From the IMG/VR virus record IMGVR_UViG_3300030372_004604, positions 1 to 60,299 of that record: 60,299 bases of DNA; one strand, given 5' to 3'. Below the pieces are notes generated by a model. That model saw only the letters and a list, made by a program, of their open reading frames with translations, made no database searches and was not told the origin of the DNA. The position numbers and the translations under genes are program-made. The DNA comes from a virus. Its lineage: Duplodnaviria > Caudoviricetes. Position 1 is the stretch's first letter; each line of letters begins with the position of its first letter. Below, piece by piece: positions 1-60,299 of the stretch.

Positions 1-105
1 GTAGCTTGCAAATATCTTTGTGTCATTACCTTCTGTATCTACCTTTAAAATATTTACGTTGGTTATGTCATTTTCTACTAAAAGGGTTTGCAATGTTTTT
101 AAGGG
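1..105. repeat. Terminal direct repeat / circular assembly overlap (copy 1)
   Basis: 1-105 equals 60195-60299 except g85 vs a60279, which is synonymous (Thr ACC/ACT) in the minus-strand gene crossing the junction. Confidence 0.95.
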
Positions 106-438
106 GACTGTTTGGTATTCCTCTGTTAAATGCTGGGATACAAACCCTTCCTCTTTTAAAAGGGAAGATCGCATACACTTTTCTTTTTGTGCAGGAGACC
201 GCCTGTTAAAAAACCCATATTTACCCATCCACAATTTACCTGTGCCATTTTCATCACTGATAGCGCAGTGTACATATTTAAAATTAGTTCCCTCTAAACT
301 TTTGTGTATGTCCTCTTTCAAATACACATTAGGTTCAACCATAAGCCCAAACCAGTTTTCTCTTTTACGGTGCAGAAGTTTATTTGCTAATGACAATGTT
401 CTTCCATTAAAGCACCCTATGTCTACAATTACGTTCAT
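1..438 (-). CDS. FkbM-family SAM-dependent methyltransferase, 5' part (continues at 60194-60009; about 207 aa in total)
   Basis: Manual translation from ATG 438: MNVIVDIGCFNG...MVEPN...HCAISD...ILKVDTEGND, matching FkbM motifs; ATGA overlap with the upstream gene; not in the ORF track because the window edge splits it. Confidence 0.8.
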   Translation of the reverse strand, partial: MNVIVDIGCFNGRTLSLANKLLHRKRENWFGLMVEPNVYLKEDIHKSLEGTNFKYVHCAISDENGTGKLWMGKYGFFNRRSPAQKEKCMRSSLLKEEGFVSQHLTEEYQTVPLKTLQTLLVENDITNVNILKVDTEGNDTKIFASY

Positions 439-1439
439 CCTAAACTCCTAAAAAAGGTTAAGTATTGTTCACCAATTATTTCAGGCTCATGCTGTTTTAA
501 ACTGTCAAAACCATTTTGTCTAAAATCTTGTAGCACGGTATCGCTCATAGGCATTTGCAGAACTTCAGCAAGTTGTTTTGCTGTTTCTATAACGATGCAG
601 TTATAGTTTTCTCGCATGTCATCAGGTGTGTCTAAAAGCCACTCCCTATGAATAATCGGAATACACCCTGCATTCCATGCTTCTAACCAAGTATATTGAG
701 TGCCACCCCCATCGCCTTTTATAAGCGTCATATCTACATTAAATATGTAGTCACACATTAGATTAAACGCATAGTCATTTTCTCTTGGGTAATGTGCTTT
801 AGACTGTACCCACTCTGGGTACTTAGGCACTATTTTAAATTTAGTATAGAGCCTGTTTTCAAAACCCCTTATTACGATCTTTTTGTTTTCAGGTAACAGC
901 CTATTTGCGTCTAACAAAATTTCCGTATGCTTGTCAAAATCAATACGAGAAGTGCTTATAGCTAAGTGTTTTCTAGATGCAAAAGGCAACTCTTTTTGTA
1001 CATAGGGGTGTCTTATAAACGTAGGTCTGTAAGGTAACAGTATAGAGTTGTTTGCCAAGGGTAAAGTTTCTACCCCTCTTTGTCTAATAACAACACACCT
1101 GTTCATATCCAACGGCTCTGGTAAGTTTTTTAATTCAGTAGGGTCGTGAACAACTATAAAAGCATTGCCGTCATGGTACAGGGTGTCTGTGGTTTTTTTA
1201 AAGTTTTTAGCTCCTGCTACGATTAACTTAACATTTGATCGGGCAAGAGCTTCTTCCATAGATATGTTTCTGTACCGTTTGTCATAACCAAAGTTTCTTG
1301 TTCTTTTTTCACTTCTAGGTCTAATTTTAAATAGGCTTACCTCTGCTCCTACTGCTTGCAATGTATCTATCAAATGAGAGGTGTAAGTAACCCACCCTCC
1401 ATAAGTATTAGGGCTGTTATAAAAAAGGTCTACTTTCAT
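435..1439 (-). CDS. GT-B fold (GT4-like) glycosyltransferase, candidate DNA-modifying enzyme
   Basis: N-terminal YGGW loop, STSRIDFDKH, and DGGGTQYTWLEAWNAGCIPII resembling the GT-B sugar-nucleotide binding motif; ATGA-coupled to both neighbours. Confidence 0.7.
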   Translation of the reverse strand: MKVDLFYNSPNTYGGWVTYTSHLIDTLQAVGAEVSLFKIRPRSEKRTRNFGYDKRYRNISMEEALARSNVKLIVAGAKNFKKTTDTLYHDGNAFIVVHDPTELKNLPEPLDMNRCVVIRQRGVETLPLANNSILLPYRPTFIRHPYVQKELPFASRKHLAISTSRIDFDKHTEILLDANRLLPENKKIVIRGFENRLYTKFKIVPKYPEWVQSKAHYPRENDYAFNLMCDYIFNVDMTLIKGDGGGTQYTWLEAWNAGCIPIIHREWLLDTPDDMRENYNCIVIETAKQLAEVLQMPMSDTVLQDFRQNGFDSLKQHEPEIIGEQYLTFFRSLG

Positions 1440-2377
1440 TGCACAACCCCTTGGGGCAATGGCTCACTGCTCTGTGTAAACTTACTGCGAGGTTTGCCTT
1501 GGCCTAATCGTACTCGTTCATACTTATCCCATTCACACAAGCTATGCTCTATAGTACGCATATCTATTTGGTCGGCAGGAACATGGTCACCCACAAGGTA
1601 TCCGTTACAAGGGTAATCTTTTGCAACCATTTGCAATAACTCTTGCATACCTTCGTTGGCTACCTCTTGAGTCATGCTTTTTGTTAAGGGCTTATCCCAA
1701 ATTCTATTCAACCCACGTTTTGCTCCAGGACCTGCATTGGCCCATGAGAACTTATCTACGGCATTTTTCAAAACAGGCGTGTAGTTTAAATCAGTTACAA
1801 CTTCGTAAGACATAAACCCACCACCTCCCCAACCCCTGTACTGTGATAATTTTTTATGGGTAGCTTGTAAGGATTGTGAAGACTGTGCAGAAGCAACAAT
1901 GTCTTCTGCATATTTATGTATTGGTTTAAGAAAATGGTCAACAACAACATCTGCTTTAGGTAATTTCAACCCTTGGTTTGTAATGATATACGCACCAGTG
2001 AAAGTACGCTTACCATCAGCTATCCTGTTTTTAATAAGCTGTTTAGTATATTCACCATCCCATGCAGATGTGCCAAGACTACTAACAAGCCTGACCCAAC
2101 CATGCTCTTCTGCAAATTCAATTGTGCCTACCATCCTAAACAAACAGCAATTGAAAATTATTTCATCGTGTGGCCTGTTATCGTTAGGTTTAGTCCAGTT
2201 GTTACGCATCCAAAGGGTAACCCTATCGTTTTCACGGAAGGGGTTTGTAAACTTATACTCTTGGAGTATGGGGTCTTCTGTCCATTCAGACCTTGGTACA
2301 CCCATGTTTCTCCGTTGGTATATGGCGTGTCTTTCATTTATCCAATAGAAAAACCTTTCTACGTTTTCCCTGTTCAT
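1436..2377 (-). CDS. aGPT-Pplase1-like (alpha-glutamyl/putrescinyl-thymine pyrophosphorylase clade 1) DNA base-hypermodification protein
   Basis: FFYWINERHAIY...WTEDPILQEYKFTNPFRENDR, FTGAYII, GFMSYEVVTDL, NAGPGAKRGL, IEHSLCEWDKY are characteristic of this family. Confidence 0.8.
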   Translation of the reverse strand: MNRENVERFFYWINERHAIYQRRNMGVPRSEWTEDPILQEYKFTNPFRENDRVTLWMRNNWTKPNDNRPHDEIIFNCCLFRMVGTIEFAEEHGWVRLVSSLGTSAWDGEYTKQLIKNRIADGKRTFTGAYIITNQGLKLPKADVVVDHFLKPIHKYAEDIVASAQSSQSLQATHKKLSQYRGWGGGGFMSYEVVTDLNYTPVLKNAVDKFSWANAGPGAKRGLNRIWDKPLTKSMTQEVANEGMQELLQMVAKDYPCNGYLVGDHVPADQIDMRTIEHSLCEWDKYERVRLGQGKPRSKFTQSSEPLPQGVVQ

Positions 2378-3049
2378 TTACTTTTCTCCTAACGGCTGGA
2401 AGTGTGGGTTATCAATTTTTATAGCACCTGCTTTCACTGCTATGCGTAAATCCATCCTGCCTCCAGGAGAAGGGTCTAGCTTACGCAATGCGGAAATTGC
2501 TTCACCTACTGTTTGGGAAGCTAGAACAACTTGCATATTACGATAACGGTTTGTGCCTTGTTTAATAGGAGGCTCATCCATTAACTTAATAATTTGGCAT
2601 TCATTACTCCACCCTTTTTTTACATCTGGTGTTTTTTTAATAGCATCAAAAGAACCACCCTCTTTTTCCATTTCATCTAGCTCTAATGTTATTCTAGTAT
2701 GTGGGTCTACATCTGGTTGCTCTGTAACTACTTCAACACTTGAAGTATCGCCTTTAACAAACCTATTCATTTTTGTTTCCTCTTCTGGTTTCCAGTATTT
2801 AGCTTTGCTTGCGGTAAGAACCCAAAAATTTTCTGCAGAACTGGGTTTACCAAATGGCTCACAAACAGAAGTTATTTCCTCTTTTGTAAATAAATGGTTT
2901 AACCGATCTACTGTTTCCTTACCATCAAACACATAAGAATGTTCATTAACAGCCTTACATGTTTTGACTGCTTTTAGTGTTTTAAATTTATAAAACAAAA
3001 ATGGAGGCCCATCACTTCCAGGAACTCCATCACATATTGCATAAAACAT
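2378..3049 (-). CDS. Hypothetical protein, first gene of the modification operon
   Basis: 223-aa ORF with AGAAAGGAAG RBS; abuts the next gene. Confidence 0.65.
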   Translation of the reverse strand: MFYAICDGVPGSDGPPFLFYKFKTLKAVKTCKAVNEHSYVFDGKETVDRLNHLFTKEEITSVCEPFGKPSSAENFWVLTASKAKYWKPEEETKMNRFVKGDTSSVEVVTEQPDVDPHTRITLELDEMEKEGGSFDAIKKTPDVKKGWSNECQIIKLMDEPPIKQGTNRYRNMQVVLASQTVGEAISALRKLDPSPGGRMDLRIAVKAGAIKIDNPHFQPLGEK

Positions 3050-3123
3050 TTTTCTTCCTTTCTTAGAAGAAGTACCAGTGTGTACATTAACTTATACACA
3101 CTGGTTAGACAACGGCTAGTTTA

Positions 3124-4149
3124 TCAACTTCCTGCGTATTCCAACGCTTTGGTCAGAGCTTTGCGCTTGGTTTGCGCTCCTGAACCAAACCATGCCGAGT
3201 GCAAAGCATTACCCTCTATTTGGGAACGCTTTTGGTGGTCAACAACATGGGTAACCGCATTCAATGCTCCCCACCATGTACCCTTGGCAGAAGACATATC
3301 GTGTCCAGGACTCGTTTCTACTGCTTGGTACACTAGGTCTGCGGTATTGCTAAACTCTTGGTGCAGAGGAGGTAGCGTATCAAGGTCATCTGCTTTAGCC
3401 CTTTCTATTAACAGGTTAGGCTGGAACAGTTCGGCAATCCAGTTATCTAGGTCAAACGACTTAGCAGGTTTGCTTGCCAAAAATTCAGCTTGCTCCTTAA
3501 ACAGTTTCATTTGGTTACCACTCAGCCCTAGCGCAAGCTCTGCGGCCTTGTGTATTTCTTCATCAAACATTTGTAGGTGCAACACTCTAAACCTGTTGTG
3601 TGCATCATTTAAGGCCATTGTAAGGGTGTTGTTACAAACAACTCGTATAGGCGTAAACATAATTGTCATTGCCTTGCCTACCTGATGGCTGTTGTTCAGT
3701 AACAAGTAACCTTTAATATGGTCACCACCAGTGAGGCTAAACTCATCGGTAAGTTTTGCTAACCCCCAAATGTCTTTACCCTCTTTTAAACTACCTGCGG
3801 TTTCCATGGTCATTTTACCTGCGTCGGTAAACTTTTTAAAGAAGTGCATTACCTCTGAGTTTTGGAAGGGTACATAACTATCCCCACACTTGCCCATTAC
3901 CTTGTTGTCACTGTCGCGTACAAGGTGGTAATCACCTTCGCACCGTATAAAAGATGCTTCGCCTGTGGGGTCGATAATGTTCCAAACATCTGGTTTATCT
4001 ACCGTGTAATCAGGCCGTTTGCTAACCGTCCAATCTAACTTGGCGGCTTGTAACATTTGTTCAGGAGACATGTTGTTGTCTACCTGTACGCCCAACCCAT
4101 GCCAAGGAACTTGTCCTGCATAAGCCATTGTTTCTACTTGGTGTGCCAT
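3124..4149 (-). CDS. DUF932 / TIGR03299-like phage-plasmid protein
   Basis: MAHQVETMAY..VPWHGLG, ETAGSLKEG, TPIRVVCNNTL, GTWWGALNAVT. Confidence 0.85.
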   Translation of the reverse strand: MAHQVETMAYAGQVPWHGLGVQVDNNMSPEQMLQAAKLDWTVSKRPDYTVDKPDVWNIIDPTGEASFIRCEGDYHLVRDSDNKVMGKCGDSYVPFQNSEVMHFFKKFTDAGKMTMETAGSLKEGKDIWGLAKLTDEFSLTGGDHIKGYLLLNNSHQVGKAMTIMFTPIRVVCNNTLTMALNDAHNRFRVLHLQMFDEEIHKAAELALGLSGNQMKLFKEQAEFLASKPAKSFDLDNWIAELFQPNLLIERAKADDLDTLPPLHQEFSNTADLVYQAVETSPGHDMSSAKGTWWGALNAVTHVVDHQKRSQIEGNALHSAWFGSGAQTKRKALTKALEYAGS

Positions 4150-4169
4150 AATTTTACCCTTTCTATGGT

Positions 4170-4469
4170 TTAATGTAATTGAGGTTCAGAAGGAACCTCA
4201 CTGTCTGGTATTTCTTGGCTAGGCAAAGCATTAAACTCATCAAAGCTAATGTCTACCCAACCTACATGTAGTGGACTAAATGCCACTTGTACACGCATCT
4301 CTACGTCATTGTGTGGCATATTAAAACAAACAGGTAGCATTGCTTCGTCTGGTATTGTGTTCAACGCATCCTGCAACATGTCACGGTTCAGTGACCTGTT
4401 CCTGTTAGCTTGTATTGCGTTTTCATTGCTCGCAATAAGCTGTTCTTTGGTGAAGTACTTTACTATCAT
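4170..4469 (-). CDS. Hypothetical protein (start trimmed to MIVKYF)
   Basis: AGAAAGGT RBS upstream of ATG 4469. Confidence 0.6.
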   Translation of the reverse strand: MIVKYFTKEQLIASNENAIQANRNRSLNRDMLQDALNTIPDEAMLPVCFNMPHNDVEMRVQVAFSPLHVGWVDISFDEFNALPSQEIPDSEVPSEPQLH

Positions 4470-4556
4470 ATAGCTTACCTTTCTATTTAAGCTGTTAATA
4501 CAATAACTATATGGTAACCTTTTATCTTGAGAAAGCATTAGTTTATCTTTTGTGTT

Positions 4557-6074
4557 CTAGTAAGGCAAAGCATATCCTTGACTAAACATTGGGTGTACTA
4601 GATGCAATTTTTCTTTAGCTCTTGTCAACCCTACATAAAACACTCTTGCTTCATCTTCTTCATAGGTGTTTATTTTTCGCCACATAGAATATGGCCTACG
4701 CATTACATCAGTTAAAAGCATAACATTAGTTGCTTCCGCACCTTTAGCAGAGTGTATAGTAGAGATCCTTAGCCTTGGTGTTTGGTTCAACTTTTCACCC
4801 TTCCGCAAACAGGCTTTTAGATATACTTTGTCGCGTTCAGCTATTTTTCCCAACCCTTGATCCCAAGGTTGTGTATGTAATAACCCATGTGACTGTAGCA
4901 AATCTTCAATGCTGTACAATATGCCATCTTTACCATCGGGCATTGTTTTACACCCATATGCAATCTGTTTGTTCAACAGCATGTATTTGTATATTAATCT
5001 TACCTGATCGGCAGTTATGCGTTCTCCTGTTCTAATTGATTCCCAAAACCGTACCGCATCTATTACCTTACTGTCAATACTTCTTGAACCATTATAAATA
5101 TATAGGTGTCCTCTTTTCCTTACCTCTTCTTCTATTTGCTCTGCCCCTCTTGTTGTTCTGCTTAACAGCAACCAATCGCCTTGTGAAAGATTCACCTCCT
5201 CAGAGTGCCTATGCCAAAAAATATCCCCCTTTTCAGTCTTAGGCGTGAACGATTTTTTCCTACGCCCAACAATTTTATGTATCACCTGTTTACTGAGTTT
5301 ATGGTGTAATGATGGTATGCGGTAGCTTTTATCTAACAATGTTACTTCACCTTCTAACCCTACAAAGTGTTCCACATCTGCTCCTGCATACCTAAATATT
5401 GCTTGGTCATCATCTCCTGCAACATAACAAATTTTACTTCGTTGTTCTAACCTTCGCACCATTTCCCATTGTATAGGTGATAAGTCTTGTGCCTCATCTA
5501 TAAATACGACTTCTAATTTAGGGCATAGGTCTCTATCTAAAAACGACTCTAACATACCAGTATAATCAAACAGGCCGTATGCTTTTTTCCAATGCTCTAA
5601 ACCTCGCCCAACATAATCTACCCTAGCCCAATCTGTTTTAAGTGGTACGACGCTTTGGTTATATATTTTTTGTAATGGTTGCCGTAAAATCCTAGCTATG
5701 TTTATTATTTCTAAAAATTTATCCCCATAACCAAAATCTTTATACGGCCCCTGCTCTGTAACACCACTAATGAAAAACTTACCTATTTTCAACCACTCTG
5801 CTATCTCTTGGTACTTTTCTGGTGTGATCACTTGAGAATGTGTCAGCCCTGCCTGTTGGAAAGCTAAACTGTGTAGAGTGCGGAAGTAAGGCAGTTCCTT
5901 TTTGTTAAAGTTAAATTTGAAACAAGCCCTATCTATCGCCTCTTGTGCGGCTCTCCTTGTAAATGCAAAGTACCCTATACGATCAGGGGGTACACCGGAC
6001 TCAAGGTAAGACTCTACTAAGCTAAGTAACTTAGTTGTCTTACCTGTTCCAGGAGGCCCTAGTACGATGTGCAT
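4557..6074 (-). CDS. UvrD/Rep-like superfamily 1 DNA helicase
   Basis: GPPGTGKT Walker A, FRTLHS, IDEAQD, GDDDQAIF, STIHSAKGAE, YVGLTRAK. Confidence 0.9.
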   Translation of the reverse strand: MHIVLGPPGTGKTTKLLSLVESYLESGVPPDRIGYFAFTRRAAQEAIDRACFKFNFNKKELPYFRTLHSLAFQQAGLTHSQVITPEKYQEIAEWLKIGKFFISGVTEQGPYKDFGYGDKFLEIINIARILRQPLQKIYNQSVVPLKTDWARVDYVGRGLEHWKKAYGLFDYTGMLESFLDRDLCPKLEVVFIDEAQDLSPIQWEMVRRLEQRSKICYVAGDDDQAIFRYAGADVEHFVGLEGEVTLLDKSYRIPSLHHKLSKQVIHKIVGRRKKSFTPKTEKGDIFWHRHSEEVNLSQGDWLLLSRTTRGAEQIEEEVRKRGHLYIYNGSRSIDSKVIDAVRFWESIRTGERITADQVRLIYKYMLLNKQIAYGCKTMPDGKDGILYSIEDLLQSHGLLHTQPWDQGLGKIAERDKVYLKACLRKGEKLNQTPRLRISTIHSAKGAEATNVMLLTDVMRRPYSMWRKINTYEEDEARVFYVGLTRAKEKLHLVHPMFSQGYALPY

Positions 6075-7597
6075 TACAAAATTTCTTGTGATGCAGGTAA
6101 AGGAGGAAGATCAATTTCTGACTCATCTGTTTCAAAGTAATCCTGTTCTAAAGACCACACATGAACACCCTTACCCCTAACTCGCCAAAACATTTTTTCT
6201 GCATTTAAATCGCGCAATCGCAACGTAACACGGTTGGAAGTGTAATGGTTGAAATCATTTACAGACAAGTGCTTTTTTAAATCTTTTACTTGGAAGTAAA
6301 CCCTATCATCTAACCAAACAGCAACCCCTTGTAGTATGTCTTCGCGTTCTTCGCCTTTAGCCCTTTCACAAGCAAACGCATGTAACAGGTCTTCAAACTC
6401 ACCCTTAAAGGTAGCATCAGGTGGTACTTCTACAATGGTGACATTATCCAACAATGTTTGTATTCTCGTTTGCCAAGAGCGTTGATTAATAGCCACAGGA
6501 AACATATTAATCTGAGATACACATTCTTTTTGAAACTGTGCTTGGCTTGTTAACCCTGTCGTTGTTAACTCTAACCGTTTGTTATCTACATTCAATATCC
6601 ATATAGGTGGGTCACCATCTATTTTAGTGAGGCTAGACATATCGTTTGCAACGCCACTAGGCCCAACACCGAACTTCCTTGTTTTACATAATTCTTTATC
6701 ACAAAAAGGTTTTATGGGTTGGTCTTCGCATTTGTAAAAGTAATCTTTCTTTTTTAACTGGCGAATAGTATTACCTACTTCGCTATGGCTAAGAGGGGGT
6801 GACAGGTAATCTATATTGTACCTTTGCACTAACTGTTCCCAGTTGTCTTCATCAAACAACCGCGCATATACACCAAGGTTGAAAAGGGCATTGTTTCTAG
6901 AACCTTCACTAAATCCCTTACTGCATAGGTGTTGTAAACAAGGAGGTCCTTCCTCTATAACACCGTCTTCTGTGCCAAAGCTGAGGTTTAGCTTACGGAA
7001 CTTAGCAGGGGTCAGTATAAATGTTTTAGCGTACTCTATAAAAGCAATAGGGTTTAACGCTTCACCATTTTGATCAAACGCATACCGTGTTGTTTTGTTT
7101 CCTGCATGATACGGCATGTTTAAGAAGTTACCTGTATCACCTCTATCTTTTAAAATAGTTGTTTGTTTAGGAAATATTTCACTACCAGAAAACCCTAGAG
7201 CCGCGCTTAGTTCTGTGATCCTACGTTGCATTTCTTCTGCTTCTATCGGTTCAGATAAAAACATCCATACATGCGCTCCACCACTTTTAGTCCTACCAAC
7301 AACCGCAGGTATTTTATTTTCGTTCAGTACATCTATTAGTTTTTTATGGCTAACATCGTATTGGTCTATATCTATGGCCCCCCACTGACACATATTGTCA
7401 CTTTTTATAGGGATAATACCTAAACCTATGCCTCCATTTAAATGTTCTTCCCACATTTCTAACCGAGTAGGTTCTTTTATAACTTTGGCTATTCCTTGTT
7501 TCTTACCATCATTAGCTCTATTACCCTTTACCTCATACGTTCCGTGGGCAATATCACTACCTTTAAATAAACTGTAAAATTCTTGGGCTAAATCCAT
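6074..7597 (-). CDS. AEP-type primase-polymerase with PriCT-like domain
   Basis: WGAIDID, RTKSGGAH, EIFPKQ, GNFLNMPY, PPCL, GSRNNALF; start trimmed to MDLAQEF after GGAG. Confidence 0.8.
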   Translation of the reverse strand: MDLAQEFYSLFKGSDIAHGTYEVKGNRANDGKKQGIAKVIKEPTRLEMWEEHLNGGIGLGIIPIKSDNMCQWGAIDIDQYDVSHKKLIDVLNENKIPAVVGRTKSGGAHVWMFLSEPIEAEEMQRRITELSAALGFSGSEIFPKQTTILKDRGDTGNFLNMPYHAGNKTTRYAFDQNGEALNPIAFIEYAKTFILTPAKFRKLNLSFGTEDGVIEEGPPCLQHLCSKGFSEGSRNNALFNLGVYARLFDEDNWEQLVQRYNIDYLSPPLSHSEVGNTIRQLKKKDYFYKCEDQPIKPFCDKELCKTRKFGVGPSGVANDMSSLTKIDGDPPIWILNVDNKRLELTTTGLTSQAQFQKECVSQINMFPVAINQRSWQTRIQTLLDNVTIVEVPPDATFKGEFEDLLHAFACERAKGEEREDILQGVAVWLDDRVYFQVKDLKKHLSVNDFNHYTSNRVTLRLRDLNAEKMFWRVRGKGVHVWSLEQDYFETDESEIDLPPLPASQEIL

Positions 7598-7718
7598 AGC
7601 TTTCTCCAATAAAAAGGTGGAGGCTACGCATTCAAATAAAGGGTTAAGAAATTTAAATGGTAGCCTCCGCAGAACAAAGGAGATCAACCCCCTGTTCTGA
7701 ACTGGGTTAAGCTATGAG

Positions 7719-8516
7719 TTAAAACGGTACTTGGTCGTCAGGGTCTGACCCCATACTACTAGAGCCATCGTTTACTTGCACATCACCTGCTTTTACTGAT
7801 TTAGCAAAAGCAACTGCCATTTCAAAGAACCCCTTATCCATATCGTCAGATAGGTTTAAGGCACGTTCCCTAGCTATTTCCCAACCGTACCAACTACCTT
7901 TATCGTTCTGCTCTGGTACGCTTGTAATCTTGTATATCTGTGACATTAACGGCAATGTATACAATCCGTTTTTGCCTTGGGCAGTTAGCGATTGCGCTTG
8001 CGTCAACCACTTACGGCCTTTCTTTAATTGTGTAGAAGCCATCGTTACCAAGGCTTTTTGTGGGCCTAACTCAGGATGCAACATTAACACATAGAACTGT
8101 GCAGTGTTGGTCAACTGGTTGCCGTTTGGTAATAGGTCTTGCCCTTGGTCACTACGCACTACAGTTTTTACAATAGGGTCATCTGGGGTGTATGAACCTA
8201 CATATCCACCACCTTCTTCCCTACCGCGCCACTCTACGAACCGCCGATTATAATGGCAGGGTATTACATAAATACCTTCCTTTTCTGCTTCGTACACTTC
8301 GTTTAGCACAGTATTAAATATCATACCTGCTTCCGCACCTTCCACATACGCACCATCACGTTTTTTAACTTGTGGGCTAACATCGGCAAGCACCCTTAAA
8401 AATGGAATAGCTAGGTCTTCTGTTTTTACCTCGCTAAAACCTTCACCTTGGAACTGCTCAAAACCTTCGTACATTGCAACTTCATTGTTTGCTTTCTTAG
8501 CTACTTCTTGTGCCAT
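7719..8516 (-). CDS. Putative ssDNA-binding/annealing protein
   Basis: DLAIPFLRVL..SPQV, NDKGSWYGW and an acidic tail ending DDQVPF; located in the replication module. Confidence 0.55.
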   Translation of the reverse strand: MAQEVAKKANNEVAMYEGFEQFQGEGFSEVKTEDLAIPFLRVLADVSPQVKKRDGAYVEGAEAGMIFNTVLNEVYEAEKEGIYVIPCHYNRRFVEWRGREEGGGYVGSYTPDDPIVKTVVRSDQGQDLLPNGNQLTNTAQFYVLMLHPELGPQKALVTMASTQLKKGRKWLTQAQSLTAQGKNGLYTLPLMSQIYKITSVPEQNDKGSWYGWEIARERALNLSDDMDKGFFEMAVAFAKSVKAGDVQVNDGSSSMGSDPDDQVPF

Positions 8517-8520
8517 CTTT

Positions 8521-9075
8521 CTATCCTTTTTTCGGTTTAGTTATTTTGGTTTTTTCACCTACATACAACCCAAACAAATCAGCAGGGACATTGTTGCCTT
8601 GTTCAAATTGGTCTTTTACAAATGCCTTTAAGGTCATTGGCTCTACCCACTTTTTAGTGTTCACCGCCATACCCTTATGTATCAAGTCATCTGCAAACTG
8701 TTTAGCTTGTTCTTCTTGTCCGCGAACAAAGGTCGTTGCTACTTGGTTCTTTATTAAATCACCAAAATCATTTGCAACTAACCAACCAAATGCTTCATCT
8801 GATTTATCCTTACTTATTGAAGCACTGTAAAATTTACCAACGCTTACACGAGAACCATCTTCTAATACAAGCTCACTTATACTATGCTCTGCCATAGCTG
8901 AAGGTAACTGCTCTTCCGCTATTTCACGCAAACTTCGTTTAGCTTGTTTTAGCTCATCCTCTAGCTGTGCTACTCGTTGTTCTAATGTAAGTTGTACATT
9001 GGCAAGTTTACTCACTAAACTTAACCCTTGTTCATCCACTGTTTTAAGGTCAGTGGCAACATCTTCAAAGTCCAT
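8521..9075 (-). CDS. Conserved phage replication-module protein
   Basis: Coiled-coil N-terminus, AFGWL..DLIKN, VEPMTLKAFVK. Confidence 0.6.
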   Translation of the reverse strand: MDFEDVATDLKTVDEQGLSLVSKLANVQLTLEQRVAQLEDELKQAKRSLREIAEEQLPSAMAEHSISELVLEDGSRVSVGKFYSASISKDKSDEAFGWLVANDFGDLIKNQVATTFVRGQEEQAKQFADDLIHKGMAVNTKKWVEPMTLKAFVKDQFEQGNNVPADLFGLYVGEKTKITKPKKG

Positions 9076-9090
9076 TGTTAACCCTTTCTA

Positions 9091-9396
9091 TTAGTTAAAG
9101 TTTGCTTCAAGGGGATAGTACTTGTTTTCTAACCTATCCCATTTAAGCATTTTGTAACGGCCCATGTTCTGCCGTGATGCAACGCTCGCAGCTAATGCAA
9201 TAATTACAGGATCACCAGAAAGTAATAGGTAATCGTCATCTGTAAACTTGCTCAGCTTACGAGTTAGTTGTTTTATTAATGGCTGAGTAGAATAGCTTGC
9301 CTGTTCAGAAACAGGAACAAGCACTTCTATATCGCCGAAGGTAACGGCATCGCTCAGGTCGCGACCCCGCATTTCTTGAACTATGTACACTGTCAT
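9091..9396 (-). CDS. Conserved hypothetical phage protein
   Basis: VYIVQE...DDYLLLSGDP...LKWDR; GGAGAAAGG RBS before ATG 9396. Confidence 0.6.
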   Translation of the reverse strand: MTVYIVQEMRGRDLSDAVTFGDIEVLVPVSEQASYSTQPLIKQLTRKLSKFTDDDYLLLSGDPVIIALAASVASRQNMGRYKMLKWDRLENKYYPLEANFN

Positions 9397-9502
9397 GCCT
9401 TTCTCCACATGCAAAAGTTAATTATTTAGTATAGTAGCATATATTTAATATGTAACCAGTATTTTTATATCAAGAAAAAAATAAATATCTCTAGCTTACA
9501 CG

Positions 9503-9661
9503 AACTTTGCTATAATAGGGGCAAAACCCAAACGAACCCTAGAAAAAATAATTCAAAAAACGTCGCGCGTACCGAGAAAGTTGTATATCGATATCGTATA
9601 TCGGAAAATGTTAGAATTTAAATTCATCTTAATTCATTTTCCCCCCCTATATAGTAAAGTT
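9503..9661. other. Origin-like intergenic element, copy A
   Basis: Imperfect inverted repeats AACTTTGCTATAATAGGGG / CCCCTATATAGTAAAGTT flank CGTCGCGCGTACCGAGAAAGTT; same elements recur at 47581-47806. Confidence 0.55.
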
Positions 9662-9736
9662 GTTTGATAAACCTTTTATTGCTCGTTGTTTTGTTTAGGT
9701 TTAAAATACAAATATTCCCAATAGAAAGAGGGTAAA

Positions 9737-11176
9737 ATGCGTTACAAATTTAAATACAAACCATATAAGCATCAGCTAGATGCTTTAGAAAAGTCGTGGG
9801 ATAAAACCTTTTTTGCTCTGTTTATGGACATGGGTACAGGCAAATCTAAAGTATTAATAGATACGATTTCTATGCTTTACGATAAAGGTAAAATAGATTC
9901 TGCTCTGATTATCGCACCCAAAGGTGTGTACCGTAACTGGGAAAGAAAAGAACTGCCCACCCATTTACCCGATCATATACAGGCCAACATTGTTGTATGG
10001 TCGCCAGAAAAAACAAAAAAGAAACAAGCAGAGTTAGCTACGTTAAATGAACCGTCAGATAAACTGCAAATATTTTTAATGAATGTAGAAGCATTGTCCA
10101 GTAGCAGAGGGGTATGGTCTGCCTCACAATTTATACTGTGCCATAAAACAATGCTCGCTGTAGATGAAAGTACAACTATTAAATCTAAAACAGCGAACAG
10201 AACTAAAAGCCTTATAAAAATATCAAGAAACGCCCCTTACCGTAGGATACTTACAGGGTCACCTGTTACTAAATCACCGTTAGACCTATACACACAATGC
10301 GAGTTTTTAGAACATTATGTATTAGGGCATTCTTCGTTTTGGACATTCCAAAACCGTTATGCAAAATTGATACGCAAAACAATGGGAGCGCATTCATTTA
10401 ACCATATTGTAGGATACCAAAACCTAGAAGAGTTAAATGGTATAATAGAACCGTTTTCATTTAGAGTGCGTAAAGAAGATTGTTTAGACCTGCCTGACAA
10501 AGTGTATACAAAACGCAGTGTGGAACTCACTAAAGAACAACGTGTTCTGTACGATCAAATGAAACGCAATGCTGTATCCTTTATAGAAAACGAAGGCATT
10601 ATGTCTGCCTCTACAGTGCTAACTCAAATACTAAGGTTGCAACAAGTATGTTCTGGTTTTGCTAAACTGGAAGATGGGCGAATGATAAAAGTTCCCAACA
10701 ACAAGTTGCCTGAGTTACTATCTGTATTAGAGGAAACAGATGGTAAGGTAATCATTTGGGGTAACTTTACACATGACCTAGAACTGATACAGGAAGCCCT
10801 TATAAAAACATATGGGGCAGAAACAGTAGAGCTGTTCTATGGTAAAACTCCGGCAGAAGAACGGCAGTTAATTGTAGAGCGGTTCCAAGACCCTAACGAT
10901 CCATTGCGGTTTTTTGTGGGGCAACCCAGAACAGGGGGCTACGGACTTACTCTTACAGAAGCGCATACAGTTATATACTACAGCAACGGCTATGACCTTG
11001 AAATAAGGTTACAGAGCGAAGATAGAGCGCACCGTATAGGACAAACAAATAAAGTTACTTACATAGATATAACAGCAGAAAATACTGTAGACCAAAAGGT
11101 TATCCAAGCCCTGCGAAGCAAGATAGATATAAGTACAAAGGTACTAGCTGAAGGGTATAAAGAGTGGATAATTTAA
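9737..11176 (+). CDS. SNF2-family (SF2) helicase
   Basis: MDMGTGKS, VDESTTIK, LTGSP, GGYGLTLT, QSEDRAHRIGQ. Confidence 0.9.
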   Translation: MRYKFKYKPYKHQLDALEKSWDKTFFALFMDMGTGKSKVLIDTISMLYDKGKIDSALIIAPKGVYRNWERKELPTHLPDHIQANIVVWSPEKTKKKQAELATLNEPSDKLQIFLMNVEALSSSRGVWSASQFILCHKTMLAVDESTTIKSKTANRTKSLIKISRNAPYRRILTGSPVTKSPLDLYTQCEFLEHYVLGHSSFWTFQNRYAKLIRKTMGAHSFNHIVGYQNLEELNGIIEPFSFRVRKEDCLDLPDKVYTKRSVELTKEQRVLYDQMKRNAVSFIENEGIMSASTVLTQILRLQQVCSGFAKLEDGRMIKVPNNKLPELLSVLEETDGKVIIWGNFTHDLELIQEALIKTYGAETVELFYGKTPAEERQLIVERFQDPNDPLRFFVGQPRTGGYGLTLTEAHTVIYYSNGYDLEIRLQSEDRAHRIGQTNKVTYIDITAENTVDQKVIQALRSKIDISTKVLAEGYKEWII

Positions 11177-11835
11177 TACTTGGGGATAGCTCTGCTGTAA
11201 TTAAAACCTTTGCAGATGAGCAATTTGATACAGTGTTTACCTCACCCCCATACAATAGAAAAAGGAACGATAAGTATGAAGATTTTACTGATATTTCTGA
11301 CGATTATTTTAATTTTCTTGTGGAATCGATAAACCAGTGTTTACGAGTATGTAAGGGTAATGTTTATTACAACATACAAAAGAACTTTTATAATCGGGTA
11401 GAAATATACAAATTGTTTGGTCATTTTGCCGAACAAATAATAGAAACAATCGTTTGGAACAAAGCTAACCCAACTCCAGCAGGTGGTGATGCGGTTACTA
11501 ATTCTTACGAGTATATATTAGTATTGAGCAATAATAATACGGCATTAAAAGCAAACAATACATACACCAAAAATCATTTTTGTACGCCTGTGTATTCAGA
11601 AAACCCATACAAAAAACAACATAGGGCAGTCATGCACCCTAGAGCAGTAGAGTATATACTGCGATCTTTTTGTAAACCAAACGAAACTGTGCTTGACCCT
11701 TTTATGGGGACAGGAACAACAGGGGTTGTGTGTAAACAGTTTGGTATGACATTTACAGGTATTGAGTTAGTAGAAGAGTATTACAATATATCTAAACAAC
11801 AAATGAGTAGTTATACACAACCGTTCCTACTTTAA
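11164..11835 (+). CDS. DNA amino-methyltransferase (N4-C/N6-A, beta class)
   Basis: TSPPY catalytic motif precedes the DPFMGTGTT SAM-binding motif. Confidence 0.9.
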   Translation: MDNLILGDSSAVIKTFADEQFDTVFTSPPYNRKRNDKYEDFTDISDDYFNFLVESINQCLRVCKGNVYYNIQKNFYNRVEIYKLFGHFAEQIIETIVWNKANPTPAGGDAVTNSYEYILVLSNNNTALKANNTYTKNHFCTPVYSENPYKKQHRAVMHPRAVEYILRSFCKPNETVLDPFMGTGTTGVVCKQFGMTFTGIELVEEYYNISKQQMSSYTQPFLL

Positions 11836-14800
11836 CCCATTAACGAACCGATACCTTGTCCTTGCTTTTGTTGTCGTTCTTGTATGGCGGCAGACAAAGG
11901 ATCAAATGGAAACAACGACGAAACTTTTACTTGCCCCCCACCTGTAGATGCAGGGTTAGGAAGAGGAGCTACTTGTGTAAAATCCATTGATGGTGGTGGT
12001 GGAGCAGGAACATTTTGTGGTGTCGTTTCTATTGTTGCCCCACTGTTGGGCTCTACATCAAACCGTTGTTCAGGCAATGTAATAAGAGGACGACCTCTGT
12101 TCATTTCTTCTTTTATTTCCTCACCTGCTTCTACGCCTGACCCTACTAAATAGTTATTTACTTTACGCAATATCGGTCCTGGAATACGCCCTACTTCACC
12201 TTCTGGTAGCTCTGTTACAAGCATTTTAGCCAAACTTGGATCTTGAATAGCTTCGCGCATTAAAGCATCCATCCTTATTTGGTTTTGCGCTCCTATGGCT
12301 CTACTTGCTAAATAGATAAACGCTGTTCTAGGAGAAATCCTGTTTTCTTTAACAGCAAGCACCCTTGTAGAAACAGCCGCAGGTGATGTGCCGAGAGCAT
12401 TGGCTAACCGTTCTATGATTCCTGACCTACTTAACCCCTTCATTTCTAAAATAGGTATTGTAGATATTCTTTCTGAAGCATCGGCTAACAAATAAATATC
12501 TTTCATATGTGATTCAGTAAACCCTGCATCTTTTAATACTTGAGTGTTTTTATCTTTTTGTAACCATTCTTTGAACTTAGCAGGGTCACCCATAATTCCT
12601 TGCTCTTCATCTAACTTTTCAAAAATAGTTCTTCTAAAAACATTTTCTGCATCTGTTTTGCCCATTGCTTTTGCTTCTTCAGAAGCAAGGAAATCGTTTC
12701 TAACTCTTAACATAGTATTTTGAGCATTTCTGCCTTTACCTTCTCTAGTAGGCTTATTAATTAATCTACTCAAAAAATCTTGTTCAGGATCTTGTAACCC
12801 TCGTTGCTCTTGGCTTTTGAAAAACCTACCCAACAAACTTTTTTCAATTTTTTCTTTTCGGTCAGTAGCTGCTTTTCTGCGTTGTAAAGATTTGTTTAAC
12901 GCTTTTTGTGTCACCTTCATTTCATCTAAGAAAGAACCGCCCCCTTGTCCAGGAAGAATTTCTAATCGATCCCTATTGTTTTTCATCCAGAGGTTTAACT
13001 TATCTGCATCCCAAACACCTTTATTTTTCAAATATGCAGATTCATACATATTGTCTAACAAAACAGCCTTTATTTCATCTACCTCTGTAGATTCACGCTT
13101 TACTGTGTTCACAAAAGCTTCTAATACTTCTGGGTCTTTGTTTATGAGAGTTTTAGCCGCATTTTCACTTTGCGTTAAATAACCTTTGCCTCCATCTTTA
13201 GCTGTAATTTGTGTTATTAAAGATTTTTCAAACGGGTCATATAAATCTCTTTTAAGAATACCTAAAAATTCCACATAGTTTTTACCTACTTTTTCAAAAG
13301 CTCCTACAGCCCAATCATCAAATAATGTTCTAAGCCTACCTAAAGGTATTTGTTGACCACTTCCTTGTTTAATTGCTTTATTTATTTCATTGCTTACGGC
13401 TTTTCTTGCATTGAGATAATCATCAAATGAAAATGTTTTACTAGAATCCCACCTAACTAACTTTTGTATAGGTTGTGGTAACTCGTCAAAAGTATATGCT
13501 TCTTCCCCTTGTCTTGGTACTAACTCTTCGTTTACTCTTTTTTGCAAACGTAAAACATCTTCGGTTGATGCGTTAGCCTCAGCTACTCTTTGTATTGTTT
13601 CTGTCTTAAAACCTTTACCTGATTCTGTTTCTTCTTTACTTAGTTTTTGTCTTCGGCTTGTTTCTACAATACCTAATTCTATTTTTTTCTTTTCTATTTC
13701 TTTTTCAGCTTGCCTTTTTCTAGCTTCTAAACTTTTTTGGAACGCTAACCCTTTTTCTCTTTTTTCAGTGTCATCCCGTGTTCTAACAAGGCTCTCTTGT
13801 TCTATGTCTTCTGCACCTATTTTATCTATTTCTTTTTGTGCTTTTAAATTAACAGACCCTTCAGCTGTTTGTAAAATTAAAGGGGCATCTGTAGCAACAT
13901 CTCCTGAACCTGAATCGATACCTATTGTTTCTTTATATTTAGTGATTCCTGACACCATGTCTTCTAACATTCTGTTCAACATAGGGATCTGTTTGTTGGG
14001 AGCTCCTGCTATTGCATCTTGAAAAGTTGCTATTAACGATTCATTATTATATACCTGTGCGATAGGAAGATTTGCTAACTCAGGTATCACAGCTCGCATT
14101 TCTTCAAACCTAGCTAACGCTGCCGCTGAGTCTTCTGGGGTAAGGTTTAATTGTTCTTGAATCATTTTTTGGGCTTTATTTAAAGCAAGTTGCCCTTCTC
14201 TTCCTTCAGTAGCTCCTCTTGTTCCTAGGGCAACATCTTTGAGATCACCACCTTGAAAAAACTTTTTAGTCCATCGTACAGCAGTAGCTGAAGGCATATA
14301 TTGAACAATTTGAGGAATGAATGCAGGAGAAACAACAGCTAACATCCCTGCGGTGGGACTATCTGTTGCTCCTTCAACGCCTCCTGCAAAAGCACTAACT
14401 CCTGTTTCTAACCCTGCTGTTGTTACAGGTTTCTGAGCCGCAAATTTCAACATGTCGTCTCCAATATTAGCCATCACACCACCCTCTATAGGGGCAACTT
14501 TAGTGCCATATATGTTAGACATTGTTTTAGTTGCCAGTGGGTCACTGGCAAAAGCTAGTTTGGGTGATTGCTCAGCTGCTTGCACACCATAAAGTGGATT
14601 TACTGCTCCTGTAGCTGTTAGCCCTTTAGCAGCTTGACCTGCTAAATAACTGGTTGCTCCTGTAAGAGGAACACCTTCTCCCATAAATTTACCTGCTCCG
14701 TAAGCCGCTTGTTTTAATAAACCTTGTTCATCTGTAACCCCTATGTCTTCTCCTTTTCCATATTGAATAGGAATACCTAATACATTAGCCATCGTTTCTT

Positions 14801-15188
14801 GAGTTTCAAAATCACCACTTGCAAATACTCTTGAAAACATATTTTTGTCTGGTTTAATATTCGCTAAATCTTCTCCACCTATCCCTGTTGTTTTTGCAAT
14901 ATTTCTTAAAAGAATAGCTGCGTTATAAAGAATAGGGTCTGCTACAATAAGTCCTAACCCTCTGTTAAACCCTGCTACAGCCGTTTCAAGTATATTATCT
15001 CCACCAACTCCACCACCTAACCCTGTGAACCTAGCAGGTTGTGACTGACCTTCAAACTCTAACTCTGCTCCCTCTACAGCATCTGGTATTAAAGAAGCAT
15101 CTGCACCCATTTCCTGTAACTCTACTACACCAATAGGTTTTTGAGGTGCTGCTTCAGTTAGGTTTTTATTAAGTTCATAAATATCCAT
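11832..15188 (-). CDS. Large internal virion / DNA ejection protein
   Basis: 1118 aa, helical, last gene of the structural operon (positional inference). Confidence 0.5.
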   Translation of the reverse strand: MDIYELNKNLTEAAPQKPIGVVELQEMGADASLIPDAVEGAELEFEGQSQPARFTGLGGGVGGDNILETAVAGFNRGLGLIVADPILYNAAILLRNIAKTTGIGGEDLANIKPDKNMFSRVFASGDFETQETMANVLGIPIQYGKGEDIGVTDEQGLLKQAAYGAGKFMGEGVPLTGATSYLAGQAAKGLTATGAVNPLYGVQAAEQSPKLAFASDPLATKTMSNIYGTKVAPIEGGVMANIGDDMLKFAAQKPVTTAGLETGVSAFAGGVEGATDSPTAGMLAVVSPAFIPQIVQYMPSATAVRWTKKFFQGGDLKDVALGTRGATEGREGQLALNKAQKMIQEQLNLTPEDSAAALARFEEMRAVIPELANLPIAQVYNNESLIATFQDAIAGAPNKQIPMLNRMLEDMVSGITKYKETIGIDSGSGDVATDAPLILQTAEGSVNLKAQKEIDKIGAEDIEQESLVRTRDDTEKREKGLAFQKSLEARKRQAEKEIEKKKIELGIVETSRRQKLSKEETESGKGFKTETIQRVAEANASTEDVLRLQKRVNEELVPRQGEEAYTFDELPQPIQKLVRWDSSKTFSFDDYLNARKAVSNEINKAIKQGSGQQIPLGRLRTLFDDWAVGAFEKVGKNYVEFLGILKRDLYDPFEKSLITQITAKDGGKGYLTQSENAAKTLINKDPEVLEAFVNTVKRESTEVDEIKAVLLDNMYESAYLKNKGVWDADKLNLWMKNNRDRLEILPGQGGGSFLDEMKVTQKALNKSLQRRKAATDRKEKIEKSLLGRFFKSQEQRGLQDPEQDFLSRLINKPTREGKGRNAQNTMLRVRNDFLASEEAKAMGKTDAENVFRRTIFEKLDEEQGIMGDPAKFKEWLQKDKNTQVLKDAGFTESHMKDIYLLADASERISTIPILEMKGLSRSGIIERLANALGTSPAAVSTRVLAVKENRISPRTAFIYLASRAIGAQNQIRMDALMREAIQDPSLAKMLVTELPEGEVGRIPGPILRKVNNYLVGSGVEAGEEIKEEMNRGRPLITLPEQRFDVEPNSGATIETTPQNVPAPPPPSMDFTQVAPLPNPASTGGGQVKVSSLFPFDPLSAAIQERQQKQGQGIGSLMG

Positions 15189-15190
15189 AA

Positions 15191-17965
15191 TTAATTTCCT
15201 CCTTTCCTTGCCTCTGAAAGGGTCTTAACACTTGTATCAGCACCAATAGATGTATTCCCCTCTTGGTTTCTAATAGTTTTTAACTTAACAGTGATAAGAC
15301 TATCGTAATTACCTTCTTTTGTTTCCCACACTTTCGGTGGAAGACCAAGTGCTCTAGCTTGGCTTCTAGACATTTTCATAAATAATCCTTTTAACGGCCT
15401 ACCGGAAGAAGCAATTCTAAATGCTGTTATCAAATCAGGGCTAATAGTTTCACCTTCTTTAGTTTTGATTGTAGCAGTGGCATCCAACGGATCACCTTTG
15501 TTGCCCATTGGTTGCGATCTTACCGTAACATAAGGGTTGTTTTTTCTATCTAAAACATGAGCAGCGTTTAAATAATCTCTTTGAACAGCATGATAAAAAG
15601 TTTGCAGTTTTTTCATGACGATTATAGGATCAGTAGTAAATCCTCCTGCATCATCAACCAAACCATTCAATTGTTCCATTTCTGTAACAGGGTATCGTTT
15701 AGACAAAGCAAGAGCTTGTTTAATATTTCTTGCTAATTGTTCTCTCATTTGTCGAGCTTCCGCTCCTTTAGGGTTCCTTAACGCACTGGCAATAGCTTCA
15801 GGCATTAACCCTGCAACATTTTCAGAAAGGAATTGTTGTGTACCTCCTGAAATACCAAATGTTTCAAAAAAACCAGAGTTATTAAGCTCTTTTAAATTAG
15901 CTAATAGTTCACCAGTGGCTTTGAGAGTTTGTTGATAATCTGCTTTTTGGTCTTTGTCAAGAACATAGCCACCCTCAACATATCCACCTTTGCCATCAGG
16001 AATCATTTGTATTTCAAACCCTAATGGAGGTCTATCAATTTGTGTGGTGTTAGGGTTACCTAACACCATTTTTTGGCCGATAGAACCACTTAAATCCGTA
16101 CCATATTTTTTAGATAATGCTTCTTGGTTTTCTGCAGTTATTTGTCCAGAAAAAGCAGGACCATTTTTGCCAGTAGCTGCTCCCATTATATCAAGTTTTC
16201 CTACAATAGGATTAAATACTTTTATGGGTTTGCCCTGTGAGTCTTTAAAAGTTATAACACCACTTTTATCTGTTTCTACTTGAGTTTTCGGGTCTTTCAC
16301 AGTGAAAAATGTTCCTGGCTCTAACGCTTTGTACCGACCTCCACCTAAATCGACATACGTTTGTAATCCTAAGTTGAGTGCTTCTGTAGAAACAAAAGGA
16401 GCACTATCACCATTAGGGTCATAGTTAGGGTTACGAACCATTGCATAAGTTCGCTTACCTTTATCAATTATTTGTTTTTGTATACCAGACAAGTTACCCG
16501 TATTTAACAAATCATCAAGATCACCTTTTTTTACTTTTGTCCAATCTTTTGGAGGAACACCTTTAACAAAACCTTTATCGATATCCATGTAAAATGGATC
16601 AGCTCCTGGATAAAACATTATTGTTTCAGTTTTCCCTGTTTTTGGGTTTACTCTTCCGTAAACTTCGCTATACCGACCAAGGGTAGCTTTATTCTGTAAT
16701 TGTTGAGTGTAGTTTATAGTAACTGCTTTATTTTTAAGAGCTTGATCTGCAATAGCTTCAGATATTCCTTTAGATGCTAACTGTGTTGTTATATCATTTT
16801 CAGCTTTTCTATAATCTTTTTCATTAGCCATTGTTTCGTCTAGAGCACTTACCGCGAGACTTGCGTTAAATTGCCTTAATTTTTCTTCTTGCTCTAGAGA
16901 TGAATCAAAAGCCGCGCCTTTTGCTTTAAACTCTCTTTCAGTTTTAGCTGATGCAATTTTACTTAGATTCGCAGCTAAAGGCCCTGCGGCTTTAGTCAAT
17001 CCTTGTAACAAAGATCCAGGACTAGACGCCAGTTCTGACCCTGCTTGTGCTAATGCTAAGTACCCTTGTATTTCAGAAGAATCTGCACCTGTATCCCCCA
17101 TAAACTCTTTACGCCTAGCAAGAAGTTCTTCTGCGGTTTCTGCTTTAGGTGCAAATTGTGATAATAATTTTTGACGATTTGCAAGAGCAACTGCAGGATC
17201 AGTTTCTCCTTTTTTAAGAGAAATATCTTTTTGAAGATCTTGAAACAACTTCATCTTATCTTGTAATGCTTTAAAATCTATTGATTCATAAACAGGGGGA
17301 GCAAGCTGACTAGGCATATACGGAAGAAGTCCTGCTTTGTTATTTGGCTGAGGTACGTTACCCCCCATAACAGTTTGAGCATTGTTCATAGAATTAATAG
17401 AAGGAAACCTTGTTCCATATTGAGTAGGAGGGTTCCCCATAAAATTCATATCACCTGCATAAAACCCATTAGCCGCTTTCACTGGCATTTCCCCACGAGA
17501 CATCGCTAGGACAGCCTCTGCCTGATCAGAAGGTTCTGTGGCAGAGGGCTGACTAAAATTTCCCTCGGATCCTTCCACACCCCCCATCGGGGCTTCTGCA
17601 ATACCACCATCAGGAACAGTTTCTAATGTTTGGAATACAGGTTGCAATACTGTTAAAACTGACTCAGGTGTTTTCTTTGCATCAGCAGGGCCAACTAACT
17701 CAGCCAACTCACTATATCGCTCTGACAATGGTAAGTCGTTCCCTCGCATTGCATTAATAACATCTTCTATATCTTCCGCGCTATCTAAACCACGATACAC
17801 TTGTTCCATTTGCCCTGCCATTTGTTGCATCATTTGCATCCCTTCAGGTGCAGGGGCAGGGGCAGGGGCAGGAGCTTGAGGCATCATACCTGAAGCAATA
17901 CCTGAATTTTCAGAAGCAGGGGTCATTGGTTGCATCATATTCTGAGGCATCATTTTATCTATCAT
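15191..17965 (-). CDS. Putative internal virion protein
   Basis: 924 aa, low-complexity M/Q/P N-terminus; position in operon. Confidence 0.5.
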   Translation of the reverse strand: MIDKMMPQNMMQPMTPASENSGIASGMMPQAPAPAPAPAPEGMQMMQQMAGQMEQVYRGLDSAEDIEDVINAMRGNDLPLSERYSELAELVGPADAKKTPESVLTVLQPVFQTLETVPDGGIAEAPMGGVEGSEGNFSQPSATEPSDQAEAVLAMSRGEMPVKAANGFYAGDMNFMGNPPTQYGTRFPSINSMNNAQTVMGGNVPQPNNKAGLLPYMPSQLAPPVYESIDFKALQDKMKLFQDLQKDISLKKGETDPAVALANRQKLLSQFAPKAETAEELLARRKEFMGDTGADSSEIQGYLALAQAGSELASSPGSLLQGLTKAAGPLAANLSKIASAKTEREFKAKGAAFDSSLEQEEKLRQFNASLAVSALDETMANEKDYRKAENDITTQLASKGISEAIADQALKNKAVTINYTQQLQNKATLGRYSEVYGRVNPKTGKTETIMFYPGADPFYMDIDKGFVKGVPPKDWTKVKKGDLDDLLNTGNLSGIQKQIIDKGKRTYAMVRNPNYDPNGDSAPFVSTEALNLGLQTYVDLGGGRYKALEPGTFFTVKDPKTQVETDKSGVITFKDSQGKPIKVFNPIVGKLDIMGAATGKNGPAFSGQITAENQEALSKKYGTDLSGSIGQKMVLGNPNTTQIDRPPLGFEIQMIPDGKGGYVEGGYVLDKDQKADYQQTLKATGELLANLKELNNSGFFETFGISGGTQQFLSENVAGLMPEAIASALRNPKGAEARQMREQLARNIKQALALSKRYPVTEMEQLNGLVDDAGGFTTDPIIVMKKLQTFYHAVQRDYLNAAHVLDRKNNPYVTVRSQPMGNKGDPLDATATIKTKEGETISPDLITAFRIASSGRPLKGLFMKMSRSQARALGLPPKVWETKEGNYDSLITVKLKTIRNQEGNTSIGADTSVKTLSEARKGGN

Positions 17966-19587
17966 TATACTCCTCCATAACCAGATCCGTCTCCACCTAG
18001 CCCCACACCACCAAAAGCACCTAACCCTTGGCCTCCAGCTAATCCAGGATATCCTGGAGAATTAAACTGCAACTGATCCATAGCCTGTAACTGTTCTCTC
18101 GAAGGTGGGGCATTTCCTATTGCTCCCCCTCCAAAATCCATTGGAGAAGGTACACTTCTGTCTTTAGGAGTGCCTGTTGCATCACTTGTATCATATGGGT
18201 TTTTCATAATGTTTCCTGTATACATTTGGTATATTTGGTTTGCTATCCCTAAAGGATTAACAGTAGGTACAGCCGCTATTTGTTGTAACATATTAGGAAC
18301 ATCTGCCATAAAAGCACCAAAACTATCATACCCTGTACCAGTAGGGCCTCCATCTCCTATAGCGGAGGCACCACCTGTACCATCTGCTCCTATAGAAGAA
18401 CGGCCTTGATTAACTGCATTCATAATACCTGTTAGCTCCTGCCCTGCTAAACTCAAAGGTGTCCCCCCTATAGTATCATACATCACAGCTTGCCCATACT
18501 GTTGAGTTCCACGTTGCCCAGAAACATCAGGAGGTTCTATACCTAATTGTGCATAGGCCCTTAACAATTCAGGTTGTCCTCCTGCACCTTGAAATAAAGA
18601 TTCGTTTCTTAAACCACGCTTTTGGAACAACCCTTTTAAAACAGGGTTCATATCTCTTGCAACCATATCTTCATCGCTTTGTCCTGGACTATTACCAGTT
18701 ACTATACGTTGACGCAAACTAGGGCTGATCTTAGTAAGTAAGTTATCTATTTGTCGTGTTGTTTGTTGGCTGTAAGGGTCGTAAAAACCACCTTGTGGGT
18801 TTGTTCCAAAAAACGCTGTTCCTTCCATGTTTTCTGGGTCGTCAAAAACATTTCTTGTACCTTGCAACAATTGAGCAATAGCTAACATGCGTTCATTTAC
18901 AGGGTTTGCAAAGATACCTTGGTTAGTGGCAATCTGTTCTTGTGACATTAAAGAAGCACCATCATCACCATACCCTGCTATACTTCGGCCTTCGTTTTTG
19001 CCATAGGTATTCCAATGTTCTCTAGCAACATTTTCTACTATTCTTTGAAAACTTTTTCCAGGAGGCACTCCTTGACCTTGTGCAACACGAACAGCATGGT
19101 TTAAAACATCTGCGTTTGCTTGCAAATATCCTTGGACAACAGGGCTTGTTTCATAAACTTCACCACCTTCTGCGAAATTTGGTCCTCCTGCTTCAATTTC
19201 ATCAATAGGAACAAGACTTACTAACCCTTCCGCAGGAGGTGTGAGAGATGTTGCTGGTGGACTAGCCACTGCATCGCGTTCGTCTTCTAACTCTTTTTTA
19301 CGCTCTGGGCTTAAACCAAACGTATCACCTAACCTTGGCTCTAACAAACCACCAAGGAATGTTCGCCCACCATACTCTCTGCCTTCACCTTGCCCATGGA
19401 AAGCATAATGTAAAGCAGCATCACGTTCAATTTGCCCTTGCATATTTTGCCCTGAAAGCCCTCTTGCCCTTGCATTTGCAACAGAAGCATTAAACACATC
19501 AGGGTTTTGTGCCATGTATCGCAAGGCAGGAGGTATATATACCGAACCACCGTTAGCGAACATTGGTCTGTTTAAAGGGTTGTTCAT
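17965..19587 (-). CDS. Putative internal virion protein with two Y..NxDV...H..xGxxEGR repeats
   Basis: Internal duplication visible in the translation; Gly-rich C-terminus. Confidence 0.5.
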   Translation of the reverse strand: MNNPLNRPMFANGGSVYIPPALRYMAQNPDVFNASVANARARGLSGQNMQGQIERDAALHYAFHGQGEGREYGGRTFLGGLLEPRLGDTFGLSPERKKELEDERDAVASPPATSLTPPAEGLVSLVPIDEIEAGGPNFAEGGEVYETSPVVQGYLQANADVLNHAVRVAQGQGVPPGKSFQRIVENVAREHWNTYGKNEGRSIAGYGDDGASLMSQEQIATNQGIFANPVNERMLAIAQLLQGTRNVFDDPENMEGTAFFGTNPQGGFYDPYSQQTTRQIDNLLTKISPSLRQRIVTGNSPGQSDEDMVARDMNPVLKGLFQKRGLRNESLFQGAGGQPELLRAYAQLGIEPPDVSGQRGTQQYGQAVMYDTIGGTPLSLAGQELTGIMNAVNQGRSSIGADGTGGASAIGDGGPTGTGYDSFGAFMADVPNMLQQIAAVPTVNPLGIANQIYQMYTGNIMKNPYDTSDATGTPKDRSVPSPMDFGGGAIGNAPPSREQLQAMDQLQFNSPGYPGLAGGQGLGAFGGVGLGGDGSGYGGV

Positions 19588-19595
19588 AAACGCTC

Positions 19596-21221
19596 CTAAA
19601 ATATTTTGCTTGCTGCACCTGCGATACCTAACCCACTTGCCGCACCACCGACAACTTGGTTAAGTAAAGAAGGATTAGGGGAAGAAGCTTGAGATATACT
19701 CATCTGTGTAGTAGGTGCGCCTCGTAATATATCACTGTAAAAACCTAATCGTTGGTACGGCTCGTATACTTCGGCTAATTGGTCTTGTTGTTGGGCATCT
19801 AATTGTGCTTGATCTGTTTGGAACCGTTGTCCACCTAACTGGTTTATCATATCTATATCTTGCCTTTGTAACCCAGATTGCAACTCAGCCATAGCAGCAC
19901 GTTGCGCGGCTTGCGCTCCTATATCATTAGCAACACTTTGTAACCCCTGCGCTCCCTGTAAACCAAGTTGCGCTCCTTGCAAGCCAACATTTGCTCGTAA
20001 CTCAGCTTCACTTAAACCTAACCTAGCTGCCTCACTAGCAAGTGAGCCTTGTTGCGCTGCTTCTCGCAATGCTAATTCTTCTGCACTTAACCCTAACTGT
20101 CCTCCTCTAAGAGCAAGATCTGCGGCTGCTTGTGATGCACTTAACCCTAACTGCCCAGAACCCAATGCTCCCTGTTGCGCTAACTGTTCTGCACTTAATT
20201 GTGTTCCTGCTCCTGCTTGCCCTAACTGTCCTGTTAACTGTGCTAAGTTTTGTTGTCTACCTTGCCCTGCTTCAAATGCTTGTTGCGCTTGTCCTAGAGC
20301 TTGCCCATAACCTTGTTGCCTGAGTTGTGCAGCAATCCTTGCTTGGGCATCTAACAAGTTCCTACCGCGTTCTGCTTGTACAATACCTGCTCGAGAACCA
20401 CCAAATGCTCCTGCCTGTGCTGCTTGTGCATCTTCTTGCAACGCCGCAATATCACTTGCCCTTTGTAAATCAGCTAAACTTCTATCTACAACATTTGTTT
20501 CGTATGGGTTAAAAAACTTAGAAACTGTTGCACTAGGGTCAAAAACCCCACCTATACCTTCAGCAGTTGGGCTAAAACCTGTTCCTGCTAATGCGGCTAT
20601 TGCGTCTGCTGCTCTATCTTTACCATATTTTCCTGCTTCACGAGCTTTTTTAACAGCCTCTACTTGAGCTAACCTTGCTCGCTCTGCATCAGCAGTATTA
20701 GCACGAGTGATTCCTTGGTCTATACCTATCCGTTGTGCATCTATTGCACTTAAAGCACCTGTTCCAGCTTGTTCTGGAAGACCAAATATGTTTTCACGAA
20801 CATTCCCTCTAGCGATATTTCCCAAACCAATAGCACCAAGTATTCCTGTTGCATCCGCTTCGCTTCCTATGCCCGATGTAATCCTATTAGCCATCGTATT
20901 TAATAGGGCAGTTCTATCTGCATCTGTGTAATCTGCAAGCGCATCATTATACGCTTGAGTTACTGTAGTTTTTAATCTATTTGCTGCTTCTTGGTTTCCT
21001 GCAAAAGCATCTGTTAAAAACGGAGCAAAAGAACCAATAGCGGAAGTAGCCATTGTCCTTGCTCGGTCTTGTAATGGGTCATACCCTGCGAACTGTGTTT
21101 GAGGTAACCCACCAACAGGAGCTGTTTCAGAAAGTCCTTTAGCAGCTCTTATTAAACCTAGTTTAAGGGCTTCTACCTCAGGGGCTTCCCTTTGGATAAT
21201 GGTTTGTTCTTCTACCGCCAT
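19596..21221 (-). CDS. Putative DNA pilot/ejection protein (Ala/Gln/Gly-rich)
   Basis: FFNPYE..VV, AGAFGGSR, QLG repeats, hydrophobic Gly-rich C-terminus. Confidence 0.6.
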   Translation of the reverse strand: MAVEEQTIIQREAPEVEALKLGLIRAAKGLSETAPVGGLPQTQFAGYDPLQDRARTMATSAIGSFAPFLTDAFAGNQEAANRLKTTVTQAYNDALADYTDADRTALLNTMANRITSGIGSEADATGILGAIGLGNIARGNVRENIFGLPEQAGTGALSAIDAQRIGIDQGITRANTADAERARLAQVEAVKKAREAGKYGKDRAADAIAALAGTGFSPTAEGIGGVFDPSATVSKFFNPYETNVVDRSLADLQRASDIAALQEDAQAAQAGAFGGSRAGIVQAERGRNLLDAQARIAAQLRQQGYGQALGQAQQAFEAGQGRQQNLAQLTGQLGQAGAGTQLSAEQLAQQGALGSGQLGLSASQAAADLALRGGQLGLSAEELALREAAQQGSLASEAARLGLSEAELRANVGLQGAQLGLQGAQGLQSVANDIGAQAAQRAAMAELQSGLQRQDIDMINQLGGQRFQTDQAQLDAQQQDQLAEVYEPYQRLGFYSDILRGAPTTQMSISQASSPNPSLLNQVVGGAASGLGIAGAASKIF

Positions 21222-21223
21222 GA

Positions 21224-22993
21224 TTATGCTACCGCTTCGTTTTCAAATTTTCGCATCATTGCATACATTTTCTTAGCACCTTCTTTACGGTCATTCCCAC
21301 CTGCTCCTCGTACAGCTTTTGCTGTCATAACAAATTCACCATCACTTAACATAGCAGGTATTGAATCACTTGTCCCTGTTCCAGGACCATCTATTTCCCC
21401 ACCCTGCCTAGCTCGTGTAAACTGCCCTCGTTGGTAGTAAGGGTTGTTACCGTAAAACATCCTAGGATTAAACCCATATTGGAATGTACCAGAGCGGATA
21501 TCCTCATCTAACAGATCTTGCCCTGTTCTTCCATCACCTAATTGCAACCGTTCTTGCTCTTCGGGCGGGAATAACGCATCAGCAGCTAATATTCCTGCTC
21601 CACCAACCGCTAATAATGGGCCATACCTCGTTAATACTCCTGCCTTTGGATCTAATCCAGGACGGTTTGGCGATAAGTAGGTACTAAACAAATCACCACC
21701 TTTATCAATTATATCGCTAATATACGAAGAATCCCCTGTAGGTATATCAGGACCTAGACCAGTTACCGCTGCTTGTCTAGCAGTTGCTGAAGGGGCAACA
21801 TTTGGAGAAAACGCACCACTTGACATTTCTGCACCTACCCCTGTAACAGTTGGATCAAGAGACACTGGAGCTTGGAAATTAGGATTAAACAACTCAGGAG
21901 GAGCTCCTGCTAACTGTCCACTTGGCATCGTTTGGTTAAGGGTTACTCCAGCAGAACGAGGAGAAGCAATATTAAGTCCTAATCTATCTATCATTGGGTT
22001 TTGACTAGAAGCAAATCTGTCTGTTAAAATGTCTCCAGAAACAGTTCCTCTTGGAGCAACCTGAGAAGGTAGAACTTCCATACCTAACCCTGAAAAGTTC
22101 GGATCTATACTAACTAATTGGTCAGTAGGAATTAGATTACTTCCTGTACTTGTAACAGTATTTAAATTAATATTAGGTATACCACCTGAACCAAAAGCCT
22201 CTGCAAAAAATGAATCTGTTATAGGCTGGCTACCAGAAGCTACGTTAGACACCCCTTCTCCAAACACATCAAACCCAGAAACTGGATTAGAAGCAGTAGC
22301 CGTTGATAGAGGAGCAGAAGAAGAAGCTGTTAATGATTCTGCTAATGTAGATGGAGATGGTCCTGTTAAACTTTCAATACCAGAACTCACACTATCTTTT
22401 ATGTTCTGAAAAGCCTCACTGCCAGTACCAAAACCAGATCCACCTCCTAATTTATCTATAGTTCCTGCGGTAACTGCTGCAATAGCAGCAGATTTTAACG
22501 AATCTTTAAAACTATTCCCTGCAATTAAATTACCTGCTAAACTACCTATCCCTGTAGAAAGAAACAAAGGTGCTCCAAGAGGGCCAAGCACAAAGGGCAA
22601 AACAAGAGGCAAAACAATAGGAGCAACTTTTTTAGCTAAACGAATAACTTTTTTGCCGACCTTTTTAATTTTCTTAAATAACTTTTTGAAAAAGAACTCT
22701 GGTTGTCCTGTTACAGGGTTCAAAGAGTTTAACTCATTACCAATAACATAACGCTCTGGCTGTAAACCAAGCTCTTCCATCTGAGCGTAAATCATTTTTT
22801 TAAGTTTAGGGCTACTTTCCAATACTTCCATTGGAATTACTGTTTCACCTTCAGCGGCATGAACAACGTAAGTATCGCCATTCCTACCAAACTCAGCAAG
22901 TAAATCAGCCGCACCCTTTAGCTGTTGCATACCACCATCAGGAACTAATGGCTGGTCTCTTACCTCGTATTCTAAAGATTCAATTCCTTGCAT
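21224..22993 (-). CDS. Putative internal/ejection protein
   Basis: NPVTGQPEFF followed by a basic amphipathic and hydrophobic segment; C-terminal GPGTGTSDSIPAMLSDGEFV. Confidence 0.6.
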   Translation of the reverse strand: MQGIESLEYEVRDQPLVPDGGMQQLKGAADLLAEFGRNGDTYVVHAAEGETVIPMEVLESSPKLKKMIYAQMEELGLQPERYVIGNELNSLNPVTGQPEFFFKKLFKKIKKVGKKVIRLAKKVAPIVLPLVLPFVLGPLGAPLFLSTGIGSLAGNLIAGNSFKDSLKSAAIAAVTAGTIDKLGGGSGFGTGSEAFQNIKDSVSSGIESLTGPSPSTLAESLTASSSAPLSTATASNPVSGFDVFGEGVSNVASGSQPITDSFFAEAFGSGGIPNINLNTVTSTGSNLIPTDQLVSIDPNFSGLGMEVLPSQVAPRGTVSGDILTDRFASSQNPMIDRLGLNIASPRSAGVTLNQTMPSGQLAGAPPELFNPNFQAPVSLDPTVTGVGAEMSSGAFSPNVAPSATARQAAVTGLGPDIPTGDSSYISDIIDKGGDLFSTYLSPNRPGLDPKAGVLTRYGPLLAVGGAGILAADALFPPEEQERLQLGDGRTGQDLLDEDIRSGTFQYGFNPRMFYGNNPYYQRGQFTRARQGGEIDGPGTGTSDSIPAMLSDGEFVMTAKAVRGAGGNDRKEGAKKMYAMMRKFENEAVA

Positions 22994-23093
22994 ATTGCGA
23001 TACCCTAAATCGTTTATATCTATGCAGGGAGCGATTCCTGACTACGCTAAAAGAAGCATACAATCAAGATAAATTTTTCGCAACCTACTTTCA

Positions 23094-23387
23094 TCATACC
23101 GTTACCGTTACTGAGCCTACACTTCCTGTTGCACTAACCCCTCTAGGGTGAGAGTGTTCAATTGTTACTATTTTAACAAACCCATTCTGTTGAAAAAGAG
23201 CTCCTGTTTCTAAACCAAACGCATCTTGTTGCAATGTAGTCAATGTTAAATTCGTGTTTCTACCTTCTCCAGGACTTAAAAACTGTTGTATAAAAATACT
23301 AAATGTTCTTACAACAGAGTTTGCATACTCCTGAGTATACTCCCTTGGAGCTACGGGAAATTGTGGGGGAGGTAGTAACCTAGCCAT
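23094..23387 (-). CDS. Small structural-module protein
   Basis: 97-aa ORF coupled to the upstream tail gene. Confidence 0.55.
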   Translation of the reverse strand: MARLLPPPQFPVAPREYTQEYANSVVRTFSIFIQQFLSPGEGRNTNLTLTTLQQDAFGLETGALFQQNGFVKIVTIEHSHPRGVSATGSVGSVTVTV

Positions 23388-25312
23388 TACCTACGACCAT
23401 CTGGCCTTACATCTACCCTTGGTGACCCTAATCTCCAACCTGATGCTACATCAGAAGACGAAACTTTTAACGCAAACGACCTGCCTCGTAAACGAACATG
23501 CACTAAATCTGTAAACTGTTCTACTGTAGTTGTAGTTTCTGCTGCTGTTCGTGTGATAGTGCTTGGGTCATTTTGTGCATAGGGGCTTCCAGGACCTGCT
23601 CTCGTTTGCAAAGTAAACGAAGCAGAAGGCGATGTGTTTGTAGAGTTTCTAAAAGTAATATCAGGAATAAGACGATGAACAAATGTAAATTGATCACCAT
23701 CCCCTATATCAAACTGGCTTGACTCTATGTGTGCAGGGAGGGCAGAGGGAGGTTCTGTGCTACCGTCATCAAAACCATTTTCATGGTCATACACATAATG
23801 ATCTGTACCCACGCTTACAGGGTATTGTTCTATACCCCTATCTAACCATGCTGTTCTAGCTAACGAACCTGTATACCAGATTTGTTGTTCATAATTATAA
23901 ACAACATATTTATCATTTTCTGTACTGGTTTCAGAAGGGTAAAACCACCAAATTTCTGCAAAAGAAGAATTTAACCCAGAAGCTATTTTCCTCCCTTGTG
24001 ACCAGTTTAAATCAGAAAACACATGATCTCTTACCGAACATGGCATCCTTTGAACAGTACCCGTATACATGTAGAATTCATTTTTACCCATCCAGTACAC
24101 TGTGTCTTGTACAGAGGTTACTGCTAATGGCCCTGCAATAGTTGTATTATCTGCTATTGTACTTAGTCCAAAAGTAAAAGGAGGCCCAATAAACTGCATA
24201 GAATGTATACTGGTTTCTGTAAAAACAAGAATTTGTTGGCGTGTTTCTACTGCTTTGATGATTTCAGAACCAACACCAAGTTTTAAATCACCTGCTGTAT
24301 TTGTAGCTGTAGAAGCCCAATCTGTTAAACTTCCTTGGTCTGCAAAACGAATAAGCAAAGGGTCTTGCGTACCAATATCATCAGCAGGATCACAACCAAA
24401 AGCAATAACATGTCTATCAACATCTGAAACAATTACTTGTTTAGCAATAGTAGGGGCAGAACTAGAACCAGTTAAACTATTTAACAATACTGCTCTATTG
24501 CTTGTGCCTCCTGATCGATCCCAATAAGCAATTTGTCCATCTCTTACATTTATTAACAAGTCTTCCCCAAAATTATCATGTGTCCATATACGCAAATTTT
24601 GAGTACTAACTGCGGTATCTGCATCAGAGTTCCATGTACCTCTACCCCATGATCCTGCTCCCCAACCAACTCCAGGCATTGACACATCTATACCCACATT
24701 AAGTTGGTAAGCAGCAACAGTAGATCCTCCACCATTGCCCGAATCACTCCCACTAGCCGTTACAAGAGTAGGGTTTAAACCACTTGTAGTTGTAATAGAA
24801 GCTATCGTTGTACCTGCTGTTCTTGCTTGTATCGTGTATGTATTGTTATCAGGCACAGAAGCTATTTGGTATTCTTGGTTCAATACAGCAGCCGTAATGT
24901 TACCTCCTAAAGAAGAAGCAGAAGTAAAAGTAACAAAATCATTTAATACTGCTCCATGACCAGTATCTGTAACAGTAATAGTAGAAGAACCATTAGTTGC
25001 TGCAAACGTAGCCTCACCTGTAACTGTTGTGCGAATAGGGGTGATATCAAAAAAAGTTTGTCCAATTAAAAGATAATATTTAAGATGCGTACCTATTCCA
25101 ATTAAGGTGTTGTTATCTAATGCACTCCAATTATGTAAAGCCCTAGCTGAACCTAAAATCGCTGAAGAGGCTTTTTTTAGCCATCCTCCAATTTTTTCTG
25201 GATATCCTGCTCTAAAACGTACTTTATCAGAATCAAACCAACCACCCTCATTACTATAAGAGGTCGTTTCTTTATTGATTCCAGGACGAAAAGTTAACTT
25301 GGTCAGAGGCAA
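23387..25312 (-). CDS. Tail tubular/nozzle (stabilisation) protein
   Basis: MPLTKLTFRPGINK, beta-propeller-like composition, C-terminal WRLG..RVD..PDGRR. Confidence 0.65.
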   Translation of the reverse strand: MPLTKLTFRPGINKETTSYSNEGGWFDSDKVRFRAGYPEKIGGWLKKASSAILGSARALHNWSALDNNTLIGIGTHLKYYLLIGQTFFDITPIRTTVTGEATFAATNGSSTITVTDTGHGAVLNDFVTFTSASSLGGNITAAVLNQEYQIASVPDNNTYTIQARTAGTTIASITTTSGLNPTLVTASGSDSGNGGGSTVAAYQLNVGIDVSMPGVGWGAGSWGRGTWNSDADTAVSTQNLRIWTHDNFGEDLLINVRDGQIAYWDRSGGTSNRAVLLNSLTGSSSAPTIAKQVIVSDVDRHVIAFGCDPADDIGTQDPLLIRFADQGSLTDWASTATNTAGDLKLGVGSEIIKAVETRQQILVFTETSIHSMQFIGPPFTFGLSTIADNTTIAGPLAVTSVQDTVYWMGKNEFYMYTGTVQRMPCSVRDHVFSDLNWSQGRKIASGLNSSFAEIWWFYPSETSTENDKYVVYNYEQQIWYTGSLARTAWLDRGIEQYPVSVGTDHYVYDHENGFDDGSTEPPSALPAHIESSQFDIGDGDQFTFVHRLIPDITFRNSTNTSPSASFTLQTRAGPGSPYAQNDPSTITRTAAETTTTVEQFTDLVHVRLRGRSFALKVSSSDVASGWRLGSPRVDVRPDGRR

Positions 25313-25322
25313 TATTTTATTC

Positions 25323-25817
25323 CTATGGTTTGGTCGGAAAATCTACATAAGGCCAATCGCTGTGAGAAGGTAAATCTCTAAGTGCCTGTCTATACGTTTT
25401 CATTTCATCAGACATTGCAGGTGAATCATCTAAAGCATGGAAATCTGTTTCAGCTAGTAACTCATTTCTTCTAGTCCTAGCTCCATCTGCTTCTACTGCA
25501 TCTAATTTTGCTTGGTATGTTTTTTCCTGCTCTTCTTTAGTTTCGACTACCTTTCCATCTTCATCTTTAGCATCAGCAAACATATCTACAACATGCCATG
25601 CTTCAATCCAATTATCACTAGAATCTTGTACAACACCATTTCGTTCAACACGTTCATATTTACCTGCCTCTGGTTGCGCTCCAGATAAAACAGGGTCTAC
25701 ACCAAGAAACTCAAGAACACTGTCGTTCCAAACATTCGGAAAACTCGTGTTAGGATTTTCTGATTTCAGCTCACTTTGCGTTTTTAACTCTCCAGAGCTT
25801 TTTACCCTATATTCCAT
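25323..25817 (-). CDS. Tail fibre assembly chaperone-like protein
   Basis: RNELLAETD...YRQALRDLP...FPTKP C-terminal motif. Confidence 0.75.
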   Translation of the reverse strand: MEYRVKSSGELKTQSELKSENPNTSFPNVWNDSVLEFLGVDPVLSGAQPEAGKYERVERNGVVQDSSDNWIEAWHVVDMFADAKDEDGKVVETKEEQEKTYQAKLDAVEADGARTRRNELLAETDFHALDDSPAMSDEMKTYRQALRDLPSHSDWPYVDFPTKP

Positions 25818-25826
25818 GTTAACTCC

Positions 25827-27920
25827 TTATGCAATCGCGTAAAAAAAGTAAGTGTCGCCAGATACGTTATGCGCTTGTCCACCAACAACCGTAAAACCAG
25901 AACTATGGGGATCAATAGCATCTGATTCTGTTTCTGCGGCTGTTGTGTCAAATTTAATTATTTTATCATTACCTGCGGCAATGCCTCTAGTAGTGTCGTA
26001 AACGTACCACGGTTGCCCTGAGTTCCCAGAAGTTGCATCTCTAATCATTACCCACCTAGCTGCAAAACCACAATCTATGTTTAAATCGCTTCCTGTTCCA
26101 GAGTATGTGCCAATTTTTGTAATGCCTGTTTGCTCACCAAATATGTACAGAATATATTCTGCTCCTGATGTATTTAATGATTTATCAGCGTTTCCCCCAG
26201 AATATACAGCAACACCAAACTGTGTACTTGACGATAGTGGTTGATAATCATGGGGGATATTTTGAAAAGGGCTTATCCCTGTGAAATTTGTCGTTGAGTT
26301 CAAAAAGAGAGTATAAAGTGTGCTACCATAATAAACCATCCAATTTGAAGTATCATCTCTTCTTTTCCCCCAAATCATTTTTGGGATTCCTTGTAAATTA
26401 TGAGTAATTGTTTGTGCCGTTGAACCATCCCCCACATAACCTACTACATCAAAATATTTCGGAGATCTTCTCCACCAATAACTAATTCCTGGAGCTAAGT
26501 TCGTAGCCAATATGTTTGTTGAAGAAGCATTTCCACCACCGTTACCTGTTGTTCCAGGATATTTCCCTGCTCTATTACCGGATAAACTTTCTGCAGCAGT
26601 GCTATGAGTAAAAAGTGTTGGTGTGGCTGTAGTAGTAGATGTAGTCCAACTTGTAAAAGGTTCGATACCTCGCATTCTATCAGTAACACACCACTGTTGG
26701 TCTGCTGGAGTAGTAGAATCTCGTCTTTTTACAATGACCAAATCGTCTGGACTTACACCCATATAATTAATCGATCCGTCAGTAAAATAGTTTGTACTTC
26801 CACCTGCGTTTATACCAAAAACTTCAGGGCCAGATTCCGCTTCTTTTGTTGGAGCGCGACGAATTGCCATATAGACAAATGTTTGTCCTGGAGCAAAAGC
26901 ATTACTTGGCATTGAAAAGCCAGTAGAGTTTAGGTTTAATGTGCTTGGACCTATGAACACACCTTCCGCAGTAGGGTTGTTTGCTGTGAAATAATGAGTT
27001 CTACCTGTGTCACTACCATAGCCAACGCAAGAAAACCCCCTATGTGTATCGGCAATCCACCAACTGCCACTTCCTGTACTTGTAGCATTTTTAACCATGA
27101 CCCATTGTGGTTCCCACCCTAAATTTCCACCCACTAAAGCATCGCCACTAGAATCAGTAGTAAAAGAACCACATTTGATTATGTCTAAATCTCCGTTTGG
27201 GCCATACCCACCATCATCATCATTGTGGGCAAATAGGTATGCTATATAACTTCCTCCGTTTTGGTTTACGGCATTATAATGAGCAATTTTAAATTCAGTG
27301 CTTGTAATGCCAGATTTGAAAAAAGTTTGGTTTCCAACCTGCGCGGCATCGGTATTTAATTGCAAAATATATGGATAATCACCAGTTTCAATCGATAAAC
27401 TACGATGATAAACTTCCCAGTTTCTTGTTGCGTCAAGCTGTTTAATAATGATCATCCCTGGAACACTTCCAAGGTTGTGAGAAATAGAACGAGCAGTAGC
27501 ATTACCAGTGTAAGTTACTATATCAAAAAATTTTTCTGCTTTTCTGAATGCCCATCCTACATATGTGTCACCACTAGTATTAATATTTTGGTTGAAATTT
27601 GTTCCTACAGTATATCCGTTGCTTGTGAATGCGGTCAAATCCCCTGACGCAGATGTTGTTTGAACGGCGGCGGTACTTGTCTCTAAACCTTTTCCGACAC
27701 CCCTTACTGTGTCAAATAATGCGTGGTTCGCTGATGAACTTCTATTTTTTATCCAAACCATACCACCTTCATTAAGAAGATCAAAATCAGCTCCACCCGA
27801 GGGATATTTCTGTGAAGAACTACCTGAACCAAGATACATATGCGTACTGAAAACGTCTTCAACATTTATTCTATCTGCTGACGCACCTGATCCAGAAAGA
27901 AGTTTTTTTGCTGTACTCAT
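25827..27920 (-). CDS. Tail fibre / receptor-binding protein with internal repeats
   Basis: Repeated units FDIVTYTG..HNL..P.M, VWIK.R, YIAYLFA. Confidence 0.65.
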   Translation of the reverse strand: MSTAKKLLSGSGASADRINVEDVFSTHMYLGSGSSSQKYPSGGADFDLLNEGGMVWIKNRSSSANHALFDTVRGVGKGLETSTAAVQTTSASGDLTAFTSNGYTVGTNFNQNINTSGDTYVGWAFRKAEKFFDIVTYTGNATARSISHNLGSVPGMIIIKQLDATRNWEVYHRSLSIETGDYPYILQLNTDAAQVGNQTFFKSGITSTEFKIAHYNAVNQNGGSYIAYLFAHNDDDGGYGPNGDLDIIKCGSFTTDSSGDALVGGNLGWEPQWVMVKNATSTGSGSWWIADTHRGFSCVGYGSDTGRTHYFTANNPTAEGVFIGPSTLNLNSTGFSMPSNAFAPGQTFVYMAIRRAPTKEAESGPEVFGINAGGSTNYFTDGSINYMGVSPDDLVIVKRRDSTTPADQQWCVTDRMRGIEPFTSWTTSTTTATPTLFTHSTAAESLSGNRAGKYPGTTGNGGGNASSTNILATNLAPGISYWWRRSPKYFDVVGYVGDGSTAQTITHNLQGIPKMIWGKRRDDTSNWMVYYGSTLYTLFLNSTTNFTGISPFQNIPHDYQPLSSSTQFGVAVYSGGNADKSLNTSGAEYILYIFGEQTGITKIGTYSGTGSDLNIDCGFAARWVMIRDATSGNSGQPWYVYDTTRGIAAGNDKIIKFDTTAAETESDAIDPHSSGFTVVGGQAHNVSGDTYFFYAIA

Positions 27921-29257
27921 TACGCCATCGCCTGTCCTGCAGTGAACCCATAATATATTGTACCACCATCATATGTAGCAAAAACAAAAACATCAACAGC
28001 ACCACTTCCTGTAGATATAGTAGGGGCTGTTGCAGCTCCCCAATCAACAGTATTGGGCCATGTGATTGTTCTTGCACTACTATCTTGTATTATTTTTAAT
28101 GTAAACGCAGAAACCTTACCAGAAGCTGCGGGGTTGGAAAAAGTATATGTTACATTTTCTGACAATGTATGTGTAAAGTTATCGCCATCCCTTAGGTTAA
28201 GCGTTGCTGCATTACTAGAAGAAGTGATTGCAGTGCTTTCTTCAATCTTACCATTATCAAATGTAACAACACCATTTGCATCTGCGGTAACTACTTTACT
28301 TGCCTGTGATGTTCCAAGTGTAGTTATTTTATTATAATTTAATTCTGATGCACTGGAAGTAACAACTGTTCCTGCTAATGCTAAACCGTTTGTACCATCA
28401 TGCGATGCGATGTTTAAATCATTAGTACCATCTGCAATAGTAACATCACCTGAAATTAGTAATGTGTCTGTGCCATCTTCATCGTATTCCATAGTAACAT
28501 CTTGATCACTACCAAATTTGATTTGTTTATCATCAGCTATATAGACATCGCCAAACTCTAAAGAAGTAGTACCGAGATCTGCTCCCCCTGAAGCATCTGG
28601 CACAAAAGCAGTAGAAGCTGTGACTGTAGTTCCTAGCAAGGTGGTAAATGCCCCTGTTCCTGCCGTAGTTCCTCCGATAGCTGTTACTTTAGCCATCGTA
28701 ACTAAACCACCGTCTGCTATAGCTATTGCATCATCACCATCTGTGAATTCAATTAAAGGGGTTTGCAAACTTGTTGAAGTTTTAAGTATGGCAGCAGTTG
28801 TTGTACCTGCTAAATTTAGATCAGTAAGTGCATCGTAAACAATAGCACCAGAACCACCGCCATCTGTTACAACTATTTTTACATCACCATTTGGAATCGT
28901 AACTGAAGCACCGCCGCCACTTCCTTGTTTAATAATAGTAGAGTAAGGCCCACTAGAACCAGAATCGGTAGTAGCGTTTTCTATAATCCATATCTTAGAA
29001 ACAGTATCAGGAGCTAAAGTAACCGTACAGTTTTGCCCAAGAGCTCCTGTAAGTTTAAGGTAAAAAGAACGTACACCATCTGAAGAGGCATCTGCCATTG
29101 TTATCGTAGCAGTAGAAGCATTGCTTAACGCCTCTGTGCCATAACCAAAAGCCTCACCTATAAGCTCTAAATTAGTGTTAGTTGCATCACCCCATGTTCC
29201 TGCACGTTCACCAGAACCAATTTCTTCTAACCGCAAATTATTTACATATGTACTCAT
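27920..29257 (-). CDS. Tail fibre protein
   Basis: GTWGDATNTNL N-terminal motif; Thr/Ser/Gly-rich. Confidence 0.6.
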   Translation of the reverse strand: MSTYVNNLRLEEIGSGERAGTWGDATNTNLELIGEAFGYGTEALSNASTATITMADASSDGVRSFYLKLTGALGQNCTVTLAPDTVSKIWIIENATTDSGSSGPYSTIIKQGSGGGASVTIPNGDVKIVVTDGGGSGAIVYDALTDLNLAGTTTAAILKTSTSLQTPLIEFTDGDDAIAIADGGLVTMAKVTAIGGTTAGTGAFTTLLGTTVTASTAFVPDASGGADLGTTSLEFGDVYIADDKQIKFGSDQDVTMEYDEDGTDTLLISGDVTIADGTNDLNIASHDGTNGLALAGTVVTSSASELNYNKITTLGTSQASKVVTADANGVVTFDNGKIEESTAITSSSNAATLNLRDGDNFTHTLSENVTYTFSNPAASGKVSAFTLKIIQDSSARTITWPNTVDWGAATAPTISTGSGAVDVFVFATYDGGTIYYGFTAGQAMA

Positions 29258-29266
29258 ATCAACTCC

Positions 29267-29998
29267 TTATGCCGCTATTTCTCGCCAATTAGGATCTTGG
29301 TCTGGAACATTGAGTCCCCAAACAAATCCAAAACCTACAACACCAACTGCACCAGAACCTGTAACATTGATAGGGATATTTGCATCTCCTATAACTGTTA
29401 CATTCCCAACTGCGGTTGTTCCAATAATATCTGTAGTTGTAATAGTAATAGAAGTATCTGCACCAGTAATCGTAACTGAACCAAAAGCACTCGTACCTGC
29501 AAGACCTGTTATTGTAACGGCTGTTCCACCCGAAGATGCAACGGCTGTTGTTGCTGTTCTTGCTCCAGGAACAATAGCTATATTATAGACAGTAGCCCCA
29601 CCCCCCATACCACTGTGATTAGTGCAATAGTAATACAGTTGGTCAGGTGCATCTAAAGGAACAGCAAAAGTAACAGTAGCCCCAGAAGATCCTGCAGAAC
29701 CCGAAGTTGTTATCCCTGAAGTATATTGGGAACCGCCCCCATGTGTTCCGTCAGAAGTAGTAGAAAACCTAAACGGATGTCCTGAAACAGAAGAATCAGA
29801 TACATTAAATATATAAGTAGTTTCTCTTGCTAAAAAAAGAGTAGGTTGTTGAACGCCATCTATAAAATATTTATTACCCCCACCAGTAGAAACTACTGTG
29901 ACAGTTTTGCTTGTAATAATTGCATCGTTCCATCCACGGGAGTTCCAAGCCTGTCCTAGACTACCCCAACCCCCAAATGGAACAACTACACTAGTCAT
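29267..29998 (-). CDS. Structural protein with a cupredoxin-like insert
   Basis: GHPFRF ... LYYYCTNHSGMG. Confidence 0.55.
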   Translation of the reverse strand: MTSVVVPFGGWGSLGQAWNSRGWNDAIITSKTVTVVSTGGGNKYFIDGVQQPTLFLARETTYIFNVSDSSVSGHPFRFSTTSDGTHGGGSQYTSGITTSGSAGSSGATVTFAVPLDAPDQLYYYCTNHSGMGGGATVYNIAIVPGARTATTAVASSGGTAVTITGLAGTSAFGSVTITGADTSITITTTDIIGTTAVGNVTVIGDANIPINVTGSGAVGVVGFGFVWGLNVPDQDPNWREIAA

Positions 29999-30457
29999 TT
30001 ACGCAATCCGTATTATCGCATTAGAAGCATCTGCTGTAGGAAACACGATGGTAAAATCTCCTCCACTAGCTGCTTTATCTGAACTAAAGTCTAAAACCAA
30101 CACTGTAGGGTTACTAACAGTAATAGAAGTTGTATCTGGCGTAGTGTTATAAACTAATGCTCCTCTTACTGCAGATATGGTAACATTTGAAAACACCAAA
30201 TCATCAAAATCTACTAATGCTGTTGTACTAGAAGTAGTAGGATCTACTGTATTTAACGTCCCTCCTCCTGCTGAATAGTTTGCTCCTGAAACTTCATTGC
30301 CCGTAGTATAAGCAGTCGTTGCCGCAGTAAACGAAGCACTGTTTGTATACAAGGCTAACTTAAAAGTATCACCTGAAGCAGAGGTGTCAAAATCATGTAC
30401 GCCAAAGAGTAGCTCTTTTTTAAAAGAGGTACACATAAAATTCCCACTAAACGCCAT
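29999..30457 (-). CDS. Conserved structural protein
   Basis: MCTSFKKELL..HDF..FKLALYT...VLDF...FTIVFP. Confidence 0.6.
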   Translation of the reverse strand: MAFSGNFMCTSFKKELLFGVHDFDTSASGDTFKLALYTNSASFTAATTAYTTGNEVSGANYSAGGGTLNTVDPTTSSTTALVDFDDLVFSNVTISAVRGALVYNTTPDTTSITVSNPTVLVLDFSSDKAASGGDFTIVFPTADASNAIIRIA

Positions 30458-30458
30458 A

Positions 30459-30752
30459 TTAGATTCTCCTTATCAGTTCAGCTAGTTCTGGGTGTCCTGC
30501 GTCTACTAAAGCGTTAAAAACTGTTGTTCTATCACTTTGTACAGCTTGTTTCATATATGAGGCAATCACTTTTTCAATATGTGCAGCAAAGGCATGGGCT
30601 TGATCTCTTATCGCAGGTTCCGCTTTATCAGAAACAAAAACAAGTTTTTTTACACATCGAGAAGCTATTTCTTCAGGAGTAGCTCCTCTATTATTTGTAG
30701 TATGCACCTCTACTTGAAAATCATTTGGTATATTTAAACTATCTGTAAACAT
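30459..30752 (-). CDS. Conserved hypothetical phage protein
   Basis: VHTTNNRG.TPEE...IRDQAHAF; coupled ORF. Confidence 0.6.
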   Translation of the reverse strand: MFTDSLNIPNDFQVEVHTTNNRGATPEEIASRCVKKLVFVSDKAEPAIRDQAHAFAAHIEKVIASYMKQAVQSDRTTVFNALVDAGHPELAELIRRI

Positions 30753-31606
30753 TATGTCCTAGCTTTCTTTATATAACCTGCAGAGTAATCATCTGTTACT
30801 TCTAATGCTTCCCCTAAATTTTTCAAACGGTTGATAGCTTCACCGTATCTTTGGTTATACATGTTCATTACATCTTGCTCACCTTTCATAAAAAGGTAAC
30901 ACTCAGCAAGAGAAGCATACAATAAAGCAACCTCAGCGTTTTCACTTAACCAACTGTTTGTCGTATCTGCACCAACTGCTGTAATTACTCCTGTTGCTCC
31001 ACTTGTCGCACCTGTTATCGTTTCTCCAACAGTGTAGTTTTGGCTTGGTATGCCAACAGTCAAACTCGTTGCACTTTCAACAACAGATATAGTAGAGCTT
31101 TGTCCGCTTGTTCCTCCTGTTATCGTTTCTGTTACAACAAAAGTACCAGAAACATTATTCATAGTAACAAGATATTGGCTAGAAGTTAAACTCGAAGGAC
31201 GATAAAAATAACTCAAATCTACTGTGTAAGTAGAATCTGGAGTTGGGGCTATAACAAAGTAGTTTACATCAAATTGTCCATAGTATTTGGGTGTGCCTGT
31301 TGTAGCTGAGTTAGGGTTATAAGATTGTACAAACTCTAACTCTTTTAATTGTAAATATTCATACAAACTGTTGTTTGTTACACTTAACGAATGTGGCGAT
31401 AAAAAATCGCTAGGAACAGCTAAGTAAGGACTTCCTGTTAACAAAGTACCTGTTACATTTTTTTGAAATACATTAAGTTGTGTAGATTTTAAAATACGTT
31501 CTTCCGCTAACCGAATAAACATATCCATAGAATTTAAGAAAAGTTCTTCCGTGTTTTGCGTATAGTTTTTCAAAGCATCTTTGAGAGTAGTGTATGTAAA
31601 ACTCAT
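30752..31606 (-). CDS. Putative head-tail adaptor protein with an inserted ETITGGTSG repeat domain
   Basis: FIRLAEERI, GTPKYY, APTPD, WLSENAEVALLY. Confidence 0.6.
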   Translation of the reverse strand: MSFTYTTLKDALKNYTQNTEELFLNSMDMFIRLAEERILKSTQLNVFQKNVTGTLLTGSPYLAVPSDFLSPHSLSVTNNSLYEYLQLKELEFVQSYNPNSATTGTPKYYGQFDVNYFVIAPTPDSTYTVDLSYFYRPSSLTSSQYLVTMNNVSGTFVVTETITGGTSGQSSTISVVESATSLTVGIPSQNYTVGETITGATSGATGVITAVGADTTNSWLSENAEVALLYASLAECYLFMKGEQDVMNMYNQRYGEAINRLKNLGEALEVTDDYSAGYIKKART

Positions 31607-31902
31607 GAGACAACCTCCACTTTACCGATAGAAGTGATTGCATGTGTGGAAGCAATTTTCAAAGGTGGAAATATTTCCTGCCCAACAAAAACATCTAACC
31701 CTTCAGCCCTATCTGGTCTAGGGTCATACAATGCCTCTGGTTCAAAAGGGGGTGGGGGTGGTTCTAATTGTGGGTGTTTAGGTTCAAAACACTCAGGACA
31801 TACTTTCAAATTGTTCCACTCTTTTTGCAAAGAAGTATATGGGTACTCAAACCCACAACGGTCACAAATGCCTTTTGCGTATTTTCCAGAAGCATATTTC
31901 AT
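31603..31902 (-). CDS. Small Zn-finger-like phage protein
   Basis: CDRC ... CPEC. Confidence 0.65.
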   Translation of the reverse strand: MKYASGKYAKGICDRCGFEYPYTSLQKEWNNLKVCPECFEPKHPQLEPPPPPFEPEALYDPRPDRAEGLDVFVGQEIFPPLKIASTHAITSIGKVEVVS

Positions 31903-32801
31903 CTTATAAACGTATAGTAGTCACGACTAGGGGTTAAACTTAGGCTTGCTCTATCTCTATCTTCAGCGGCTGCCCTTTCAAACTCTTCTTCATATACTGC
32001 TTTTAAAATTTGAGTCCTTTGTGGAGCGCGTTTAAGAGAAATATAATAAGCTAATCCTGCAGACAAACATGGGTAAAACCTGAAAGGTACATCTACCGTG
32101 TTTTGTGGGTTATCTACATCATCTATTCTAGTTAATTTATCATATACTAATGTGTAAGTATTATTATCTGGAGTAGGCCACAGTTTTATAGAAGGCGTAA
32201 TTAACCTATCTACATAAAACTGTGTAGGTCTAGAAGAGCTGTTTTTAGTAGCAATGTTGATGTAAGCATCTCTACTAATTCTACTTATAGCAACATCTGT
32301 TTGCCCTGAACCTGTTCCTGTTCTAATAACAGCAGACAATACATCAATAGTTGATTGTATTGGTGTTAAAGAAATAGCAGCGGAAACGGTGGTGGTTGCC
32401 CCACTTGTTCCACCTGTTACCGTTTCCGTTGCAACAAATGTTCCTTCAGGTATAGTAATATCTATAGCAGTAGAAGAGCGGATACTCGTAATACTTGCTG
32501 TAGCTCCGCTAGTGCCTCCTGTTATTGTTTCTGCTACTGAAAAAGAACCACTAGCCGCAACGGTCATAGTAAGTGTTCCGGCAGGGTAAATAGCAATACC
32601 TGATGCAAGAGGCAAAGTAGCTTGCTCTATTGTCCACCTGTTCAGGCCTCTGTTAGCCCAATCAGCAAACAATAAATTTAAAGATCTACGCGCACTCGTA
32701 AGGTCGTATCCTGTACGCACTTCGAGGCCGCATCTTTCAAATGCTTCCTCGACGTACTCAGCTACATCAAGCTCAAAATCATTAGAACCAGAAACTGCCA
32801 T
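31899..32801 (-). CDS. Putative adaptor / tail tubular protein with an inserted ETITGGTSG repeat domain
   Basis: EEAFERCG..RTGYDL..ARRSLNLL..WANRG, RPTQFY, LWPTP, PFRFYPCL. Confidence 0.6.
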   Translation of the reverse strand: MAVSGSNDFELDVAEYVEEAFERCGLEVRTGYDLTSARRSLNLLFADWANRGLNRWTIEQATLPLASGIAIYPAGTLTMTVAASGSFSVAETITGGTSGATASITSIRSSTAIDITIPEGTFVATETVTGGTSGATTTVSAAISLTPIQSTIDVLSAVIRTGTGSGQTDVAISRISRDAYINIATKNSSSRPTQFYVDRLITPSIKLWPTPDNNTYTLVYDKLTRIDDVDNPQNTVDVPFRFYPCLSAGLAYYISLKRAPQRTQILKAVYEEEFERAAAEDRDRASLSLTPSRDYYTFIR

Positions 32802-32811
32802 AAGTTACACC

Positions 32812-33105
32812 TTAACTGTAAGGCCCTTTGACTATACCGCCACGAGCCATTTTCTTAACTTTACCGCCACGGGCCATTTTCTTAACCTTGCCTCCGCGAG
32901 CCATTTTCTTAACGCTACCGCCATATCGTTTTTTCATTGGTTCCTCCTTTTTATTTTTCTTTTTATTTTTAGGCATTTTGCCTGTTTTAGGATCTCTTAG
33001 ATCATCTGCATTGTCTTGAGACATTTGATCCATCTTTTTTTGTTTTAAAGCATCTGCTCTTGATTTAGGTACTGGTGGGTTTTTCTTTTTAGTTTTAGCA
33101 GCCAT
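32812..33105 (-). CDS. Small basic protein with three tandem KKMARGG repeats
   Basis: Imperfect 27-bp tandem repeat at about 32835-32925. Confidence 0.65.
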   Translation of the reverse strand: MAAKTKKKNPPVPKSRADALKQKKMDQMSQDNADDLRDPKTGKMPKNKKKNKKEEPMKKRYGGSVKKMARGGKVKKMARGGKVKKMARGGIVKGPYS

Positions 33106-33299
33106 TATACTCTCCTTGTTCTAATGCGTTTAAATGCTCCTTTTTTAGGAGCACCTCTTTGTCCAACTTTCCGCATTTTTTCACCGCTACCTGCAGCTAT
33201 CCTTTTCTTTTTTGCATTGATATTAGCATAAAGTCCAGGAGGTTTTTTGCGTCCAGATTTCTTAATTTGTTGTGCCATTTGGTTTCTCGATATAGTCAT
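33105..33299 (-). CDS. Small basic protein
   Basis: GLYANINAKKKRI..GSGEKMRK. Confidence 0.6.
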   Translation of the reverse strand: MTISRNQMAQQIKKSGRKKPPGLYANINAKKKRIAAGSGEKMRKVGQRGAPKKGAFKRIRTRRV

Positions 33300-33457
33300 T
33301 AAACTAATTTATCTAAAGCAGCCGCACCGATAATTAAAATAACGATACCCCACATTCTTAAATCTAATTTATCTAAAACTTTTTCTATATGAGAGTATCT
33401 TCTGTTGCATTCTGCTTCATGCTTTTCTAGCAACTTCAACACTTCTTTTGCATCCAT
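33299..33457 (-). CDS. 52-aa coiled-coil protein with a C-terminal TM segment (not in ORF track)
   Basis: MDAKEVLKLLEKHEAECNRRY...MWGIVILIIGAAAL; fills the gap with a TAATG overlap. Confidence 0.55.
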   Translation of the reverse strand: MDAKEVLKLLEKHEAECNRRYSHIEKVLDKLDLRMWGIVILIIGAAALDKLV

Positions 33458-33459
33458 AG

Positions 33460-33744
33460 CTACCATGCCTTACACGACCAATATCGCGCACTGAACTTAT
33501 CTTTTGCAGTAGCGCAATTATGCCTTGCTCTAAAGGATTTTCTTCTAGCAGGTTGGTCTTTTTTAATAGACATATTAGGGTCTCCAAACCGCACTAACTT
33601 TATCTTGTCGCCTTTTTTAGCTAGAACAGCGGACTTTTTTGGCCCATCTGGTGTTCTTTTCGGTTTATTAAAACCTGAAAAAGACATCCCACGGTAAGTA
33701 ATCCTACCAGACGGGCTTCTTTTGACATCTTTCGTAGTAGCCAT
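33460..33744 (-). CDS. Conserved small basic phage protein
   Basis: NKPKRTP..KK.AVLAK...VRFGD...RKSFRARHNC...YWSCKAW. Confidence 0.7.
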   Translation of the reverse strand: MATTKDVKRSPSGRITYRGMSFSGFNKPKRTPDGPKKSAVLAKKGDKIKLVRFGDPNMSIKKDQPARRKSFRARHNCATAKDKFSARYWSCKAW

Positions 33745-33752
33745 AGGGTTCC

Positions 33753-34028
33753 TTACGCATAAAATATAGTCATAGCAGTAATGTTTGTCGCCGTAGCAAC
33801 ATGCACATCTGAGGTAAACAACACCCCTTCATCTGGAATATTTACAGAGTGCGTTTGACTTGCTGTGAAATCTAAATCTAAAAGAGTTGAACCTCCATTG
33901 CCATCAGAAAAAGTTAACCGACCTGCTCCTGCTGCTACCAAAACTTGAACCTGACGCAACCGAGCACGACCAGTAGAGGCCGCGCCTGTTCCTGTCAAGC
34001 GTTTGGCTTGTACGTCTGAGTTTGACAT
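33753..34028 (-). CDS. Small structural protein
   Basis: 91 aa, GGAG RBS. Confidence 0.6.
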   Translation of the reverse strand: MSNSDVQAKRLTGTGAASTGRARLRQVQVLVAAGAGRLTFSDGNGGSTLLDLDFTASQTHSVNIPDEGVLFTSDVHVATATNITAMTIFYA

Positions 34029-34040
34029 ATAAGGCTCTCC

Positions 34041-34523
34041 TTACGATGCGTCGGAAGAACTAGAAATACCGAAAAACTTCAAAACAATTACTGTATCACT
34101 TCCAGGATCACCAGAAACAACTAACTCAACTTCATCTGCTGTAGCACCACTGGCTGCAGTAGTATAACCAGACATGCCAAGAACACCATTACACCCAAAA
34201 AATCCTTTAAACCCAACCGAATTAACAGCGGCAGAAATACCATCTACATAACCGTCTGTATCAGCATCTGTACCAATATCATTTAGGTTAACAGCGTTTG
34301 TTGCTGCAGTAGTCACTGCTACAGTAACGCCCATCGGTATAAAGTTAGAAGGAATACCAATAGCAGACTCTTTACCAGTAGTAGCACCATCAGCAACGGT
34401 AATTGTTGCCTCGTACGTTTGTAGAGTCATAGTGCTTGTGACAGCACCTGTTGTTGTATTTTTGGTTATATCTGAAAAACCGTTTTCAGAACGCACTGGT
34501 CCTGAGAAAGTAGTATTAGCCAT
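34041..34523 (-). CDS. Putative capsid-associated protein
   Basis: MANTTFSGPVRS N-terminus; immediately downstream of the capsid gene. Confidence 0.55.
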   Translation of the reverse strand: MANTTFSGPVRSENGFSDITKNTTTGAVTSTMTLQTYEATITVADGATTGKESAIGIPSNFIPMGVTVAVTTAATNAVNLNDIGTDADTDGYVDGISAAVNSVGFKGFFGCNGVLGMSGYTTAASGATADEVELVVSGDPGSDTVIVLKFFGISSSSDAS

Positions 34524-34591
34524 ATGTATTTCTCCTGTCTTGGCTAGTGTCAGTTACACGATGTAACTGTCAGGGATAAATTAACGTACAC

Positions 34592-34655
34592 AAAAAAACC
34601 CCCTTGCACAAGGGGGTTGATATTTAAATAAAAAAGGGGGGAATAATCCCCCCTT
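34592..34655 (-). terminator. Two tandem intrinsic terminators after the major capsid gene
   Basis: Hairpins GGGGGG-ATTATT-CCCCCC and CCCCCTTG-TG-CAAGGGGG, each followed by a T-run on the minus strand. Confidence 0.7.
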
Positions 34656-34659
34656 AATA

Positions 34660-35571
34660 TTAAGCGGCTCCAGGAGAACCAAACACACATCTAGGGTCTG
34701 AAACCCCAAAGCTGTATCTTTCACGAGCTTTATAACGAGCGTTACCTGTATCGAAATCACCTTCCATAGAAGTTTTGATTGCGCTACGCTCAAAATGTTT
34801 AAAGCCGTTAGGAGCATCTGTTTTAATGAAAAACGCATCCGTATCGGTTAGGAAGTGGTTTACCACATAACCTTCTGGGAGCATTCCCATATTACGAACA
34901 GCGTTTATATCATTGTCTGCTGTTGCAGTACGAAGATTAGAAGCCATCAACCTTTCAGCTACAAACTGAAGTGCAGGTGGAATAATCATCTTACGGCCTT
35001 GCAGAGCAATTTTCAACCCACGCTCATCAATAAAAGCAGAGATATCTATTAGAGACTGCTCGAGTGATGTTTCGTTAAGGTCAGCTGCTGTTGACAACTC
35101 ATTAGCAAAGTTACCACCACCTACAGTTGGGTGGTCTGTAGCACAAAGCTCTTTTCCATCACCATAAGTAACACCACTATCAAACGCATTGTTTAGAATA
35201 GCAGCGGCTTTAACTTGCTTCGTGTTTGCCATGGAACGAGCTAATGCCTTTGTGTAACGAGAGCTGAGTCGGTCATAGAGGTTGTCCTCTACAGCTTCTT
35301 CAGTTATCGCAAACGCAAGGGAAATTGTTTCATGGGTGTAACGAGCAGTGTAGGCTTCGTTGGCAGTATCAAAAGAAACTGCTTGTCCTTCACCTTTCAC
35401 TGGTGCGCTACCAAACCCTGATAACATTACCTCTTCTTCAAACGCTCTGTCTGAAGATTCCGTTTCAAAAATTTCAGCATGTTCATTATCATACCGATCG
35501 TATTCCAATCCAAAAAGCGCATGAAGTCCGGGTTCAAGCTCTTTAAGGAGTTGAGATCTTGCTATAGCCAT
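34660..35571 (-). CDS. Major capsid protein (HK97 fold, Mu gpT-like)
   Basis: MAIARSQLLKELEPGL.ALFGLEY, ITEEAVEDNLY, GDFDTGN.RYKARERYSFG. Confidence 0.9.
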   Translation of the reverse strand: MAIARSQLLKELEPGLHALFGLEYDRYDNEHAEIFETESSDRAFEEEVMLSGFGSAPVKGEGQAVSFDTANEAYTARYTHETISLAFAITEEAVEDNLYDRLSSRYTKALARSMANTKQVKAAAILNNAFDSGVTYGDGKELCATDHPTVGGGNFANELSTAADLNETSLEQSLIDISAFIDERGLKIALQGRKMIIPPALQFVAERLMASNLRTATADNDINAVRNMGMLPEGYVVNHFLTDTDAFFIKTDAPNGFKHFERSAIKTSMEGDFDTGNARYKARERYSFGVSDPRCVFGSPGAA

Positions 35572-35583
35572 ATCATATCCTCC

Positions 35584-36198
35584 TTAGATTCCGGTTGTAG
35601 CTACATGGAAGGGAAGGTTCAATTTAACTAAAGCAACTACACCTGCTGCCGCATAATCAATAGCCTCGACGTCTTTAAACCCGACGATTCTAAAGTTATC
35701 TGTTGCAGTAGTAGCTCCTGCCGTAGCCACAGAAAGCTCGCCAATTGAAATATTAGCACTTCCTGTTGTAGAACCAAAATTAACACCCTCGGCATTTGAA
35801 TGAATTAGTGCGGTAGCTGTTGCTAAATTAGTTAGCGAAGCATCACACTGAACTTCAAACACTTGCATAGGATCATCATAAACAAACACAGTTGCTTCTG
35901 TGCCAGATTTAAGAGATGCCGTTCCAGGATAGTAGTTATTAAAAGTAGGCGTTCCGTCCAAAGCAGTATACTGACAACCGCCCATAACACCAAGAATCGC
36001 TACCGAACCACCGTCTGCCGCACTTACATCTACAAGACCGTTTGTAAGAGGGATCACCATATCGCCTTGATATATTGCGCTTGATGAACCTGCTACTCCA
36101 GGAATTTGTACTTTATAAGGCGTCAATCCATTGCCGTTCGGTGTAGACCCTATCTTGTTATGTGGACGAAGACCAAATGGGGAATCAACGTTCGCCAT
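35584..36198 (-). CDS. Putative capsid decoration/cement protein
   Basis: MAN.D.PFGLRP, IYQGD, VYDDP; directly upstream of the capsid gene. Confidence 0.55.
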   Translation of the reverse strand: MANVDSPFGLRPHNKIGSTPNGNGLTPYKVQIPGVAGSSSAIYQGDMVIPLTNGLVDVSAADGGSVAILGVMGGCQYTALDGTPTFNNYYPGTASLKSGTEATVFVYDDPMQVFEVQCDASLTNLATATALIHSNAEGVNFGSTTGSANISIGELSVATAGATTATDNFRIVGFKDVEAIDYAAAGVVALVKLNLPFHVATTGI

Positions 36199-36219
36199 GA
36201 GTTTTTCTCCTATTAAAGA

Positions 36220-36684
36220 TTAAGAATCGGATCCATTATCGGATCCACCAAAGGTTACACGAGACTGCCTATCAGGTTTACTAATAGGCATTGATGGATG
36301 TTGTTCCCTTAACAAATCATTATCAACGGCTTTCATTTGATCATCTGTTTTATTTTTGAAATAATCGTTCCGTTGTTTATTTGTTTCAACAGGAAACCTT
36401 GCAAGTATCAGACCGCCAACCCCTATTACTCCGGCATGTTTGCCATCTTGTACTGTAGGGGCTTCAAAATCTGGATACTCATCAGCGCGAACAAGTTCAA
36501 AGCCTTCGCGAAGGCGGGCAGAAAGGTTTTTTCTATCGTCGTAACCCATAACCGTTTCACGGATCCAACGATGATGATAACCTTCTGGGGGTGGTGGTGC
36601 GTCTAATTGAGACGGGGGTCGCCAAGGTTTAACTCGGCTTTCTTTTTCCCTTGATTGGGAAGAGCGTGGGCTTCTTTCAGACAT
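36220..36684 (-). CDS. Conserved head-module protein
   Basis: W.PPS.LDAP.PP.GY.HRWIR, REG.ELVR, VGGLILAR. Confidence 0.65.
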   Translation of the reverse strand: MSERSPRSSQSREKESRVKPWRPPSQLDAPPPPEGYHHRWIRETVMGYDDRKNLSARLREGFELVRADEYPDFEAPTVQDGKHAGVIGVGGLILARFPVETNKQRNDYFKNKTDDQMKAVDNDLLREQHPSMPISKPDRQSRVTFGGSDNGSDS

Positions 36685-36692
36685 AGTTATCC

Positions 36693-37601
36693 TCACGATG
36701 TTTGGAGGCGTTGTTTTTGCCTCGCATATTGTTCATAACTTACACCGAGTTTGTCAGCAATAGCAACCTCAGATTTTGTAAGTTTGATTTTTTGTTGTTT
36801 TGATCTGGTAGAACCACGGTTTGCACTAGCAACCGCAGGGCCAGAATTACGACTACGAGCAGGGGTGTTCCCAAACTTATGTGGGAACTCTGTTCGCATT
36901 CTTCTATCAACCTCATTATAGTATTCATCACTTTGTGGATCATATCCTTCAGTATCAACTAACGCTTTATGAATACTAAATGCAGTTAATGTCATCGGCT
37001 CATCCGTGCCAAACCATTCGTTTTTAGAAGCCCACTCAGAGGCTTTAGGGTCTGGTGGGGGAGGCGTTTTTGCTAACTGTTGTTGTTGGTACGGAGTAAG
37101 TTGTTGGGGCTGTTGTGGCTGTTGTGCCTGTTGCTCTCTCTGTGTTTTTACTTGAGCTAATCGTTCGGTATGTACGCCAAGCTCGCCAAGTTTACCTTGC
37201 GCTTCAACCTGTGCATCAATATCTCCACGATCTATAGCTTCTTTCAGAGTACTTTTCCAAAGCTCTTTTTCAGCGGTTACTCTGTTTTCAAACTCTGCTA
37301 CATAAGAATTATCTAATGTACTTGTTTTCTTGCGAACATCCTCAAGTTCTTGTTTCGTTGCTTGAGCAAAATCTAAAGCAGCTTTTTCACGGCGTTCTGC
37401 TTCTCGCATTTTTGCCGTTAGCTTGCTTATACGTTTCTGTACCCCTTCACTATATTGCTCTAGTTCAGAGGCGTCTTTTTCTTCAGGAGCCTCATCAACA
37501 ACTTCAACATCAGGTTGGTCTTGTTTTTCAGAAAGATCTACCTCGATATTTTCTTCGTTTTCAGATTCTTCAAACTCTATTTCTTGTTGTGCTTCAGCCA
37601 T
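36693..37601 (-). CDS. Putative scaffolding protein
   Basis: Acidic N-terminus, coiled coil, DPKA..WA..N.WFG, C-terminal IA.KLGV..E.YA. Confidence 0.65.
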   Translation of the reverse strand: MAEAQQEIEFEESENEENIEVDLSEKQDQPDVEVVDEAPEEKDASELEQYSEGVQKRISKLTAKMREAERREKAALDFAQATKQELEDVRKKTSTLDNSYVAEFENRVTAEKELWKSTLKEAIDRGDIDAQVEAQGKLGELGVHTERLAQVKTQREQQAQQPQQPQQLTPYQQQQLAKTPPPPDPKASEWASKNEWFGTDEPMTLTAFSIHKALVDTEGYDPQSDEYYNEVDRRMRTEFPHKFGNTPARSRNSGPAVASANRGSTRSKQQKIKLTKSEVAIADKLGVSYEQYARQKQRLQTS

Positions 37602-37614
37602 TTTCTACTCCGTC

Positions 37615-38106
37615 CTAAAAATGCAGTATGTCATCAGGGTCAGTTATACGAGCAATGATTTCATCATCGTTAAGAAGACGAACTTCACCACCTTCTATTT
37701 TAAACCGACTTCCTGCATACCTTCCAAAAATAACCCAATCACCTTCTTTGCACCAAGGCTCTGAGTTTTCACCAAACTTATCTGTATCTAAGTAAGCTAG
37801 AGGGCCAACTTTAAGTACATATCCACAAACAGTACCTAATGCTTCCCTTTCTCTTACCTCTGTTGGTACAATAATGCCTCCATCAGTTTGCTTTTTACCT
37901 TGATAAGGAAGCAATAGTACTCGCCACCCTGTAGGTTGAGGCAATCTTTCCAATGCACTATCAGATATTTTTGAAGGGTCTAAAAAACGGTCTTCAGCGC
38001 GAACATACGCTTGTTCTAAGGCTCCAACTTTTTTCTTTTCTTTCGGGGGGGTTTTTGGTTTTTTGTCCACATAATGGTCAGGAACAAGTAGTGTCTTAGT
38101 CATCAT
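37615..38106 (-). CDS. GroES-like co-chaperonin
   Basis: PTGWRVLL...TDGGII...VLKVGP...EGDWVIF.RYAG...LLNDDEIIA. Confidence 0.85.
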   Translation of the reverse strand: MMTKTLLVPDHYVDKKPKTPPKEKKKVGALEQAYVRAEDRFLDPSKISDSALERLPQPTGWRVLLLPYQGKKQTDGGIIVPTEVREREALGTVCGYVLKVGPLAYLDTDKFGENSEPWCKEGDWVIFGRYAGSRFKIEGGEVRLLNDDEIIARITDPDDILHF

Positions 38107-38290
38107 CAGTTACCTTTTCTAGCAGGTCTTTAAGATCCTGTTCAGTTATAGCAAGTTCTCCAAGCCTCGCTCGGAGTTCCTTGAATGCAGTAAAATCTGG
38201 TACAGGCCCAAAACAAAGAGCATCTTTTACCACATTTTGCCGTTCACGGACATTCTTCAACATTTTTTCGTACATGTAAAGGTCCGACAT
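38096..38290 (-). CDS. Small hypothetical protein
   Basis: 64-aa ORF overlapping both neighbours. Confidence 0.55.
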   Translation of the reverse strand: MSDLYMYEKMLKNVRERQNVVKDALCFGPVPDFTAFKELRARLGELAITEQDLKDLLEKVTDDD

Positions 38291-38739
38291 TACATTAACT
38301 CAAAATGAGGGCCATCTATAAACGGCCTTTTACCTTCTCCCCTACGAATGTCTACATAATTCATCATAGCTTCTTCCATTGTACCTTCCCATGCAGCAAT
38401 ATTTGCTGTAGTCCATGCACCGCCCCAACGGACGACGACGTTAAGTTCACGAGAAGCTTCTGCCATAGCATCAGCAATTTCATCGTAAACATTTAATTCC
38501 CAAGAAGCACGTCCATCAATATAAGCCATAAGGTCTACTGCTCTGCCATCCAAATGTTTGGATTTCATCGTTTTAGTTGCACCTTTAGCAAATAAAGACT
38601 CTTGCTCTTCTATCGTTCGTTTGCCACAAATGACACCAAAATCAATCGTAGACACAGTAATCGCTTTTTTTACAACTTTGACTAAAGTACTATTTACGCC
38701 CTCTAATCGTTCATTGCTTCTTGTTGATAGCATAAACAT
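38290..38739 (-). CDS. Endolysin, M15-family L-Ala-D-Glu peptidase-like
   Basis: RT.EEQ..L, SKHLDGRAVD, WGGAW, DGPHFEL. Confidence 0.85.
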   Translation of the reverse strand: MFMLSTRSNERLEGVNSTLVKVVKKAITVSTIDFGVICGKRTIEEQESLFAKGATKTMKSKHLDGRAVDLMAYIDGRASWELNVYDEIADAMAEASRELNVVVRWGGAWTTANIAAWEGTMEEAMMNYVDIRRGEGKRPFIDGPHFELM

Positions 38740-39140
38740 TATTTAGAAATCCCCTTGTATTTCTCAAAACTTCTCAAACCACCTAACCCTAACATTCCCA
38801 TCAATACAGGCATCATTTCACTTAGGTCTAACGCAGGGATAGCAACGAGATAATTAAATTGTGCTAATGTAAACATCAGTATGGGGTGGATTACATAGTT
38901 GTATGCCATTGCAACACCACATGTCCAACCAATAAATGGACGCCATCCTGCTATAAAAACATTCCTGCTTTGTGCTTCGGCCTTGTTTATTTCTAACTGA
39001 CCTTTGGCAAGCTCTTGGGCATGGCGTTCTGCCATTGTAGATATTTCATGGGCAAGTTGGTTCTTTTGGTCTTTATCTTCTATAAATTTATCAAGCAGTC
39101 CCGTAACAGGTTGGACTAAAGAGCCTAATAAATTTATCAT
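38739..39140 (-). CDS. Holin (3TM / GTA-type)
   Basis: WRPFIGW.CG, LMGMLGLGGLRSFEK. Confidence 0.75.
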   Translation of the reverse strand: MINLLGSLVQPVTGLLDKFIEDKDQKNQLAHEISTMAERHAQELAKGQLEINKAEAQSRNVFIAGWRPFIGWTCGVAMAYNYVIHPILMFTLAQFNYLVAIPALDLSEMMPVLMGMLGLGGLRSFEKYKGISK

Positions 39141-39415
39141 TTTTTATTCGCCCATGTGCTAAATCCCATATACGCCCCACAAAGACTAGCGAGTGCAAAG
39201 TACATAGAACTAATTAAACCGCTAAGTGCAGTGACTCGCTCATCACCAATTATAGGCGTACACAAAACAATAGTCATACAAACCATCAACGCAAAAGCAC
39301 AAATAGCCATATACCTCTGAGTTTCTTGTTTATCATGAGCATCGCTTGCCTCTTGCAGAACAATATCATCTGCATCGATAGTACCATCACCATCCATATC
39401 TTTTATAGGTGTCAT
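39137..39415 (-). CDS. Two-TM membrane protein
   Basis: Two hydrophobic segments; lysis-module context. Confidence 0.55.
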   Translation of the reverse strand: MTPIKDMDGDGTIDADDIVLQEASDAHDKQETQRYMAICAFALMVCMTIVLCTPIIGDERVTALSGLISSMYFALASLCGAYMGFSTWANKK

Positions 39416-39543
39416 GCTTTTTTCCTTACCTTTGTTTTTTTACCTCGCATTGCTAAAAAATCAGCACCTGTTATTTTGTTTTTTGGCGGTTTTTTAGATG
39501 CTATTGTTCTTTGTTTAGGGGTTAGTTTTTTAACAGTCATCAT
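39412..39543 (-). CDS. 43-aa basic protein (not in ORF track)
   Basis: MMTVKKLTPKQRTIA...KITGADF; AAGGA RBS; ATGA overlap. Confidence 0.5.
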   Translation of the reverse strand: MMTVKKLTPKQRTIASKKPPKNKITGADFLAMRGKKTKVRKKA

Positions 39544-39550
39544 ATTTTCC

Positions 39551-39817
39551 TTATGTTGTTTTCTTTTTACTTTTACCTTTACCTAACAAATCAGCATCTG
39601 CTTTACGAGCACCTCCTGATCCGGTAACAAAACTTTTGACTCTACCCATAGCCCACGCATGTTGCGATGTTTTTGGTCTACTGCCAGAAGAAAAGTATGC
39701 TCCCAAACCTCTCTTGTAAACTTTATCTAATGTGCTTTTAGCAAATCTACCTGCTCCAGGAATAGAACCATACTTACCAGAACTAGGTTTGGTAGAGGTC
39801 TTTTTTGTAGGGGCCAT
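39551..39817 (-). CDS. Small basic conserved protein
   Basis: KVYKRGLGAY.SSGSRP..SQHAWAMGRV. Confidence 0.6.
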   Translation of the reverse strand: MAPTKKTSTKPSSGKYGSIPGAGRFAKSTLDKVYKRGLGAYFSSGSRPKTSQHAWAMGRVKSFVTGSGGARKADADLLGKGKSKKKTT

Positions 39818-40011
39818 TATGATTTACTCCTTTGCTTATCAATTCGTTCCATCATAGCAGGTGTAAGTTTGCCTTGCCTATAAAGTTTCGCAGTTCTTTT
39901 TATTTCAGCTGCTCTTGCCGTAGGGTTTTTCGCACCTTGCAAATATTTCTTTGGCACACCTTTCGTCTTAACTACTTTTTTAAATTTTCTTTTTGCGGGA
40001 GCTTTTGCCAT
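39817..40011 (-). CDS. Small basic protein
   Basis: GVPKKYL; coupled ORF. Confidence 0.55.
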   Translation of the reverse strand: MAKAPAKRKFKKVVKTKGVPKKYLQGAKNPTARAAEIKRTAKLYRQGKLTPAMMERIDKQRSKS

Positions 40012-40699
40012 TCTTTTTCTTCCTATTATCTGAATATAAATTATTGAACGTAGTAATAGGGTCTAAATAAGAATCATGCCCTTCTGCAGAATGCACCCAT
40101 TGTGAAGGGGCAAAATCAGGAGCACCTTCACCTGTACGCCAAAGAGCAGGACTCGTAGCTCGCACTCTGTTATTAGGCAAAGCTACAAAATTACCTGTCC
40201 AACTACCTGCATCAGTAAGATAAATTACATGAGATTGTTTATGTTGAGCAGGGTCATCTGCTATATCGTTTCCTGTATAATCTACCGTAAACATATACTT
40301 ACCTGTGTAAAATTCACCATCTATTTTACAAAGCCAAGGCGAGGAGCTCACTCTATCCATAACAACGACACTATGATCTCTAGATTCGCAATCCCAAGGT
40401 TGGCACAAATGGTCTAACATAGGTTCAGGCCACTCTTCTACAGGTATATCGGCAACTAAACCCTCTATTGGCATTCTTGCCCACATAGCTCCACCATGTA
40501 AGTTTTGCCCCATATCATTACCTTCAAGCTCTTCACAACCTGTAAAAACAACCTGAAAACTTAACGACCTATCAGGTATTGTATTTACAGCAATAGCAAT
40601 AGCATGAAGAAACTCACCATGATAATCGGTATGGTTGCAAGTAAATTCTCTGCGTACCCAACAATTAAAGTGTGGGATATTACTAATAAGATAGGACAT
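39980..40699 (-). CDS. Conserved hypothetical protein
   Basis: HGGAMWARMP, QPWDC, YMFTVDY, QHKQSH, ALPNNR. Confidence 0.7.
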   Translation of the reverse strand: MSYLISNIPHFNCWVRREFTCNHTDYHGEFLHAIAIAVNTIPDRSLSFQVVFTGCEELEGNDMGQNLHGGAMWARMPIEGLVADIPVEEWPEPMLDHLCQPWDCESRDHSVVVMDRVSSSPWLCKIDGEFYTGKYMFTVDYTGNDIADDPAQHKQSHVIYLTDAGSWTGNFVALPNNRVRATSPALWRTGEGAPDFAPSQWVHSAEGHDSYLDPITTFNNLYSDNRKKKNGKSSRKKKI

Positions 40700-40705
40700 T
40701 ACCTA

Positions 40706-43081
40706 TCAACCTCTAGTATTTGCATTTTTCTGTTGTGCTATCCTCGCTCGCATTTGAGCAATATCTTCTGTACTGTTAATCCTATCTTGGCCTAACTGGA
40801 ACTGTTGCTGTTGCCTTTGTTGGTCAAGGGCTAATTTTCTTTGATCTATTTGTTGGTCTGCCATCATTTCCTGTTCACGCAACTGCAACTCTTGCTGTTT
40901 TATCTGCACCAATGGGTCTTGTTCTTGTGCAGGTGGTTGTGATTGTTGGAACTGAGCAAATAACTGTGCTTGCATCTGGGCAACCATAGCTTCCTGTTGC
41001 TCTGGCGGTACTTGTTGTCCCTGCATCTGTTGTTGAACAGCAACTTTAGCCTTTAACCCTAAATGCTCGTATATATGTTTTTCTAACAATATCGCAACAG
41101 GCGGTTGTATCTGCGCTACCTTACTATTCATATATGCTAGATGCACCGCAATATGGGCATCGTGGTCCTGTTCTGGAAACGCCTGTAATGTACCCTGTCC
41201 ATTCGCAACATTACTTGTTTCCATGTTTTCCATAGCAGGATCCATGGGACGTTGTTCAGGTTCAGGTTTTAGTATTTGATCTATATTATTCACACCCAAT
41301 GCTTCGTATACACGGTGGTATGCCTCATACAAATTGTGCATATCGGGGGCCGCTACCGCCAATTTTAACTGCTCTTGAGCTAAAACAACCCTTTGTGACA
41401 TACTAAAGATGTTTGGGTCGCTTACTGGTAGTATATCTATCCTACCATCAAAATCTTGGCTCTTTATCTGCCCATCTACTCCTACATCATAAGGGTAAGG
41501 CCGTGGATCTTGGGCAAATAACGCTCCCAACATTTTTAATTCATGTTTTAATGACGCATGTAACCGTTTATGCACCGCAGAAACTATACGGCTCCCTCGC
41601 TCAAGTAACGCAATAGTTGTACCAACTGGCATTTCTTGGTTACCCTGACCAACGCCCATATCCGTCGTACCAATAAAGCGTTGCGCGGCCTCAACAACAA
41701 AACCCATAAGCTGAAACAGGGTAGCACTCGGCTCTTTATACGGTAATGGCATCAAAGATGCCTTTAAATCACCTCCAGGAACATCAACATCTCTAAATTC
41801 TCCAGGATTTAACGGATTTTGCTCATCTGCAATCCGCAAACCACGAGCTTTAAATCCTGCTGGCATATTTGCCAACGTGCCTGAGTCAATTAACTGGCGT
41901 AAATTAGCCGTTGCCGTACGAGACAAGTTGCCAAGCAAATGTATCAACCCAAAACCATAAAAACCAAGTCCTGGAGTAAATTTATACTGCACGAAATGTT
42001 GAATTTTATCTTTATTTGGGTCATCTTGTAGGTAATTACGTCTAATTGACAATACTTCGCCTGTATCTTTACATACAGTTACGATATATGGCAGTTTTAA
42101 ACCAGTACTTTCGTCATTTTCTCCCTTATCTGCATACTCTTCTAAGTCTAAGAAACAATGACATTCAAACAAAGTAAACTGTTCATCATTATAGGTAGGG
42201 CTTATACCCTCTATATCATCATAAGCGGATTGAACCTCATCAGAAGAAGGCGAAGCACTGCTCTCGCTATCCATTTCCATGTAAAAACCAGAAAGTTGTA
42301 GCTTCTTCAACTCATTTTGTGAGATTTTTATAACATGTGTTATCCGTTCTGCCGACTGTAAATCCGTAGCAATGTATGGAACAATCACTTCTTCAGCGGG
42401 AACAAACTTACTTACTGGCCTATCTAGCATTTCATCGCGATAAACCTTTTTAAACGCACTTCCTGCCAAACCTAAGTAATAAAGCATCTGGTCAAACTCA
42501 GGCTCGTACTCTTCCATTTCATACATTATCTGGTAATTCATGTATTCCTGCACACGTTGAGCCTGTTGCTCTGTTTCGGGTGTTGGCATACCAATAATAT
42601 TCGCGCGGACAGGACCTCCACTTGGCAACATCTCCTTATAAGCAGATGCCTGAAACTGTGTAATAGCCTCGTTCAGTAATGGGTGGATAACACCAGTTGC
42701 ACCTTCAAACGGCTCCGTACGAGTTTCGTACCGCATACCTAGTAAATCCAAACCCTTTACATAAGTATCTTCCCAATCACTACGGCTATTTTTATCCTCC
42801 TCTACAGAAGACGTAACATAACTCGCAACCTCAGCAAGCGTAGACTCTTGTAAATTTTCCGCTAAATTATCGTAAAAGTTTTCTGGCTCCTCACCAAAAA
42901 CAACCTCTTCCATACCTGTAGTTATTTCTACACCACCATCATCATCTTCTACAATTTCAACCTCGCCATCAAAAAACATATCCTGTTGAGCTTGTAGATC
43001 TTCCTCTTCAAAACTCATATCCTCTACAGGAGCCTGTATCAACGCCCGATCTACATTATTTACCTTAGGAGACAATGCCAT
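40706..43081 (-). CDS. Portal protein
   Basis: 791 aa directly after TerL; SR.DWE..Y..GL.LLG, GSAFKKVY, GFYGFGL, GTTIALLE. Confidence 0.85.
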   Translation of the reverse strand: MALSPKVNNVDRALIQAPVEDMSFEEEDLQAQQDMFFDGEVEIVEDDDGGVEITTGMEEVVFGEEPENFYDNLAENLQESTLAEVASYVTSSVEEDKNSRSDWEDTYVKGLDLLGMRYETRTEPFEGATGVIHPLLNEAITQFQASAYKEMLPSGGPVRANIIGMPTPETEQQAQRVQEYMNYQIMYEMEEYEPEFDQMLYYLGLAGSAFKKVYRDEMLDRPVSKFVPAEEVIVPYIATDLQSAERITHVIKISQNELKKLQLSGFYMEMDSESSASPSSDEVQSAYDDIEGISPTYNDEQFTLFECHCFLDLEEYADKGENDESTGLKLPYIVTVCKDTGEVLSIRRNYLQDDPNKDKIQHFVQYKFTPGLGFYGFGLIHLLGNLSRTATANLRQLIDSGTLANMPAGFKARGLRIADEQNPLNPGEFRDVDVPGGDLKASLMPLPYKEPSATLFQLMGFVVEAAQRFIGTTDMGVGQGNQEMPVGTTIALLERGSRIVSAVHKRLHASLKHELKMLGALFAQDPRPYPYDVGVDGQIKSQDFDGRIDILPVSDPNIFSMSQRVVLAQEQLKLAVAAPDMHNLYEAYHRVYEALGVNNIDQILKPEPEQRPMDPAMENMETSNVANGQGTLQAFPEQDHDAHIAVHLAYMNSKVAQIQPPVAILLEKHIYEHLGLKAKVAVQQQMQGQQVPPEQQEAMVAQMQAQLFAQFQQSQPPAQEQDPLVQIKQQELQLREQEMMADQQIDQRKLALDQQRQQQQFQLGQDRINSTEDIAQMRARIAQQKNANTRG

Positions 43082-44547
43082 TAATAGTAACTCCTTATCC
43101 TAGGGGCAGACTCTTCATCCTCATAATCTTCCGGATGCTGAATAAAACCACCCTCTCTAAATCTTCGCAACGCCTGTGTCACCGTATCAACATAATCATC
43201 ATGCTCTCCGGCAGGAAACGCCGCACACTCCTCAATAACTTCTTCCGACCAACGTGTATCTGGAGCCCATACTAATCCTGATTCTAGTAAAGGTGCAATA
43301 GAATTCACTCTGGTATGTTTATCATTTCCTCTCGACGGGCTATAATTCTGTACCGGAATGCCCATGTTCCGTAACTCCTGAGTCAACGGCATACCCGAAG
43401 CTTTCGCCTCAATCAACACACACTCAGGGTCCCAATACTTATACTCCTCTAACGCCTTACGACGCAAGTCCGGAAAATCCCACCTGCCTCTCTGCGCATC
43501 AACCAAAAGTATATTCGCAGGAGCACCATCATAAGGATAAAAAACTCCCCACGTTGTTATAGCACTAAAATCCGCAGACTCCTTCTTACTATACGCTGTA
43601 TCATAAGACTGCATCACATAATCCAAATTAGGCAAATCTTCTTTTTTCCACTCCTGCCACCACTCACGTTTAAGTATCGCAGCTCCCTCACTCGTCGGGT
43701 TCTGCTGCCACTGCGCTTCCCACTTACCTACAGACAAACTTCCCTTAACAGCTAATAAATCTTCCTGCTTCCAATACTCAGGCCACAACGGTTTATTCGT
43801 CTCCGGCATCAAAGCAGGGAACTCCACCACCTCCCACTTATCAGCCAACACATCCCGCGCTTGCTGGCGCAACAACTTACCCGTCAAATCGTTTTCTGCC
43901 CAACGAGTCATTATAATTACTATACTCCCTCCGGGCTGTAACCTTTGACGAGGCCCAGAAGTATACCACTCATACGCATGCTCCAACGCTGTAGGGGACA
44001 AAGCATCTTGTTCGGAATGCGGGTCATCAATAATCAACAAATCCGCACCACGGCCCGTCACCGCTCCACCAACGCCAGCCGCAAAATATTCACCACCCTT
44101 AGACGTTTCCCATCTTCCAGCAGCTTGGCTATCCGCTCGCAACTCCACATCAAATATTCCACGGTACTCCTGAGAATTCATCAAGTTCCTAGTCTTACGT
44201 CCAAACCTAAACGCCAACTCCGCAGTATGCGTAGTCTGCATTATCTTCAACGTAGGCCGCTTACCCATCAACCACGAAGGCAACAAGTAACTTCCAAACT
44301 CACTCTTCGTATGTCGGGGGGGCATATTCACAATTAAACGCTTTAAATCACCACTAGCCAAACGATTAAACTTCTCAGCCATTATTCCATGGTGGCGACC
44401 ATTCACAAACTCAGGCCAAACCATTCTACAATACGTCATAAAATCATTCTGCGCAGCTTCAGCCTTACCCAAATAACTCGCACGATCCAATAACGTAGCA
44501 AACTTCTTCAAATGTTCCTCAGGAACATACTCTAAACCACTATCCAT
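43081..44547 (-). CDS. terL: Terminase large subunit
   Basis: MPPRHTKS Walker A, IIDDPH Walker B, MTRW, YDTA, IEAKASG, HDDYVD. Confidence 0.92.
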   Translation of the reverse strand: MDSGLEYVPEEHLKKFATLLDRASYLGKAEAAQNDFMTYCRMVWPEFVNGRHHGIMAEKFNRLASGDLKRLIVNMPPRHTKSEFGSYLLPSWLMGKRPTLKIMQTTHTAELAFRFGRKTRNLMNSQEYRGIFDVELRADSQAAGRWETSKGGEYFAAGVGGAVTGRGADLLIIDDPHSEQDALSPTALEHAYEWYTSGPRQRLQPGGSIVIIMTRWAENDLTGKLLRQQARDVLADKWEVVEFPALMPETNKPLWPEYWKQEDLLAVKGSLSVGKWEAQWQQNPTSEGAAILKREWWQEWKKEDLPNLDYVMQSYDTAYSKKESADFSAITTWGVFYPYDGAPANILLVDAQRGRWDFPDLRRKALEEYKYWDPECVLIEAKASGMPLTQELRNMGIPVQNYSPSRGNDKHTRVNSIAPLLESGLVWAPDTRWSEEVIEECAAFPAGEHDDYVDTVTQALRRFREGGFIQHPEDYEDEESAPRIRSYY

Positions 44548-44786
44548 AATTTCTTATATATCGATAATTTTTCAAACACAATGAACCTATAATCAATAAC
44601 AACCATAAAGGGGGGTAGGTCAACTGTTTAAGGATCCTCATAGTTGACTTTTTGTGAAATGTTTTTGGAACATATTGAAATGTTCAGAACAGGGTAAAGG
44701 GTGCTACTAATACCACCCTTTGTGCTCAGGGGGGGCCGGCAAAAACCGTGCCAGTTTTGCCGCACCAAAAATACGGGGTACCTTAT

Positions 44787-44815
44787 AAAAAAGGGGCCGG
44801 TAAAAAACCGGCCCC
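44787..44815 (-). terminator. Intrinsic terminator of the island gene
   Basis: GGGGCCGG-TTTTTTA-CCGGCCCC followed by TTTTTT. Confidence 0.8.
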
Positions 44816-44825
44816 AGTTAAAAAC

Positions 44826-45386
44826 CTACTTGGTTTTTGCGGTTGGCCCAACAACTTTAAGGGTAACAAAACTATTACCCCAAGTTGGGCTTTTAGGTGT
44901 AAACCCACCATTAAGCAAAGCCAATAAAACTACTGGGTTTTTATAACTTTGCCCGCCCGTTGGTATACCAAACTTGTTGGTATTGGCCCAAGCACTTGGC
45001 TTGTTGCCACAACTAACACTAGCATTAAGCCAGTTGTGCAAGTTAGTGGGCGCGTTAAGCGCGTGGTATAACATGGTAGCGCGTGGCCCATATACGCTTT
45101 TTAAACCCGTTGGGGTTTGGGCTGGCGTTGCGCCTACCATGTAACCGCCCATTTTTTTACAGGCTGGCCCACCACGCAAACCAAAGTTAATACTGTTATA
45201 CCCAATACCTTTATTTGGTATTATTTGCACATTGCTAGGTTTAGCCATTGCATTAGCCGTTAGCCAATTTTGGTAACTAATAAAGCATGGGCCGTTTTGG
45301 TAAATTAACGCCTTGCCCAAAGTTGCGCCAATGTTTAGTGCCGGTGCAGTGGTAAGCAACTGCGGTGCTGTTTTACTTAATGCCAT
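44826..45386 (-). CDS. 186-aa basic protein with no Asp or Glu; paralogue of 51936-52388
   Basis: TAAAGGGT RBS before ATG 45386; shares K.P.VLLALLNGG(F/Y).P.S..WG..(F/Y)V.L.V with its paralogue. Confidence 0.8.
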   Translation of the reverse strand: MALSKTAPQLLTTAPALNIGATLGKALIYQNGPCFISYQNWLTANAMAKPSNVQIIPNKGIGYNSINFGLRGGPACKKMGGYMVGATPAQTPTGLKSVYGPRATMLYHALNAPTNLHNWLNASVSCGNKPSAWANTNKFGIPTGGQSYKNPVVLLALLNGGFTPKSPTWGNSFVTLKVVGPTAKTK

Positions 45387-45453
45387 TTTGTATAACCCTT
45401 TAAAATGGTGGGGCCTTGGCCCCGTTGCGCTAGCCAATTGCTAACGTAACAAC

Positions 45454-45482
45454 ACGTTAGCACGTTGCTATATTAGTGTAAA
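45454..45482 (-). promoter_or_regulatory. Sigma70-type promoter of the island gene
   Basis: TTTACA-17 nt-TAACGT with TG extended -10; overlapped by the inverted repeat TGCTAACGT/ACGTTAGCA (45439-45462). Confidence 0.6.
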
Positions 45483-45820
45483 CCCCTATAGGCTATTTTT
45501 ATTTATGGGCATGTATGGCAGCATTTTAGTTGCCTAGGCAACTATTTTGGCCGTGACGCGACGCGACTTATGCACCCACAGAGGAGAACGCATGATCAAT
45601 CATTATCATATGTCCTCTCTCTTCGTAATCTCAATCTTGTACGTCTGTCCTCTCTCTTCGTAATCCTAATATGGGTCGCTGTACCACGCCAGTAGACACA
45701 CAACTACAAGACAAATAACAAATACCATTGGTCTATACCTTTGCTAGTTAACAATGGTTATTGTATACCCTAAACAAATAATCAAGGGTTGTCTTATGTT
45801 GTACTATTTGCTCTCATCAA

Positions 45821-45910
45821 TAACGATCAATAACGATCAATAACGATCAATAACGATCGCTAATGATCAATGCCGATCATCCATGATCAGTGCTGATCTA
45901 GATCAAGATC
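45821..45910. repeat. 10-bp-periodic GATC array
   Basis: GATC at 45825, 45835, 45845, 45855, 45865, 45875, 45885, 45895, then 45901 and 45907; first units are exact TAACGATCAA. Confidence 0.9.
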
Positions 45911-45983
45911 AATCATCATCTGTCATCGTCTCTCGGTCGTAATCTATAGTCCTCTCTCTATCGTAATCAATCATCGTCAATCA

Positions 45984-46451
45984 TCATCTCTCGGTCGTAA
46001 TCTCTCCGTCGTAATCATCCTTGTCATGACGATCCGAGGATGATAGAATATGATCAATCACTCCATGCCAGTCAAACGGTGACTCGCAACTCCAGTCCGG
46101 TATCAATGGTTCATGGACCTTGGCCTCTCCCATCTTAATCGCACGACCACCCCCAAATATATTCAGGGTAGAAGACGAAGGATGATGAACCAAGTTGTAG
46201 ACTTTGCCTTTATTCATGAAATATCTGGTTTGCCACGCAATTTGGTGAGGGCGTAGCGCGATATTTTTTAATGACTTTAACCTGTGGACTTTCAATTCTA
46301 GCCAAAAAGCCTGACCATTCAGTATGCCATGCAAGTCAGGGATTCCTGGAGTTGCCCAAGACTCTAAGCGTGTCCAAAACACGCCTAGGTCCTGAGTTCC
46401 TTCTCTTAGTTTATACCAAAGTTTACTTTCAGGTTTACTTGTCAAGCCCAC
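45984..46451 (-). CDS. PD-(D/E)XK nuclease, VRR-NUC/resolvase-like
   Basis: PE..LW, RLES...GIPDL, WLELKV, RPHQIAW. Confidence 0.75.
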   Translation of the reverse strand: MGLTSKPESKLWYKLREGTQDLGVFWTRLESWATPGIPDLHGILNGQAFWLELKVHRLKSLKNIALRPHQIAWQTRYFMNKGKVYNLVHHPSSSTLNIFGGGRAIKMGEAKVHEPLIPDWSCESPFDWHGVIDHILSSSDRHDKDDYDGEITTER

Positions 46452-46933
46452 CTCAACCCAAGCTCGGGCATGTATTGGTTAAAGCTGTCGCGGTCATACT
46501 CACTTATGCCACAAACCCTGTGGTATGTTTCGTCAATAGTAATAACGTACAGGTAATCAATGTCACCATGTATGCCATTGGTTATCTCATACTTGCCTGT
46601 CAACTGCATAGGCTCGTAATGTGTTTGCTTGTGCCTCGGGTTCAGTATTTTACGCACCCCGTCCCATGCTTCATGCTTAACTAACAGGTCAGCATAGAAC
46701 TCTAATAAACGGCTTGGCTCGGCAAACAACTTTTTTATACCCTCATTAGTGTGTGGGGCTAACTGTTCATCGCCCTGTTTTACAAACTCTTTGTAGTTGT
46801 CTGCATACCAACGTATAGCCTCAGCATATTTTTTTAACTCAGGTCTCACACTACTGGGGTAACCATCGTAATGTCTGTAAATGTACTTAACTTGGTCACC
46901 GCACTCTAAAACTATATTACATCTTGTACCCAT
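46442..46933 (-). CDS. Conserved hypothetical phage protein
   Basis: MGTR.NI...IYRHYDGYP; GAGAAAGGGT RBS. Confidence 0.7.
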   Translation of the reverse strand: MGTRCNIVLECGDQVKYIYRHYDGYPSSVRPELKKYAEAIRWYADNYKEFVKQGDEQLAPHTNEGIKKLFAEPSRLLEFYADLLVKHEAWDGVRKILNPRHKQTHYEPMQLTGKYEITNGIHGDIDYLYVITIDETYHRVCGISEYDRDSFNQYMPELGLRWA

Positions 46934-47013
46934 TTGTCTAACCCTTTCTCGGTTATTTATTAACTATAATTAGTATAGCAACAGCGTTTACACTGAGTAA
47001 CCCTTTTTATGTC

Positions 47014-47556
47014 TTATTTTGTCTTGTCATCCGCTTGGTTTTCTATAAGCACATTGCCGTCAGCAACAGCGGCAAGTGCAGGGAACTCCTTTTGGAGTTT
47101 CTGTATTTCTTTCATCACTTGCTCCCTGTCCATTTGGTCTATTTTTCCATGTAGTATTTCTTTACGATCAATGTAGAGACCTGCAGCTTGCCCTCGTGAT
47201 TTTTCGGCGGCGACAGCTGCGGCGAAGTTACCGCCTGTCATAGCTTCGTCTCTGATTTCAGCTAACTTTTTTACATGACTTTCAAAGCTGACCTCATACT
47301 TTTTGGCTAACTCGCCTTTTAGTTCACCTATTCTCGCAACTACATGTGGGTAGCGTTGACCATTTAATAATTGCGATGCAATGGCGTGTGCGGATTTTAC
47401 TGAGTACCCTGCCCTAACTGCGGCCTCTGTTTGGCTTATGTCCTCACATACATACAATCTTGCAAACTCTTCTTGCTTGGGTGTTATGTTCTTTTCTGTT
47501 CGTGGGTTGGCTACAATTTCAAGCGTTGGCTTGTGAGTAGCTTTTGCTAAAACCAT
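47014..47556 (-). CDS. terS: Terminase small subunit
   Basis: TPKQEEFA..Y...SQTEAA.RAGYS..SA...ASQLL HTH signature. Confidence 0.8.
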   Translation of the reverse strand: MVLAKATHKPTLEIVANPRTEKNITPKQEEFARLYVCEDISQTEAAVRAGYSVKSAHAIASQLLNGQRYPHVVARIGELKGELAKKYEVSFESHVKKLAEIRDEAMTGGNFAAAVAAEKSRGQAAGLYIDRKEILHGKIDQMDREQVMKEIQKLQKEFPALAAVADGNVLIENQADDKTK

Positions 47557-47580
47557 TGTGCTTATCCTCGTTGCGTTGCT

Positions 47581-47806
47581 ACTTTGCTATAATAGGAGTA
47601 ATTACGAAAAGTTACTAGTTCAAAAAAATTTTAAATTCGTCGCGCGTACCGAGAAAGTTACTGACTTATTGAACCATTGATCGTGTACGATATCTCAATA
47701 CCTCTGCTAAGTCGTTGTTTATATGTGTATAGTCATATATTGTATATTATGAAATCTTAAAAAACCATTTCATCATAATTCGTATTTACCCCTATTATAC
47801 AAAGTT
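47581..47806. other. Origin-like intergenic element, copy B
   Basis: ACTTTGCTATAATAGG ... CGTCGCGCGTACCGAGAAAGTT ... CCCCTATTATACAAAGTT. Confidence 0.55.
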
Positions 47807-47935
47807 GCGTTTGTTGATAGTTTTTATGGACTATTTTAAGGCCCTTGTGATGGGTTTAAATTAATTTGGTATAGTAGCATACCCTTATTAAGTACGAGTG
47901 TCGTATGGGTGCTTTTTTTGGTGATTGTTGGTGGT

Positions 47936-47963
47936 AAAAAAATGAGGGGCAATATGCCCCCCA
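47936..47963 (-). terminator. Intrinsic terminator ending the cassette array
   Basis: GGGGCA..GCCCC hairpin followed by a T7 run on the minus strand. Confidence 0.55.
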
Positions 47964-47973
47964 CTTTCAAGGG

Positions 47974-48357
47974 TTAACTGGGTATATGGTCAAGTTTAAT
48001 ATGGTCAGCTAAATGCTGTTTAATTTGAGCGCAAACTGTTTTGCACTGGTGGTCGGTGGTTATGGTGTGTACTTGGCTAATATAGTCCATGCTTGCTGTG
48101 TCCATGTACAACTGTGGGTCATCATAAATGTGGTATACCATCACGGTAACTAGGCCACGCACACTCGTAATAATTAGGCGTGTGGTACTGTCAACTTGGT
48201 GTATGTATGCCTCATTGTTATTGTTGCCTGTCGGTGTTATTTGGCTATAGCCTGTTGCGTCGCTGTTTGGGCCACCTAGTAAATGGTCGTGGTGTGCGTC
48301 AAGGTGCGCTAACTTTAACTCGGCAAGTACTTTATCAAACATTGTTGCTTGTGTCAT
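47974..48357 (-). CDS. Hypothetical early protein (paralogue of 48446-48814)
   Basis: GAGAAAGGGT RBS; shared TRL..TS ... DY...V..IT...QC...V..IK. Confidence 0.7.
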   Translation of the reverse strand: MTQATMFDKVLAELKLAHLDAHHDHLLGGPNSDATGYSQITPTGNNNNEAYIHQVDSTTRLIITSVRGLVTVMVYHIYDDPQLYMDTASMDYISQVHTITTDHQCKTVCAQIKQHLADHIKLDHIPS

Positions 48358-48361
48358 TTGT

Positions 48362-48446
48362 AAACCCTTTCTCGGTTTAATTGGTACTATATAAATGGTA
48401 GCCCAAGCCGTAATCAAGGGCTACCATTATTACCTCTTTTGTGCTC
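48362..48446 (-). promoter_or_regulatory. Cassette element (ACAAAAGA box, TAGCCC..GGGCTA stem, TAnnnT, CCGAGAAAGGGT)
   Basis: One of at least 7 similar intergenic copies. Confidence 0.7.
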
Positions 48447-48814
48447 TAGTTTACGGCACTTAGAGTTTCTGGCATACGTCCAAGTTTTGCAAACGTAGGG
48501 TTAGACAACATACTTTTAATGAGAACTACGGTGGCGTCACATTGGTCTGCATTAGTAATTACATACACATGCGTCACATAGTCACCATCACCGTCCATTG
48601 TATTGTAAAACGTCACAATTACGTTTTGGCTTTGATCTTGTTTATTAGTAATTGAGGTGACGAACAACCGTGTATTGTCATTTACAGTGTATGAAAAAGC
48701 ATTTTTTTCAATACTGTCATTTGGTACAGGTAGCCATGTTTGATCATAAAAGTCATTTTCACTAGGGTCAGCTAACCCTGTGTCTTTTAAAAATTTTTCA
48801 AACAAAGTATTCAT
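48446..48814 (-). CDS. Hypothetical early protein
   Basis: AAGAAAGGAAG RBS; paralogue of the adjacent gene. Confidence 0.7.
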   Translation of the reverse strand: MNTLFEKFLKDTGLADPSENDFYDQTWLPVPNDSIEKNAFSYTVNDNTRLFVTSITNKQDQSQNVIVTFYNTMDGDGDYVTHVYVITNADQCDATVVLIKSMLSNPTFAKLGRMPETLSAVN

Positions 48815-48819
48815 GGTAC

Positions 48820-48904
48820 TTCCTTTCTTGTTTAATTTTTACTACTATAAGCAGTATAGCCCCCAACATTGTCAGGGGCTACTACTGTTATTTCTTTTGT
48901 TTTC
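48820..48904 (-). promoter_or_regulatory. Cassette element
   Basis: ACAAAAGA ... TAGCCCCTGACAATGTTGGGGGCTATACT. Confidence 0.7.
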
Positions 48905-48912
48905 GCGTAGGT

Positions 48913-49004
48913 TGGCAGGGGTGGTAGGATTTGAACCTACTGGCTAGTGTCAACTAGCCTTGGTTTTGGAGACCAATGTGCCACGCCGTCTGCACCGCAC
49001 CCCC
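48913..49004 (-). tRNA. tRNA-Trp(CCA) with an atypical long variable arm
   Basis: Acceptor AGGGGTG/CACCCCT, G73, encoded CCA; D stem GTGC/GCAC; anticodon stem TTGGT/ACCAA with loop CTCCAAA; T arm GTAGG-TTCAAAT-CCTAC. Confidence 0.85.
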
Positions 49005-49011
49005 TCGTTGC

Positions 49012-49503
49012 TTAACCTAAAATAAAATCGTAATCCTCAAGTTCATCAACGTGTACCACTACCATCTTGTTAAAATAAGTATCAAGGGTAGGTGTCAGTA
49101 CATGTTTTACTGTGTCAGGTGGTAAAAAGTAAAACTCCAAGCGTACATCAATACCGTACAGTGCCGTGGTGTCACGGTCGGTAGGCGGTATGTGGTAGCT
49201 AATTTTCAAATCCTGTTCAAGTTTGGTACTTTTGTCACGCAACAAACTTAACTCATTAACAACTTTGTCAACGTTTTCCCTGTTAACTGCACCGCCCTCA
49301 GTAGGGTAATGCTTTATGGGGGTGTAGTGATCTGTAGCAATGTATTGCTTTATGGGTAGGACAGTGTGCATAAAATCTGTAATAGCTTTGTCAATTGCAG
49401 GAAAAGCAAGTTGATTTACCCTACGCTCATATGGGCAGGTTACCTCTTCAATGTAATTGCTATAAGGAACAAAATTTTCAAGATGTTTGTGTAACTGTGT
49501 CAT
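49012..49503 (-). CDS. Hypothetical early protein
   Basis: Preceded by a cassette element and RBS. Confidence 0.7.
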   Translation of the reverse strand: MTQLHKHLENFVPYSNYIEEVTCPYERRVNQLAFPAIDKAITDFMHTVLPIKQYIATDHYTPIKHYPTEGGAVNRENVDKVVNELSLLRDKSTKLEQDLKISYHIPPTDRDTTALYGIDVRLEFYFLPPDTVKHVLTPTLDTYFNKMVVVHVDELEDYDFILG

Positions 49504-49506
49504 GTG

Positions 49507-49592
49507 TAAACCCTTTCTCGGTTTGTTGTGTACTGTTTATATAGTAGCCCCCAAAATTATCAGGGGCTACCATTATTGTGTCTTTTGTGTTC
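49507..49592 (-). promoter_or_regulatory. Cassette element
   Basis: GAACACAAAAGA ... GTAGCCCCTGATAATTTTGGGGGCTACTAT ... CCGAGAAAGGGT. Confidence 0.7.
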
Positions 49593-50168
49593 TTAGTGCA
49601 GTGTTGTTTGATCACCGCCTTGTGATACCTGCGTCATAATGTGCAGGTCAGGTATAGGCATTTCATCAGTAGGTTTGTCCCACCATACTTTAGCATCATA
49701 CTTATTAAGTAGCCAATCATCAGGCATTTTTAAACAACTAAAGTCAGGGGTGTAATCAGGGCAAGCAGGTTTTTGCCATACAACTGCGAGGTTCCATATC
49801 TCAAGGTTGCCCTGTTTGTTTATAAAGTCCCACCTAGTAGCATGGCTAAAAACAGGTAAGTCTTGGGGTATTTTTACGATGGTTGTACCATTATCGTCAG
49901 CCGTAGCAAACTTACTTAAACTGAGAGGTTTTTTAGCATCAACCTCAATAAATATTTTACCATCATGTTTTTTAGCTAAATGAGCAACTGTATATGCTTG
50001 GGACAACATGAGAACAAATGATTCATCGTTAATGGTCCCTTCAAAATACCAAATGGCTATTTGTTTTAAGACATCAGGGTACAGTTCAGGTTTTACTACA
50101 TAATGTGGTTGCAGAACTCGGTTAGCTTCCGCATATGTAAAAATGTTACGGTCATATTTTACTGTCAT
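49593..50168 (-). CDS. Hypothetical early protein (paralogue of 50463-50930)
   Basis: Shared P..LKQ, LAKK..G.IF, NLAVVWQ. Confidence 0.7.
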   Translation of the reverse strand: MTVKYDRNIFTYAEANRVLQPHYVVKPELYPDVLKQIAIWYFEGTINDESFVLMLSQAYTVAHLAKKHDGKIFIEVDAKKPLSLSKFATADDNGTTIVKIPQDLPVFSHATRWDFINKQGNLEIWNLAVVWQKPACPDYTPDFSCLKMPDDWLLNKYDAKVWWDKPTDEMPIPDLHIMTQVSQGGDQTTLH

Positions 50169-50462
50169 ATATCAGCCCTTTCTTGGCTTGTTACTACTGT
50201 ATAAATACTACCCCACCGTTTTATCAACAACTACCTTTAATTTATCTTTTATGTTCTTATCATAGTTACCTGCCCCACGGCAAAATTGTATATACGATAA
50301 TTTTTACAGACGTTTTTAAAGGCCCTGTGACGTTATCAATACATTTATGTATAGGTATATACCCTTTATATATTGAGTACATCGTAGGGCATTTTTTTAT
50401 CCGATCAATAATGATTGCTCTGCGTAAAAAATAGGGGGACATGAAGCCCCCCTAATTATATG

Positions 50463-50930
50463 TTACTGCCACACGACAGCGAGGTTCATAAAAGTCCATG
50501 GTCCTCGGCCATCTGTTGCCCTTACCGTCACTACATAGGTATTGGTCGGTGTGCCTCGGTTGGCGTTACTTGCAATCACAACTCGTCTTTGTGGTTGGCT
50601 TAGTCCGCACCAGTTGGGCGTTTCCCATCGCACTATTTCGCTACCTTGCGTGTCAGGGTAAAACCCAGTGCTATGTATCGGGGCAGGGGCATCGTTGTGC
50701 CAAAATATGTCACCCTTGGTTTTTTTAGCCAAGGCAACAAGATCTCTAAACAACCCTGCATATATATAGTTTTCGTAGGTAGTATCACCTCCTGCAAGTG
50801 GGCTGTCTGCAAACATGTCCCACTCTTCGGGGTCCATGCTATTGTTTTCCGTTAACAACACATCAGCTTCTTCCTGCTTCAGTGCGTAGGGGCAGTATTT
50901 AGGTTGAACAAATTTTGGGTACTGTGTCAT
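50463..50930 (-). CDS. Hypothetical early protein
   Basis: RBS before ATG 50930; ends NLAVVWQ; terminator at about 50426-50453. Confidence 0.7.
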   Translation of the reverse strand: MTQYPKFVQPKYCPYALKQEEADVLLTENNSMDPEEWDMFADSPLAGGDTTYENYIYAGLFRDLVALAKKTKGDIFWHNDAPAPIHSTGFYPDTQGSEIVRWETPNWCGLSQPQRRVVIASNANRGTPTNTYVVTVRATDGRGPWTFMNLAVVWQ

Positions 50931-50934
50931 GTGT

Positions 50935-51019
50935 AAACCCTTTCTCGGTTTAGTTATTACTATAAATAGTATAGCCCCCAACATTGTCGGGGGCTATGGC
51001 TATTTAGTCTTTTGTGGTC
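50935..51019 (-). promoter_or_regulatory. Cassette element
   Basis: CACAAAAGA ... ATAGCCCCCGACAATGTTGGGGGCTATACT ... CCGAGAAAGGGT. Confidence 0.7.
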
Positions 51020-51447
51020 ATGTGTAATTGCACAAAGTATGCTGAACCTGCGCTTGACATAAAGCAGTTATTCCAGCTTAACTCAACGATTTTGTAATTG
51101 TAGGTGTGAAACACTTTAGCTTCGTGGTATACACCACCCTTTTCATCAAGGCGGTACTTATCATACTTGTTGCCCCTACCCATTTCACATAACAGGTAAT
51201 TGTTCATGCCCTGTATGTGGCCGTCTAGGTTATCGCGGTAAATGGCATGGTCATGTATTTCACGGTCATGGTAATACCATTCCTCATACTTGGGCAGTAC
51301 TGTCTGTATAAACGGCACAAGTAATTTTTCAACAGTGTTGCCTCTTGCTTTTTCTTCATCACTGCCGAACTCCCATGCAAACTGGTTGTTAACCCATGTT
51401 TCCGTGGTAGTTGCCTGAAATTGTTTGGTACTGGTTAAATCAAACAT
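51004..51447 (-). CDS. Hypothetical early protein
   Basis: RBS before ATG 51447. Confidence 0.7.
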   Translation of the reverse strand: MFDLTSTKQFQATTTETWVNNQFAWEFGSDEEKARGNTVEKLLVPFIQTVLPKYEEWYYHDREIHDHAIYRDNLDGHIQGMNNYLLCEMGRGNKYDKYRLDEKGGVYHEAKVFHTYNYKIVELSWNNCFMSSAGSAYFVQLHMTTKD

Positions 51448-51450
51448 ATG

Positions 51451-51536
51451 TAAACCCTTTCTCGGTTTAGTTAGTACTATATAAATAATAGCCCCTAACA
51501 ATGTCAGGGGCTATAGTTATTGTATCTTTTGTATCC
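51451..51536 (-). promoter_or_regulatory. Cassette element
   Basis: ACAAAAGA ... ATAGCCCCTGACATTGTTAGGGGCTATTAT; core identical to the copy at 51892-51930. Confidence 0.7.
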
Positions 51537-51557
51537 ATGCAAATCTGCAAAACCTTT

Positions 51558-51860
51558 TTATCGTATAAAACATATTTTGTCTAATGTTCCATTACCTTTA
51601 ACTTTGCGAGCACTTGCTGAACTATTCCCCATTGTAACAACCCATGTGTCAGCTAAATCGTGTGCGTGTTCAATACTTTCAGCGTCTAACTCTACAAAAC
51701 GATCAGGTACTTTCATGTCTCCATGCGTTTCTACATGAACTACATATTTAAAATGCTCTCCTAATAATTTATATTTAGCTTTACGAGCAACTCTTCCTTC
51801 AATTGCAATCTTAGAAGAAACTAAAAAATCAATTGTGTAACCATTTATAGCCATGACCAT
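51558..51860 (-). CDS. Hypothetical early protein
   Basis: Preceded by a cassette element. Confidence 0.65.
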   Translation of the reverse strand: MVMAINGYTIDFLVSSKIAIEGRVARKAKYKLLGEHFKYVVHVETHGDMKVPDRFVELDAESIEHAHDLADTWVVTMGNSSASARKVKGNGTLDKICFIR

Positions 51861-51930
51861 TAACCCTTTCTCGGTTTATTTGTTAATATAAAAATAATAG
51901 CCCCTAACAATGTCAGGGGCTATAGTTATT
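51861..51930 (-). promoter_or_regulatory. Cassette element
   Basis: ATAGCCCCTGACATTGTTAGGGGCTATTAT ... CCGAGAAAGGGT. Confidence 0.7.
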
Positions 51931-51935
51931 TAGTC

Positions 51936-52388
51936 CTATTTGCTCACAGTTAATTTAACGTATGGCGTCCCCCAGTACTTACTGCTAGGAGAGTAACCGC
52001 CATTTAACAGGGCGAGCAGGACATTGGGCTTTTTGCGTGAATGTCCTAGCTTGGCACATTGGTTAAGGATAAACCCTAACCGTTTATCACCATTTATGCC
52101 TGTTAGAAAAGCTGATTGAATGAAGTGCCGTACACCTCCTTTCTTACCACCCCATCCAAAAGGTACGTCCTCAGGGCTTTGTACAAGGCATTGTATTTCA
52201 ACATTGTTTTCGTTGCCCCCTGCTTCAACTCTCACAAAACTTATAATATCATCATAAGTAAGTTCTTCGCCGTTAAGCATTAACTCAGCAATAACTGGCT
52301 TTTTCTTGGCAACTGCTTTTACTATTTTTTTAGAGGATGCCTTGGCAGTGCTAGGAGCCTCATTTTTTAACGCTACTACTTTTGTCAT
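51936..52388 (-). CDS. Hypothetical protein, ordinary-composition paralogue of the island gene
   Basis: KKPNVLLALLNGGYSPSSKYWGTPYVKLTV. Confidence 0.75.
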   Translation of the reverse strand: MTKVVALKNEAPSTAKASSKKIVKAVAKKKPVIAELMLNGEELTYDDIISFVRVEAGGNENNVEIQCLVQSPEDVPFGWGGKKGGVRHFIQSAFLTGINGDKRLGFILNQCAKLGHSRKKPNVLLALLNGGYSPSSKYWGTPYVKLTVSK

Positions 52389-52448
52389 AATATCCACCTT
52401 TCTATGTGGGTTACAATTAAGTTATGGCTACACTATAAAAGTCAACTT

Positions 52449-52769
52449 TTAAGTACGCAACCCTTTTTTAGTCCTAATTGTTCGTGCTTCCCGAATATCT
52501 TTTAAAAGTTTTGTCAACACCGCACCTTGTTTGTACTTTTTTCTTGCGATTCTTTTTAATGCTTCTCGTATTGTATAGTTAGGAGGCAACCCATTGTGGA
52601 TCCAACCATGTACTGTGACAGGAGTTACTTTTGGTATTTCAATTAAATCGGCTATTGCTTTCACACCACCAAGCCTCCTGACGATTGAAAGTGCGATCGG
52701 GTCTCCGATTTCAACTGCTTTTTCTTCATTTTTTATTAATTCTTTTTTTAGTTGTTTTGGGGTCAACAT
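52449..52769 (-). CDS. Putative Cro-like HTH DNA-binding protein
   Basis: IVRRLGGVKAIADLI....TPVTVHGWIHNGLP. Confidence 0.55.
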   Translation of the reverse strand: MLTPKQLKKELIKNEEKAVEIGDPIALSIVRRLGGVKAIADLIEIPKVTPVTVHGWIHNGLPPNYTIREALKRIARKKYKQGAVLTKLLKDIREARTIRTKKGLRT

Positions 52770-52889
52770 GTGTACGCTCTCTCTCGTCGTAATCTCACAA
52801 AAAAGCCCCCGACAAGGGAAAAGGCAAACTTGTCGGGGGAGTTCCAGGGAGTGGTAGACTAAGGATGAGCTCAGCCTTGCCACACTTTA

Positions 52890-53021
52890 TCATTGATGAA
52901 TGATCATGCCAAGAACAATGATGGAAAAAATCCCTATGCAACAAATGACGAACTGCCAAAAGTATGGAAGTTCTGTGAATTGATCTTTTAAATGTAAAAA
53001 CATATTTTTTATCGTTTTCAT
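52890..53021 (-). CDS. 43-aa membrane peptide (not in ORF track)
   Basis: AAGGAG upstream; hydrophobic C-terminal half. Confidence 0.4.
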   Translation of the reverse strand: MKTIKNMFLHLKDQFTELPYFWQFVICCIGIFSIIVLGMIIHQ

Positions 53022-53057
53022 AGTAAGGGGATGCTCCTTTGCTTTAAGAGTTGTGAA

Positions 53058-53294
53058 CTAAATATCTATTTCATTTATTTTTGTATTTGGTAAATCATCT
53101 AATTCTTTTTTGATGTCAGCTTTTCTGTTTTTGATTTCCTGTTGCCTAAGTTTTTCGCTTTCAGACATTCTTTTCTTATGTGGCACAGAATCTACTACAC
53201 GATCAAACTGGTCTTGAATGCGCTGTAACCATTTATCGTTTAACTCTGACATCATTGGTCCTTTATTAATAAGATAAACCCATAACATCCTCAT
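53058..53294 (-). CDS. Hypothetical protein (true start possibly 53255)
   Basis: ORF in the operon. Confidence 0.5.
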   Translation of the reverse strand: MRMLWVYLINKGPMMSELNDKWLQRIQDQFDRVVDSVPHKKRMSESEKLRQQEIKNRKADIKKELDDLPNTKINEIDI

Positions 53295-53297
53295 ACA

Positions 53298-53543
53298 TTA
53301 CCGTTTTTTCTGCAATGTCGCAATGAACTGTTGTTTTTGATCAATCATTTTGTATAGCCTGTCCCTTGCTTGTGGTACATGTAAACAGATAGTTGCTAGA
53401 GCAAAAGCTAAAACGCCTGTTTTGTGGCTATCAGTAAATTTTAAGGGTTGGCCTAAGTTTTGTCTTTTTTCTAAATCATGTTCAGCTTCGGCTAAGTGTA
53501 AGAGATCATTTACACTTGCCCTGACGTTTGCGTAATTTACCAT
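53298..53543 (-). CDS. Hypothetical protein
   Basis: ATGGTAA overlap with the upstream gene. Confidence 0.55.
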   Translation of the reverse strand: MVNYANVRASVNDLLHLAEAEHDLEKRQNLGQPLKFTDSHKTGVLAFALATICLHVPQARDRLYKMIDQKQQFIATLQKKR

Positions 53544-53758
53544 GGATTGTAACCCTTTAACCTTTCCTCAAGTTCTTTTACACGCTTTTCAAGTTTTAAT
53601 ATAAGTCGTGTGTTGAACTGTATGTGTTGCGCTTGGGCCTCTACAAACTCCTTTATGTTAAAGGCGTTAAGGCTAGTGTCAGCAACCACAGTGCTGGAAG
53701 TATGCTTGTTATCACTAAGTAAGTTACCATTTCGTTTCATCCACTCCTCGGTTTGCAT
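53537..53758 (-). CDS. Hypothetical coiled-coil protein
   Basis: AGAAAGGT RBS. Confidence 0.55.
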   Translation of the reverse strand: MQTEEWMKRNGNLLSDNKHTSSTVVADTSLNAFNIKEFVEAQAQHIQFNTRLILKLEKRVKELEERLKGYNPW

Positions 53759-53762
53759 AAAA

Positions 53763-54176
53763 TTACCTTTCTACATAAAAAATGTGTTTACTGATTTTAA
53801 CGGTTGGCTTCATTTTTGTAGCCCATTGTGGGTAGACGTATACAGCATGATAGAACAATGCTCCTTTGCTGTAATCTGGTTTACCCATTACGAGTTCTCT
53901 CGCAAGAAATACTGCTTTCCTAAACGACGCATCGTTTTTAGGTTCATCACTTTTGCCATCACAGTAAAAGCTAAACTGACATTTGTGTTTTACTGGATAG
54001 GCTTGGTTCCATTTGTGTGTAGGCCCTTGAGTAATAACACTACACACATCGTTGGGGAACCGTGGATCTTTGGCCCTGTTGAGAATAACATTGCCAACGG
54101 CTATCTGCCCATCTACAGGTTCGCCCCTTGCTTCAAAGTAAATAGCTATTGCTAGACAAGTAATTGTTTCTAACAT
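53763..54176 (-). CDS. Cell-wall hydrolase (SleB / Hydrolase_2 family)
   Basis: CLA.AIYFEARGE, AV..VILNR, CQFSF, ALFYHA, HIFY. Confidence 0.85.
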   Translation of the reverse strand: MLETITCLAIAIYFEARGEPVDGQIAVGNVILNRAKDPRFPNDVCSVITQGPTHKWNQAYPVKHKCQFSFYCDGKSDEPKNDASFRKAVFLARELVMGKPDYSKGALFYHAVYVYPQWATKMKPTVKISKHIFYVER

Positions 54177-54178
54177 TA

Positions 54179-54334
54179 CTACTCCTCCTTTTTACGCCTC
54201 CACTGGTTACCCTGCTTTTCCCACGCATAAGGTCTAAGCAATGCTTCAAAGGGTATACCGTCTTCTGTACCCATATCATCAAGGAGCGTGTCATAAATAT
54301 CGCGCTCGGGTGTTTTACCATCTTTTTTTACCAT
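54179..54334 (-). CDS. 51-aa hypothetical protein (different frame from track ORF 54133-54321)
   Basis: MVKKDGKTPERDIYDTLLDD...; tight coupling to both neighbours. Confidence 0.5.
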   Translation of the reverse strand: MVKKDGKTPERDIYDTLLDDMGTEDGIPFEALLRPYAWEKQGNQWRRKKEE

Positions 54335-54555
54335 GTGCCGTCTCCGTTAAATATGCCGTACTTTTCAACATCATCATCAGTAGGCACATCAGCTTCTCTG
54401 CGGGTTAGCTCCTTAGCATAATCTTTAGCAATGCGTTCATTCATTTCTGCTTTGTTATGCCCTAATGCTTTGAAATATGTTCTGCGAGCATTGCAATAGC
54501 ACTGGAACAACTTAGCGTCGTCATGGTACTTGTATTCTCTTGCAGTAATAATCAT
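54328..54555 (-). CDS. Hypothetical protein
   Basis: AGAAAGAGGT RBS. Confidence 0.6.
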   Translation of the reverse strand: MIITAREYKYHDDAKLFQCYCNARRTYFKALGHNKAEMNERIAKDYAKELTRREADVPTDDDVEKYGIFNGDGTW

Positions 54556-54638
54556 GTGAAATACCTCTTTCTACAGGTTATGTTGTTATTAATTATATTG
54601 TACATATAAAAAAGTCAATGTTAAGCAAAAAGTGTTCG

Positions 54639-54818
54639 TTACTTATCGCGATCTTTATTTCTCATTTCATTGAAAAGAGAAAACAATGTTTCAACTTTTT
54701 TAGTGAGATGTTCTACATCTATTTTAGTTTTGATGATTGCATAAACAATACCAGAAAGAATCGCAAAAATTGCGATCCCAGTATTAATTAAATCAAATAC
54801 ATCAAACTCAGAGCCCAT
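54639..54818 (-). CDS. 59-aa TM plus coiled-coil protein (not in ORF track)
   Basis: MGSEFDVFDLINTGIAIFAILSGIVYAII... Confidence 0.45.
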   Translation of the reverse strand: MGSEFDVFDLINTGIAIFAILSGIVYAIIKTKIDVEHLTKKVETLFSLFNEMRNKDRDK

Positions 54819-55098
54819 CAGGAATAATCCAATGTGTTGACGTTAAGTACCCACAGTTAGAACACCCTACTGTACGTTTGTCATCGTTTACTAGGAAAAA
54901 TTTATTGCTTTCACATAGAGAGCATACGAGTACATCTACTTCTGTTTCTAAAAACGTACCTTTTTCTTGTTTTTTCTGTTTAAACGTAGCTTCTGCATAT
55001 TTTTCTGCATCACTAACAGTTCGTTTTGACGTAAATGGTATGACATTGTTACCTACAATGTCATGAACGGTGGAGTTTCCCTTTTTTTCCATGAACAT
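54808..55098 (-). CDS. Zn-ribbon-like protein
   Basis: CSLC ... CSNC. Confidence 0.5.
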   Translation of the reverse strand: MFMEKKGNSTVHDIVGNNVIPFTSKRTVSDAEKYAEATFKQKKQEKGTFLETEVDVLVCSLCESNKFFLVNDDKRTVGCSNCGYLTSTHWIIPDGL

Positions 55099-55517
55099 AT
55101 CCTTGCTTTTTCGTTTATGTAATAATCGTGATAAGCCTGTATAGGATCACTACATTTATACTCATCTGGCATCGCTTGCGGATGTTTTGTTACGCCCCTT
55201 GCTTTCAGCAATATAGGGGGACACCGTAAAATGGCAAGAACTGTTTCGCAAGCATGGACTTTTTCATACCTGTAAGTATACTCCTTGCATAATGCAATGC
55301 CTAGCCTCCATAGCCAAATGTAGTTTTCCACTGTTTGTCCTGCCCATAACGTACATGGGTGCTTCTCATGTACTGGCAGGTAAGGCCCTTCGTTTTCATA
55401 ACGCCAATGCACAGTAGAAAGCATCTGTGTGGTTTCTAATGGCATCTTTACAATATGCTTATCGCAATGGTACTTAGCGCATTGGGTAACGTCATAATCT
55501 AATAGAAAAATATTAAT
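55053..55517 (-). CDS. Pyrimidine-dimer DNA glycosylase (endonuclease V)-like protein
   Basis: NIFLLD..CAKYHCDKHIVKM.LE..QMLST, HPCTLWA, EYTYRY, QAMPDEYK; start uncertain. Confidence 0.7.
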   Translation of the reverse strand: MNIFLLDYDVTQCAKYHCDKHIVKMPLETTQMLSTVHWRYENEGPYLPVHEKHPCTLWAGQTVENYIWLWRLGIALCKEYTYRYEKVHACETVLAILRCPPILLKARGVTKHPQAMPDEYKCSDPIQAYHDYYINEKARICSWKKRETPPFMTL

Positions 55518-55518
55518 G

Positions 55519-55683
55519 TTACCATGCCTTTTTAGTTTTGCGGTACTCAGCAAGTAGATGGCCTACAACTTGTGTCAAAGTAATTTTAAACCCAAGGTTA
55601 GAGTCTAGTTCTTGTTGTAGTTCTTTTAAGTGTTCATATAACTCAAAACTAACGCCTACGTTTTTGTTTCTTGGCTTTGCCAT
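55519..55683 (-). CDS. 54-aa ribbon-helix-helix-like protein (not in ORF track)
   Basis: MAKPRNKNVGVSFELYEHLKEL...TLTQVVGHLL; AGAAAGGA RBS. Confidence 0.5.
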   Translation of the reverse strand: MAKPRNKNVGVSFELYEHLKELQQELDSNLGFKITLTQVVGHLLAEYRKTKKAW

Positions 55684-55751
55684 AGTAAATCCTTTCTAGG
55701 TTGTATTGTTTACTATGGTAAATATACCCTACAAAACACAAAGGACCATGT

Positions 55752-56297
55752 TTATTTACTCAAATTATGTAAGCGTATTATCATTTTTAATGCTCTGTTT
55801 ACTTGCTTTTCGTGTGGGTACTTTTCTTTTAAATACCGTATACCCCGATTCATTACATCTACAGCAGATTTGTTGCCTTGTGTGATCAATTCATAACAAT
55901 GTAGCACGAGTTCTAATTTATCTGCGGCATCACATGCTTTTGCCTCTTCTACAGTGATCGGTATAAATAATTCACCAATACCGATAGAACTTTCAAAATC
56001 ATTTTCTATGCGTTTAAGTATAGAGTGGACTTCTGAGTAATTCCATTTAGTTGTAGCAGGTAAATCACCTACCGCAATCTCAGCTACATCATGATACATC
56101 ATATGCAACAGGCAGTTTTTACTAGCCTCAGGCCAAAGCGTATGAAGTATCACCATTGCTCGCCAAGTGTGAGCAGCTACGTTTTGTCCGTTGGTTAATT
56201 CTGGTCTTGTATGGTATCGGGTTACATGCCCACCTCTAATTTTTGCATACAGGTGTTTCAGGTTGGCGTTTTTGTATTTTTTCCTTCTCGTTTCCAT
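55752..56297 (-). CDS. HD-domain 5'-deoxynucleotidase (YfbR-like)
   Basis: VTRYH, QNVAAHTW, YHDVAE..VGDLP, ADKLE. Confidence 0.8.
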   Translation of the reverse strand: METRRKKYKNANLKHLYAKIRGGHVTRYHTRPELTNGQNVAAHTWRAMVILHTLWPEASKNCLLHMMYHDVAEIAVGDLPATTKWNYSEVHSILKRIENDFESSIGIGELFIPITVEEAKACDAADKLELVLHCYELITQGNKSAVDVMNRGIRYLKEKYPHEKQVNRALKMIIRLHNLSK

Positions 56298-58168
56298 AAG
56301 TTCTCCGTTAAAGGTTGCTTTGCTTCCCCCCAATTAGGCCCAAACTCTGCATCAACTACGGAGGGAACTTCTAGCTTGACGCAGGTTTCCATTATCTCCG
56401 TAATTTTCTTAGCTTGGTCTTCACTTTCTACGGAGACATCTAATTCATCATGTACTTGTATCATAGGCAACATGCCCTCTTCTGCCAAAGCAACCATCGC
56501 GGCTTTAGTTTGATCTGCGGCACTGCCCTGAATTAACTTGTTCAATGCTTTGTATGTAAATGCCCTACGAATCGCAGGGCCATGTTCATTGTATGCTTCT
56601 TGGTAGTTCATCGGTTTCCAACTGCCATACTTAGTTGGTTCCCATTTATCAAAACGACATCGTCTACCTAACACAGTACGGATAACACCTTTACTACTTG
56701 CACGATTAACAGCGTAGTTACTTAGTTCTCGTACAAATGGCACTGAGTTATGGTACAGGGTAAACAGTTCGTTAGCATCGTCTATCTCTAACCCTAACCC
56801 TGCAGCCAATTTTTTAGACCCCATACCGTAGAACAACCCTAAGTTTATATCTTTAGCCTGTTTGCGTGGAACGCCCACAATATCTGCTGCCATTTGGTGA
56901 AAGTCGGTGCGTGGGTCTTCATTGTACTGTTCAGCAAACGTATCAGCCCCTTTAAAGCCCATTAGCTTACTGTAATGAACAACTATGCGTGGTTCTTGGC
57001 TAGAGTAATCAAATGCCCCCCACAAGGCCCCTTCTTCGGGTAAAAACAGGCTTCGTATTAACGGCCCTATTTCTGGGTGACGAGCAGGTATTTGTTGCAG
57101 GTTCGGGTTACTATAGCTAAATCGGCCTGTAACTGTACCACCATCATCACTGCGTAGTGGGTGTAGCTCTGCATGTATCCTACCGTTTTGTTGGTGCTTT
57201 AAAATAGTTTCAATAAAAGTGCCTCTTGCCTTTTGGTACTCTCTAGCTTCTACTATCATTTGTGGTACTTTGTGGGGGTGGTTAGTGAGAAACCCTTTAG
57301 TAAACGATGGAGCACTTGTCTTTTCTGTTTTAGTATAGGTAAGGTCTAAGGCATCAAATGCTTTAGCTACACTTTCTGCGGCCCATATTTCTACTTCAAC
57401 ACCTGTTTGCTTTTTTACTTCGGCAAGTAATTCTTGTTCTTTTTTAAGTAAATCGTTTTGTATTACTTCAGCTTTATTTAAATCTACCCTTACACCTTTT
57501 TGTCTCATGGGTATTATTGTTTTGAGAACCTTTAACTCTAGTTCTACGATGTCTTGTATATCTTCTTTTACTATTAACGATTTGAAAAATGTCCATAGTT
57601 TTAAAGTCAAAGCGGCATCTTGTTCTGCATATGATCCTACATAGGTTGCAGGTAGTTTATACATTTCGCTTTTAGCATTGATGCCAAAGGCATCAGCGGC
57701 TTCGCGTAGTTCTTTTTCTGACTTACGCTCTTGCAGGTAATCACGACCAATAGCATTTAACGCATAGCTAAATCTGTTTTCATCTAACAGGGGCGCAATA
57801 ACCATTGTGTCAATGATTCGCCCTGAAACAGGCACACCTTCTGCGAGCAACCACCCAACATCATAAGGAGCATTATGGAAAATATAATCCCTGTTAACCG
57901 AACATACATCTCGTAACCAATTCATTGTCATTTTAGGGTCTAAGTTAGAACCTATTTCGTGCCGTATGGGAAAGTACCATTGGTCGCCTTGTACAGCAAC
58001 GGCGATACCTATTATATGCCCATCTTTTCTAGGCCAACCCGAACCCATTGTTGTAAGGTTTGGGTCTCTTGTTTCTAAATCTATAGCAACTTCTTTTGCT
58101 TCACTTAAATCAGGATAACCATCTGGCACAACCCATTCTACAGGTGGTTTAAACAGAGGATATTGCAT
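56258..58168 (-). CDS. polA: Family A DNA polymerase with 3'-5' exonuclease
   Basis: IDLET, HNAPYD, TGRFS..NPNLQQIP, DYSSQEPR, KDINLGLFYG, IQGSAAD, QVHDEL. Confidence 0.92.
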   Translation of the reverse strand: MQYPLFKPPVEWVVPDGYPDLSEAKEVAIDLETRDPNLTTMGSGWPRKDGHIIGIAVAVQGDQWYFPIRHEIGSNLDPKMTMNWLRDVCSVNRDYIFHNAPYDVGWLLAEGVPVSGRIIDTMVIAPLLDENRFSYALNAIGRDYLQERKSEKELREAADAFGINAKSEMYKLPATYVGSYAEQDAALTLKLWTFFKSLIVKEDIQDIVELELKVLKTIIPMRQKGVRVDLNKAEVIQNDLLKKEQELLAEVKKQTGVEVEIWAAESVAKAFDALDLTYTKTEKTSAPSFTKGFLTNHPHKVPQMIVEAREYQKARGTFIETILKHQQNGRIHAELHPLRSDDGGTVTGRFSYSNPNLQQIPARHPEIGPLIRSLFLPEEGALWGAFDYSSQEPRIVVHYSKLMGFKGADTFAEQYNEDPRTDFHQMAADIVGVPRKQAKDINLGLFYGMGSKKLAAGLGLEIDDANELFTLYHNSVPFVRELSNYAVNRASSKGVIRTVLGRRCRFDKWEPTKYGSWKPMNYQEAYNEHGPAIRRAFTYKALNKLIQGSAADQTKAAMVALAEEGMLPMIQVHDELDVSVESEDQAKKITEIMETCVKLEVPSVVDAEFGPNWGEAKQPLTENLWKREGKNTKTPT

Positions 58169-58289
58169 TACTTTTCACTTTCATAGATAAGTTACATCTT
58201 TTACAACGAGGCCATCTGTTTTTTAAATTACGGAAAGTAATTATTTTTTTATAACCACATCCACAAACAGCCTCTACCTCTTTGTCCAT
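58149..58289 (-). CDS. 46-aa Cys-rich protein (not in ORF track)
   Basis: CGCG ... CKRC. Confidence 0.4.
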   Translation of the reverse strand: MDKEVEAVCGCGYKKIITFRNLKNRWPRCKRCNLSMKVKSNAISSV

Positions 58290-58299
58290 AGGATCAATG

Positions 58300-58617
58300 T
58301 TATTTGTCATGCCCTAACATTTCTGCCTCTACTAACAATAAGTACCTTCTTAAATCGCGTAGGTCATCTATGATACCTTCTTCCCTTGGGTCTTTACGAA
58401 TAGTTTCAAATATATCATAGTTTTCTTTTTTAGCTTGGTTTTCTATTCTATCCCATTTGCGGGCTAACATCATAAAAGCACCAGTGCCTCCACGCTGTTT
58501 CCAACTATTACCATAGCTCTGTTCTGCCACATGCAAACCTTCTACATCAGCATGTGCTAAATCGTTTACCTTTGTAAGAATGTTACTTAACTCGCGTTTC
58601 ACTTTATGCTCTCCCAT
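58300..58617 (-). CDS. Nucleotide-modification-associated (MazG-like, all-alpha NTP pyrophosphatase) protein
   Basis: YGNSW, RKWDRIEN, DDLRDLRRYLLL. Confidence 0.55.
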   Translation of the reverse strand: MGEHKVKRELSNILTKVNDLAHADVEGLHVAEQSYGNSWKQRGGTGAFMMLARKWDRIENQAKKENYDIFETIRKDPREEGIIDDLRDLRRYLLLVEAEMLGHDK

Positions 58618-58969
58618 ACTTATCTTCAAACCTTTGTATGTCGTCTTCGCCTAAATAAGAACCATGTTGCACTTCAATTACAACTAAAGGTTGAAGCCCA
58701 ATATTAACCAAACTATGTATCCACCTTTTTGGTATGGTTATACATTCTTGCACTGAAAGTTGTGTTGTTTTCAATTTAAAAAGTTTAGGACCTCTAACCA
58801 CGTTAGCTGTTCCATGAACAACCACCCAGTTTTCTGCCCTATGTTCGTGTGCCTGTAAAGACAACTGCTCTCCTGCATTCACCAAAATGTTTTTTACTTT
58901 GTAATGAAGCCCTTCCTCTAACACTTGGTAATGGCCCCAAGGTTTTTCTACCACCTTCTCATCAACCAT
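58604..58969 (-). CDS. Cupin, mannose-6-phosphate isomerase type II C-terminal-like
   Basis: KPWGHY.VL, LSLQ.H.HRAENWVVV.G, IEVQ.GSYLGEDDIQRFED.YGR. Confidence 0.85.
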   Translation of the reverse strand: MVDEKVVEKPWGHYQVLEEGLHYKVKNILVNAGEQLSLQAHEHRAENWVVVHGTANVVRGPKLFKLKTTQLSVQECITIPKRWIHSLVNIGLQPLVVIEVQHGSYLGEDDIQRFEDKYGRA

Positions 58970-59916
58970 TCTACACACGCCTTTCTCCATGCTAAGTCTT
59001 CAATGTTTTCTGCATGGCGTACTGCCTCATCTATATTTTTTGCCTTCCAAGCACCCCAAGATAAATCCATGGGCGTAAGCACTTGATCAAAGTAAGAGTT
59101 AGTATATGTATTGGTTTCATTGTTCATCCAGCGTTGTAACTCTTTATCAAAACAAGCAGGTTCATCAACCAATGGTTTAGGGTTGTAATTCCTATTATCA
59201 CCTAAATGCAGGTAAGGATCGTAATCAGGCTCAATGTTTTTTACTTTTTCTAAAGTATCTACATAAGCGTGTAAATTATTACTAAACTGATAATATGTAC
59301 CTACCGCGCAATCTATCCTTGCCGCCATGTATTCTAACAGTACAGACATATGAACAGCGTTTGCTCCATATGCCCCCCATATCATATCATTGCTCCTATT
59401 ACATACGGTCATGTTTAACGTGTTGTTACGAACCCAAAACATGATTTGCGTATTGCATGGGTGGTCTTTACCAGTGTTTTCTATAGAAAAATCTTTTATA
59501 GGATCCCACATAGAAACAACAGTGCGGCGATCGTTTTCATAATGAAGCAAGCGATGAACGGCTATTTCTAGTTGGTCTTTGCCAAACCAGTTTTTCCATC
59601 GGTAACCATATGCTCCATTAATAGTTACACCGTCATCGCTATAGCTACTCATCCTACCATTGTAGTTAGAAATCCACTCAACTTCATTTTTACCTGCTAA
59701 CATCCAAAACGATTCCATTAAATGGAAGTAAGGGTTAGCGTCACGCATAGGGTAAAACAATACTCTTTCCCTGCTATGGCTGTAAGAAGTCATAACGGGG
59801 CAAGGAAACTCTAATGCTTTACCATTGCGTGTGTCTACCTCAACACCTTTAGTTTCTAATGCCTGTACTGCTAGGTACAATGCTTCACTTACATTTCTTG
59901 CATTTATATGTTGCAT
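58948..59916 (-). CDS. Thymidylate-synthase homologue, likely dUMP hydroxymethylase
   Basis: RDANPYFHL.E..W.L.G, GAYG.RW, DHPCN (catalytic Cys), NRSND..WGAYGAN with Asn at the dUMP-specificity position. Confidence 0.8.
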   Translation of the reverse strand: MQHINARNVSEALYLAVQALETKGVEVDTRNGKALEFPCPVMTSYSHSRERVLFYPMRDANPYFHLMESFWMLAGKNEVEWISNYNGRMSSYSDDGVTINGAYGYRWKNWFGKDQLEIAVHRLLHYENDRRTVVSMWDPIKDFSIENTGKDHPCNTQIMFWVRNNTLNMTVCNRSNDMIWGAYGANAVHMSVLLEYMAARIDCAVGTYYQFSNNLHAYVDTLEKVKNIEPDYDPYLHLGDNRNYNPKPLVDEPACFDKELQRWMNNETNTYTNSYFDQVLTPMDLSWGAWKAKNIDEAVRHAENIEDLAWRKACVEWLMRRW

Positions 59917-60008
59917 TTAAAGCCTTTCTGAGCCTTCTAAAAGTTAAAGGGTACGTTAGCCCCACAAATAAGTTAAGACAACCGTATAGGGCCTTAAAAT
60001 AGGTTTAT

Positions 60009-60299
60009 TTAACTCTGTTTTACCCAAAAGCTATTACAATCTTCCTGCTTTGTAAGGGCGTAGCCTTTTGATTGAATGATTTCATACTTTTGTAGCCTTA
60101 GTTTATCTTGCTCCTCCCAGTAAGGTTTTGTTGTTTTACCACGAACAGCAACATAATCTTCGGTAATTATTTCATCTGGCATGACAGACCAATCGTAGCT
60201 TGCAAATATCTTTGTGTCATTACCTTCTGTATCTACCTTTAAAATATTTACGTTGGTTATGTCATTTTCTACTAAAAGAGTTTGCAATGTTTTTAAGGG
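60009..60299 (-). CDS. FkbM-family methyltransferase, 3' part
   Basis: In-frame continuation of 1-438 through the terminal overlap; KVDTEG motif. Confidence 0.8.
   Translation of the reverse strand, partial: PLKTLQTLLVENDITNVNILKVDTEGNDTKIFASYDWSVMPDEIITEDYVAVRGKTTKPYWEEQDKLRLQKYEIIQSKGYALTKQEDCNSFWVKQS
60195..60299. repeat. Terminal direct repeat / circular assembly overlap (copy 2)
   Basis: Matches 1-105 with one mismatch. Confidence 0.95.

What the first reader, a model, noticed from the sequence alone, without database searches (positions are those of the whole stretch)
46442..51860. Graded TC avoidance on the coding strand of putative early genes
Seen by manual count of plus-strand GA (= coding-strand TC): 1 in 46442-46933, 1 in 47974-48357, and about 6 each in 49012-49503 and 51004-51447. 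Very roughly 20-30 would be expected per gene. Ser is mostly AGY here, while structural genes use TCT freely. Coding-strand GA persists mainly where Asp/Glu require it. Inference: the selection that shaped the island also acts, less strictly, on genes read from parental DNA, and is relaxed in late genes read from newly replicated DNA.
Basis: partly seen in the sequence, partly recalled or inferred. Interest (0 to 1): 0.7.

Follow-up and report, generated by a model that had tools for sequence, protein, structure and literature searches.

The report
Phage genes purged of TC dinucleotides
In this marine phage, selection has removed almost every TC from the coding strand of a few small genes beside a GA/TC-free island, which points to a still unknown activity that reads this two-letter signal on the transcript or the displaced DNA strand.

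Summary
A fifth gene, 50463-50930, has 4. Together the five genes hold 18 TC against 82 expected from their amino acids and the genome's codon usage (z -9.5). They still fall below expectation when each gene keeps its own codons.

The pattern is specific to genes and not a smooth gradient. Ordinary genes lie between the depleted ones, including TerS and a paralog of one depleted gene. The avoidance follows the direction of transcription: the two plus-strand genes also avoid coding-strand TC. Coding-strand GA is barely affected. Orthologs at 60-98% identity keep the depletion. Across relatives it varies with the GA/TC-free island.

The phage encodes a 5-hmdU DNA kinase. However, relatives with the kinase lack the avoidance, and so do two phages with mapped T-hypermodification.

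Best reading (0.4): purifying selection against UC in the mRNA, or TC on the non-template strand, imposed by a dinucleotide-specific agent that acts on single strands, probably a host agent. The main rival (0.22) is avoidance of the phage's own hypermodification sites. Expression timing was not tested.

The parts
44727..45554 (.). Island with no GA and no TC on either strand (context for the finding)
   Evidence: 829-base gap between consecutive GA/TC occurrences (44726 to 45555). The next longest such gap in the window is 66.
44826..45386 (-). Island gene. The 186-aa protein has no Asp or Glu. It belongs to a core family and is a paralog of 51936-52397.
   Evidence: TC 0 against 21 expected and GA 0 against 15 expected. 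0 of 3000 shuffles reach the observed count.
46442..46933 (-). TC-depleted gene, 163 aa, no known family
   Evidence: TC 1 against 14.1 expected. 1 of 3000 shuffles. Orthologs at 60-98% identity carry 2-4 TC.
47974..48357 (-). TC-depleted gene, 127 aa, paralog of the TC-normal gene 48446-48814
   Evidence: TC 1 against 19.2 expected. Paralogy by blastp, E 1.4e-4.
49012..49503 (-). Partly TC-depleted gene, 163 aa
   Evidence: TC 6 against 16.5 expected. 8 of 3000 shuffles. Orthologs at 82% identity carry 4 TC.
50463..50930 (-).
   Evidence: TC 4 against 16.2 expected. 53 of 3000 shuffles.
51004..51447 (-). Partly TC-depleted gene, 147 aa
   Evidence: TC 6 against 15.0 expected. 3 of 3000 shuffles.
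47014..47556 (-). Small terminase subunit, interleaved, TC normal (internal control)
   Evidence: Pfam Terminase_2, 2.6e-13. TC 16 against 18.3 expected. 15-17 TC in every ortholog seen.
45984..46451 (-). Nuclease-like core gene. It overlaps the end of 46442-46933 by 10 nt and is TC-rich (internal control).
   Evidence: PHROG hits to helicase, endonuclease and resolvase families. TC 27 against 19.9 expected.
48446..48814 (-). TC-normal paralog of 47974-48357 (internal control)
   Evidence: TC 10 against 13 expected. Paralogy.
46940..46995 (-). Copy 1 of the repeated leader element (partial)
   Evidence: One coding-strand TC, at its far edge.
48363..48456 (-). Copy 2 of the ~94-nt repeated element (12-bp-stem hairpin, AT-rich stretch, CCGAGAAAGGGTT ribosome-binding site)
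   Evidence: 0 coding-strand TC.
48821..48914 (-). Copy 3 of the repeated element. It precedes a TC-normal gene.
   Evidence: 0 coding-strand TC.
49509..49602 (-). Copy 4 of the repeated element
   Evidence: 0 coding-strand TC.
50936..51029 (-). Copy 5 of the repeated element
   Evidence: 0 coding-strand TC.
51453..51546 (-). Copy 6 of the repeated element
   Evidence: 0 coding-strand TC.
51862..51955 (-). Copy 7 of the repeated element. It precedes a TC-normal gene.
   Evidence: 0 coding-strand TC.
1436..2377 (-). 5-hmdU DNA kinase (candidate writer of a T modification)
   Evidence: Pfam HMUDK_hel, 2e-51, 175.5 bits against a cut-off of 25.
58948..59916 (-). Thymidylate-synthase homolog (candidate dUMP hydroxymethylase)
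   Evidence: Pfam Thymidylat_synt, 1.7e-22. All NCBIfam hits fall below the equivalog cut-offs.
9737..11835 (+). The only two plus-strand genes (SNF2 helicase and a CcrM/DpnA-like DNA methylase). They served as the strand-orientation control.
   Evidence: T before C at codon junctions is 13 of 38, against 140 of 204 before other bases (p 9e-5).

Best explanation
Five small accessory genes lie upstream of the terminase region. Each sits in a cassette bounded by hairpins and carries the same strong ribosome-binding leader. Long-term purifying selection has removed the dinucleotide UC from their transcripts, which is the same as TC on the non-template DNA strand. The removal used synonymous routes: Ser TCN became AGY, NTC became NTT, and NNT before C became NNC.

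The most likely cause is an agent with dinucleotide-level specificity that acts on single-stranded nucleic acid in the sense orientation. That means either the mRNA itself or the non-template strand displaced in the transcription bubble. The agent would be met while these genes are being expressed. Because close relatives differ in the strength of the effect without any matching difference in gene content, the agent is more likely encoded by the host (an immunity nuclease, deaminase or ADP-ribosyltransferase) than by the phage. The same pressure acts weakly on all genes of this lineage. It acts absolutely, and on both strands, on the island gene next door.

Shown: the depletion, its statistical strength, its link to transcription direction, its conservation and its variation between lineages. 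Inferred: that the substrate is single-stranded, that the agent belongs to the host, and that these genes are expressed early.
For: 1. The signal is at dinucleotide level and independent of reading frame. TC is removed at codon positions 1-2, 2-3 and 3-1 alike: pooled 2, 6 and 10 observed against 15.9, 13.0 and 52.1 expected. No longer motif appears. All NTC and TCN contexts are depleted to 0.18-0.54.
2. It follows the coding strand and not an absolute strand. The two plus-strand genes have T before C at 13 of 38 junctions, against 140 of 204 before other bases.
3. The complementary dinucleotide is not comparably avoided. Removable coding GA is 40 against 52.8 expected. Genome-wide, G3 before A is 0.20 in G000 and 0.21 in G002.
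4. Selection maintains it. Orthologs of 46442 at 60-98% identity all carry 2-4 TC, while the adjacent TerS carries 15-17. The G000 and G001 orthologs differ at 42 of 160 aligned residues and at 20 synonymous codons, and still carry 1 and 2 TC.
5. Per-ORF TC density is bimodal in relatives. 38 of 926 ORFs lie below 0.25 TC per 100 nt and only 2 lie between 0.25 and 0.5.
6. It varies by lineage without a matching phage gene. No G000 protein is present in all avoiders and absent from the non-avoiders. All 8 relatives that are at least 90% complete carry the kinase.
7. All 7 leader elements also lack coding-strand TC but keep GA, so the TC-free zones match transcription units.
8. Precedents exist for host immunity enzymes with this kind of specificity on single strands. 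CmdT ADP-ribosylates A in GA dinucleotides of ssRNA (PMC11618068, passages). DarT2 modifies the T that precedes C in TCTC motifs of ssDNA (PMC12945103, passage).
Against: - No agent with plain UC or TC specificity is identified here, and the host is unknown.
- The island next door lacks TC on both strands. A purely sense-strand agent does not explain that without a second assumption: antisense or two-strand exposure, or a second agent specific for GA.
- Genes on what is probably the same transcript differ sharply. Gene 45984-46451 overlaps the TC-free gene 46442-46933 and has 27 TC.
- Two genes behind the same leader element are TC-normal: 48446 and 51558.
- The canonical DarT2 motif does not fit, since 6 of the 18 residual TC have T at position -2.
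- The CmdT target GA is kept in these genes.
- Expression timing and transcript boundaries were not measured.
Confidence: 0.4

Rival explanations
1. Avoidance of the phage's own modification site. The phage replaces T with 5-hmdU. Its 5-hmdU DNA kinase pathway then hypermodifies the T of TC. Genes that must be read from fully modified parental DNA have shed TC.
For: - The kinase is present (HMUDK_hel 2e-51), with a thymidylate-synthase homolog and an HD 5'-deoxynucleotidase-like protein.
- HTVC023P-type phages are reported to carry thymidine-hypermodification clusters (PMC9599517, passages).
- Hypermodification is dinucleotide-specific elsewhere. It was inferred at TG/TC in M6, ViI and phiW-14 (PMC6449724, passages). 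It occurs mainly at TG and less at TC in SH-Ab 15599 (PMC13458397, passages).
- Phosphorylating hmU templates with 5-HMUDK cut E. coli RNA polymerase output to 37% of natural DNA (PMC6457204, passages).
- At codon junctions the base removed is the T, replaced by C.
Against: - The avoided T lies on the non-template strand. TC on the template strand (coding GA) is kept.
- All 8 relatives that are at least 90% complete have the kinase, yet G002 and G005 show no avoidance.
- M6 and SH-Ab 15599 show no TG- or TC-depleted gene. The lowest ratios are 0.78-0.80 for TG and 0.63-0.73 for TC over 231 ORFs, and there are no long gaps for these dinucleotides.
- The genome as a whole is poor in GA/TC (rho* 0.78), which is odd if the modification is protective.
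- No aGPT-Pplase or amino-acid:DNA transferase passed its cut-off. ADDT scored 17.6 bits against 26.2.
Confidence: 0.22
2. A double-strand-level agent for which one clean strand is enough. Examples are a frequent nickase or a modification-dependent restriction enzyme that needs sites on both strands. Coding constraints then decide which strand is cleaned, because removing coding-strand TC costs no amino-acid change.
For: - Every TC-containing codon and every NNT|C junction has a synonymous escape, while coding GA needs Asp or Glu (direct from the genetic code).
- The island, where both strands are clean, paid that price. Its protein has no Asp or Glu, while TC/GA-normal homologs have them at aligned positions.
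- These phages do use site avoidance. G007 has 0 GCGC, 0 GGCC and 1 CCGG.
Against: - Lineages exist in which the island gene is only GA-free (G007/L066: GA 0, TC 6) or mainly TC-free (G004: TC 0, GA 2). The two strands therefore behave independently.
- Genome-wide, only coding TC is low at junctions. Freely removable coding GA is not.
- No such enzyme is known to me with a two-base site.
Confidence: 0.1
3. An ordinary property of translation, RNA folding or composition. Candidates are codon adaptation of highly expressed genes, keeping the purine-rich ribosome-binding site unpaired, or recent import from a TC-poor donor.
For: - The five genes have their own codon style, with C-ending codons at 0.53-0.61 against 0.15-0.30 in the structural genes.
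- They share a GA-rich leader that UC-rich stretches could pair with.
- They are accessory genes, with homologs only in the closest relatives.
Against: - The preference for C-ending codons is reversed only where it would create TC (NTC 0.07).
- Junction TC is depleted, which no tRNA effect explains.
- Two genes behind the same leader are TC-normal.
- The likely capsid gene block is TC-enriched, at ratio 1.4.
- Orthologs keep the state through 29-40% protein divergence.
- No donor with genome-wide TC-free genes was seen among 926 ORFs of relatives.
Confidence: 0.06
4. Escape from Rho-dependent termination, since Rho reads YC dinucleotides on nascent RNA.
For: Rho recognises series of CC or UC dinucleotides, and avoidance of Rho shapes coding-strand composition in some bacteria (PMC13323073, passages). 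The effect here is linked to the sense strand.
Against: UC was largely replaced by CC. CC is 128 against 74 expected, so UC plus CC totals 146 against 156 expected. The coding strand became richer in C, 0.213 against 0.173 in the rest of the genome.
Confidence: 0.03

Closest known systems
Restriction-site avoidance in phage genomes (recalled textbook knowledge: T7 and many others). Seen here in relatives: 0 GCGC and 0 GGCC in G007.
   Same: Selection purges a short sequence signal from phage DNA so that a sequence-specific enzyme finds no target. The strength differs between lineages.
   Different: The signal here is a dinucleotide and not a 4-8 bp site. It is purged from one strand defined by transcription direction, and only from particular genes.
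APOBEC3 footprints: TC depletion in some animal viruses. The link to virus genomes is recalled. The TC preference of the ssDNA deaminase A3B was seen in the abstract of 10.1101/750877 in the listing.
   Same: The same dinucleotide, the same logic of a strand exposed as single-stranded DNA, and depletion on one strand.
   Different: Those footprints are modest (this comparison is recalled). Here the ratio of observed to expected falls to 0.05-0.37 in single genes. T before C is replaced by C, and TT is not enriched overall (173 against 187). No bacterial deaminase is implicated by any search.
Host immunity enzymes with very short targets on single strands: CmdT (GA in ssRNA; PMC11618068) and DarT2 (the T before C in TCTC or TNTC of ssDNA; PMC12945103).
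   Same: Dinucleotide-scale specificity, single-stranded substrate and an anti-phage role. GA and TC are exactly the two dinucleotides missing from the island.
   Different: The five genes keep GA. The residual TC show no bias against T at position -2. No escape from these systems by recoding came up in the passages I read.
Thymidine hypermodification through 5-hmdU DNA kinase (M6, ViI, phiW-14, SH-Ab 15599; PMC8989533, PMC6449724, PMC13458397)
   Same: The kinase gene is present, and the pathway selects T by the following base (TG/TC).
   Different: Two of the characterised phages (M6 and SH-Ab 15599) show no gene-level avoidance of their target dinucleotide; ViI and phiW-14 were not analysed here. 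The modification of this phage is unknown.
Purine bias of genes through avoidance of Rho (PMC13323073)
   Same: Selection on the sense strand against a pyrimidine dinucleotide in nascent RNA.
   Different: CC, the other Rho target, is enriched here.

Membership tests
Thymidine hypermodification system (5-HMUDK pathway) | 5-hmdU DNA kinase | tested here: met
   PF18723, 2e-51, 175.5 bits against a cut-off of 25. Also found in 9 of 10 relatives' records. The one miss is a record that is 53% complete.
Thymidine hypermodification system (5-HMUDK pathway) | dUMP hydroxymethylase that supplies 5-hmdUTP | tested here: inconclusive
   A thymidylate-synthase homolog is present (PF00303, 1.7e-22). All NCBIfam thymidylate-synthase models score below their cut-offs. 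Methylase and hydroxymethylase were not told apart.
Thymidine hypermodification system (5-HMUDK pathway) | A transferase that replaces the (pyro)phosphate (aGPT-Pplase or amino-acid:DNA transferase) | tested here: inconclusive
   The only hit is a sub-threshold ADDT match inside the kinase protein, 17.6 bits against 26.2. The flanking genes 435-1439 and 2378-3049 have no Pfam or NCBIfam hit. 40 proteins were scanned against Pfam out of the 88 ORFs called, so other genes were not scanned.
Thymidine hypermodification system (5-HMUDK pathway) | Hypermodified T in virion DNA, and its sequence context | not testable with these tools
   Only assembled contigs of public runs were available, with no raw reads.
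Restriction-site avoidance | The avoided word is a recognition site of 4 bp or more, usually palindromic, and absent from both strands | tested here: not met
   All NTC and TCN contexts are depleted with no longer motif. Only one strand is affected.
Deaminase (APOBEC-like) mutational footprint | TC is lost to TT, so TT rises as TC falls | tested here: not met
   TT is 173 against 187 expected and CC is 128 against 74 expected. At junctions T is replaced by C. Selection to avoid deaminase hot spots is not excluded by this result.
Rho (YC) avoidance | Both UC and CC are reduced on the sense strand | tested here: not met
   UC plus CC is 146 against 156 expected, and CC is enriched at z +8.3.
Escape from a CmdT-like mRNA ADP-ribosyltransferase | GA is removed from the transcript | tested here: not met
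   For the five genes GA is 143 against 157 expected. It is met only for the island gene, GA 0 against 15 expected.
Escape from a DarT2-like ssDNA ADP-ribosyltransferase | Preferential loss of TNTC | tested here: not met
   6 of the 18 residual TC in the five genes have T at position -2 (contexts listed), which is no lower than the T content. A variant enzyme with plain TC specificity is not excluded.
Early (host-takeover) gene class | Transcribed first after infection | not testable with these tools
   RNA-run contigs cannot rank genes. In the distant relative HTVC027P the early genes are all of unknown function (PMC12753301, passages). That paper's gene table is a supplement, which is closed.

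The most novel reading that the evidence does not exclude
Some marine bacteria carry a so far undescribed immunity enzyme that marks or cuts single-stranded nucleic acid at the bare dinucleotide TC/UC, possibly with a second enzyme for GA. This phage lineage answers with a set of 'immune-by-sequence' first-response genes recoded to contain no target. In the island gene the recoding went as far as deleting every Asp and Glu from the protein. The TC-free genes would then be the phage's counter-defence genes, and each TC-free and TC-normal paralog pair would be a protected copy beside an unprotected one.
Probability: 0.3. Interest if true: 0.85.

Novelty: new variant of a known kind. Interest (0 to 1): 0.72.

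Why it matters
Phages are known to shed restriction sites. A two-letter word removed from one strand of chosen genes, held for as long as the proteins have diverged by 30-40%, is a far stronger and more specific footprint.

It gives a sequence-only way to detect an unseen enzyme that reads a dinucleotide, whether a host defence or the phage's own DNA modification. It also picks out the genes whose expression the phage cannot afford to lose. The clade is abundant in marine viromes: 503 TerL relatives were found in IMG/VR. Its natural variants with a full, half or absent signal provide ready-made controls for experiments.

If the cause is the phage's own T-hypermodification, this would be the first sign that such modification constrains which genes can be read. 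If it is a host enzyme, it would point to a new class of defence target. I found no description of this in three full-text searches.

Tried and rejected
1. Reads. Public runs are held only as contigs. Laying three RNA runs and one DNA run on 42000-60299 gave no usable depth, ends or base differences at TC. It cannot show expression, timing or modification.
2. Function of the depleted genes. None of the five has a Pfam family. PHROGs gave only families of unknown function.
3. Island protein. The Atlas search gave nothing. The AlphaFold model has pLDDT 77.2. Foldseek found nothing at E of 0.001 or better. The best VIA-align match has Z 4.0, and many winged-helix proteins appear at Z 2.5-3.1, which is too weak to use.
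4. Longer motif. No context preference was found around avoided or residual TC.
5. Protection test. I asked whether TC-containing palindromes are spared from avoidance. They are not: TCGA is 27 against 90 expected and GATC is 136 against 157, while many TC-free palindromes are also low. The test is uninformative.
6. Gene-content correlate. No G000 gene tracks avoidance across six relatives. The DNA methylase occurs only in G000 and G001.
7. Other dinucleotides. In relatives without the island, no other dinucleotide shows a comparable gap.
8. Control phages. M6 and SH-Ab 15599 show no avoidance. The first 50 kb of HTVC027P shows no GA- or TC-free stretch. Its kinase status was not tested.
9. 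Downstream gradient into TerL and portal. Rejected as a link to the island, because G002, which has no island, shows the same ratios of 0.62-0.64. Only TerL of G004 (0.36) and G007 (0.45) stand out.
10. End-resection and replication-strand models. Rejected because the plus-strand genes follow their own coding strand.
11. Promoters. The sigma-70 scan found no more promoter-like sites than shuffles do, 42 against 44.9. The leader element has no canonical -35/-10 spacing by eye.

Full report
WHAT THE WINDOW IS

The window is a whole virus record of 60,299 bp, rated complete. All genes but two lie on the minus strand. It is a distant relative of the HTVC023P-type marine phages: TerL and portal DNA are 63-65% identical to HTVC027P, HTVC023P and 023Pt_psg01.

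Pfam finds the following:
- a 5-hmdU DNA kinase (1436-2377, 2e-51)
- a thymidylate-synthase homolog (58948-59916)
- an HD 5'-deoxynucleotidase-like protein
- PolA, an AEP primase and a UvrD-like helicase
- a small terminase (47014-47556)
- on the plus strand, an SNF2 helicase and a small DNA methylase, nearest to CcrM and DpnA among solved structures

THE OBSERVATION

A fifth gene, 50463-50930, has 4.

Three of these genes were first called with upstream extensions that are really a repeated leader. The true starts are the ATGs at 48357, 50930 and 51447.

With amino-acid sequences fixed and codons drawn from genome usage, the five genes should hold 82 TC. They hold 18 (z -9.5). All three codon phases are hit. 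Even when each gene's own codons are only shuffled among synonymous sites, 1, 1, 8, 53 and 3 of 3000 shuffles reach the observed count.

The cleanest control is internal. These genes prefer C-ending codons in the NAY, NCY and NGY boxes (0.61, 0.53, 0.53), but use NTC in 6 of 82 NTY codons (p 6e-18). T at position 3 is nearly absent before a codon that starts with C, at 5 of 58, against 133 of 270 before other bases.

SHAPE OF THE PATTERN

The pattern is not a smooth gradient. Depleted genes alternate with ordinary ones:
- the nuclease-like gene 45984-46451, which overlaps the TC-free gene 46442-46933 and has 27 TC
- TerS, with 16
- 48446-48814, with 10
- 51558-51860, with 8

Gene 47974-48357 (1 TC) and its neighbour 48446-48814 (10 TC) are paralogs (E 1.4e-4). 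The island gene and 51936-52397 (13 TC) are also paralogs.

Seven copies of a ~94-nt element separate the genes. It consists of a hairpin with a 12-bp stem, an AT-rich stretch and the leader CCGAGAAAGGGTT. Six of the seven copies have no coding-strand TC and the seventh (46940-46995) has one, at its far edge; all seven keep GA. The TC-free zones therefore run from leader to stop codon, like transcription units.

WHICH STRAND

Removable GA on the coding strand is only mildly low, 40 against 52.8, compared with 84 against 92.9 in seven neighbouring genes. Genome-wide, T before C at codon junctions is 0.46 against about 0.74 before other bases. G before A shows nothing comparable.

The two plus-strand genes avoid TC on their own coding strand, at 13 of 38 against 140 of 204 (p 9e-5). 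The effect therefore follows the direction of transcription. It concerns the mRNA, the non-template strand, or GA on the template strand. Replication-strand and end-resection models are out.

RELATIVES

503 IMG/VR stretches encode a TerL relative, and 80 loci were kept.

The gene just upstream of TerL belongs to one core family (alignment of 32 sequences). In many loci it lies in a stretch of 600-860 bp with no GA and no TC. Of 926 ORFs of at least 80 aa on the TerL strand, 38 have fewer than 0.25 TC per 100 nt and only 2 lie between 0.25 and 0.5.

The states differ by lineage:
- both dinucleotides absent: G000, G001
- TC absent and GA nearly absent: G004, G008
- GA absent and TC only reduced: G007/L066
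- neither absent: G002, G005

Where GA is absent, Asp and Glu at aligned positions are replaced.

Six whole relatives were compared. Depleted small genes occur only in G000 and G001. The genome-wide junction deficit is strong in G000, G001 and G008, moderate in G004, and weak in G002, G005 and G007.

Orthologs of 46442 at 60-98% identity carry 2-4 TC. Orthologs of 49012 carry 4. TerS always carries 15-17. In one contig the island-family gene is TC-normal (17 TC) while the small genes remain poor. The two phenomena are therefore related but separable.

THE HYPERMODIFICATION LEAD AND ITS CONTROLS

The kinase makes an attractive link. Hypermodified T was inferred at TG/TC in M6, ViI and phiW-14 (PMC6449724). 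It was shown mainly at TG in SH-Ab 15599 (PMC13458397). Kinase-treated hmU templates are transcribed poorly by E. coli polymerase (PMC6457204).

Several results speak against it:
- The kinase is in 9 of 10 relatives' records, including those without avoidance.
- M6 and SH-Ab 15599 have no TG- or TC-poor gene among 231 ORFs and no long gaps.
- The avoided T is on the strand the polymerase does not read.

I keep it as the main rival at 0.22.

OTHER AGENTS

- Rho reads UC and CC (PMC13323073), but CC rose as UC fell.
- A pure deaminase footprint would raise TT, and it did not. Selection to avoid a TC-specific ssDNA deaminase would, however, give exactly the substitutions seen.
- CmdT (GA in ssRNA) and DarT2 (the T before C in ssDNA) show that host defences with targets this short exist. 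Neither motif fits the five genes.
- The TC preference of T4 endonuclease IV and of DddA is recalled only; no call supports it.

WHAT STAYS OPEN

These points remain unknown: expression timing, transcript ends, the chemistry of the DNA, the host, and the function of every depleted gene. Supplements were closed, including the gene-timing table of the HTVC027P transcriptome paper.

VERDICT

The same selective signal as in the island is present, relaxed in the structural genes. It is strand-oriented and gene-specific, and it is not explained by hypermodification alone.

The best reading is evasion of a TC/UC-specific agent that acts on the sense single strand (0.4). It is a new variant of motif avoidance and is directly testable.

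Noticed in passing
window 45560-46020: Directly upstream of the island lies the opposite extreme: 61 plus-strand TC in 45501-46000 against 37.5 expected. It holds ten GATC between 45825 and 45907, the first eight at exact 10-bp spacing inside a 7-copy tandem repeat. It also holds four copies of a CT-rich 19-mer and a 213-nt stretch without TT. It could be a packaging or replication site.
   Followed up: partly
window 44826-45386 and 51936-52397: The island protein has no Asp or Glu and carries 16 Lys and 3 Arg in the 203-aa ORF call. It belongs to a core family with two copies per genome. The model has pLDDT 77 and no convincing match to a known fold.
   Followed up: partly
relatives G007, G002 (loci L085-L087, L097-L100): Classical restriction-site purging. 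G007 has 0 GCGC (63 expected), 0 GGCC (79 expected) and 1 CCGG (49 expected). G002 has 8 GGCC (64 expected) and 5 CCGG (39 expected). In the window itself TCGA is 27 against 90 expected.
   Followed up: no
window 48404-49567: One contig of an RNA-library run joins 48404 to 49567, skipping 1162 bases with 16 other letters between. The joint falls at two copies of the repeated leader element. This suggests that cassettes are gained or lost by recombination between leaders in a related strain (depth 9, single contig).
   Followed up: no
relative G004 16520-17983 and G007 18958-20418 (contig coordinates): The TerL gene itself is TC-depleted in two relatives, 23 against 63.5 and 24 against 53.9, with normal GA. 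In the window and in G002 its ratio is about 0.64.
   Followed up: partly
window 11164-11835: A 223-aa DNA methylase nearest to CcrM (GANTC) and DpnA occurs only in G000 and G001 among seven genomes. Its target is unknown. The window holds 90 GANTC and 136 GATC.
   Followed up: partly
relatives G001 36204-36753, G002 19148-19708, G007 1274-1758 (contig coordinates): Stretches of 480-560 bp without GG on one strand, 15-19 times the mean spacing. Not examined.
   Followed up: no
   Followed up: no
relative G008, contig ends (29-460 and 58614-59042): The same TC-free gene and the same 68-aa neighbour appear at both ends of the contig. This suggests an assembly overlap of a circularly permuted or concatemeric genome, although the record is classed as linear. 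I did not align the two ends.
   Followed up: no
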